Made by a program: the position numbers and the translations under genes. From Candidatus Iainarchaeum sp. (GTDB taxonomy: Archaea > Iainarchaeota > Iainarchaeia > Iainarchaeales > VGJJ01): a stretch of DNA of 32,000 nucleotides. Positions 1 through 32,000 of this stretch are shown one piece after another; within the stretch, counting starts at the first letter, position 1, and each line of letters begins with the position of its first letter. The notes below the pieces were generated by a model that saw nothing but the letters and a program-made list of their open reading frames with translations, was not told where the DNA came from and searched no databases. The stretch is taken from contig JAUYHT010000001.1 of assembly GCA_030688545.1 (NCBI GenBank), positions 53,195 through 85,194 on the forward strand, written 5' to 3'.

Positions 1-100
1 CGTAGAGGCGTGTAAAACCATCGAGAAAGAGGTTTTACGGGCATTTAGATCCAATTCCTCCCGCAAGAATAGGGCAGTTTAAAAGCATTCATCCCGGCTC

Positions 101-841
101 ATGGGTATGGTGGAATTCAAAACCAAAATTTCCAACATCCTGGATTATCCCGCCCCCGAGAATGGCGCCACGCGCGTGTTCGAGTGTCCCATTCCGGATG
201 GAATTGAAATGCCCTACCTCCCTGGTCAATTCGCCATGATTTCCCATCCGGAAGTCAAATTACTAGCCAACCCCACCCAAACCAAATGGGCGTCCTATTC
301 CATCTCCTCTTCCCCCACCCAAAATGAAAAATTGGAGTTCTGCCTCGGTGGAGGCTCCCCCACGGGGGTGACGCACCGGCTCATGCAGGCCAAAGAAGGG
401 GAAGAGATAGCTATCCGCGGCCCTTTTGGTAAATTCATTCTTGAAGAGGACGCACCCGAATATGTTATGCTCGCCACGGGCACGGGCATTGCTCCCATCA
501 TCTCCATGACGCGCACCCTCCTGGCCAAAGGGAAAACGGTTCCCATCTCTCTTTATTTCGGTTTCCGTTTTCCCGGGCAATTCATGTATCGCGAGGAACT
601 CTTGGCGCTCCAGGAACAATATCCCCACTTTCATTACTATCCCATTGCCTCTCGTCCAGAAGACTCGTGGGGGTTTGCTAAAGGACACATCCAAGATGTG
701 TTGAAAGACTATCATTCTCCCTCATCCAATCAGGCGAAAGTATACATCTGCGGCAAGCCCGCTATCGCAGAGGAACTGGTCACCTTTTGCCAGGAAACCC
801 TTCATTTCCCCACAGCCAATGTGCACATCGAGAAATGGTGA
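101..841 (+). CDS. FAD/NAD(P)-binding oxidoreductase, ferredoxin-NADP reductase / PyrK-like flavoprotein family
   Basis: 246-aa ORF. It has an RxYS-type FAD block (KWASYSISS), a GTGIAP NAD(P)-binding motif and a C-terminal VYICGKP block typical of the FNR family. No Fe-S Cys cluster is visible. Confidence 0.8.
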   Translation: MGMVEFKTKISNILDYPAPENGATRVFECPIPDGIEMPYLPGQFAMISHPEVKLLANPTQTKWASYSISSSPTQNEKLEFCLGGGSPTGVTHRLMQAKEGEEIAIRGPFGKFILEEDAPEYVMLATGTGIAPIISMTRTLLAKGKTVPISLYFGFRFPGQFMYREELLALQEQYPHFHYYPIASRPEDSWGFAKGHIQDVLKDYHSPSSNQAKVYICGKPAIAEELVTFCQETLHFPTANVHIEKW

Positions 842-845
842 ATTT

Positions 846-1226
846 ATGGCCAAACCCTTTTTCATGAAGCTCGTGGTGTATGCCCCCAAAACGCATGTTG
901 ATCCTATTCTCGAGGCATTGCATCAGACTGGTTGCGGGAAATCAGACGGCGGCAAATACGAAGGACGCGCCTTCCTCACATTCGGACATGGCACATGGAT
1001 CGCGCTCAAGGGGAGTAAGCCTTTCAAAGGGCGTCTCAACCGTCGCGAAATGGTTCAGGAAGTCCGGATCGAGACCACGTGTCCCAAAGAAAAATCGGCA
1101 GACATCCTCCGCATCATCCGATCAATTCATCCCTATGAAGAACCCGTGATTGAAATCTATTCCTTGGACGCCGTTTCCAATGCGGCCCCCCTCAAGGCAG
1201 GGGCCAAAGTTCTCCGGTACAAGTAG
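846..1226 (+). CDS. Nif3/YqfO-like PII-fold domain protein (stand-alone)
   Basis: In-frame ATG at 846 (MAKPFFMKLVVYAP...) lies 4 nt after the previous stop. The pattern MKLVVY.P..H......AL...G.G...Y....F...G.G.W....GS.PF.G....E..R+E..C......I...I...HPYEEP matches the insert/C-terminal domain of Nif3-family (GTP cyclohydrolase 1 type 2 homolog) proteins. The track start at 819 overlaps the upstream gene and is less likely. Confidence 0.65.
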   Translation: MAKPFFMKLVVYAPKTHVDPILEALHQTGCGKSDGGKYEGRAFLTFGHGTWIALKGSKPFKGRLNRREMVQEVRIETTCPKEKSADILRIIRSIHPYEEPVIEIYSLDAVSNAAPLKAGAKVLRYK

Positions 1227-1229
1227 CGG

Positions 1230-1320
1230 AAACTTTTTACAAAAAAGTTTCATCAAAACAAACTTTTTAGGAAAAAGTTTGATCAAAAAATCTTTTTACA
1301 AAAAAGTTTCATCAAAAAAC
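1230..1320. repeat. Three tandem ~31-bp units, each containing the A/T inverted repeat AAACTTTTT-N2-AAAAAGTTT followed by CATCAAAA
   Basis: Read directly: units at 1230-1259, 1260-1290 and 1291-1320. The same unit recurs at 25041-25072. Confidence 0.9.
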
Positions 1321-1406
1321 GGGTAATACTTCTTCTTTTAGGGTGGCTTGTATCTCCCATTTTAGGCGAGCGAGCACGTAGGCCGAATGAGATTCTTTGT
1401 ACTAAA

Positions 1407-2180
1407 GTGATGCCCCGCCTTTCAGCCGGGAAGGTCTTCGTTTATATTGGATATTACTCCTCTCAACCTATGCCGGCAAAAGGGTGGGGGTCTCGGTGGG
1501 CGAATAAAGCCAGGCTCCTTGGCCGCGGAATGCTTCCAAAAAGAGTGGGGAAAGAAATGCATCGCGCGATATTGCGCTGGAGCGGGAGGGATGTTTCCCG
1601 ACATGATAAGGCTCGAAAGATTGTTCAACGCCAGGATCCGGGAGCTATTTTATTGCGGGAAAATTTCAGAAAACATGCTTCTGAATCAGTAGAAGCAATG
1701 TCCCCTGCCCGCGAGCTGGTAGAAGAAAGGAAAAAATTGACTGACAAAATAGAAGGTATAACAAATGCCCTTTCATCCATGAGAGGAGGTACCGACGTTT
1801 ATAGAGAAAGGCTATCGGAACTTCAACGATCAGTGCAAAAAAAAAATAATATTAATCGGCAAATCAGAGAATTAACGCAACCCTTTTTCCATCTTACGTA
1901 TGAGTACTCGGCGAGAATGGAAGCGGCTCATCTGGCGCTCGATTGGATGGGGTTCGGGTTCCAAAAACCGGCGCATCAGGTCATCCGCGAATCTATAATC
2001 ACACAGGCGCCTCATTTGTTCGCCCAAGATCCCTTCCAATCCACACACAAAATCGACAAACGCGTGGTGGCGGCTTCCCGATTACAGAGTATCAAACGAC
2101 TGATTCCCATCCTAGGCCCTCTCGGGGCGCGCCGTTTCTACCGGCGTTTCCAGAAATTCTATTCCGTGCTGGCCCAATGA
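1407..2180 (+). CDS. Hypothetical highly basic protein, paralog family member P1
   Basis: 257-aa ORF (GTG 1407 / ATG 1410), Arg/Lys-rich, predicted helical middle. The C-terminal motif GPLGARRFYRRFQKFY is shared with the ORFs at 2459, 3446 and 14593. Confidence 0.6.
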   Translation: MMPRLSAGKVFVYIGYYSSQPMPAKGWGSRWANKARLLGRGMLPKRVGKEMHRAILRWSGRDVSRHDKARKIVQRQDPGAILLRENFRKHASESVEAMSPARELVEERKKLTDKIEGITNALSSMRGGTDVYRERLSELQRSVQKKNNINRQIRELTQPFFHLTYEYSARMEAAHLALDWMGFGFQKPAHQVIRESIITQAPHLFAQDPFQSTHKIDKRVVAASRLQSIKRLIPILGPLGARRFYRRFQKFYSVLAQ

Positions 2181-2242
2181 CGAAACGAAAAAAATAATTT
2201 AAAAAAAGGAATACATCGGCTTCCGCCGGTGATAAAAAGGAT

Positions 2243-2434
2243 TTATTTCTCTATTTGGTTTCTATTCCTTTGAGACACCACAAACCCACCCGCCAGCAAC
2301 ACGCTGTATAGAATGAATGGCATGACGGTTATCAACACTTCCAAATTCGGTAAAGGATTCGAGGCGGTGATTTCCATCCGAATGGGCGCCGCGCTCACGC
2401 TCGCGATGAACGCGAACAGGAACAGCCCCACCAA
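2243..2434 (-). CDS. Possible small two-TM membrane protein
   Basis: 63-aa ORF with two hydrophobic stretches (LFLFAFIASVSAA; VMPFILYSVLLAGGFVV). It fills the gap between P1 and P2. No homology recognised. Confidence 0.3.
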   Translation of the reverse strand: MVGLFLFAFIASVSAAPIRMEITASNPLPNLEVLITVMPFILYSVLLAGGFVVSQRNRNQIEK

Positions 2435-2458
2435 AGCTGGGTCAAATTAGCCTCTCAT

Positions 2459-3046
2459 GTGAAAAAGCCCGTGATTCCCATGGAAGAACGCCGACGAATG
2501 AAATTGGATGCCATTCAATCCACCAAACGCGTGATGCGGGATGATCGTCATGTAACGGCTACCAGATTGGCGGAATTACGTAGTGAGATCAATCAGATAC
2601 GTTGGGATTCTCCCAGTGAAGCAATACGCCTTTCGCGGTTAAACACCTTCATCTCGGATGTCCGAGATCGTCTCGCAATGATAACCGCGGAAAGACGTGG
2701 AAGGGTCCAGGCCCATTACACCGTCGCGGCAAGGCATGGAGCTGCGTTGCAGGCAATCTCCATGCTTCCCCAATCGGCTCGCGAAAAAATCAATGAAATA
2801 GGACTACTCGAACTATCTGAGATCATTTTCATCCCGGAAAAATACAATGGAGAATTGTTCACGTCACCAATTCCTACTCCGCGTTCCCACCGTGATTATG
2901 AGGGTAAATCTCCCCGCCAGATTCGTAGGATCGTTCTCGATAGGCTCCGACCCTATTTCAAACCGTTGGAGGCCCGATTATTCCTCTTCCATTTTTACCG
3001 CTATTTCCGCGCGTACACCACTCCTATTAGAAAACGCCGTCAGTAG
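2459..3046 (+). CDS. Hypothetical highly basic protein, paralog family member P2
   Basis: 195-aa ORF from GTG 2459; alternative starts are GTG 2471 and ATG 2480. C-terminal motif KPLEARLFLFHFYRYF. Confidence 0.6.
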   Translation: MKKPVIPMEERRRMKLDAIQSTKRVMRDDRHVTATRLAELRSEINQIRWDSPSEAIRLSRLNTFISDVRDRLAMITAERRGRVQAHYTVAARHGAALQAISMLPQSAREKINEIGLLELSEIIFIPEKYNGELFTSPIPTPRSHRDYEGKSPRQIRRIVLDRLRPYFKPLEARLFLFHFYRYFRAYTTPIRKRRQ

Positions 3047-3354
3047 TGCTCGAGCGCCTTGATCCCATAGGATATGGTCGACCCAGCTTTCACAACAGTT
3101 GCCACCTGGATGACTTCGGTGACTTCCTGCTCCGTGGCCCCATAGGCCTTGGCTTTCTGCGCGTGGGAATCGATGCAGTATTCGCATTGGATGGCGCATG
3201 ACGCCCCCAAGGCGATCAATTCCTTCGTCTTCTTATCCAGGGCCCCCGCGGCCATCGCGGCATTCTTCCATGCGGCATAGGCCTGGCTGGATTGGGCCAG
3301 TTGCTTGAATTTCTCGGAAGCTTTCATATAATTTTCATAGAATAATTCGCTCAT
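3040..3354 (-). CDS. Carboxymuconolactone decarboxylase (CMD)/AhpD-like family protein
   Basis: C-terminal block KTKELIALGASCAIQCEYCIDSHAQKAKAYGATEQEVTEVI carries the CxxC motif of the AhpD/CMD fold. I place the start at ATG 3354 (MSELFYENYMKA...). The 161-aa track ORF runs upstream to 3525, overlapping the 3446 ORF start. Confidence 0.8.
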   Translation of the reverse strand: MSELFYENYMKASEKFKQLAQSSQAYAAWKNAAMAAGALDKKTKELIALGASCAIQCEYCIDSHAQKAKAYGATEQEVTEVIQVATVVKAGSTISYGIKALEHY

Positions 3355-3445
3355 GTTTAGATTCACCTTCTGGCTCAACTCAATTCCTCTTTTTATGGGT
3401 GCCTTTGAGCAAGGGTATTTATGGGCCTGACAGGTTAGAAAGAAC

Positions 3446-4135
3446 ATGCCTCCCAAACGTATTCGGACTATGAAGAAGATTGCTTCCCTCCCTCGTTTAG
3501 TTAGGGGAAAAATAGGTGAATACATACTTCGAAGGGAATCACGAAAAATGGGGAAGTCCTTTCAGCGAAAAGATATGCGTTTTTACCTAACAGCAGCCGG
3601 GCTCGATAGTCTAGCCCAAAAAGAAGCTTTAACCCAGTATCATATTTTTAAAAATCGCTATTTTAAGAGGCGTTACATCAACAGGTTGCAGTCCGACCCC
3701 ATTTTTTCCTTTGATGCGTCGCATGATCCAGCTGGGTCTAATCGTTTAATTCGCGCGGCGGCAAACGCCCAAATGAGAATTAATAGGGCCCGAAATCGAG
3801 CCCGGCGATTACGGTTTAGAAAGGATGTCATTACGGTCGCGGTAGAGGAAGCCTTTCGTTCGATTGGCGCATCAGCCCAAATATCACAAGACCTGGCCTC
3901 ATATGGCAGGTTAATAGAATTGGTTCCTCGTTTTCCTTTGCCCTTCCATCCTCGGATTGGAACCACAATCGAAGAGGTCATTCTCCCGTCTAAAAAAATG
4001 AAATATGACCTGTATTCCCTTCTTCGGACCGAGATGAAAAGTCAATTCTCTCCATTACGCGCCAGGGCATTCGTAAACGCTTTTTATTTGATCTATATTT
4101 CATTGATGAGAGAAGTGGTAACTCGCGACTCTTAA
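3446..4135 (+). CDS. Hypothetical highly basic protein, paralog family member P3
   Basis: 229-aa ORF. A TATA-like TATTTAT box at 3415-3421 lies about 27 bp upstream of ATG 3446. C-terminal motif SPLRARAFVNAFYLIY. Confidence 0.65.
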   Translation: MPPKRIRTMKKIASLPRLVRGKIGEYILRRESRKMGKSFQRKDMRFYLTAAGLDSLAQKEALTQYHIFKNRYFKRRYINRLQSDPIFSFDASHDPAGSNRLIRAAANAQMRINRARNRARRLRFRKDVITVAVEEAFRSIGASAQISQDLASYGRLIELVPRFPLPFHPRIGTTIEEVILPSKKMKYDLYSLLRTEMKSQFSPLRARAFVNAFYLIYISLMREVVTRDS

Positions 4136-4141
4136 TTTATT

Positions 4142-4175
4142 AAAAAAAAATAGGGGGGGATTCTCCCCCCCTTTT
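4142..4175. terminator. GC hairpin flanked by an A-run and a T-run between convergent genes (bidirectional terminator-like)
   Basis: A9 (4142-4150), stem GGGGGGGA (4153-4160) / TCCCCCCC (4164-4171) with loop TTC, then TTTT (4172-4175). It lies between the 3446 ORF stop and the radA stop. Confidence 0.6.
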
Positions 4176-4180
4176 AATTT

Positions 4181-6670
4181 TCATTCCTCGAGATCTTCGA
4201 TCCCATTCTCGGTGACCGCGTACACGGCTTCCCCATCGGGCAATGAGGGGGAATCCACGAGCTTGGCGATGCGCTTGTTCTCTTTTCCCTTGCGCAGATA
4301 TAGCCGCGTCTTGCTCGCGTGCGCCACTACATTTCCCCCTACGGGAGCAGTGGGGTCGCCGAACATGATGTCCGGTCGTTCCAGCACCTGGTTGGTTACG
4401 AGTACCGCGACATTGCTCACCTCGGCGAGCCTTTGGAGCACGCGCATGTGCTTGTTCAGGCGTTGCTGCCGGTCCGCGAGCTGTCCGCGTCCGATGAATT
4501 CGCTCCTGAATTGCGCGGTGAGGGAGTCGACAATAACCATCTTGATGTTCTTCTCCTTCACCAGGTCCGCGGCCTTCTCCGCGAGGAGCATCTGGTGGTC
4601 GGCGTTGTAGGCGCGGGCCACGAATATTTTCTTGAGCGCCTCCTGGGCGTCCATTCCATTGGCCTCCGCGATCGCCGTCACCCTTTCGGGTCGGAATGAA
4701 TTCTCAGAATCGATGTAGAGGCAATTCCCATTCAACCCTCCTTCCTCGATGGGTTTCTGCACTGTCACCGCGGTCTGGAAGCACCATTGGGTGTTGTGCA
4801 TGAACAATGGTTTTTCCCCCCCGATGAAACTATGGATGCCGGGGACGGTCAAATCGTACACCCAATTGTCATAGGAGACCTTTTTCTTGGATTCGATCCG
4901 TTCCCATTTTATTTTTCCTTCAGCAAGCGTCCGGAGGATCTTCAAGTCCTGTAGCAATTGCGCATCGGCCACTCTCTTTTGGATCATCCCCCTCAAAACC
5001 ACTCCTATCTGTTGGGCCTTTTGGTCATTCATACCGCGGGAGATGTAATTCTGGAACGTGCTTTTTTTGATCCCCATTTCGGAATAGATTTCGTCTGTCC
5101 GGAAAGGGAGCAACGCCAATGCATCCATCACATTTCCGGGCGTCGGATGAGTCAACAATTCGAATGCGTTCCCCATCTCTTCCAACCGTTGCTTGAAGAA
5201 CCAGTTTATTTTCTGCACGGTTTCTTCGGCTGTCCCATCATTCCGTGACGTGGTTGAAAAGTACATCTGCCAGATGGTCTTGAACTCGCTCTGCAGGATG
5301 TTTTTCTTACTCCATTGGTTGAAACGTCGTCGCGAGCCGCTCAATTGGAAATAGGCCCTTTTCACGATCTGGTCGAGCGCGTGGGTGGGAATCCCATAAT
5401 GCGTCCCGATATTCTGGTCATTCAACTGCGTATTGGTTTTCAGATGGCTTCTTTCAAGCAATCGCTTGACTTTTTGCTTGCTTTTGGTGTCGGTGACATA
5501 CACCAAGTATTGGGGCTTTCCTTCCACTATCCTTACTCCCGTGGTGGCCTGGATCCCTAATCGTGCATACAAATACGTAATCTGATGGTTGAGGGTTTTG
5601 GAGCGGGTGGACGTGGTGATGGTTTTATGGGCTTCCCCGTCCCCGTCAATGTACCCCCTCAGGAAGGCGGCCACGGCCCCATCGTCTGATTGCAACACCT
5701 TTTCAGGCACGAATTTGGTGTAGGAATCCGTGCGAGCCAATCCCTGCATCCATTCCCGAGTTGGTTTTTGGAAAATGATGAGGTTTTTGTCATAATTGAC
5801 CGACGGGGTGTACCCGAATCGGGTTTGAATGAATCCTTTCAGCCAATTGAGTGTTCTTTCATCGAAGATGGTGATGCTCAGGGGGTTTCCGCACCCTTCT
5901 GCCACGAACAATCCAAGGAAATAGGCTTCATCTTCCGTCAGGGTTAGTTTTCCCACGTTTTGGATGATACCGGGGGCCCCGATGTAATCTCCTTCTTCCA
6001 ATAGCCCGGTCGATTTCCACTGGATCCCATTCTCATTTAATGTAAGTAATGGATGCTGTTGGGTCAATCGCACGGTGTTTCCCCGGTTGGTCGTCACCTC
6101 GACCAATTCAGATACTTTTTCTTTGAATAGGTATTGCGCTTGGGCCGTTTGGATGTTCCCATCCAAATCGATTCCCATCACCTGCACGGGATGGTTCAAG
6201 TCGGCCAAAAACCCGCCATCATGCGCCCGTTCATTGATGGCATATTTTTGATACACCTCTTCCATGGAATCCAGGTGGGGCACATCGGGATTCAGATAGA
6301 ATAAGGGAGTGGTCTTCTCCACGCATTTCCCAGAAGCGAATTTTCCATAAATCTCGGTGATGGACTGGGTTTCAATCCCGCCCCCGATCAGCTTATCCAG
6401 CTCGGCAGAGCCGGTGGTGATTCTTCCCACCAGTTTCCGTCTTTCCGCGAGGATGTCCGCGCTCTCATAGCCCATCTCGAGGGCGTCCCGTGCGGCTTTG
6501 ATGGCCTTATCCGCGGTCCCTTCCCCCAGACTAGCGGCTTCAATCAATTCCATGGGCGAGGCCACGGCCACGCTCTCTAACGTTTTATATCCGGCGGAAA
6601 ACAGCTTTTCCGCGGCGAGGGGCCCTATTCCGGGCAAATCTTTAATTTCTCGAATCTCTACTTTTGGCAT
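4181..6670 (-). CDS. radA: DNA repair and recombination protein RadA, interrupted by an intein
   Basis: N-terminal HhH region (IKDLPGIGPLAAEKLFSAGY). The Walker A motif is split as YGKFASGK / TQWCFQ. The C-terminal part has the RadA core (LYIDSENSFRPERV, VIVDSLTAQFRSEF, VAVLVTNQV). ATG at 6670 (MPKVEIREI) is preferred. An in-frame GTG at 6742 would add a 24-aa basic extension. Confidence 0.95.
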   Translation of the reverse strand: MPKVEIREIKDLPGIGPLAAEKLFSAGYKTLESVAVASPMELIEAASLGEGTADKAIKAARDALEMGYESADILAERRKLVGRITTGSAELDKLIGGGIETQSITEIYGKFASGKCVEKTTPLFYLNPDVPHLDSMEEVYQKYAINERAHDGGFLADLNHPVQVMGIDLDGNIQTAQAQYLFKEKVSELVEVTTNRGNTVRLTQQHPLLTLNENGIQWKSTGLLEEGDYIGAPGIIQNVGKLTLTEDEAYFLGLFVAEGCGNPLSITIFDERTLNWLKGFIQTRFGYTPSVNYDKNLIIFQKPTREWMQGLARTDSYTKFVPEKVLQSDDGAVAAFLRGYIDGDGEAHKTITTSTRSKTLNHQITYLYARLGIQATTGVRIVEGKPQYLVYVTDTKSKQKVKRLLERSHLKTNTQLNDQNIGTHYGIPTHALDQIVKRAYFQLSGSRRRFNQWSKKNILQSEFKTIWQMYFSTTSRNDGTAEETVQKINWFFKQRLEEMGNAFELLTHPTPGNVMDALALLPFRTDEIYSEMGIKKSTFQNYISRGMNDQKAQQIGVVLRGMIQKRVADAQLLQDLKILRTLAEGKIKWERIESKKKVSYDNWVYDLTVPGIHSFIGGEKPLFMHNTQWCFQTAVTVQKPIEEGGLNGNCLYIDSENSFRPERVTAIAEANGMDAQEALKKIFVARAYNADHQMLLAEKAADLVKEKNIKMVIVDSLTAQFRSEFIGRGQLADRQQRLNKHMRVLQRLAEVSNVAVLVTNQVLERPDIMFGDPTAPVGGNVVAHASKTRLYLRKGKENKRIAKLVDSPSLPDGEAVYAVTENGIEDLEE
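4793..6325 (-). mobile_element. 511-aa intein with LAGLIDADG homing-endonuclease domain, inserted in the RadA P-loop
   Basis: The first intein residue is Cys (codon 6325-6323) right after GKFASGK. The last residues are His-Asn (4798-4793), followed by the +1 Thr (4792-4790). LAGLIDADG-type blocks are AYFLGLFVAEGCG and AAFLRGYIDGDGEA. Removing it restores GKFASGKTQ and leaves a 318-aa RadA. Confidence 0.9.
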
Positions 6671-7040
6671 ACTTTTCCCATCCTGCCTCTTTTTTGGGTA
6701 CGATTTGAGAAGCCGGCGTTTGGGGTGCCGCTTCCCTTGCACCTAATGAGACATCCAACATATCGTTGACCCGCTTAAAAAGCTTATGAGACCAAAGTTC
6801 CGAGGTCGTCGAACGGCTTCCATTGAAATCTTTTGTAAAAAACCCAAATAGGGCATTCATCCCATTCGGGCTGGGTGACAATCTCTTGTGGTGGGCCTTG
6901 AGATGGGCCGCAACACCTAATATTTGGAAATAAGCTGCAGAGGCATTGGCTCACCAAGCAGTTCTACCCACCCTTATTTTTTAGCGCTTGGTATCCGTAT
7001 CCCGTCCGGATTTCCTGGAATTATTCGGTCGTCAGTTTGA

Positions 7041-7092
7041 ATGCCCCGAGCGGGACATGGGCCTTCTATTACAACTTGCTCTGCGATTGAAA
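7041..7092. repeat. Direct repeat copy 1 (ATGCCCCGAGCGGGA plus about 40 bp similar to copy 3)
   Basis: 7041-7055 is identical to 8241-8255 and 9381-9395. The downstream CTATT..ACTTGC.CT.CGA.TGAAA aligns with 9406-9434. Confidence 0.85.
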
Positions 7093-7198
7093 CCCTTGGA
7101 TGATACCTTAAAGTATGTACCCAATATTTATTCTATATCCTTCACTCAGGCCAAGGTGGCAGAACTCCTTAAATGCATAAAGGGAAAACAATCATAGT

Positions 7199-8131
7199 AT
7201 GCCAAATGAAATAATCATAACTTGTTGCAAGGATCCTGATCTGGACGGTTTCGCCAGTGCAATCGGATATGCTGAGTTGTTGAGCAAAACTGGCACACCA
7301 ACAATACCTTGGATTTCCGGGAATGTCCATCCAGAGGTTCATTTTGTCATGAAAAAATTCGATTTCCCATACCCCGTAGAAACCACCAATCCTGAAAATT
7401 TTGCTCAGTTTGTGCTGGTCGATTCCAGCGAATTGAATGGATTGGATAAACGCATCAAACCAGAAAACGTGATAGAGATCATCGACCACCGAAAAATCAA
7501 TGATTCACATCTCTTTCCAAATGCCAAAATCCAAATCGAATTGGTAGGCTCCGCTGCCACCCTCATTACTGAAAAGTTCAAAGAAAAACAAGTTACTCCT
7601 TCCGCGAAGGCTGCTGCACTGTTGTATTCCGCGATTGTATCCAATACATTAAATTTCAAGGCAAAAGTAACTACTCAGCGTGATATGGCAATGGCTGAAT
7701 GGCTCCTCCAGCAATTTCAACTTCCAACAAATTATGTTCATGAAATGTTCGCGGCCAAATCAGACTTGTCAGGAAACAGGCTCCAAAATGGCATCCGGGG
7801 AGACTTCGCATGGTTCGCGCTTGGAAACAAAAAAATTGGAATTGCTCAACTCGAAATCGTTGGGGGAAGTGAACTGGCAAGTAGACGCTCTGACGAAATA
7901 ATAGAGGAATTGAGCCAATTAAAGGTTGAGAAAGGACTCGATCTTATTTTCATGTCCATTATTGAACTGGAAGAGGGATTCAACCTATTCATAACCAAAG
8001 ATCAAGAAGCTCAAAGAATACTAAGTGAATTATTTGATATCACGTTTAACGATACCATCGCAAAAAGAAATGGTCTTATCATGCGAAAAGAAATTGTACC
8101 ATTGTTAAAAGAGAAACTCCAAGCACACTGA
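7199..8131 (+). CDS. DHH/DHHA2 family phosphoesterase, family II inorganic pyrophosphatase homolog with substituted catalytic residues
   Basis: 310 aa, collinear with family II PPase: CCKDPDLDGFASAIGYA vs GHQNPDSDAIGS; VLVDSSE vs ILTDHNE; IIDHRKI vs VVDHHRV; ELVGSAATLI; IVSNTLNFKA vs ISDTLLLKS; C-terminal MRKEIVPLL vs SRKKQVVPQL. A TATA-like box lies about 24 bp upstream. Confidence 0.8.
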   Translation: MPNEIIITCCKDPDLDGFASAIGYAELLSKTGTPTIPWISGNVHPEVHFVMKKFDFPYPVETTNPENFAQFVLVDSSELNGLDKRIKPENVIEIIDHRKINDSHLFPNAKIQIELVGSAATLITEKFKEKQVTPSAKAAALLYSAIVSNTLNFKAKVTTQRDMAMAEWLLQQFQLPTNYVHEMFAAKSDLSGNRLQNGIRGDFAWFALGNKKIGIAQLEIVGGSELASRRSDEIIEELSQLKVEKGLDLIFMSIIELEEGFNLFITKDQEAQRILSELFDITFNDTIAKRNGLIMRKEIVPLLKEKLQAH

Positions 8132-8240
8132 TGCGGAAATATGACTGTGAAAGAATTTGATGCAAAAATTTGCTGAAGAAGTGGCAGATGTCGATCAAGC
8201 GACAGAATTATTCCAGAAGGGGCTCTTGCTCCACCACACT

Positions 8241-8268
8241 ATGCCCCGAGCGGGATTTGAACCCGCGA
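8241..8268 (-). repeat. Direct repeat copy 2: tRNA 3'-end fragment (T-arm plus 3' acceptor strand), not an intact tRNA
   Basis: The minus-sense reading is TCGCGGGTTCAAATCCCGCTCGGGGCA, i.e. T stem-loop GCGGG-TTCAAAT-CCCGC plus acceptor strand TCGGGGC plus discriminator A. No matching 5' acceptor strand, D-arm or anticodon arm follows. Confidence 0.8.
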
Positions 8269-8296
8269 TTTAGGCACCACAAAACTTCCTTCTTTA

Positions 8297-8345
8297 TCTG
8301 CCTAAATTTAGGCAGATGGATTTAAATTACTTCATCTGCCTAAAA
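8297..8345 (+). promoter_or_regulatory. Perfect 20-bp palindrome plus extra half-site around the TATA box of the Fic gene (operator-like)
   Basis: TCTGCCTAAATTTAGGCAGA at 8297-8316, TATA-like TTTAAATT at 8321-8328, a further half-site TCTGCCTAAA at 8335-8344 and TTTAGGCA at 8269-8276. ATG is at 8350. Confidence 0.6.
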
Positions 8346-8349
8346 TGGT

Positions 8350-9327
8350 ATGGCGCTTCGAATCAAAACTATTGCCGGAAAGCCCTATTATTATCTTCAT
8401 CTGAGCTATTTTATTCAAAGTAAGTCCAAAAGTTTCAGCAAGTACGTCGGAACCGAAAAACCCACGCAAAACAATCTCACAAAATTAGAAGGTTCATTCC
8501 GGGATGAAATCATCGAAAAACTGGGAAAACAACTCTTTGCGAATGAAAACATTTCAAAGGACGATGTCATCAAGACGTTCCTTTTCCGTGACGCATTCAA
8601 TGAGAAATACAAAAAACTCTCACCGGTTGAACGAAAAAATTTCGAAGTCAACCGCACCATCCTTTTTACTTTAACCACACTTACAACTGAAGACGTGGAC
8701 GTGGATTTGAACGACGTGATGGCAGCCTACCAAAAAGAGGCAAAACTGGATGCGCGTGAAACAATCAGCAAAAACATGCTCGAAGGGGTAGCTAAAATCA
8801 AAGAGTCGTGGAAGCTAGATGAAAAATCAATTCTATCGCTCCACAAAACAATTATGGCCAGTTTTGAAACGAAAAATCCGGGAACCTTTCGCCAAAGACA
8901 AGTTTACATTCACCGTCAAGATGAAAAAAATCCATTTGGAATAGAGATCGCACACCGTCCGCCTTCTTTTCTGGAAATACCAGAGCGCGTTGAGGAAATG
9001 GTTAAGTGGTATAATTCAAGTGGTCTTAATCCTATCGAAAAAGCGGCAGGCATTCATTTTGAATTGTATGTTATTCATCCATTTTTGGATGGGAATAAGC
9101 GCGTATCCCGGCTACTATTCAATAAAGCACTAATCGAAAATAGTTTTCCGTTAGTAAACATCTCCGAAAAGAAAGAGGATTATTTTCGCGCACTTATTCA
9201 GTCGGTTGAGGCCAAAAATGTAAAACCATTCACTGAGTTCGCCCTCAATGAGTTTTACCGGCAAGTCAGACAGTTCCTAAAAGCTAAAAAAATACCCAAA
9301 ACAAATATAGAACAAAAAGGGGAATGA
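8350..9327 (+). CDS. Fic/DOC family protein (Fic1) with deviant active-site motif
   Basis: 325 aa. The Fic core is HPFLDGNKRVSR versus canonical HxFx(D/E)GNGRxxR, a Gly to Lys change. It is an N-terminal paralog of the ORF at 29567-30499 (both start M.....K....YYYL). Confidence 0.85.
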   Translation: MALRIKTIAGKPYYYLHLSYFIQSKSKSFSKYVGTEKPTQNNLTKLEGSFRDEIIEKLGKQLFANENISKDDVIKTFLFRDAFNEKYKKLSPVERKNFEVNRTILFTLTTLTTEDVDVDLNDVMAAYQKEAKLDARETISKNMLEGVAKIKESWKLDEKSILSLHKTIMASFETKNPGTFRQRQVYIHRQDEKNPFGIEIAHRPPSFLEIPERVEEMVKWYNSSGLNPIEKAAGIHFELYVIHPFLDGNKRVSRLLFNKALIENSFPLVNISEKKEDYFRALIQSVEAKNVKPFTEFALNEFYRQVRQFLKAKKIPKTNIEQKGE

Positions 9328-9341
9328 AAAAAGTAGGATAA

Positions 9342-9378
9342 TTATCACCACCTGACTAGAAAAAGTAGGTGGTGATAA
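9342..9378. terminator. 12-bp perfect stem hairpin downstream of Fic1
   Basis: TTATCACCACCT (9342-9353) / AGGTGGTGATAA (9367-9378) with a 13-nt loop, flanked by A-runs. It ends 2 bp before repeat copy 3. Confidence 0.5.
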
Positions 9379-9380
9379 AA

Positions 9381-9434
9381 ATGCCCCGAGCGGGATTTGA
9401 ACTCACTATTCCCACTTGCCCTACGACTGAAAAA
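9381..9434. repeat. Direct repeat copy 3 (ATGCCCCGAGCGGGATTTGAAC plus about 30 bp similar to copy 1)
   Basis: 9381-9402 is identical to 8241-8262. The T-arm is broken after GAAC. Confidence 0.85.
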
Positions 9435-9700
9435 CGTGGCACGCAATCTCGTACACTATGCTAAACAATTGCAACCATTTCCCTCGAAAGCTAAAAATGA
9501 GGAAGTGGTGAATGGAGGTGCCCCAAAACAACCAGAGATCGAAGTCCCAGAAGATCCAGTCGAACGGTTAGTTATCGAATGCCTTTTCCGAAGGCCATGC
9601 GCTTCCTAAACAAGGGTAATCTTTCGGCTTAAAACCAAATATTTTGACAGGGCCCGTCGGAAGGGTAGTTTTTTATATCCCAAATCATTCCACTCTTTTC

Positions 9701-10321
9701 ATGGGCATTGTGACGAATACCAGGAGGGCCATTCGAGACGCTGCTTTTCTTGGTCAACGGGCTAAAGGAGCCCAATTTAGAACCGTTCGTCCTCCGATGT
9801 GGCGTCGAAAAAGTATTCGCCTTCAGCTTGCTCATCACAGAAACGTTCAAAATTTCCTGACTCGCTCGACCGATAACCTCATCCTGGCGCGCGAGAAGGT
9901 CATCAATGGGGAAGTTGACCCCAGGCATATTAATGAGTTTAACAAAAGTGTCAAGGCTGGCTACATGTATAATAGCGTTGTGCGAAAGGTTTTGGGGGCT
10001 GGAGCAGGTGGTATGGTATTTGTCACAAAGATGGTTTCAGAGGGAGGTGGAATTCCTGCTTTAATTGTGGGAGGGGGGTTTTCTGGATTGTTTGCCGCCG
10101 GTTTTTTGTCAACGATACCCAGTGCGCGCCGAGCCCGTTTGTTCAAAGTGTTGAGGCGAGAAATTTATGTACAAAGGGATGGTGAGACATTTCATCGGAA
10201 TAAGAAAAGTCATAATGAGAGAGTGGTGGATGCGGTTATCCGCGAGTTGTCTGAATTGCAACAAGAGAATGAGCGCCAGATGAATATCGTCCAGAGCCAA
10301 TTAGAACACGCTAAGAAATAA
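9701..10321 (+). CDS. Hypothetical basic protein with Gly-rich hydrophobic segment; possible distant member of the P family
   Basis: A TATA-like TTTTATAT box at 9670-9678 lies about 27 bp upstream of ATG 9701; the track start is TTG 9644. Gly-rich segment: VLGAGAGGMVFV...GGGIPALIVGGGFSGLFAAGFL. The motif PSARRARLFKVLRREIY resembles the P-family C-terminal motif. The tail looks like a coiled coil. Confidence 0.5.
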   Translation: MGIVTNTRRAIRDAAFLGQRAKGAQFRTVRPPMWRRKSIRLQLAHHRNVQNFLTRSTDNLILAREKVINGEVDPRHINEFNKSVKAGYMYNSVVRKVLGAGAGGMVFVTKMVSEGGGIPALIVGGGFSGLFAAGFLSTIPSARRARLFKVLRREIYVQRDGETFHRNKKSHNERVVDAVIRELSELQQENERQMNIVQSQLEHAKK

Positions 10322-10372
10322 CGCCCTATTTCTTCATTCCTATTTAATCGTTTGCGCCCCTATTCATTATAT

Positions 10373-11401
10373 ATGGTCACCCCATTCCAATTTCCTTTCA
10401 CTGGCACCCTGCCCCATTTCCATTCTCCAGGTTTAGAGGTGGATTTGGCAAAGCGGGAATTCCGAACGTATGCCCTCGGTGTCCGCTCGCCCGACCCGGA
10501 GGCCAAGCAGCGGGCGCTCGAACTCCTCAGGAAGGAAGTGGAAACTCATTCTCTTTTCCGGGGAAAGGAATTAGTCCATCAACAACCCGATATCGAACTG
10601 GTTTTTGATCTGGCAAAGAAAATAATCGATCTCCACGTGTTTCCCCTTATCCTCACTGGAAAATACACCAAGCTCGTGCGTACCATTGCTCAAACGTTTC
10701 ATTATTGTCCCGCGTGCAAAGGCATTGGTTGTGCGTCCTGCGGAGGGAAAGGAAAAATCACCGAGGAGAGCGTGCAGGAGCTCCTCTCTCCCTTTCTAAA
10801 AGACGCCTTCGCCTGCGACGCGGTGTTGTTTCATGGCGCGGGGAGGGAAGATGTGGACGTGCGCATGCTGGGTTCAGGACGGCCATTTGCCATTACACTT
10901 GAAAATCCCCGAAAACGTGCCGCCGACATGGCGCGTATCCAAGAAAATATTAACATCTCCCTGACTGGGAAAGTGCAAGTCAGTCATTTGGAGATCGGCA
11001 TCCCTTTCGACGTGGCGCGCCTTACTCAACAGTACCATACTAAGCGGTACCGCGCCCTCGTAAAAAGTTCCATTCCCCTGGAGATATCCAAACTCCAAAC
11101 CCATTTAGGTCAAAAGATAGACGTCCTCCAAACCACCCCCATTCGAGTGGAGAAGCGCCGCGTCATGAAACAGCGTCCCCATTGGGTTATTCTCGAAAAA
11201 GTGGAACACGTTGACGATACCCACATTCTAATCCACTTGCATGCCTCCGCTGGCTGCTATATCAAGGAATTCATTTCAGGTGACGAAGGGAGAAGCGTGC
11301 CATCCTTTGCCGATTGGGTGGGCGTCCCCTGCGTGTGCGAGGAACTCGATGTCCTGGAGATTGTCGAGGGCCAGGAGAAGACTTTTTATGTGGTGGAATA
11401 A
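10373..11401 (+). CDS. pus10: tRNA pseudouridine synthase Pus10 (archaeal Psi54/55 synthase)
   Basis: It has a Zn-ribbon (CPACKGIGCASCGGKGK), a GREDVDVRMLGSGRPF catalytic-domain block and a C-terminal YIKEFISGDEGRSVPSF block typical of Pus10. Start is ATG 10373, or TTG 10352. Confidence 0.85.
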   Translation: MVTPFQFPFTGTLPHFHSPGLEVDLAKREFRTYALGVRSPDPEAKQRALELLRKEVETHSLFRGKELVHQQPDIELVFDLAKKIIDLHVFPLILTGKYTKLVRTIAQTFHYCPACKGIGCASCGGKGKITEESVQELLSPFLKDAFACDAVLFHGAGREDVDVRMLGSGRPFAITLENPRKRAADMARIQENINISLTGKVQVSHLEIGIPFDVARLTQQYHTKRYRALVKSSIPLEISKLQTHLGQKIDVLQTTPIRVEKRRVMKQRPHWVILEKVEHVDDTHILIHLHASAGCYIKEFISGDEGRSVPSFADWVGVPCVCEELDVLEIVEGQEKTFYVVE

Positions 11402-11791
11402 CTACTTCTTTTCAAACCGGTCCTTGTCTCTCCCATAGCACTTGTCCATAACGCGCTTCCACGCGCCATCCAAATCAATGTTTTGCGAATTGGCCAAACA
11501 GCAGAGAGTAAAAATAATGTCTCCCATTTCATCTTCCAGTTCCCTCGTCTCTTCGCTGGATTTCTTCTTCTTGGGCCCCCAACGATGATTCACTTCGCGC
11601 GCCAATTCTCCCGTTTCTTCTGTCAGGCGCGCCATAATCTCCAACGGCTGCCAATATGGGGGATTGAATCCTTGCGCCCACGCATCTACGTCCTTTTGTA
11701 TCTCTTTGAGGGGCATAGGCTGGCCTATGTTTCTCTGTTGATTTAAATGTTGCTCCATGTTTGAATGGAAATCCATTGTAGAATATTTCAT
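11402..11791 (-). CDS. MazG-like nucleotide pyrophosphohydrolase
   Basis: 129 aa with EETGELAREV and ELEDEMGDIIFTLCCLAN (EExxE...ExxD MazG-type metal-binding helices). It overlaps the upstream gene by 4 nt. Confidence 0.8.
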   Translation of the reverse strand: MKYSTMDFHSNMEQHLNQQRNIGQPMPLKEIQKDVDAWAQGFNPPYWQPLEIMARLTEETGELAREVNHRWGPKKKKSSEETRELEDEMGDIIFTLCCLANSQNIDLDGAWKRVMDKCYGRDKDRFEKK

Positions 11792-12765
11792 GCCTTATTT
11801 ATCTCTTCGTTTGTCTCGAACGGAATTACTTTCGCATCCTGGATAATGAGTTCTACTTCCCCGCCCATCCCTATTTTACTTCGTCCTCGGATTCGGAGGC
11901 GTTTTCCCAGCAGGTTCCGGTGCAACTCTCTTTTCCCTTCATCGCTCTGCAAGGCCGCCAACACTTCTTCTTTAGTCTTTCCATACGTCTGGAGCGCCTG
12001 CTCCTCGAAGGCCACCCCCCGCAGGGAGGCTGACCCATCATCCAACAACAAGGGTAGCAGGAGCCGCGCATCTATTTTCTCGGATTGGCAGTGCACGCAC
12101 GCGGTCATAATTTCAGGGAGTTTCCCTCCGCAACCCCCGCATTTCACATAATATCCTTTCCCCGGGAGCACGTCGATGATATGCGCCTCTCCGTGAACGG
12201 AACGGTTTTCCTGGATGTGGGCAAATGGGGTTATTTTGTCTGGGGCAGAAATATTATCCCCACCCTCATTCGTCACCGTAAACCCCCCATTATACCCCAT
12301 GTTCAATTGCAGAGTCTCCTGAAACAATCCCACTCGGCAATTCGTTAGTTTCAATTGGCTTCCCGGCCGCAGGCCTTTTTGCAAGGCCTCGTCGGCCTGG
12401 TCATTCCAGAACGTGATGAGCGCCTCCCCCGTTTGGTCTTTGAGGCGGACGTGGATGTATTTTCCCTCTTTTCCATTCCGGGTGAATGGTTTCATCCGAT
12501 CGACCATCGTGACATTTCCCTGTGTGTCCACATTGGCCATCCCGGCCTTCAATTCTCCTAGCTTGAGTAAAGTATGATCGGCCTGAAGCGAGGATATCTT
12601 CACTCGTAACTCATTAGCCACCAGGACGGTGGCGCCGTGTTCGGTTAGCAATCCATTGAATTGGGCGATTTTCTTTTCGATGCGGGCGCGGACATCTATT
12701 TCATCCATTCCTGATTGAGCGACGATCTCTCGGAGAGCGCTTTCCATATCTATGCTAGCAGTCAT
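11788..12765 (-). CDS. Replication protein A (RPA)-like ssDNA-binding protein, OB folds plus C4 zinc ribbon
   Basis: 325 aa. OB-fold-like segments flank CGGCGGKLPEIMTACVHCQ. There is an N-terminal helical domain. The architecture matches archaeal RPA/RFA large subunits. Confidence 0.7.
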   Translation of the reverse strand: MTASIDMESALREIVAQSGMDEIDVRARIEKKIAQFNGLLTEHGATVLVANELRVKISSLQADHTLLKLGELKAGMANVDTQGNVTMVDRMKPFTRNGKEGKYIHVRLKDQTGEALITFWNDQADEALQKGLRPGSQLKLTNCRVGLFQETLQLNMGYNGGFTVTNEGGDNISAPDKITPFAHIQENRSVHGEAHIIDVLPGKGYYVKCGGCGGKLPEIMTACVHCQSEKIDARLLLPLLLDDGSASLRGVAFEEQALQTYGKTKEEVLAALQSDEGKRELHRNLLGKRLRIRGRSKIGMGGEVELIIQDAKVIPFETNEEINKA

Positions 12766-12896
12766 ATCCCTTTTTCTTTACGTCTTCCTTCGTTTTAAGG
12801 GTGTCTCTGCAGGGAGCGTTCCCTAAAATGAGTCTATTTTTCGTTCGCTCCGAATGTTCATGCTTTATATTTGTAGTTGTCGTGTGTGAGTAGCCT

Positions 12897-13577
12897 ATGT
12901 GGGAAGAGTTAGGGGAAGGGATATACGCCTCGTTCGGTTCGGAGCGAGAGACCAATGCCTACGTGTTAGTGGGCAAAGACGTCGCTCTCATCGATTCAGG
13001 GTTGGACATCAATGCCCGACAGCTCAAGGAAGGCCTGTCGTCTATCGGCCTCTCCCCCAAAGAAGTGGGGATGATCCTCCACACGCACGGGCATGCCGAT
13101 AATTTCGGTCTGGACCATTTGTTTCCCCGCGCTCAAGTCTGGATGCATCCCGCCGATGCCACGTATGTCAATTCGCGCGACTCCTCTTTCGTCATGGCGG
13201 AGAGCTTGCAAGCGTATGGATTGAAATTCCCCCAAATACCGCATCATTTCATTGAGAAGCAGGTCATCGACCTGGGTAATTTTTCCATCCAGGTTCTTTT
13301 CACTCCTGGCCACACCAAAGGAAGTGTCTCCTTCATGGAAACAAACAAGAAATGGCTTTTTTGCGGGGACGCGTTGTTTTCCACCGGTTTAGGGAGGTGG
13401 GATTTAACATCAGGCAATAAGCCCCAAGTCATATCATCCGCTAGGAAAATATTGTTCTCTTCTCCCCGGATGGTTTTACCCGGCCACGGCCCCCCGCTTA
13501 AAGCCCGGGGCTCCGCCTCCATCGCCCGCCAGCTCGAACGACTCATGGTGGAGGAAGTGCCTGAGGCGTTCTACTAA
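12897..13577 (+). CDS. MBL-fold metallo-hydrolase (glyoxalase II-like)
   Basis: 226 aa. Motif LHTHGHADNFG is HxHxD followed by N instead of the usual H. Later blocks are TPGHTKGS and LPGHG. Confidence 0.8.
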   Translation: MWEELGEGIYASFGSERETNAYVLVGKDVALIDSGLDINARQLKEGLSSIGLSPKEVGMILHTHGHADNFGLDHLFPRAQVWMHPADATYVNSRDSSFVMAESLQAYGLKFPQIPHHFIEKQVIDLGNFSIQVLFTPGHTKGSVSFMETNKKWLFCGDALFSTGLGRWDLTSGNKPQVISSARKILFSSPRMVLPGHGPPLKARGSASIARQLERLMVEEVPEAFY

Positions 13578-13739
13578 AAAGTAATTTCCGGCTGGCCGTC
13601 GAGGCGTAAAGATGTCCTCCTGGGTTGCTTCATCTCGGTTTGAAAAACTCATTTTAATAGTATGCTGGTAGACTAGGTTAATTGGGGCCAGGGGGTAGGC
13701 CGTTTTATAAGCCCTTTTTGTTTAATATCGCTGGTTCGC

Positions 13740-14582
13740 ATGGCGCTTCACACCCAGAAAGACGGCCTCCAGGCGGACGGGATAAAATCCTTCCCGCAGT
13801 CCCCCCAATCGGGAAAAGTTTACCAATCCCTCCTCTCTCATGCTAAAGAGTCTCCCGGCCACGTTTTCCTCGTCATCGATCCTCCCGATCATCAGCCCGA
13901 ACAGGTGAAAGCCCTCGCCCAAGCCGCCGACCGAGCGGGCATCTCGGCCTTCGCCGTAGGGGGAAGCCTTGGGGCGCAAGGAAAACTATTGGATGAGTGC
14001 ATCACGGCCATCAAATCGGTGTCCCAGAAGCCTGTTATCCTCTTCCCAGGAAATATTGCCACCATCTCCCCACAAGCGGATGCCCTTTATTTCATGGTGC
14101 TCTTCAACTCCCTTGATCCCTATTACTTGTCCGGCGCCCAGGTGGCGGCCGCCTATCCGGTGTCCCGCATGCGTTTAGAGACCATTGGCACCGCCTATTT
14201 AGTCTTCGAACCCGGCCAAGCCGTGGGATGGGTTGGTTCCGCCAAACTTCTTCCCCGCAACATCCCCTATTTGGGGGCTGTGAATGCCCTCGCCGCCCAG
14301 ATGATGGGATTCCAGCTCATCATCCTCGAATCCGGGAGCGGGGCTCCTGCCTGCGTTCCCCCTGAGTGCATTGCCGCCGTGCGGAAGATGGTATACCTTC
14401 CCGTCGTCGTGGCGGGGGGCGTGCGCACCCCTGATGATGTGTATGCGTGCATCACTGCGGGCGCCGACATCGTGCACGTGGGCACGAGCATCGTGAAGGC
14501 CTCTGAAGGCAGCCTGGAGAAGGCCGAGCAGCTCATGAACGAATTGGTGATTGCGGCCAAGAAAGCGGGGAAGGAACGCTGA
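13740..14582 (+). CDS. Geranylgeranylglyceryl phosphate synthase (GGGPS/PcrB family)
   Basis: 280 aa with VIDPPD, FAVGGS, ILFPGN, LESGSGAP and VVAGGVRTP blocks of the PcrB/GGGPS TIM barrel. A TATA-like TTTTATAA box lies about 30 bp upstream of ATG 13740. Confidence 0.85.
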   Translation: MALHTQKDGLQADGIKSFPQSPQSGKVYQSLLSHAKESPGHVFLVIDPPDHQPEQVKALAQAADRAGISAFAVGGSLGAQGKLLDECITAIKSVSQKPVILFPGNIATISPQADALYFMVLFNSLDPYYLSGAQVAAAYPVSRMRLETIGTAYLVFEPGQAVGWVGSAKLLPRNIPYLGAVNALAAQMMGFQLIILESGSGAPACVPPECIAAVRKMVYLPVVVAGGVRTPDDVYACITAGADIVHVGTSIVKASEGSLEKAEQLMNELVIAAKKAGKER

Positions 14583-14592
14583 TTATTTTCGT

Positions 14593-14973
14593 TTACATTG
14601 CATCGAACCGTCGCATATCATACAGGGTCAAAATGGCTGCAGTCATCTTATTTTCTGCATACTTTCGATGATACTTTGCACGCGTTAAGTGATAATGGTA
14701 CAACAAAACCCGTGCCTCATCGCGAGGCACTTCCATCCGGCGGAGTGTCAATGGCAAGTCATACGCCCCCATGGGAAGTTTTCTGTCCAGGGCGTCTTGT
14801 TTGATGCGCGCCCATTTTTCCTCAATCGCGCCCGGCTTGGTGGCGATGATTCTTTCAATTTCCAATATGAGGCGCTCATATCTTTGGCGATGGGACGTCT
14901 TTTTCCCACTGGGTTTCCGTGGCCGCTTTCCCGGTCCCCCAGGCCTTGGTTGTTTTCCCCCTTTTTGAGTCAT
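14593..14973 (-). CDS. Hypothetical highly basic protein, dispersed paralog family member P4
   Basis: 126 aa. TATA-like TTTTATT (plus coordinates 14996-15002) lies about 26 bp upstream. The motif VPRDEARVLLYHYHLTRAKY aligns with KPLEARLFLFHFYRYFRAY of P2. Confidence 0.6.
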   Translation of the reverse strand: MTQKGGKQPRPGGPGKRPRKPSGKKTSHRQRYERLILEIERIIATKPGAIEEKWARIKQDALDRKLPMGAYDLPLTLRRMEVPRDEARVLLYHYHLTRAKYHRKYAENKMTAAILTLYDMRRFDAM

Positions 14974-15012
14974 GGAGGGGGTGGTGTTCTCCCTGAATAA
15001 AAGCGTTCCCGA

Positions 15013-15849
15013 TCAGAGGTTTTCATAATACTCTTTCAACAATAGCGCATCTTTCTCTTGCCCGGGGCATTCGGTGATGCATATTCCTCCCACCCCAAAG
15101 GCTTTCCAGCTTTCCAGCATGGCCTTCCAATTCAATGTGCTTTCAGGTGAATCGAAGGAGGTGTGGTATTTTTCTCCTTTTTCAGTGAATGTGATGCCAC
15201 AAGCCTGGATGTGCATGTTTTTCAAATAGCGGGAATCGAAATTTTCTATTTTTTCCAATATGGCATCACATGCCGCGCGGGTCGTCAGACTCCCTCCACT
15301 CGTGGCGTGGGCGTGGCCGAAGTCCATGCACCACCCCATTCGCTCTTCAGCCGCGATGGCCATAACCTCTTCCAGATTTCCCCATTGACTAACCTTCCCC
15401 GCGAACTCGGGGGCGATGGTGATGGCAATTCCTTCCGCATCCAGGCGGTCGTATATCCCATGGCACGCTTCCAGAATTTTGTCCTTGATCATTTGGGTAT
15501 CATCCCCATGTCTAAAAGCCGCATGCACCGCCACGCTTTCGGCCCCGCACAGCCCTCCCATTCGGCAGGCGGTGTACAACCGTTCCACGCTCGCGTCCAT
15601 AATCTCTTTCTTCCGGGCGTTCAGGTTGATATAGTAGGGCGCGTGCACACTCAATCGTATTCCCGCTTTCTTCCTCGCCGTGTCAACCTCGCGGGCTTTC
15701 GCATCCTCCCGAATGTAGACGGATTGCACGAATGCCAGTTCCATGGCCTCTAATCCCAATGGGGGGATGCTTTCAACCCCCCGCACGAGTCCCTTTCCGG
15801 CGGCCGCCAGGGGTATTCCCGAGGGGCCGAACCAGAGTTTCCGTGCCAT
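15013..15849 (-). CDS. nfo: Endonuclease IV / AP endonuclease family 2 (xylose isomerase-like TIM barrel)
   Basis: 278 aa with SVHAPYYINL, AVHAA, FGHAHA and HIQA metal-ligand blocks typical of Nfo-type TIM barrels. Confidence 0.75.
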   Translation of the reverse strand: MARKLWFGPSGIPLAAAGKGLVRGVESIPPLGLEAMELAFVQSVYIREDAKAREVDTARKKAGIRLSVHAPYYINLNARKKEIMDASVERLYTACRMGGLCGAESVAVHAAFRHGDDTQMIKDKILEACHGIYDRLDAEGIAITIAPEFAGKVSQWGNLEEVMAIAAEERMGWCMDFGHAHATSGGSLTTRAACDAILEKIENFDSRYLKNMHIQACGITFTEKGEKYHTSFDSPESTLNWKAMLESWKAFGVGGICITECPGQEKDALLLKEYYENL

Positions 15850-15937
15850 GCTGGAATGGAACCTGAATCATTCTTTATGGGTTTGGTTCGGCTTTCCCAC
15901 CCATAAGATAAATAATGTTTCTCCGGCAGAAGATTCT

Positions 15938-16375
15938 ATGCCAAGCCTTGAAGAATCACACCTTCCTTTCGAAGGGGCAATAAAGAAGCCCGATGCCCAA
16001 TCCAAACTGGCCGGATTTAAGAGTATTCCATTCACGGTGGAATTCACCATTTCCCTCCGGGATGCCACCATCCGACAGATTGGATTCGAGTCGACGAGTG
16101 GGGATGGGGCGTTCAAGCGTATTCTCTCCCGCGTGAGCGGGGAATTTGTTGGGCAGACCAAAGAGGAAGCTGAATCCCTCTCCTTCGAGGATTGTTCCCA
16201 GCGTCTCTCCTTGTCCCCAGAGGAATATGAATGGGGGTTGTTCGCCTGGACCGGGATTCAGGACGCGGTGGCCAAACTCCCATCCTCTGATCCTTTTGAC
16301 ATGGCCGTGCGCAAGATCGCCCGTCTCAATAGTGAGTTCTCCACACCCCCTTCGAGTGCCGAGTTTGAGGACTGA
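15938..16375 (+). CDS. Hypothetical protein, weak IscU/NifU-N-like pattern without the conserved cysteines
   Basis: ATG 15938 (MPSLEESH...) was chosen because earlier in-frame starts overlap nfo. The pattern VEFTISLRDATIRQIGFESTSGDGAFKRILSRVSGEFVGQTKEEAESL resembles the IscU core, but Cys ligands are absent. Confidence 0.45.
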   Translation: MPSLEESHLPFEGAIKKPDAQSKLAGFKSIPFTVEFTISLRDATIRQIGFESTSGDGAFKRILSRVSGEFVGQTKEEAESLSFEDCSQRLSLSPEEYEWGLFAWTGIQDAVAKLPSSDPFDMAVRKIARLNSEFSTPPSSAEFED

Positions 16376-16423
16376 TCCCCAAGTGGATGGATCATCTGAA
16401 ATGGATGGATCAAAAAATAAACA

Positions 16424-17341
16424 CTATTTTTTAGTCGTCTCTTGGGGGAAGAGCGCCCGATAGGTTTCCGTAAGAGCTTCTTTGGTGGAGAGTTTGGGTT
16501 TCCACCCTGTCGCCATGGCTTTCGAGATGTCATACGCCCGGTGTTTCTTCAGTCGACGCACATGGGGGGGAATGAGCAATTGCTTTTTTCCCGTGGTCAT
16601 TTGTATCAACCAAAAAATACGCGCGATTCCCATTCCCATCCAATAGGGGATGTGCCCCACCTTCTTCGTCCCTTGGATATCCGCGATGATGTCCACCACT
16701 TCTCGCAGGGTATGTCGTTCTTGCTCCGCCAAGATGAATGTTTCCCCGGCTGTTTTCTTGTTCCCGATGCAGTGAATAATAAATCCCGCCAAATCCGTCA
16801 CGTGGACCATCTGCCAGGCATTCTTTCCTTTTCCCACGAGTGGAAATCCTTTTTTCACCGTTCTGAATATTTGTTTCCAATACCCATTCGGTCCCATGAT
16901 GAGGGGCGGGCGGATGATAGTAATAGCCATACGATTCGCATATTCCCTAACCGCGTCTTCCCCCGCTTTCTTGCTCCGTTCATAAGCCGTTTTCGGGTGC
17001 AGGGCGCTGTGCTCATTCACTTCCTCATGCGTCTCCCCGTACACCGCGACGCTGCTGATGTGGATAAATTGTTTCACGCCGTTCGCCTGGGAGGCGCGCA
17101 GAACTTTTTGTGTTCCCTCCACATTAATCGCGAAAACTTCTTTTTCAGGCTTGCTCTCATCCACTTCCCCCGCCGTATGGATAACTATTTGGCATCCTCT
17201 CATGGCTTTCTCAACCGCTGCATAATCCAATATGTCAATTCCTTTTTCTCTGGCGCATTCCACGATCATATGTTTATTCCCTATTTTCTCCATTACCTCC
17301 TTTCCCACCATCCCCGTGCTGCCCGTCAGGAATATTTTCAT
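16424..17341 (-). CDS. NAD-dependent epimerase/dehydratase family (extended SDR) protein
   Basis: Start at ATG 17341 (MKIFLTGSTGMVGKEV is the Rossmann GxxGxxG motif), with the YERSK catalytic YxxxK block. The longer track ORF would overlap the upstream peptidase gene. Confidence 0.85.
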   Translation of the reverse strand: MKIFLTGSTGMVGKEVMEKIGNKHMIVECAREKGIDILDYAAVEKAMRGCQIVIHTAGEVDESKPEKEVFAINVEGTQKVLRASQANGVKQFIHISSVAVYGETHEEVNEHSALHPKTAYERSKKAGEDAVREYANRMAITIIRPPLIMGPNGYWKQIFRTVKKGFPLVGKGKNAWQMVHVTDLAGFIIHCIGNKKTAGETFILAEQERHTLREVVDIIADIQGTKKVGHIPYWMGMGIARIFWLIQMTTGKKQLLIPPHVRRLKKHRAYDISKAMATGWKPKLSTKEALTETYRALFPQETTKK

Positions 17342-17346
17342 TTGTT

Positions 17347-18174
17347 TCACCCGCTCCATCCCAAAGGGAATAGGATCATTCCCCATTCTGGCAATAGGTA
17401 GGCGATGACCATTCCCAAGAAAAGGAATGGTCCGAACCGGGGGAGGTTCCGGTACACCGGAATGGTATGAATTTCCAATTGTTTCAACCGTTTGGCTTCT
17501 GTCGGCCCGATCAATGTAGGAAATTTTCCCCCCCATTTGGTCTTTGTTTTTGTATCCAAATGCTCGATGGCCACCACCTCATCCTCCTCAATCGTTTCCA
17601 CGGATAGGTGTTGGAGGAATTGCTTGGCTTTGATTTCATCCTCGAATACTTGATAAAGCAGTCCGCTTCCCAGCGCCAAGGCGAAAATGAGAATGGCGAG
17701 GAGCGGGAAAATGGGATTAATGGCCATGTAGGTTAACGCGCCCACCGTCACGAGCAAATACACCATCGTCTTCCCCCACTTTTTTTTCTTCCACTCTATC
17801 CGGGGCCGGGTCTTCCACAGTTGGCCCACGTACACAAAACCGAAAACGATGCTCGCCAGCAGGGTCGCCACCAGAAGGACTACTAGGGGAAACAGCATGC
17901 CCCCAAAAACAGGTTGCACCAGAGCAATACCGGCCAGCAATTTGATATCCCCGCCCCCTATTTTACCGGTACGATAAGCCAATTTCCCTATCAGATAGAT
18001 TCCTGCCCCCAGGACTATTCCCAGCCAGTTCTGCGTGAGGAGACTAAGAATAATTCCCAACCCAATGAGGGGGTAGGTGATCCAATCATAGATGTAACCA
18101 GTCTTCCAATCCGTGTACGCCGCGAGTGCCCCGGCCAACAGGTTGGCGCCCATTTGGATGAGGGGAATGACCAT
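17347..18174 (-). CDS. A24-family prepilin/preflagellin peptidase (PibD/FlaK-like)
   Basis: 275 aa polytopic membrane protein. The first Asp region is AAYTDWKTGYIYD and the second catalytic motif is GGGDIKLLAG. Confidence 0.8.
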   Translation of the reverse strand: MVIPLIQMGANLLAGALAAYTDWKTGYIYDWITYPLIGLGIILSLLTQNWLGIVLGAGIYLIGKLAYRTGKIGGGDIKLLAGIALVQPVFGGMLFPLVVLLVATLLASIVFGFVYVGQLWKTRPRIEWKKKKWGKTMVYLLVTVGALTYMAINPIFPLLAILIFALALGSGLLYQVFEDEIKAKQFLQHLSVETIEEDEVVAIEHLDTKTKTKWGGKFPTLIGPTEAKRLKQLEIHTIPVYRNLPRFGPFLFLGMVIAYLLPEWGMILFPLGWSG

Positions 18175-18178
18175 TCGT

Positions 18179-19531
18179 TCACCGCAACTTGATCTTTTTC
18201 TTCTTCTGGAATTGCCCCAATAATTTTTGCAATCCTTTAGGGTCTTTCATGCTCTCTTCGTTTATATGCTTGAACTTGTCCACTGCTTTCTTGAGCTGGC
18301 GGTAATGCTTCAGCAGTTCCCTCACATCCCCTTCAGTATTTCCACTTCCTTTGGCGATGCGTCCGATGCGGGCGCTGGAAATTATTTCAGGGTCCCGCTT
18401 CTCCTGCATTGTCATGGAGTCCATCATCGCTTTGTAGGTGTCCAGTTTTTCTTCTCCTACTTCTAATTCTTCCTGGGGGATCTGCATCTTCAATCCCATC
18501 ATTTCCGCCACTTTGGACAATGGCCCCATCTTCCGGGTGGCCGTCAGTTGCGCGTAAAACGTCTGTAAGGTAAAGGGTCCCTCCAGCGGATTTTCACCCA
18601 TTCCTGCGTCGGCTTTGAGTTCATTCATTTTCTCTAATAGCCCTTTCAGATCCCCATACCCCATGACTCTTGACAAATACCTATCCGCATGGAAGGCTTC
18701 CAGATCATTGATCTTCTCCCCCACCCCAATGAAGTACACGGGGGCTTTGGTCGCCCGGCACGCGCTCAACGCCCCTCCTCCTTTAGCGCTTCCGTCCATG
18801 CGAGTGAGGATGACCCCATTCACCCCTACGGCTTCGTGGAAGGCCTTGGCCTGTTTTCGTGCCTGTTGCCCCACATCCGCTCCCAGCACCAGCCAGGTGT
18901 GTTCCGGTTTCAAAACGCGGTGAATACGCTGGATTTCCTCCACCAATGGAGCGTCCAATCCACTGCGTCCCGCGGAGTCCACGATAATGGTTTGCACCCC
19001 TTGCCCCAATAATTCCACTACCCCTTCCTGGACCACCCGGCTCGCGTCCTTCTCTTTGGGATTGGAGTAGAGGCTGGTCCCGGGTATTTTGGACTGAAGT
19101 TGTGTCAATTGGTCAATCGCCGCCGGGCGAAAGGTGTCGGCCGCGATCAATCCCACTTTGCGCCCGCGCTTGGCATAATAATGGGCTATTTTTCCAGCGC
19201 TGGTGGTTTTACCGCTGCCGAAGAGGCCCACTAATAAAATACTGGTGGGCTTTTCCGGAATGGGATTATTTTTTCCCCCCAATACGTCAATTAACCCATC
19301 ATACGTGAGGGAAATCAGATGCTCTTTACGACTCATCCCTTTGGGGATATCTTCCTTCAATGCCGCCTCCTCGAGCTGGCGGCTGAGGCTCAAAACCGTT
19401 TCCACATCCACGTCCGCGGAGAGTAAAGCCCGCTGCAGTTCTTTGGTCAACTGCTTCACGCTGTCCTTGTCCACCACCCGCAAGGAGGAGAAGGAATCGA
19501 ACGCTTTCCGCAAGCTTTCCCCGAGGCCCAT
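18179..19531 (-). CDS. srp54: Signal recognition particle protein SRP54
   Basis: 450 aa with an N domain, G domain (GLFGSGKTTS, DTFRPAA, TRMDG) and a Met-rich M domain. Confidence 0.95.
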   Translation of the reverse strand: MGLGESLRKAFDSFSSLRVVDKDSVKQLTKELQRALLSADVDVETVLSLSRQLEEAALKEDIPKGMSRKEHLISLTYDGLIDVLGGKNNPIPEKPTSILLVGLFGSGKTTSAGKIAHYYAKRGRKVGLIAADTFRPAAIDQLTQLQSKIPGTSLYSNPKEKDASRVVQEGVVELLGQGVQTIIVDSAGRSGLDAPLVEEIQRIHRVLKPEHTWLVLGADVGQQARKQAKAFHEAVGVNGVILTRMDGSAKGGGALSACRATKAPVYFIGVGEKINDLEAFHADRYLSRVMGYGDLKGLLEKMNELKADAGMGENPLEGPFTLQTFYAQLTATRKMGPLSKVAEMMGLKMQIPQEELEVGEEKLDTYKAMMDSMTMQEKRDPEIISSARIGRIAKGSGNTEGDVRELLKHYRQLKKAVDKFKHINEESMKDPKGLQKLLGQFQKKKKIKLR

Positions 19532-19848
19532 AGTATCTCATAACCTGGGGGAGGAATGATTATAAGAATGGGTAATTTTAACGAAAAACGGCCAGTTTTA
19601 TCCTGCTTAAGGTAGACCATGTAGATTGGGACGAACGTGGTGGATGAAAATATTCTTTTTTTTAGGATGGGTGTGAGCATTTTTTTCAATAGTTTTTTTG
19701 AAAAAAGGTTGATAGGTAAACGGTTGGATACCGCATTCTTACCAGGCACCATCAACCCCACATCCCTTAATGATGAATAACGCGAATCCTATGCTGCCTA
19801 CAGGCAGTTAGGGTATCGCGATAATTAAGCGGGAAGTATTACCTTGTC

Positions 19849-21060
19849 TTAAGCCATGGGAATAATCCTATCCAAGAAAGAATCCATATCGAAGGGAATA
19901 AGATCATCGTATCCTTGCCCCACTCCGAAAAACACCACGGGTTTCTTCAGCGCGTGCATGACTGAAATAACCCCTCCCCCCTTGGTGTCAGTGTCCAGTT
20001 TCGTGAGGATAAATCCGTCCACCCCGATAGCGGTGTCGAATGTTCTGGCTTGGGTCAATATGGCCTGTCCCGTGAAGCTTTCCCCCACGTACCATTTCAA
20101 ATGAGGTTGGATGACCCGCTGGATTTTTTTCAATTCTTCCAGGAGATTTTTGTTGGTGTCCTGCCTTCCCGCGCTGTCGATCAACACCACATCCGCTTTC
20201 TCCGCACGGGCGGCATTTACGGCATCATACGCTACGGCGGCCGGGTCAGCGCCATAGGTGTGCTTCACCAGGCGCACGCCTAATGCATTAGCATGGATCT
20301 GCAGTTGTTCGATGCTTCCCGCCCGAAAGGTGTCGGCGCTCGCGAGCACCACTTTTTTCCCTTGCTGTTGGAAGCGATGGGCCAGCTTAGCAATCGTAGT
20401 GGTCTTTCCCGCCCCATTCGGGCCCAATATAAGAATGATACAGGGGTGGTGAGAGGCCACGATGCTATCCACATCCACTTCCTCCACGTCAATGATCTGA
20501 TGCAGGGCGGCCTTGATTTCGGTGAGAATGACCTTTGTCGGGTTTTCCCGCGTGGAAATGGTTTTGTTGGAAAGGCGAGCGTGTAATTCTTCCACCAGAG
20601 CAGTAGCGGTCTCCAGTTCCACATCCGCTTCCAGCAGGGATAATTCGAATTCCTCGAGGAAAGCTTTCACGGTTTCCTCATCCAATGTGAGCGTTCCCGT
20701 GAGCATCCCTCCCATGCGGGAAATAATGCCCACTTTGGCCGTGAGGGGGCGTTCATCCCTCCCTTTCATCTCGGGAAGGGCCTCCGATTTCAGTTTAGAG
20801 GGTTGCGCGGGTTGGTCTTCCGATTCCGCGATGCGGGTGATTTCATCGGCCTGCATTACATTGTCAGGTATGGCGTCCATTACCTTGTCGGGAACAGGAC
20901 TTTCCTCCGGCATTTGAGGCAGATTCACTTCCGAATCATTCGCGTTTCCTGTTTCCATGTCTGATTCGGGTGGAGTGGGGTCAGCAGGCTTTTGGGTTTC
21001 GACGTTTCCCAGTACTTTTTGGGTGAACCCGGCGATCTTTTTTTTGAGCAGGTCGAACAT
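19849..21060 (-). CDS. ftsY: SRP receptor FtsY
   Basis: 403 aa with an acidic N-terminal region and an NG domain (GPNGAGKTTT, DTFRAGS, TKLD). Confidence 0.95.
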   Translation of the reverse strand: MFDLLKKKIAGFTQKVLGNVETQKPADPTPPESDMETGNANDSEVNLPQMPEESPVPDKVMDAIPDNVMQADEITRIAESEDQPAQPSKLKSEALPEMKGRDERPLTAKVGIISRMGGMLTGTLTLDEETVKAFLEEFELSLLEADVELETATALVEELHARLSNKTISTRENPTKVILTEIKAALHQIIDVEEVDVDSIVASHHPCIILILGPNGAGKTTTIAKLAHRFQQQGKKVVLASADTFRAGSIEQLQIHANALGVRLVKHTYGADPAAVAYDAVNAARAEKADVVLIDSAGRQDTNKNLLEELKKIQRVIQPHLKWYVGESFTGQAILTQARTFDTAIGVDGFILTKLDTDTKGGGVISVMHALKKPVVFFGVGQGYDDLIPFDMDSFLDRIIPMA

Positions 21061-21113
21061 GCGTTCCCATCCTTTTACAGATGAGAGGGTTACCCAGGAA
21101 AGGGGTTAAAACC

Positions 21114-21578
21114 CTATTTCTGGGCTTTCGTTTGGCGGGCTTGACGGATGGTCTGTAGGACCTGGTTGATTCCATTCAAATTGGTGGAAGTGGTTTGAAT
21201 ATCCTGGTCCACCACCTCCATCTCTTTTTCGAGCAATGCTTTTCTTTCCTCGAGTTCTTTCACCACGTCCTCCCGGGGGGCGTTCAGCACTACGTTCCCG
21301 GCGAGCATACGCTTGAATGTGTTGGGGGCTATTTTCCCTTCCACGAATACTCCGGCTCCCAGGGGCATGATGGACGTCATTTCCTTTTCATCCGATATTG
21401 CGTCCACGCTTTCGCGTACGCTCTGGTTCTCGAGGAGCATGTTTTCCGCCCCCTTGCGTCGGCGGATTAGTTCGTTCAGCTTTCGGCGTTCCGCCTGTTG
21501 GAGCTCCCGCACTTGCTGTACGCTCAGGGTGCGTTCCTCCTCGCGGGGCTTTTCATTCTTTTTTGTGGTTTCAACCAT
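21114..21578 (-). CDS. pfdA: Prefoldin alpha subunit
   Basis: 154 aa with coiled-coil / beta-hairpin / coiled-coil organisation (MPLGAGVFVEGKI central block). It sits in the conserved position between aIF6 and FtsY. Confidence 0.8.
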   Translation of the reverse strand: MVETTKKNEKPREEERTLSVQQVRELQQAERRKLNELIRRRKGAENMLLENQSVRESVDAISDEKEMTSIMPLGAGVFVEGKIAPNTFKRMLAGNVVLNAPREDVVKELEERKALLEKEMEVVDQDIQTTSTNLNGINQVLQTIRQARQTKAQK

Positions 21579-21633
21579 GCGTGTTCCTCCTTATCCATCA
21601 AAACCATTAAAATCCATCAAAACTTTGAAATGG

Positions 21634-22308
21634 TTACCTCATAATCAACCCCGGATTCAGCCCTTCGTCGATCCGGGCGAGTTCCGGGCCGCTGGTCAAT
21701 TCCCCCACCATAATCCCATGTTTATTCGCCAATATGGAATTGCCAATAAATGGATCCCCATAGTTGGCAGTGGTGCGCATCCCCGGGATTTTCAGCCAAT
21801 CCTCTATCTTCTGCATCTCCGCCGCCTCAGCTTTAGGATGAACCAAATAGCCTCGCTCATTTCCCACGAGGCAGGCCCCGGCCAGGTCGGATTTGGCGAT
21901 GGTGGAGCGGTGCAATACTTTCCCGAAGAAGGCTTCGATGGCCACCCGGTCTTTCTCAGGGATGAGATGACTGATCAGTCCGGCGTGGCGGTTGACATGC
22001 ACCAGGTTTCCCACTGCGCTGGTATCTCGCAAAACTAATGTGTCGATTCCCATGGCGCGCAGGGCATCCACTTCCTCTTCCTGCGTGCAGTTGGCAAGGG
22101 TGAATTTTTTTCCATATCCGCGAGATAATACTCCAATGAGGGGGCTGTCGGCGAGACGCGTGGGAAGGGTTTCAACTCCCAATGTTTCCGCAATACGTTT
22201 GCTCTCTTTCTGCTCCACGAATTCGGGGATTAAAGCGATTTCATCCGTGGTGCTGCAGAATATCCCCAGGTAGGGACTCCCGCGCAGGTTGATGGCTTTG
22301 ATGGTCAT
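21634..22308 (-). CDS. eif6: Translation initiation factor 6 (aIF6/eIF6)
   Basis: 224 aa with pentein repeats and recurring VGNL/IGN blocks. The start overlaps the L31e stop (ATGA). Confidence 0.9.
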   Translation of the reverse strand: MTIKAINLRGSPYLGIFCSTTDEIALIPEFVEQKESKRIAETLGVETLPTRLADSPLIGVLSRGYGKKFTLANCTQEEEVDALRAMGIDTLVLRDTSAVGNLVHVNRHAGLISHLIPEKDRVAIEAFFGKVLHRSTIAKSDLAGACLVGNERGYLVHPKAEAAEMQKIEDWLKIPGMRTTANYGDPFIGNSILANKHGIMVGELTSGPELARIDEGLNPGLIMR

Positions 22309-22823
22309 GGCTTTTCGGCCGGCGCGGTCGTTGGAGTGGCGGGTGGGGGGTTTGATTGGTCGGCCTTACCATCTGGAACCGTTGGGGCTTTCTCATCGGT
22401 TGTCTTAGGAGCGGTTTCCCCCTTCGTGGGGGCGTCTTTTTTGGTTGTTGTTTCCGTGGAAAGCGTCACTTTCGGGGTTGGTTTTTCCTTGGCATCCTTT
22501 TTCCCTTTGGCTTCGGCTTTCTTGGCTTCTTTGGCGGCGGCCTGCTCTTTCGCCACATATTCCTGGAGGTCTTTCCCTCCCTTCAGGAAGGCATACACCA
22601 TAGTTTCTTTCTTTTTTAGCACCACCTCAAGGCGGGGCACTTTCACATTCTTCCCGCGTGCCCAGATAGCATGATTAAGATCCGGGGACAATCGGATGTC
22701 TTTGGCTGGCGCCCGCGTGTGTTTGGTGATATAGTTCCGCACCGCAAAAACAACCTTGTTGGCATAACGTGTGCGGGGAATCCTAACCGCATTGTTCAAT
22801 CGGATGGTGTGGTCTTCTTTCAT
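22305..22823 (-). CDS. rpl31e: Ribosomal protein L31e with long Lys/Ala/Thr/Pro-rich C-terminal extension
   Basis: The N-terminal ~85 aa match L31e (IRLSPDLNHAIWARGKNVKVPRLEVVL). They are followed by ~85 aa of low-complexity KEAKKAEAKGKK...PPPATPTTAPAEKP. Confidence 0.9.
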   Translation of the reverse strand: MKEDHTIRLNNAVRIPRTRYANKVVFAVRNYITKHTRAPAKDIRLSPDLNHAIWARGKNVKVPRLEVVLKKKETMVYAFLKGGKDLQEYVAKEQAAAKEAKKAEAKGKKDAKEKPTPKVTLSTETTTKKDAPTKGETAPKTTDEKAPTVPDGKADQSNPPPATPTTAPAEKP

Positions 22824-22833
22824 GGGATCAGCC

Positions 22834-23121
22834 TCACGCGTATTTGTCCTTCTTCTTGTGCATGCGGTGGGTGTTCGTCTGGTGTTTCCCGGCGTTCCGC
22901 TTGGTGGCCTTGTATCCTTTCTTCCGGTTGTGTTCTTTCATTTTTTTCTTGAACATCTTTCCTAAATCGATGCTCCTCCAGTGCCGTTTGGCTTTGGTGT
23001 TGTAGATGCGCGCCCTCTTTTTTTGCATGGCGAAAACAGGGGCATTGGTCAAACCGGAGGTGATGCGTTGGCGCGTGACAATAATATGCTTCTTCATCTC
23101 CCGGTCTTTGTGGCTGCTCAT
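22834..23121 (-). CDS. rpl39e: Ribosomal protein L39e with basic C-terminal extension
   Basis: The core NAPVFAMQKKRARIYNTKAKRHWR aligns with the L39e RVPAWVMLKT....N.KRRHWR block. Synteny with L31e supports the call. About 40 extra Lys/His-rich residues follow at the C-terminus. Confidence 0.8.
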   Translation of the reverse strand: MSSHKDREMKKHIIVTRQRITSGLTNAPVFAMQKKRARIYNTKAKRHWRSIDLGKMFKKKMKEHNRKKGYKATKRNAGKHQTNTHRMHKKKDKYA

Positions 23122-23134
23122 ACATTTTCCTCGT

Positions 23135-23452
23135 TCATTTTCTCTTGATCGTGAATTCCTTCTTGGGTGGGGTAATTTGGGCGAGTAATCGTTTCACCTG
23201 GTCTTCGTCTATTTTACTTGGAAGTTTTCCCTGCCGGGCCGCCATGATCAGTGTGTGGGCCACTTGCAGGTATTTTTCCTTGTTCACCAGTCTCACGTTG
23301 TTCAGGCGCGTTTTGGCATCGGGCGTCAGCAGCGAGGCGAGCATTTGGTCCAACTCCCCTTCCATGCGGCGTTGGTTCTCTATTTCCTCGTAGCGTTTTT
23401 GGGCCCGCGCCCGCATCATCTCGTCCTGATTTTCCATTCCCTCCTCGCTCAT
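23135..23452 (-). CDS. PDCD5/TFAR19-like dsDNA-binding protein
   Basis: 105 aa. LLTPDAKTRLNNVRLVNKEKYLQV...QGKLPSKIDEDQVKRLLAQI matches the archaeal PDCD5-like family. It sits in the conserved position between S19e and L39e. Confidence 0.85.
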   Translation of the reverse strand: MSEEGMENQDEMMRARAQKRYEEIENQRRMEGELDQMLASLLTPDAKTRLNNVRLVNKEKYLQVAHTLIMAARQGKLPSKIDEDQVKRLLAQITPPKKEFTIKRK

Positions 23453-24039
23453 GTTTCCTCACTGGTCTTCTTCTTTTTGTCTTTGTATTTATCGGGATCC
23501 TCTTTCTTTCCTCGCTTGATGGCCGCGGTCACATCGCTTTCCGTCTTGGTGGCTTTGTGGAAGACGCGCTTCTTCTTGACTTTGGTCGCCAACCCCTCCA
23601 TCGCTGTACGGGAGGCCTGGTTGAGGAGTTTCTGCCCTTGGGGGGAGATGACGCGTCCCCCATTAGCTCCTTTTTGGACAAGGTGCGCGGTTTCCAGCTG
23701 CTGGAGGGCTAATCGAATGATCTTCCCCCCGGCCTTGCGGTGGCGATTGGGCTTCGTGCCCCTGTTTTTTCGTCCCCCATAATAGGTGCGCAGGCTCTCC
23801 GTCCCCACAGGTCCATCCTTGAAAACCCGGTATAGCACCGAGGCGCACCTCAAATACCACCAATCCGGGTCGGCTGGGGCGCGTTGGGCCTGTTGCCCAG
23901 TCTTCACGAAGGGGGCAAAGGGGGGAGATTGGACCATATTCTGCTCTTTGAAGGCGTGGGCGAGCTGGGACAGCAGGTCATTGGCTGGAACATCGTAGAC
24001 TCCCATTCTAATCCTCTCCTGGGTCATGCCTCTCGGCAC
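23449..24039 (-). CDS. rps19e: Ribosomal protein S19e with Lys-rich C-terminal tail
   Basis: The core starts at MGVYDVPANDLL (ATG 24006; alternative in-frame ATGs at 24027 and 24039), with WWYLRCASVLYRV and GGRKNRGTKP blocks. The tail is KRGKKEDPDKYKDKKKKTSEET. Confidence 0.9.
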   Translation of the reverse strand: MPRGMTQERIRMGVYDVPANDLLSQLAHAFKEQNMVQSPPFAPFVKTGQQAQRAPADPDWWYLRCASVLYRVFKDGPVGTESLRTYYGGRKNRGTKPNRHRKAGGKIIRLALQQLETAHLVQKGANGGRVISPQGQKLLNQASRTAMEGLATKVKKKRVFHKATKTESDVTAAIKRGKKEDPDKYKDKKKKTSEET

Positions 24040-24399
24040 ATGGGTTCAACAGCCTCATCTTGGTTTTGGAAACCAAAAATAGGCGTACTATTCTCATTCC
24101 CCTGGACAAGGTTTAAAAATAAGGGGGCCGGCCCCCTTTTGGGTCCAACAATGAAAGTTTTACCACTAGTGAAAATGGAGCGCGTGGAGCAAGTCAGCGC
24201 AGTAATTTTGCGGTCGAGGATAGTAGGAATCAAGTCCTTTCCTAGTTCTCCCTGATAGGGTTCCTCAGTCAAAGACATTCAAATCCCAGGGGGCAGAACA
24301 CCGAGGTATGTTCAGGATAGATGAAGCCGTTCGCCGTGTCATCGTATGGGGGGCCCTTTCGTTTCAAATCCGGGTCGGTTCAAAACATACCCTTTCGTT

Positions 24400-24744
24400 T
24401 CATGTGAGGGGGGATATTGCGAGATTGGATATCATCTTTCGTCGTGTGAGTTTTCCGCAGATGTGGCACACGAAATTCTTGGTCTTTCCTTTTACGCGAA
24501 TGGAAACGTTTTCTCCGTACACCCAATAATTTCCGCAACCCTTGCAGAAATGATTCCGCACCTCATCCGGAATGGCAACTCTGAAACGGGTGGATAATCC
24601 TTGAATAAGTTCCACGTAGCGCTTGCTTCGGGCCGGATTGGTATTCACTTCCTCCGCTGCCAACTCATCCAACCTAAACATGCGTTCCACCGCTATTTTC
24701 TGCTGGCCGGTGAGCGGGCGTACAAAACGGTTGGGTGTAGCCAT
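24400..24744 (-). CDS. rnp4: RNase P protein component 4 (Rpp21/Rpr2)
   Basis: 114 aa with an N-terminal helical region and a Zn ribbon CKGCG...(18 aa)...CHICG. Confidence 0.8.
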   Translation of the reverse strand: MATPNRFVRPLTGQQKIAVERMFRLDELAAEEVNTNPARSKRYVELIQGLSTRFRVAIPDEVRNHFCKGCGNYWVYGENVSIRVKGKTKNFVCHICGKLTRRKMISNLAISPLT

Positions 24745-24858
24745 ATATTCCTAACCCTGAGTGCTTGAAGTAATAATCTTTTGGGTTGCGGCAATCTCGG
24801 AGGGTTGGGTTCCTGGACACCGCGATATCGACTATTCCGAGATCGAAAAGTGGCTGTA

Positions 24859-24929
24859 TGCGGATGCCGGGAGTCGAACCCGGCCCCCGACCTTGGAAGG
24901 GTCGAATACTACCGATATACGACATCCGC
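24859..24929 (-). tRNA. tRNA-Gly (anticodon UCC)
   Basis: Hand-folded reverse complement: acceptor GCGGATG/CATCCGC; D stem GTAT/GTAT (two G-U pairs); anticodon stem CGACC/GGTCG with loop CT-TCC-AA; variable GGGG; T arm CCGGG-TTCGACT-CCCGG; discriminator A. No CCA is encoded and there is no intron. Confidence 0.85.
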
Positions 24930-25009
24930 AACCATAATGAATAATCGTACAAGAATGCTTATAAAAGCCCTATTGGCATCGGAATGAGATATGGAAAAAG
25001 AGCTTCGTA

Positions 25010-25072
25010 TTTTTTAAGAAAAAATTTTATTAAAAAATGGAAACTTTTTAGAAAAAAGTTTCATCAAAAAAC
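25010..25072. repeat. Second locus of the ~31-bp A/T palindromic unit (one intact, one decayed unit)
   Basis: 25041-25072 reads AAACTTTTTAGAAAAAAGTTTCATCAAAAAAC, almost identical to the units at 1230-1320. 25010-25040 is a degenerate copy. Confidence 0.85.
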
Positions 25073-25182
25073 CGCCTATTGTTTCACCTTACAGGGAGGC
25101 CATGCGTCACCCTTTCGAGTTGGCGAGCGATTAGGCGAGCGGGTCACCAAATTCATTCATCCAGTGCGTCCCGCGGATGAAA

Positions 25183-25479
25183 TCATTCCTCCTCGTCTTC
25201 GTCCTCGTCAAATTCGTCCAGGTGATACGTTCCCTCATCGATGCCAAGTTCCTTCAATTCCATTTCCGCTTGCTTTCGGGGAATATCTTTGCTGAAGTAG
25301 ACATCGTAGAGGGCCATGCTGGGCTCCCATCCGGCGGCGGTCAGCTTTTCCATGGCGTCGGCGATTGTATGCAATCTCTCTCTCAGTTCATCCCCTTTCG
25401 CCTTGACCATGGCGGCGTCTATTTTGTCTCCGAATTCCCATTCGGGTTTTCCGAAAAAGTAGATGGATAAGCTGGCCAT
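25183..25479 (-). CDS. Hypothetical small protein with acidic C-terminal tail
   Basis: 98-aa ORF with coherent composition, ending DEFDEDEDEEE. It is divergent from guaB. No family recognised. Confidence 0.5.
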   Translation of the reverse strand: MASLSIYFFGKPEWEFGDKIDAAMVKAKGDELRERLHTIADAMEKLTAAGWEPSMALYDVYFSKDIPRKQAEMELKELGIDEGTYHLDEFDEDEDEEE

Positions 25480-25590
25480 ATACTATCGCCTCCTCATTGG
25501 TTTTTTCACAAATGAAACGAATTGAAAGGCATAAAAACGTTCCCGTGGTGGGCCGCCGAGCCTCCGCCCAACCAACCTTTATAGGGGCGA

Positions 25591-27114
25591 ATGGGTACCA
25601 TCATCATGGCCCACCCCAAAATGGAATCCTTCTTCGCGCGCATGGAGGCCCTCGAGCTCGCCCTCGCTTTCGAGGATGTGCGCCTCGCCACCGCGTATTC
25701 GGACATTCGTCTGGAGGCGATTGAGACCAACTCCTTCTTCTCTAAGAACGTCCCCGTCAAGATTCCCATCATCAGCGCCGCCATGGATACCGTCACCGAT
25801 TCCCGCATGGCCATTGCCTTGGCCAAACTGGGGGGTTTGGGGATTATCCACCGAAATCTTTCGCCCGAACAGCAGGCTAAAGAAGTGGCCCGGGTGAAAA
25901 ATCATTTGAATGCGCGCATCCAGAACCCGGTGATGTTTCACCAGGATGATTCCATTCGGCAAGTCCTCCAGACTCGGGAAGAAAAGAATTTTCCCTTCCA
26001 TACGTTTCCAGTTCTCAATGCCCATGACGAATTGGTGGGGGTGGTGACGGAGAATGATTTCGATCTCATGGCCGACCCTGAACAACCTCTTTCCTCTATC
26101 ATGAGTGCCCAACCCGTGACGGCGCCGGTAACCTGTACCGTGGATGAGGCGTATCAGATCATGCTCACAGAGAAGAAGAAAGTCCTCCCCCTCGTGGATG
26201 AGAATGGAAAAGTAAAAGGGTTGTATGTGTTTCAGGACGTGAAGACCATCGTGAAGGGGGAACGTTATCGGTTCAACCTTGATTCCAATGGGCAGCTACG
26301 TGTGGGGGGCGCGGTGGGTACGGGGGAAAAAGAATTGGAGCGCGTGCGCGCATTGGTGAAAGAGAATGTGGATGTTGTAGTAATCGACACCGCCCACGGC
26401 CACTCGAAAGGGGTTCTAACCATGGTGAAAGCCATCAAGGGTGAATTCCCCTCCACCGATGTGGTGGCGGGGAACATCTCCGAACCCACGGGGGTGGATG
26501 ATTTGATCAAGGCCGGGGTGGACGGAATCAAGATAGGTCAGGGTCCGGGGAGTATTTGCACCACGCGCATCGTCGCGGGGATCGGGTGTCCACAGGTAAC
26601 CGCCATTTTCAACTGCGCCAAGGCCGCTCGAGGGAGCGGGGTTCCCATTTGTGGGGATGGGGGCATTACCTATTCGGGAGACATTACGGTGGCCCTGGCC
26701 GCCGGCGCCCACACCGTGATGGTGGGCAGTCTTCTCGCGGGCACGGCGGAGTCCCCGGGGGATATTACCTATGTGGATGGGAAGCCCGTGAAACGCATCC
26801 GGGGAATGGGAAGTTTGAGTGCGATGAAGGAAAGCAAAGCCTCGCGGGAAAGGTATCGTCAATCCCACGATTTCAAGAAATTGGTTCCGGAGGGAATCGA
26901 GGGAGTCGTGCCCTATCGGGGAAACGTGGAGGATTTGATGGTCCAGCATCTCGGGGGGTTGCGCGCGGGCATGGGCTATGTGGGCGCTTCTTCCATTCCG
27001 GAGCTCCATGAAAAGGCCTATTTCCGCCGCATCACCCATGCGGGGCAGAAGGAATCCCACCCCCATGATATCCATTTAATTACGGAAGCCCCCAACTACC
27101 ACCGGATCAGGTGA
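25591..27114 (+). CDS. guaB: IMP dehydrogenase with CBS subdomain
   Basis: 507 aa with an AAMDTVT block, a CBS pair, catalytic-loop GIKIGQGPGSICTTR, and GGITYSGD and GSLLAG blocks. Start could be a downstream in-frame ATG (MESFF... or MEALE...). Confidence 0.95.
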   Translation: MGTIIMAHPKMESFFARMEALELALAFEDVRLATAYSDIRLEAIETNSFFSKNVPVKIPIISAAMDTVTDSRMAIALAKLGGLGIIHRNLSPEQQAKEVARVKNHLNARIQNPVMFHQDDSIRQVLQTREEKNFPFHTFPVLNAHDELVGVVTENDFDLMADPEQPLSSIMSAQPVTAPVTCTVDEAYQIMLTEKKKVLPLVDENGKVKGLYVFQDVKTIVKGERYRFNLDSNGQLRVGGAVGTGEKELERVRALVKENVDVVVIDTAHGHSKGVLTMVKAIKGEFPSTDVVAGNISEPTGVDDLIKAGVDGIKIGQGPGSICTTRIVAGIGCPQVTAIFNCAKAARGSGVPICGDGGITYSGDITVALAAGAHTVMVGSLLAGTAESPGDITYVDGKPVKRIRGMGSLSAMKESKASRERYRQSHDFKKLVPEGIEGVVPYRGNVEDLMVQHLGGLRAGMGYVGASSIPELHEKAYFRRITHAGQKESHPHDIHLITEAPNYHRIR

Positions 27115-28683
<1,569 letters not shown>

Positions 28684-28704
28684 GAACTCAGAGTGTAATT
28701 TGGC

Positions 28705-28786
28705 CCGATGTAGCGACAGTAAGACGTTATGCTAATTCGAGTGCAGTAGCCTATTTTCTATCCTTAATCAGACATGACTAAAAACC
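28705..28786 (+). repeat. Cassette-boundary repeat R1
   Basis: Box1 is GATGTAGCGACAGTAAGACG (28707-28726). Box2 is GAGTGCAG (28739-28746), followed by TAGCCTATTTTC. Then comes GACATGACTAAAAA (28771-28784), shared with R2. Confidence 0.8.
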
Positions 28787-28806
28787 ATGCTTCCTGAGTC
28801 TCTTGT

Positions 28807-29466
28807 ATGTTGGATGTAGAATTAGACCTAAAAGCGAAAGATGGTCAACGCCGAAAAGCGACCAAAATGAATGCAGCTACTGCGCCCTATTTCGTGGACT
28901 TTTTAGGAAAGAGGATAATGGTCTATCCACATGTTTTTTACCCAGAAATTGATACTGAATTATTGGCAAAGTCTGCTAGAGTTAATCCATCGGATCGCGT
29001 GTTCGAACCTTTTGCTGGAACTGGTGCCATCGCTATTTTTTTGTCTAACCAATCTGCAGCGGTTGTTGCTACGGATGTAAATCCTGATGCCGTGAAAAAT
29101 ATTTCTGAAAATATTCGATTGCATGGTTTAGAGAAAAAGGCACGAATCGAATTAGCTAATATATTCCCCTCTAGTAATGAAAAATTTGATGTGATTGTTG
29201 CCAATCCTCCATATACGGATCATGAAGCAAAAAACATAGAAGAAAAGTCCATGTGGGATAAAAATCACGAAACTATAAAGAATTTCTTTCGTGATGCGAA
29301 AAAGTATTTGACTGCAAAAGGTAAAATTTATTGCTCGTGGTCTAATTTTGCTGATTTTGAGTTTTTGGAAAAACTTGCAAAAGAATCAGGTTATTCAATA
29401 AAATCAGTTAACGAAGTAGCAAAAGTTTGGCAGATTTATCGCGTTTATGAGATAGAGCCATTATAG
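28807..29466 (+). CDS. Class I SAM-dependent methyltransferase with NPPY motif (HemK/RsmC-like small MTase domain)
   Basis: 219 aa. Motif I is VFEPFAGTGAIA and motif IV is VIVANPPY. The substrate (DNA N6-A, protein Gln or rRNA) cannot be decided from sequence alone. Confidence 0.8.
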   Translation: MLDVELDLKAKDGQRRKATKMNAATAPYFVDFLGKRIMVYPHVFYPEIDTELLAKSARVNPSDRVFEPFAGTGAIAIFLSNQSAAVVATDVNPDAVKNISENIRLHGLEKKARIELANIFPSSNEKFDVIVANPPYTDHEAKNIEEKSMWDKNHETIKNFFRDAKKYLTAKGKIYCSWSNFADFEFLEKLAKESGYSIKSVNEVAKVWQIYRVYEIEPL

Positions 29467-29544
29467 GTGTGCGGCGTCCGTGAGATGCCTCGTCAGTTTG
29501 AGTGCAGTGCCTTTTTCAGATAAACTATCCGACATAACTAAAAA
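29466..29544 (+). repeat. Cassette-boundary repeat R2
   Basis: Box1 is the diverged form GTGCGGCGTCCGTGAGATG (29468-29486). Box2 is GAGTGCAG (29499-29506), followed by TGCCTTTTTC. Then comes GACATAACTAAAAA (29530-29543). Confidence 0.8.
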
Positions 29545-29566
29545 TTGGGAGGTCGACATGCACAAT

Positions 29567-30499
29567 TTAGTCGATAAGTGCTTTTTCGTATTGTTTCTTG
29601 AATCGTCTTACTAATCGAATCGCAAGTGCTCGCCCGTTGTTGGCGTAATTGCATCGTTCTAATGCGTTAATGTACGTTTGTCTTTCTTTGGTTTCAATAT
29701 CAATCATTCCATATCCATTTTGATACAGGATATAGTTCATCACGATTCGAGCCGTTCTTCCATTTCCATCCTGGAATGGGTGAATACGAACGAGTTTCCA
29801 GTGCGCCCATGCAGCTAATTCTAATGGATGTAATTTTTTCTTTAATTGGTCATAGTCCTTAAAGTAAAGTTTCATGTCAGTTGGAACCATATTTGGTGGG
29901 GTGAGTGCGAATTTGGACGCACGTAAGTAGTTTTCTTTCGTCTTGTATTTTCCTGCAATGTAAGGTTTTGTGTCGTTGAAGTACATTTCATGGATTTTAA
30001 ACAAAAAATCTTCGTCGAATTTTCCTTTGTATTCTTTGACAAATTGAAGCGTACGTTGGGCAGCCTTGGCTTCCAGTACATCGTCTAATGGCTTGTTTGG
30101 GGAAATATTTTCAGTTAAGAGAAGCGCAACTTCTTTGGGGGTGAGTGTGCTTCCTTCAATGGAGTTCGTGTTGTACACGAATGCCATGACAAAGTTCTGG
30201 TCAAACTGCTCCTGGATAGTGGAATTTTGAGCATTGTAACGTTTCCAAAACTCCTTGTTGATTCGATCAATCTCACTTATTTCATCGGGAGTCAAATAGT
30301 GATGACCCAAACTTTTTTCTCGCTCGGTTACCATTTCTTCTTCAAATTGAGACAATAAGATTTGTAGTTTCGTTTCGGAAGGTTGTTGTTTTCCAATGTA
30401 TTTTCGAATCTGCTTGCGTCGACCTTTGGCGATGGGAATGTTTTCAACCAAGTAATAATAGGTTTGCTCTCCCCGTTGGCGTTTGGTTAGATAGGCCAT
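29567..30499 (-). CDS. Fic family protein (Fic2), canonical AMPylation-type motif with N-terminal inhibitory-helix motif
   Basis: 310 aa. The core HPFQDGNGRTAR fits HxFx(D/E)GNGRxxR. TNSIEG fits the (S/T)xxxE(G/N) auto-inhibitory motif of class II Fic proteins. TATA-like CTTTTAAAG lies about 27 bp upstream. Confidence 0.9.
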   Translation of the reverse strand: MAYLTKRQRGEQTYYYLVENIPIAKGRRKQIRKYIGKQQPSETKLQILLSQFEEEMVTEREKSLGHHYLTPDEISEIDRINKEFWKRYNAQNSTIQEQFDQNFVMAFVYNTNSIEGSTLTPKEVALLLTENISPNKPLDDVLEAKAAQRTLQFVKEYKGKFDEDFLFKIHEMYFNDTKPYIAGKYKTKENYLRASKFALTPPNMVPTDMKLYFKDYDQLKKKLHPLELAAWAHWKLVRIHPFQDGNGRTARIVMNYILYQNGYGMIDIETKERQTYINALERCNYANNGRALAIRLVRRFKKQYEKALID

Positions 30500-30520
30500 A
30501 ATATGTGTTACTCACAAACA

Positions 30521-30556
30521 CTTTAAAAGGATTGAGGAACAACGGCTATTGAGGAA
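30521..30556 (-). promoter_or_regulatory. Fic2 promoter region: TATA-like box plus two 9-bp direct repeats
   Basis: The plus strand reads CTTTAAAAGG (30521-30530), then ATTGAGGAA at 30531-30539 and again at 30548-30556. Confidence 0.5.
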
Positions 30557-30599
30557 TACGGTTAGTGGATCCCGAATGTATAACGGCCGCCAAAATGGC

Positions 30600-31079
30600 T
30601 TACTCGACCATTTGCCACCCTTTCTTCTTGTATTTACCTAACTCAATGCTGTGCTCGGAATGATAATCTATTTCGAATTGGTGTTTATGGAGAAAGTAAA
30701 GGAGGAATACACTATTAGAAATATCCGGTAGATATCCGAGTTCGTCGATTATATTGAACATTTTAGCGGTTACTTTTGCTGAAAAGCTCTTATTCTCTTC
30801 GGTTATGGTCTGTATATACTCTATATCTTCCTTTAGTTTGTCGTATTTGCTGAAAAATCGATCCAAGGAATCAAAATGATCGTGGAGTTTGTTTTCATCG
30901 ATGCTTCTCAAAGAGAAAATCAATTTCAGTTTTGGAACCAAGAATACTCCGTACCATCCCATACTTCGTTCCCCCTGATTATGCTTGATTTCACCCGTAT
31001 ATAAATTTGCGTTCAGTAAACCGCCATGAAAATGCAACGACTGCAAAAAACTGAGCAATTCTGGTTCTGAAATAATCAT
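30600..31079 (-). CDS. Hypothetical protein (no recognisable family)
   Basis: 159-aa AT-rich ORF on the same strand as, and upstream of, Fic2. No motifs recognised. Confidence 0.55.
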   Translation of the reverse strand: MIISEPELLSFLQSLHFHGGLLNANLYTGEIKHNQGERSMGWYGVFLVPKLKLIFSLRSIDENKLHDHFDSLDRFFSKYDKLKEDIEYIQTITEENKSFSAKVTAKMFNIIDELGYLPDISNSVFLLYFLHKHQFEIDYHSEHSIELGKYKKKGWQMVE

Positions 31080-31301
31080 ATTATTTTTACTGTGTTATCG
31101 AGCATGACTTCTCCATTTTTCATGACCCGTAAACAATTGGCCAATTCGTATCGCTTTCATCCGCTGTCCATCCTTTTTTGTTCTAATTTTAAGATAGTTT
31201 AACATACTTAAAGATTCTTTAAGATTAGATTAAACGAGCGATTGTGGATAAGTTTACATTGTGTTTAGACACAATCAAAAAATCCGGCACTTGAACTACC
31301 T

Positions 31302-31419
31302 ATTCACCAACAAAAAAGGCCTACTGCGGGATTGCAAATCCCGCTAATGTTCCCTTAGTGCTGCCCGATAATGCGGGCATGCAGCGACCGTGAGACGGGG
31401 ACTGGGTAGAATGCAGATG
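31302..31419 (+). repeat. Cassette-boundary repeat R4 (long form, multi-hairpin)
   Basis: It is closed by AAAAAAGGCC (31302-31311) and GGTCCTTTTTT (31409-31419). Internal hairpins are GCGGGATT-GCA-AATCCCGC and TGCCCG-ATAATG-CGGGCA. Box1 is CATGCAGCGACCGTGAGACG (31368-31387) and box2 is GAATGCAG (31399-31406). Confidence 0.8.
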
Positions 31420-31465
31420 GTCCTTTTTTGTCATGTTTAAATACTTCCAATGATTCTTTTAGTTA

Positions 31466-31933
31466 ATGGAAAATGTTGCTCGTTGGCAGATAGTCGTTCT
31501 CCTTTTTATCACAGGAATAATGTGGTCTGGATGCATTGCGCCACCAAGTCCAAACAACTTAACAGTAATAGTTGAATCGAATAATGCCCCAGAATGTATC
31601 AAACTTTCTACTTATTCAAAAATGCTTCTTGCTTGTGAACTATGTACTGATTTTGTTGAAACGCCAGTTATTGAACTAAAAAATGAGTGTTCTGAGTTAC
31701 TTATTCTTCATGCGGGTTCTACTCCCCCACCAATGACTGGACTCAACGATTATTATGAGGGCTCTAAGCAAGGGGCTGATGGTACCACGCTCACTTATTC
31801 AGGCGAAAGTGCGTATATTTATGTTCATCAACTGGGTGCTTCTCAATTTTACTTCATTCAAAAATCAAATCCGCAGCAATCTTCTCCCAATGTCTATGAA
31901 ATAAAATATAGGATTGAAAATAAATCAAAATGA
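31466..31933 (+). CDS. Hypothetical secreted/lipoprotein-like protein
   Basis: 155 aa. The N-terminal hydrophobic segment ends in a lipobox-like IMWSGC. The rest is Cys-containing and AT-rich. No family recognised. Confidence 0.55.
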   Translation: MENVARWQIVVLLFITGIMWSGCIAPPSPNNLTVIVESNNAPECIKLSTYSKMLLACELCTDFVETPVIELKNECSELLILHAGSTPPPMTGLNDYYEGSKQGADGTTLTYSGESAYIYVHQLGASQFYFIQKSNPQQSSPNVYEIKYRIENKSK

Positions 31934-31954
31934 GAGTCGCTAAACTGGGGATAT

Positions 31955-32000
31955 CAGCCAGCCGGATTGCACTCTAACGCTGGATACGATGCAGCGACCG
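31955..32000 (+). repeat. Cassette-boundary repeat R5 (truncated by window end)
   Basis: CCAGCCGGATTGCACTCTAACGCTGG aligns with the R4 upstream arm. Box1 starts GATGCAGCGACCG at 31988 and runs off the window. Confidence 0.7.

Follow-up and report, generated by a model that had tools for sequence, protein, structure and literature searches.

The repeat that occurs three times in direct orientation in this 32-kb stretch of DNA from Diapherotrites (DPANN), hereafter the window, is the antisense 3′ end of a tRNA-Glu gene. We consider it probable, at roughly 0.7, that its copies are attachment-site scars of small modules stacked in tandem at this tRNA gene by site-specific recombination. DPANN archaea are host-dependent and their genomes are tiny; to our knowledge, the way in which they gain genes is poorly known. 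As an integration scar, the locus is of an ordinary kind. Its unusual traits are the single-gene modules, the lack of an integrase and the missing tRNA gene.

The initial annotation of the window had described three direct repeats of a tRNA 3′ end. A search of the window for ATGCCCCGAGCGGGA, two mismatches being allowed, returns exactly three matches, all on the plus strand, at the positions announced (7041, 8241 and 9381); this number was reached in none of 100 shuffles. The spacing had been read correctly as 1200 nt between copies 1 and 2 and 1140 nt between copies 2 and 3, and the 22 nt said to be common to copies 2 and 3 are indeed identical (8241-8262 and 9381-9402). Copy 2, previously interpreted as a T arm followed by a 3′ acceptor strand, is identical at 27 of 27 positions to the antisense 3′ end of tRNA-Glu in two relatives (L042, 11032-11058; L044, 5795-5821). 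On the tRNA strand, a run of T follows each of the fragments. Among 37 metagenome loci with the 21-mer GTTCAAATCCCGCTCGGGGCA, it lies at the tRNA-Glu 3′ end in 23, and several of the others resemble intron-bearing tRNA-Glu. Relative to tRNA-Glu in the 37 loci, partial copies are found downstream in seven cases and upstream in none. The 22-mer of copies 2 and 3 has no match in the viral collection.

As had been noticed, no intact tRNA is present at the locus. ARAGORN detects none between 6.7 and 9.8 kb, and Rfam agrees, at the gathering threshold as well as at E ≤ 10, with a poor partial match of 16.6 bits over copy 2. When Rfam is applied to this island and to that at 28.7-32 kb, the only feature reported is a tRNA-Gly (24859-24929). 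The 5′ half of tRNA-Glu, searched with three mismatches allowed, is absent from the window. The earlier statement that there is no integrase also holds: domains of integrases or recombinases (Phage_integrase or other) are absent from the ORFs of the 32-kb window, and likewise from L042, L044 and the insert of locus L014 described below. No integrase-bearing element shares the site in tandem in the window or in 6-14 kb of L042 and L044. Reading of the sequences by eye reveals no integrase-like ORF adjoining any copy, such as the N- and C-terminal gene fragments that an SSV-type split would leave. The frames that span the core in the window, L042 and L044, also read by eye, were considered as small peptides or integrase fragments and rejected; they contain stops and are not conserved.

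Table 1. Coordinates of the features of the tRNA-Glu array in the window
Feature	Position	Strand	Remarks
Native 3′ flank of ancestral tRNA-Glu; outer (distal) array border	6977..7040	.	Homology to L042 and L035
Copy 1	7041..7055	-	Last 14 nt of tRNA-Glu (TCCCGCTCGGGGCA) + 1 nt; distal attachment-site scar
Left arm of module 1 (type B)	7066..7099	.	Homologous to arm right of copy 3
Module 1 cargo: family II (Mn-dependent) inorganic pyrophosphatase-like DHH/DHHA2 protein	7199..8131	+	Pfam DHH, DHHA2
Copy 2	8241..8267	-	26 nt of tRNA-Glu (T arm + 3′ acceptor strand) + 1 nt; module 1/module 2 junction
Fic promoter/operator region	8268..8349	+	Perfect 22-bp palindrome 8296-8317; half-sites 8268-8279, 8333-8344
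Module 2 cargo: Fic-family protein, motif HPFLDGNKR	8350..9327	+	Pfam Fic; PADLOC SoFic and PDC-S04
12-bp hairpin, right end of Fic module; element-side arm	9342..9378	.	DNA fold
Copy 3	9381..9402	-	Last 21 nt of tRNA-Glu + 1 nt; module 2/module 3 junction; no tRNA body after
Left arm of module 3 (type B)	9406..9439	.	Homologous to 7066-7099
Probable module 3 cargo: 206-aa ORFan	9701..10321	+	G+C 0.47, intermediate

The repeats delimit an interval that is AT-richer than its surroundings, as first suspected, with a G+C content of 0.39-0.43 (~40%) inside versus 0.47-0.53 (~51%) outside. Each spacer holds a single gene (Table 1), and Pfam confirms the order previously given, a DHH/DHHA2 protein and then Fic. 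The first protein is related to family II pyrophosphatases, although it scores 188 bits against the NCBIfam model of Mn-dependent inorganic pyrophosphatase (NF003877), under the 283-bit cut-off. Its best homologues are at most 57% identical and the named ones belong to Patescibacteria. Homologues of the window Fic protein (Fic1) found within tRNA-Glu arrays are 81% (L042) and 76% (L044) identical to it. None of the more distant homologues, at 57-60% identity (L047, L048, L081, L082), adjoins tRNA-Glu; the association of Fic with this tRNA gene is confined to the closest clade. Fic1 has no relative in the viral collection. The ORFan, which is probably the cargo of a third module, has itself as sole match among 5.8 billion proteins and finds no match in Pfam, NCBIfam or PADLOC. 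At the right end of this module, neither a fourth repeat nor a tRNA is encountered before Pus10 (10373-11401). A scan of the genome collection for Pus10 synteny gave a single distant Thermoplasmata locus (33% identity). Overlapping assemblies showed no alternative arrangement of the locus, either in Logan contigs, which end at window positions 1261, 19327 and ~32000, or in GCA_034375545.1, whose contigs break at 8172 and ~9712. The cargo of the island is accessory or foreign.

The architecture of the array was compared in three related genomes of the clade. In L042, the order is flank, partial copy (7302), two ATP-grasp genes, partial copy (9891), Fic, hairpin and tRNA-Glu. The array is closed by an intact tRNA-Glu(CTC) at 11033-11107, and the region of the window flank and L042 7238-7315 share 82% identity over 79 nt. 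L044 comprises at least four modules; its junctions, near 1165, 2656 and 4654, divide AbiEii, PIN/RHH+Fic and Yip1 modules. The end of this contig displays 30 nt identical to the L042 tRNA, and the array looks like one that ends in the tRNA. An intact target tRNA is present at one array end in L042 and L043. A comparison with relatives lacking the segment, proposed in the initial annotation, is offered by L035. This locus is an empty site, where nothing separates an intact tRNA-Glu from the flank found beside the distal copy in the window and in L042 (L035 68-158 is 81% identical to L042 7228-7315).

A second lineage gives a view of a single module. The flanks of L014 and L038 are 98.7-99.6% identical, and L014 possesses an extra 2.46-kb insert without integrase (AlbA_2, MazE, PIN), at whose borders 15 nt of the tRNA-Glu end are repeated; L038 is the unoccupied counterpart. 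The difference shows recent gain or loss of an integrase-less module, and it could have arisen by deletion between the repeats instead of fresh insertion. Similarly, the common Fic module could reflect vertical inheritance instead of independent mobility. The idea of a tandem insertion of the integrase type at a tRNA end, already put forward from the repeats, is supported by the tRNA-Glu identity, the L042 array and the L035 empty site. Of the expression "decayed tandem integration" used at that time, tandem integration stands. The word "decayed" is only partly apt, because a module without integrase is present in one and absent from the other of the near-identical L014 and L038.

The origin of the array is settled by L042, L044 and L035; site-specific recombination would therefore have placed the modules, in tandem, between tRNA-Glu and the native flank on its 3′ side. 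The ancestral locus would have contained a minus-strand tRNA-Glu gene followed by this flank, now at 6977-7040. Modules would have been inserted successively, each bringing along the terminal 14-27 nt of tRNA-Glu as an identical stretch, and the crossover would fall within the final ~13 nt of the tRNA and one further base. With every insertion the core would be duplicated, thereby building the succession of flank, copy 1, pyrophosphatase module, copy 2, Fic module, copy 3 and ORFan module. A tyrosine recombinase from elsewhere, encoded by another element, a virus or a plasmid, may have acted in trans to insert the recombinase-less modules. Alternatively, the modules may be what remains after the loss of integrase-bearing neighbours. 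The closing tRNA-Glu would have been removed, or parted from the array, by a later deletion or rearrangement. This reading is also favoured by the partial copies being confined to the 3′ side of the tRNA, by the arms conserved beside the core between unrelated modules, by the low G+C of the island with its accessory or foreign cargo, and by the integrase-bearing tRNA-Leu element of L047 described below. Several points count against this reading. The repeats are short (15-27 nt), the window has neither an intact tRNA-Glu nor a fourth repeat closing module 3, and no recombinase is found in the 32-kb window or in any of the arrays fetched.

Considering the sequences that surround the core, another mechanism may be envisaged, though we judge it unlikely. 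The locus would be an integron-like cassette platform served by a resident recombinase, with hairpin and core ends acting as attC and the tRNA-Glu 3′ end as attI. Modules of one or two genes, all devoid of an integrase of their own, would suit this model, as would the arms that flank the core and that are conserved between unrelated modules. The left arms at 7066-7099 and 9406-9439, core excluded, are identical at 26 of 34 positions, a score reached in 0 of 500 shuffles, which bears out the extra non-tRNA similarity initially seen beside copies 1 and 3. In addition, alignment places a 12-bp hairpin immediately before the core at five junctions in three genomes. In the window, its DNA fold is -12 kcal/mol (z -7.5), and it may possibly double as a terminator. 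However, this hairpin occurs once in the window, at one of the three junctions, copies 1 and 2 being without it; about half of all junctions lack it, and one homologous Fic module supplies three of the five examples. A covariance model of the hairpin junction retrieves nothing beyond its five training sequences, and the 26 matches of the hairpin-core 17-mer in the viral collection are at chance level and in phage coding sequence. Moreover, no recombinase gene adjoins any of the arrays, there are no attC-type R/L boxes, and the Fic module has its own promoter/operator. The palindrome layout of the latter region is also observed upstream of Fic in L042 and L044 and in L081 and L082, homologues away from tRNA-Glu; it belongs to the Fic gene and is no part of the recombination site.

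The initial annotation had drawn a further parallel with the array at 28.7-32 kb. The resemblance of spacer 8132-8200 to the repeat of that array is not significant, since 70-470 of 500 shuffles scored as well. A link of the locus junctions to the island at 28.7-32 kb was rejected, local alignments being at or near chance. As the resemblance of the arrays is that expected by chance and the hairpin arm is present at only some junctions, a cassette-type system parallel to the other array would gain no support from these alignments. More generally, it is conceivable, although doubtful, that Diapherotrites, and perhaps other archaea, practise cassette capture at the tRNA-Glu 3′ end. An outside recombinase would move around modules that have a promoter and one to three genes, using short tRNA-derived cores flanked by conserved arms, one arm being the hairpin. 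In function, such a system would be equivalent to integrons, with a tRNA gene as its basis. The cargo in this case would consist of defence and toxin genes and of metabolic genes from CPR bacteria.

It may also be hypothesized that the contents of a tRNA-Glu hotspot are exchanged between strains by homologous recombination in the flanking sequence, in which case duplication or gene conversion, and not a site-specific recombinase, would have produced the repeats as a side effect. Conserved anchors exist in the window, L042 and L035 in the form of the native flank and the tRNA, and in L014 each core copy is trailed by a similar flank-like sequence of ~30 nt. This scenario nevertheless seems quite improbable: homologous exchange would not leave the tRNA end repeated at the border of each module, the insert borders coincide exactly with the repeat, and partial copies occur on the 3′ side only (7 versus 0). 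Finally, that the fragments are working RNA genes, for instance 3′ halves from a tRNA-Glu that is split or permuted, or decoys resembling a tRNA, is hardly credible in spite of the clean T arm and acceptor strand formed by copy 2 and of the T runs, as the fragments start at about tRNA positions 48, 53 and 60 instead of 38, copies 1 and 3 miss the 5′ strand of the T stem, the window has no 5′ half even with three mismatches, Rfam recognizes no tRNA at the locus, and an ordinary intact tRNA-Glu closes the array in relatives.

Returning to modules stacked by site-specific recombination, the locus and its relatives provide a concrete route of gene gain, by which very small integrase-less modules accumulate at the end of tRNA-Glu. 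Their cargo comprises a Fic protein, toxin-antitoxin pairs and the pyrophosphatase, the last having its closest named relatives in CPR bacteria. Should this accumulation be driven by a recombinase acting in trans, the site would be a simple archaeal platform for gene capture. On another hand, tRNA fragments persist here without their parent gene and, therefore, annotating them as tRNA genes or split tRNAs should be avoided.

Several known systems may be compared with the locus. Like integron cassettes, the modules are one-gene units separated by short recombination sites, some of which form hairpins, with the recombinase outside the units. Unlike in integrons, there is no adjacent intI/attI within 32 kb and no attC architecture, the site is derived from a tRNA, and at least the Fic unit has a promoter/operator of its own. 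Split tRNAs of the Nanoarchaeum/Caldivirga type differ by the place where the fragments start (~48-60 here) and by the matching 5′ half, which is absent from the window. Within the phylum, L047 contains a 3.58-kb element (9083-12680) inserted at tRNA-Leu, also small and bounded by a short repeat (14-17 nt) of the extreme tRNA 3′ end. This element and one L044 module both carry cargo of the toxin-antitoxin type (AbiEii). However, the L047 element targets tRNA-Leu and encodes a 398-aa Phage_integrase, and its AbiEii protein is 28% identical to that of L044.

Archaeal elements integrated in tRNA genes by tyrosine integrases, such as PYG1 of Pyrococcus yayanosii and pTN3 of Thermococcus, are likewise foreign DNA lying between direct repeats of a tRNA 3′ end; the tRNA is expected to be complete in one copy and partial in the other (PMC9897764, PMC5495485, PMC8371274). 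Arrays of archaeal tRNA-integrated elements are also known (PMC6563490). PYG1/pTN3-type elements are usually 10-100 kb long with repeats of 40-50 bp, whereas the present modules have single genes and repeats of 15-27 nt; they encode an integrase, split on integration in the SSV type, whereas neither an integrase nor a fragment of one is seen here (PMC9897764, PMC5495485, PMC8371274).

The tandem genomic islands at ssrA of Dehalococcoides include integrase-less "cis-mobilizable" islands formed by accretion, fifteen islands being without an integration module (PMC3146451). The window modules have the att sites without recombination or transfer genes that define such cis-mobilizable or accreted units. 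In Dehalococcoides too, one small RNA gene has several islands stacked on its downstream side, each bounded by a direct repeat of the gene 3′ end (~20 bp there) next to which further nucleotides are conserved; insertion takes place in or close to the T-loop region, and the islands are low in G+C and variable in cargo (PMC3146451). The differences are that Dehalococcoides is a bacterium using tmRNA as target, against an archaeon and tRNA-Glu here, that many of its islands carry a serine recombinase, none being seen here, that its islands measure several kb to tens of kb, against 1.1-2.5 kb and one to three genes, and that the target gene is gone in this window (PMC3146451). The locus is an archaeal variant, closest to integrase-less islands stacked at one site.

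The 15-mer ATGCCCCGAGCGGGA occurs three times on the plus strand of the 32-kb window, at spacings of 1200 and 1140 nt, and no further site is found with two mismatches permitted. Three matches were reached in 0 of 100 dinucleotide-preserving shuffles. Copies 2 and 3 have 22 nt in common, and on the minus strand copy 2 reads as a T arm followed by a 3′ acceptor strand (GCGGG-TTCAAAT-CCCGC-TCGGGGC-A). The right-hand arms of copies 1 and 3, core excluded, are identical at 26 of 34 positions, a score reached by 0 of 500 shuffles. The G+C content falls to 0.39-0.43 at 7.0-9.4 kb, from about 0.50-0.53, and the repeats enclose two genes, one per interval, encoding a DHH/DHHA2 protein and then a Fic protein (Fic1). 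A tRNA-Gly is the sole tRNA called by ARAGORN in the window; in the repeat region, Rfam yields no tRNA at the gathering score and, at E≤10, a single partial match of 16.6 bits whose acceptor stem is unpaired. Neither the window nor the arrays fetched, those of contigs L042, L044 and L014 among them, yielded a recombinase domain. The initial annotation, which had described three direct copies of a tRNA 3′ end, the 22-nt match and T-arm reading, the extra likeness of copies 1 and 3, AT-richness, single enclosed genes and the lack of an intact tRNA and of an integrase, is borne out on all these points. Its claim that the spacer 8132-8200 weakly resembles the repeat of the array at 28.7-32 kb is rejected: the likeness is at chance level, with equal scores in 70 to 470 of 500 shuffles.

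The parental tRNA was sought by scanning a metagenome collection with GTTCAAATCCCGCTCGGGGCA, which gave 37 loci. At 23 of these loci, GTTCAAATCCCGCTCGGGGCA closes a tRNA-Glu (CTC or TTC) recognised by ARAGORN, and several others resemble intron-bearing tRNA-Glu genes. This shared ending identifies the window fragments as the 3′ end of tRNA-Glu; one more base past the discriminator is common to the three copies. Partial copies among the 37 loci lie downstream of the tRNA in seven cases and upstream in none.

Fic1 has two close homologues (81 and 76% identity), the remaining matches being at most 60% identical. The first is carried by L042 (GCA_964372665.1), in the order flank, partial copy, two ATP-grasp (Ddl-like) genes, partial copy, Fic, hairpin and intact tRNA-Glu, and this Fic gene is preceded by the same palindromes as window Fic1. 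The second is carried by L044, where a degenerate junction is followed by a 186-aa gene and AbiEii, a junction, PIN, RHH and Fic genes, another junction, and a peptidase fragment with a Yip1 protein; the 30 nt at the contig end are identical to the start, in that orientation, of the L042 tRNA. In the window, L042 and L044, homology of the Fic module spans from the operator region to a 12-bp hairpin and ends exactly at the tRNA-derived core.

Positions of the main features in the window and in the contigs compared with it
Sequence	Feature	Position	Strand	Remark
Window	radA	4181-6742	minus	
Window	Copy 1	7041	plus	14 nt of tRNA-Glu; right arm type two
Window	DHH/DHHA2 gene	7199-8131		
Window	Copy 2	8241	plus	26 nt of tRNA-Glu
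Window	Palindromes (and half-sites)	8296-8317		right of copy 2
Window	Fic1 motif HPFLDGNKR	9076-9111		
Window	Hairpin junction	9342-9378		
Window	Copy 3	9381	plus	21 nt of tRNA-Glu; right arm type two
Window	tRNA-Gly	24858-24930		
Window	Fic2 motif HPFQDGNGR	29756-29791		canonical
Window	X element	31316-31436	plus	two hairpins, compensatory changes
L042	Partial copy	7302		right arm type one
L042	Partial copy	9891		no hairpin
L042	tRNA-Glu(CTC)	11033-11107	minus	ARAGORN; Rfam 59.6 bits
L042	X element	11146-11230		two hairpins, compensatory changes
L035	X element	about 260-340		two hairpins, compensatory changes
L044	Degenerate junction	near 1165		
L044	Junction	near 2656		right arm type one
L044	Junction	4654		right arm type one
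L014	Occupied tRNA-Glu site	1133-3625		
L047	Element at tRNA-Leu(CAG)	9083-12680		

The 64-nt stretch that borders copy 1 on the left (6977-7040) aligns at 82% identity with the DNA on the same side of the outermost partial copy in L042, and the genes farther left are unlike. In the groundwater contig L035, the homologous flank directly adjoins an intact tRNA-Glu(CTC), which makes it an empty site; the right-hand neighbourhood of the tRNA is common to L035 and L042. Since this flank abuts the tRNA, the window and L042 arrays separate tRNA-Glu from the flank native to its 3′ side, the position predicted if insertion takes place at the gene's 3′ end. The empty site and the distal junctions cease to be identical after ATGCCCCGAGCGGG; judging from this alignment, the exchange must have fallen inside the final ~13 nt of the tRNA plus one base. 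The stacked, integration-type insertion at a tRNA 3′ end proposed from the window is thus supported by the intact tRNA-Glu of L042 and by this relative lacking the segment.

Sequences beside the core reappear in otherwise unrelated modules. To its left, closing the preceding module on the right, a hairpin (xCACCACC-13 nt-GGTGGTGxx, then A-rich) is found at five junctions: one in the window, one in L042 and three in L044. It folds as DNA at -12 kcal/mol (z -7.5), with a compensatory change at one base pair. Window copies 1 and 2 and one L042 copy lack it, and a covariance model of the junction gave no additional copies. To the right, three types of arm are distinguished, the third being the Fic arm, which has the longest tRNA identity. 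Internal junctions read as right arm, core and next left arm, as expected for a stack built by the same recombinase. The palindromes right of copy 2 recur upstream of Fic homologues far from tRNA-Glu; they are thus a feature of the Fic gene, probably its operator, rather than of the recombination site.

In the Diapherotrites genome L047, a 3.58-kb element at tRNA-Leu(CAG) encodes a 398-aa tyrosine integrase (Phage_integrase), AbiEii and a 213-aa protein; the extreme tRNA end is repeated on either side of it over 14-17 nt, TCCCCCCTGCATAA(A)CC. Thus, Diapherotrites do have compact elements that target a tRNA, encode an integrase and possess repeats just as short. The tRNA-Glu arrays would have been made by such an integrase, acting in trans or later lost. 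A dedicated integron-like cassette platform is an unlikely alternative, having neither an adjoining recombinase nor a universal cassette site in its favour. Homologous exchange alone is more doubtful still, as it leaves the tRNA-end copy at every border unaccounted for. That the fragments are split or functional tRNAs is highly improbable, being contradicted by their start positions and by the intact tRNA-Glu of relatives.

An occupied and an empty tRNA-Glu site are also seen in a second archaeal lineage, where contigs L014 and L038 (reverse strand, around 9057) have tRNA-Glu flanks 98.7-99.6% identical. L014 has an extra 2.46 kb with AlbA_2, MazE antitoxin and PIN protein genes, no integrase, and a 15-nt tRNA-Glu-end repeat at its bounds, so that the presence of at least one such module varies between nearly identical contigs. 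In L024, two partial copies enclose a module of 0.85 kb whose one gene encodes a cupin. Thus, small integrase-less modules at tRNA-Glu occur beyond the window genome. Immediately past the tRNA-Glu site, both L014 and L038 have a Fic gene that belongs to another subfamily.

To the right of copy 3, an arm resembling the one in module 1 is followed by a 206-aa ORFan (no homologue among 5.8 billion proteins) and directly by Pus10. The whole window contains no fourth repeat, no tRNA-Glu and no tRNA-Glu 5′ half. A later deletion or rearrangement would have severed the array from its tRNA; integrase-driven rearrangements at tRNA genes are documented in Thermococcales (PMC5495485). A small conserved element, X, lies just 5′ of tRNA-Glu in L042 and L035, and 22 kb off in the window, within a second AT-rich island. 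X ends there in a T run, has no Rfam match and may be an undescribed small RNA gene. Its displacement suggests that an ancestral tRNA-Glu/X linkage was broken. Directly left of X, CGGCACTTGAACTACCTATTCACCA (31285-31309) bears a weak, marginal likeness (p about 0.03) to the tRNA-Glu T-arm region and to the junction at copy 3; either chance or decay of the lost tRNA-Glu may account for it.

The second island holds genes for a methyltransferase, Fic2, and 159-aa and 155-aa ORFs, and runs past the window end. Between these genes, a ~55-nt unit (GATGCAGCGACCGTGAGACG ... GAGTGCAGTGGCCTTTTT) recurs at 28709-28790, 29470-29545, 31378-31436 and 31988-32000; it corresponds to the 3′ part of X, and its repetition was reached by 0 of 500 shuffles. 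Two partial copies on the 5′ side of X are unexplained by simple 3′-end insertion. Elsewhere, a ~30-nt unit around the palindrome GAAACTTTTTNNAAAAAAGTTTC has five copies in two intergenic regions 24 kb apart (1228-1317 and 25005-25069, the latter adjoining tRNA-Gly); these could be regulator-binding sites or replication-origin boxes.

The archaeal origin of the window follows from its genes for RadA with a LAGLIDADG intein, Pus10, an RPA-like OB-fold protein, SRP54, eIF6 and the ribosomal proteins L31e and S19e. Its Fic and DHH proteins are on deposit, in identical form, as 'Candidatus Diapherotrites archaeon' MAG proteins from an 85-kb contig, and a Logan contig of SRR13727534 matches window 1261-19327 at 100% identity. 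The radA gene is split by its intein, which bears the homing-endonuclease domain. As to cargo, the DHH protein matches models of Mn-dependent inorganic pyrophosphatases (family II). Identity to the best homologues does not exceed 57%, and all named ones are from Patescibacteria (CPR bacteria), a pattern that suggests cross-domain gene transfer involving bacterial episymbionts and DPANN archaea. Fic1 matches the PADLOC models SoFic and PDC-S04 and is only 25% identical to Fic2; in its motif, a lysine replaces the glycine of AMPylating Fic proteins, as in Doc kinases. In relatives, the cargo of the modules includes the toxin-antitoxin genes AbiEii, PIN/RHH and MazE/PIN.

Integration at archaeal tRNA genes typically leaves a complete copy and a partial one (PMC9897764, PMC8371274), and arrays of archaeal tRNA-integrated elements are already known (PMC6563490). 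The closest described case is that of the many tandem ssrA islands in Dehalococcoides, at whose borders 20 bp of the tmRNA 3′ end are repeated, with extra conserved bases beside the repeats and an insertion point in the T-loop region (PMC3146451). Fifteen of these islands, without an integration module, were read as cis-mobilizable elements gathered by accretion (PMC3146451). The present arrays are set apart from known cases by their host phylum, their tiny modules (1.1-2.5 kb, one to three genes), their short cores, the absence of an integrase across several arrays and, in the window, the loss of the target gene.

Follow-up and report, generated by a model that had tools for sequence, protein, structure and literature searches.

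A same-orientation repeat bounds small accessory-gene modules behind purA in Candidatus Iainarchaeum sp. and may mark att-type junctions

How DPANN archaea, host-dependent organisms with tiny genomes, acquire and exchange genes is poorly understood. On Acinetobacter plasmids, pdif (Xer) modules are discrete units of one or two genes, often toxin–antitoxin pairs, with short sites and a host recombinase supplied in trans; the sites, of the XerC/XerD type, are 28 bp long and alternate in inverted orientation. In bacteria, CIMEs form an established class of att-flanked modules that lack a recombinase and stack by accretion (PMC5704250). Integrated elements are known also from tRNA genes in archaea (e.g. 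PMC9897764, Fig. 3); integration into such a gene classically leaves a direct repeat of the tRNA 3' end as its footprint (principle: PMC9897764). Integrons and CALINs, which rely on IntI acting at attC sites, have been reported in Archaea, including canonical attC integrons in archaeal metagenome-assembled genomes (MAGs) (PMC9668308).

The stretch of DNA analyzed here (the window) comprises 32,000 nt of Candidatus Iainarchaeum sp., a DPANN archaeon of the Candidatus Diapherotrites. Behind purA, a repeat of about 50 nt, R, occurs in three full copies (R1, R2, and R4) and one truncated copy (R5), all on the plus strand and at every module boundary (table 1). The repeat is real, as the preliminary description had reported from reading the sequence: the minus-strand pattern CTGCAYTC-N9-15-CRTCTYACKGWCGCYRC matches solely at 28710-28746, 29471-29507, and 31381-31416, with no match in 100 shuffles, and an HMM built from the three cores regains all three (E 4e-12 to 2e-10), with the truncated R5 scoring weakly and no further scoring site anywhere in the 32 kb. 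Box1, box2 (GARTGCAG), and the T runs were found where they had been described, as were the additional sequences common to pairs of copies, namely ATCMGACATRACTAAAAA to the right in R1 and R2 (28767-84 / 29527-44, 89%) and GGATTGCA to the left in R4 and R5 (31329-36, 31966-73). Overall the copies are 70-85% alike over about 50 nt and have no sharp identical core, unlike those of a sister island in the same window (island 1). R1 and R2 have no left arm, in R1 because the end of purA lies only 21 nt before it, and R2 abuts the methyltransferase stop codon, 22 nt beyond the opposite-strand Fic2 stop.

Table 1. Features of the purA island and of the sister island within the window
Feature	Position	Strand	Description
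Sister island (island 1)	7040-9439	+	Repeats AATGCCCCGAGCGGGA(TTTGAAC) at 7041, 8241, 9381; GC 0.40-0.41
DHH/DHHA2 pyrophosphatase gene	7199-8131		Sister island, bounded by tRNA-3' repeats (Pfam, NCBIfam)
Fic1	8350-9327		Sister island, bounded by tRNA-3' repeats (Pfam, NCBIfam)
purA	27124-28683	+	Adenylosuccinate synthase, 519 aa; Pfam PF00709, E 6e-130, and NCBI name; last core gene, left island border
R1	28705-28786	+	Box1 28707-28726, box2 28739-28746, T run 28753-28756, box3 ATCAGACATGACTAAAAA 28767-28784
Module 1	28807-29466	+	Class I SAM methyltransferase, HemK/MTS-like, NPPY; GC 0.37 (Pfam, NCBIfam)
R2	29466-29545	+	Diverged box1 29468-29487, box2 29500-29507, T run 29512-29516, box3 29527-29544
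Module 2a, Fic2	29567-30499	-	Fic/DOC family, 310 aa; Pfam PF02661, E 2e-24
Fic2 promoter region	30500-30560	-	Conserved operator-like repeats round TTTTAAA box: TTCCTCAAT x2 ... TTTTAAAG ... TGAGTAAC
Module 2b	30600-30962	-	120-aa protein; mechanical ORF runs on to 31079 ("159 aa")
R4	31310-31432	+	Longest copy; A run, GGCCTACT 31318-25, T-arm-like hairpin GCGGGATTGCAAATCCCGC 31326-44
R4, right part	31362-31429	+	Second hairpin 31362-79, box1 31378-97, box2 31409-16, T run 31424-29
Module 3	31466-31933	+	155 aa, N-terminal hydrophobic segment and Cys (lipoprotein-like); GC 0.40 (translation)
R5	31955-32000	+	Arm GCCGGATTGCAC 31961-72, 15-nt spacer, GATGCAGCGACCG 31988-32000; cut by contig end
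R repeat cores	28707-28759 (R1), 29467-29517 (R2), 31377-31429 (R4), 31988-32000 (R5, truncated)	+	From window sequence

The composition of the three modules is foreign. The fall in GC content past purA noted earlier amounts to a step from 0.53 (20000-28683) to 0.37-0.40, in a genome of 0.50-0.53, and Fic-bearing loci sampled from two other Diapherotrites genomes range from 0.33 to 0.41, so that low-GC relatives are the likely donors. The module genes are in mixed orientation and have their own promoter-like boxes. The earlier gene calls held for purA, the MTS-type NPPY methyltransferase, Fic, and the ORF with a signal segment and Cys, whereas the ORF given as 159 aa is really one of 120 aa. 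In agreement with the earlier reading, no recombinase or transposase domain was detected by Pfam among the module ORFs or the larger ORFs of the window.

The purA-R1-methyltransferase junction was found in both sample sets, on one MAG contig at NCBI and one Logan contig per set, and is therefore not an assembly chimera. A 6,958-bp Logan contig ends at the last base of the window, inside R5, and the 85-kb NCBI contig probably ends at the same point, to judge from locus-tag numbering. Two assemblies thus break inside R5, and this copy, which had been thought to continue beyond position 32000, is indeed truncated there, the cut being due to an assembly break and not to the window alone. The other assemblies of the purA locus are 100% identical. 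The 78 purA relatives are more distant, with purA identities of 55% or less; in none of them does R, the methyltransferase, Fic, or another module gene lie downstream of purA, and three purA relatives have different DNA between purA and a convergent tRNA. The R core had no true match in the genome, metagenome, and viral collections or in 96 compared loci. A degenerate box1-box2 pattern, also tried, gave a single match on a genome contig, inside a 937-aa Treponema ORF, which we attribute to chance, and none in the viral and metagenome collections. As the R core is without counterpart outside this population, its origin as a target site is assumed.

Some properties of R would suit a non-mobile regulatory element, that is, a common 3'-UTR, terminator, or small RNA in which the boxes are joined to an oligo-T archaeal terminator and a promoter box for the next gene. 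A T run closes R1, R2, and R4 (the corresponding position of R5 falls past the contig end); the starts of R1, R2, and R5 lie 0-21 nt past a plus-strand stop codon; and box3/TTTAAATA elements, as read from the sequence, stand about 25 nt ahead of the next ATG, which fits archaeal TATA boxes and leaderless mRNAs. Yet neither the pattern nor the HMM finds a copy in 1-28600, where about 30 core genes have no R behind them, and the generic terminator considered in the preliminary description is contradicted on this ground. R4 lies between divergent genes with no plus-strand gene before it. The small-RNA alternative likewise found no structural support, as Rfam 15 covariance models gave no match in 28600-32000 even at E 10 and no conserved fold emerged, and intrinsic (bacterial-type) terminator prediction made no call at any R copy. 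A regulatory element would also leave unexplained an arm common to junctions in other genomes (see below). We consider this explanation unlikely, although R could be a junction and yet also act as terminator and promoter.

The copies differ sharply in folding. The ssDNA z-scores were +0.52 for R1, +0.59 for R2, -0.67 for the partial R5, and -4.15 for R4, which alone folds better than shuffles, and the RNAalifold consensus of -3.78 kcal/mol came with a covariation term of -0.11, or essentially no covariation. The conserved bulged hairpin for which a test was proposed earlier is thus not common to the copies. This copy is a 120-nt imperfect palindrome with a strong fold on both strands, and its outer arms AAAAAAGGCCTACTGC / GCAGATGGTCCTTTTTT pair mutually as 16-17-nt inverted termini. 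R4 could accordingly be read as a complete small transposable element, such as a MITE, bounded by terminal inverted repeats, of which R1, R2, and R5 would be solo ends or fragments, and an assembly break at R5 would suit a dispersed repeat. However, such an element fits R4 only: three of the four copies are without the left terminus, no target-site duplication is evident round R4 on reading the sequence, and the window is without a transposase. Moreover, the copies are limited to 3.3 kb, where they stand exactly at module boundaries in one orientation, with none in the other 28 kb or in the scanned collections. A MITE is in our judgment quite improbable.

The preliminary description likened the locus to an integron cassette array. 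If it were a canonical array (CALIN), the R copies would be attC sites, folded as single-strand hairpins for IntI to act on. Part of the likeness stands, as each small module has a recombination-type site of fixed polarity, the cargo is accessory and includes a toxin-type gene, and no integrase lies nearby, as in CALINs; the R4 palindrome could be counted with these features. The attC features themselves were not found. On neither strand of 28600-32000 did a regex search give an RYYYAAC...GTTRRRY pair with a spacing of 40-140 nt, and single boxes fall outside the repeats throughout, so that the lack of canonical cores reported earlier is upheld. R1, R2, and R5 fold no better than shuffles, R1 and R2 are without the left arm, the genes are in mixed orientation with their own promoters, and in related arrays the sites are built on tRNA 3' ends. 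The R copies are not classical integron sites, and an integron origin is extremely unlikely. In a broader sense the cassette idea is supported, as the architecture recurs in island 1 and in arrays of other Diapherotrites genomes, among which the cargo differs.

Island 1 has the same layout as the purA island. Its repeat is present in three same-orientation copies (0.11 expected) and, when reverse-complemented, reads as a tRNA T arm with the acceptor 3' strand. Of the three, copy 2 agrees with a tRNA 3' end of a relative at 22/26 positions (p<0.001). In sequence the repeat is unmistakably a tRNA 3' end. Arrays of 1-3-gene modules occur in three other Diapherotrites genomes behind a PAP2 gene and an intron-bearing tRNA-Tyr. 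Copies of GGGAGGCGGGA, all in tRNA orientation, number six at loci L006/L007, five at L093, and two at L092, and each module ends in a tRNA 3'-end copy. Cargo varies among the three genomes and includes Fic, a ParE/YafQ-like pair, a DEAD helicase, and a RuBisCO-like protein. At L009, Fic is flanked on one side by a tRNA 3' end and on the other by 22 nt that copy it; tRNA-3'-end copies at unit boundaries hold for island 1, L006, L009, L092, and L093. No tyrosine or serine recombinase was detected in the tRNA-Tyr arrays, and recombination genes are absent from most modules of the related arrays, one L093 module having an rve-family (DDE) gene; no candidate recombinase emerged from the window or the related-array scans. 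Fic is co-oriented with the repeat in every tRNA-Tyr array, whereas Fic2 at purA opposes the repeat polarity.

An arm is common to several of these junctions. Six of the 10 internal tRNA-array junctions have the arm GGAYTTGCAC, with T(T/C)GCAC exactly 15 nt ahead of the core, beside unrelated cargo. R5 has TTGCAC-N15-core at the same spacing, and its arm resembles the junction arms of L092 (CGGA-TTGCACTCTA, p 0.0005) and L006 (p 0.01) at equal distance to the core. R4 has a variant arm, its left part being similar to the tRNA-3' repeat of island 1 and to the family arm (p ~0.02 for each). The R4 and R5 arms look T-arm-like at p 0.02-0.04, a marginal value for R4 given several tests, and the core matches nothing; a tRNA-3' HMM gave no match to these arms. 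With an HMM of the arm, four of the six best window matches fell in R4, R5, and the island-1 repeats, R4 ranking first. On a minus-strand reading with box2 as the arm of the Fic2 module, 7 nt are in common with the L092 arm (p 0.3).

Several other identities were tried for R and set aside. The R4 hairpin GGGATTGCAAATCCC resembles a Cys/Ala anticodon arm or a T arm, but for a tRNA or split tRNA ARAGORN with introns allowed was empty at normal stringency and gave noise only at low stringency, and there was no Rfam tRNA match. The variable positions of box1 are spread about evenly over the three phases by eye, which speaks against a coding remnant, and on inspection the boxes do not match C/D-box, H/ACA, or k-turn motifs. 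A YRGCGWC core was considered as common to R and the repeats of L009, L010, and island 1, but a 9/12 match in short segments is estimated to arise about once by chance, and this core was therefore not used.

We favor, with somewhat better than even confidence, the reading that R marks att-type junctions between modules inserted in series, whose recombinase is encoded elsewhere or which are decayed elements. Small modules would have been inserted one by one by site-specific recombination at a site just downstream of purA, each insertion leaving the target "core" duplicated at the edge of the module, in one orientation throughout, which would account for one repeat per module regardless of gene orientation. 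The modules (methyltransferase; Fic2 with the 120-aa protein; lipoprotein-like ORF) would bring their own promoters and no recombinase, and may either have been moved by a recombinase encoded elsewhere or be remnants of larger elements. The repeat stands in one orientation at every module border and is absent from the rest of the 32 kb, which argues for att-type junctions; that R1 and R2 are alike to the right of the core, and R4 and R5 to the left, would follow if related modules supplied their own ends. The low GC of the modules, the layout of island 1, the tRNA-Tyr arrays, the Fic locus at L009, the arm at a fixed spacing, the two assembly breaks within R5, and the precedent of CIMEs all speak for the same reading.

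Like CIMEs and the elements at archaeal tRNA genes, the units in these arrays are bounded by direct repeats, which in island 1 and the tRNA-bound arrays copy the target 3' end, stand in tandem in one orientation, have no integrase and a foreign composition, and carry toxin-type cargo. They differ in being far smaller (0.65-3.7 kb, 1-3 genes) and in having an arm of about 30 nt, conserved across several genomes at a fixed 15 nt from the core; furthermore, the purA-side core is not recognizable as part of a tRNA or gene, and no integrase-bearing parent was seen. Although the modules recall those of pdif in being small, discrete, and bounded by short sites, the sites here, unlike pdif sites, are direct, about 45-50 nt long, and composite (arm-N15-core). 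Several features of the purA island weigh against att-type junctions, namely a core without counterpart elsewhere, copies that are only 70-85% alike, armless R1 and R2, and the opposite polarity of Fic2.

More tentatively, and with doubt prevailing, it is possible that Diapherotrites, perhaps with other DPANN, own a dedicated non-integron cassette system. Modules of 1-3 genes would end in a composite site made up of the T-arm-like GGAYTTGCAC, a 15-nt spacer, and a target-copied core, and a putative recombinase acting in trans would insert them at tRNA 3' ends and at a small number of further sites, that behind purA among them, building variable arrays through which Fic, toxin, and other accessory genes spread among lineages that differ in GC content. 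If active, the arrays would be a compact gene-capture platform built on tRNA-end-like sites, comparable in role to integrons or pdif modules, and arm-N15-core would serve as a signature by which thousands of MAGs could be searched for accessory genes and for the missing recombinase. Should the arrays be relics only, they would still mark integration hot spots and would explain why these MAGs show islands of low GC and breaks between contigs.

The module genes have differing distributions. Fic2 has >300 homologue clusters at 57-74% identity, those with a named source being from Diapherotrites or an unclassified archaeon; the homologues sit in unrelated neighborhoods, and viral contigs hold no relatives. 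When the region upstream of Fic2 is aligned with six other Fic upstreams, homology begins about 65 nt before the ATG, just past the tRNA-array junction core. The module 3 protein has no family match (Pfam, NCBIfam, PHROG) and forms a singleton cluster. The 120-aa protein likewise has no match in Pfam, NCBIfam, or PHROG, and its confident AF2 model (pLDDT 91) has no fold match in the PDB; its 25 homologues, of 105-154 aa (most 115-124), are in Diapherotrites, Micrarchaeota, and Nanoarchaeota. The methyltransferase has just 23 homologues, the best 63% identical, scattered across DPANN, and in one Micrarchaeota genome the homologue stands among core genes.

The repeats downstream of purA form a genuine family. 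Degenerate box1–spacer–box2 patterns matched the window only at 28710-46, 29471-507, and 31381-416, with 0 matches in 100 shuffles, and an HMM built from the three R cores (the ~50-nt repeats of R1, R2, and R4) retrieved these three from the whole 32 kb with E values of 4e-12 to 2e-10, scored the 13-nt start of R5 weakly, and found no further copies. All sub-features of the repeats listed in the preliminary description were located, and its drop in GC at the purA stop was reproduced (0.53 before vs 0.37-0.40 in the three modules between the repeats). Its gene identities were likewise upheld, except that the ORF given as 159 aa encodes, judging from 25 homologues and the NCBI call, a 120-aa protein (30600-30962). 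The R copies are 70-85% alike with no sharp identical core, the conserved arm upstream of the core is absent from R1 and R2, and Fic2 is oriented opposite to R polarity. RTGCAG of box1 and box2 lies 32-34 nt apart in R1, R2, and R4, an apparent ~33-nt period of core-like motifs, and inverted TGCAC motifs flank box1 ~15 nt to either side.

Another MAG (GCA_034375545.1) and a pair of Logan assemblies contain 100% identical DNA from purA through R1 to the methyltransferase gene. The Logan contig spanning 25043-32000 stops exactly at window base 32000, and the numbering of locus tags points to the same end for the NCBI contig; R5 is therefore cut by an assembly break. Outside this population, the R core did not occur in scans of genome, viral, and metagenome collections or at purA loci of relatives.

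Plus-strand repeats between gene modules had been likened to an integron array, a reading that we reject on the features tested (core boxes, hairpin, and recombinase in the window). As first reported, the RYYYAAC...GTTRRRY pair is absent from both strands, isolated boxes all falling outside the repeats. The bulged hairpin that the copies might have shared did not materialize: folded as ssDNA against shuffles, R4 alone was better (z -4.15; R1 +0.52, R2 +0.59, partial R5 -0.67), and RNA folds agreed. The consensus structure of the three R cores reaches -3.8 kcal/mol with no covariation, and Rfam returned no match for the repeats even at E 10. The noted lack of a recombinase in the window also held, recombinase and transposase domains being absent from the larger ORFs, which were those scanned. 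Canonical archaeal integrons have been reported, with Diapherotrites unmentioned there (PMC9668308). Generic terminators are also excluded because none of the ~30 core genes of the window has an R copy behind it.

Homologues of Fic2 number >300 clusters at 57-74% identity, whose source names, where given, are Diapherotrites or unclassified archaeon, and the gene type stands in unrelated neighborhoods in six other genomes. At three Fic-bearing loci of related genomes (L006/L007, L092, and L093), Fic lies within an array that begins at an intron-bearing tRNA-Tyr(GTA), with a PAP2 gene ahead of the tRNA. The last 11 nt of this tRNA, GGGAGGCGGGA, recur in tRNA orientation throughout (six copies in L006/L007, two in L092, five in L093) and bound modules of 1-3 genes, each ending in GGGAGGCGGGA. 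Module cargo varies between the array genomes: besides Fic and unknowns, it includes a ParE/YafQ-like pair, a DEAD helicase, a RuBisCO-like protein, and one rve-family gene. Neither a tyrosine nor a serine recombinase was detected in the modules of these three arrays. At a further locus (L009), Fic is flanked on one side by the 3' end of a different intron-bearing tRNA and on the other by 22 nt that repeat this end. The tRNA-Tyr(GTA) introns range from ~34 to ~200 nt, and the T loop, TGCAA(A/C)T, is unusual.

Coordinates of tRNAs, repeats, arrays, and promoter regions in the window, at Fic-bearing loci (L006/L007, L092, L093, L095), and at purA loci of relatives (L014, L019, L088)
Feature	Locus	Position	Remarks
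Region with convergent tRNA behind purA	L014	1880-2770	
Region with convergent tRNA behind purA	L019	7500-8200	
Region with convergent tRNA behind purA	L088	6716-7001	
Island-1 repeat AATGCCCCGAGCGGGA(TTTGAAC)	window	7041, 8241, 9381	three copies, same orientation, bounding the genes
Array after tRNA-Tyr(GTA)	L006/L007	1-8500	
Array after tRNA-Tyr(GTA)	L093	1-8200	
Array after tRNA-Tyr(GTA)	L092	3600-5040	
Conserved Fic promoter region	window	30500-30560	minus strand
Conserved Fic promoter region	L006	5938-6000	
Conserved Fic promoter region	L092, L093	3939-4000	
Conserved Fic promoter region	L095	3936-4000	

The R copies are linked to these arrays by the arm. At 6/10 internal junctions of the related arrays, T(T/C)GCAC precedes the core by exactly 15 nt, beside unrelated cargo, and sits within the arm (C)GG(C)GGGAYTTGCAC(C/T). 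R5 reads GCCGGATTGCAC, 15 nt, then GATGCAGCGACCG, and its arm resembles those of L092 (CGGA-TTGCACTCTA; p=0.0005) and L006 (p=0.01) at equal distance to the core. The GCGGGATTGCAAATCCCGC of R4 lies farther upstream and is similar to the family arm as well as to the island-1 repeat (p ~0.02 each). With an arm HMM built from other genomes only, four of the six best window matches, individually weak (E 0.2-1.9), fell in R4, island-1 copies 2 and 3, and R5. By these R5, R4, and HMM comparisons, the upstream arm centered on GGATTGCA, previously described for R4 and R5, is thus the arm that junctions of this family conserve at their right end. Their core, in contrast, differs from that of R. Two GGCGGGA motifs in L093 lie 33 nt apart, the same apparent period as in R.

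Upstream of Fic, homology sets in directly past the core, with a conserved operator/TATA region that lies ~65 nt ahead of the start codon (ATG). All family members carry a direct pair of TTAC(T/A)C(A) boxes, an TTTTTAAA box, and, ~20 nt ahead of the ATG, a TGAGTAA box in inverted orientation; these conserved promoter boxes suggest autoregulation of Fic genes of the Fic2 family.

The window holds a second low-GC island (island 1, 7040-9440, in a low-GC stretch of ~7000-9500), which encodes a DHH/DHHA2 pyrophosphatase and another Fic protein, Fic1. Reverse-complemented, its repeat reads as a tRNA T arm plus the acceptor 3' strand; Rfam gives copy 2 a weak tRNA score, this copy matches the tRNA 3' end of a relative at 22/26 positions (p<0.001), and copies 1 and 3 agree at 75% over 60 nt. 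Site-specific integration typically leaves such partial tRNA copies around the inserted DNA as its footprint (PMC9897764). No intact tRNA was found at or near island 1.

On balance, we lean toward the R copies being att-type junctions that remained as recombinase-less modules were inserted one after another in a site-specific manner. One core copy would stay at each boundary after insertion, and box3 to the right of the core (R1/R2) and the arm to its left (R4/R5) would represent ends of related modules; the low module GC would fit donors among low-GC Diapherotrites. Tandem accretion of CIMEs is the closest established concept (PMC5704250), and full-text literature searches turned up no account of arrays of this kind from Diapherotrites or DPANN. 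The modules might still be mobilized by a putative trans-acting recombinase, which seems less likely than not, or they may be relics of larger elements.

Neither R nor the module genes occur at purA in relatives (0/78 purA loci, at most 55% purA identity). In three of the 78, all from distant relatives (L014, L019, and L088), purA is followed after 113-750 nt by an intron-bearing tRNA in convergent orientation. The intervening DNA differs, and in L088 an additional 3' fragment of the tRNA comes directly after the purA stop. These tRNAs make a putative target tRNA beyond window base 32000 plausible. The anticodon loop, TTGGTAA, reads as Thr-GGT by eye and is called Phe by ARAGORN. PurA itself (27124-28683; 519 aa) spans a Pfam model of 416 positions and exceeds it by ~70-100 residues, and the relatives found are equally long.

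The 120-aa protein (minus strand) belongs to a family from Diapherotrites, Micrarchaeota, and Nanoarchaeota (57-70% identity), with a confident AlphaFold model (pLDDT 91) and no fold relative in the PDB; one homologue and one Fic homologue each lie on a 15,501-bp contig, possibly one and the same. After R2 (29545-29615, plus), a GGAGGT box stands 4 nt ahead of the ATG of an 18-codon ORF (MHNLVDKCFFVLFLESSY); the ORF is antisense to the Fic2 3' end and may represent a small peptide or an antisense transcript. At 4181-6742 (minus), an intein that carries a LAGLIDADG homing-endonuclease domain splits a RadA/Rad51 recombinase gene (853 aa in total).
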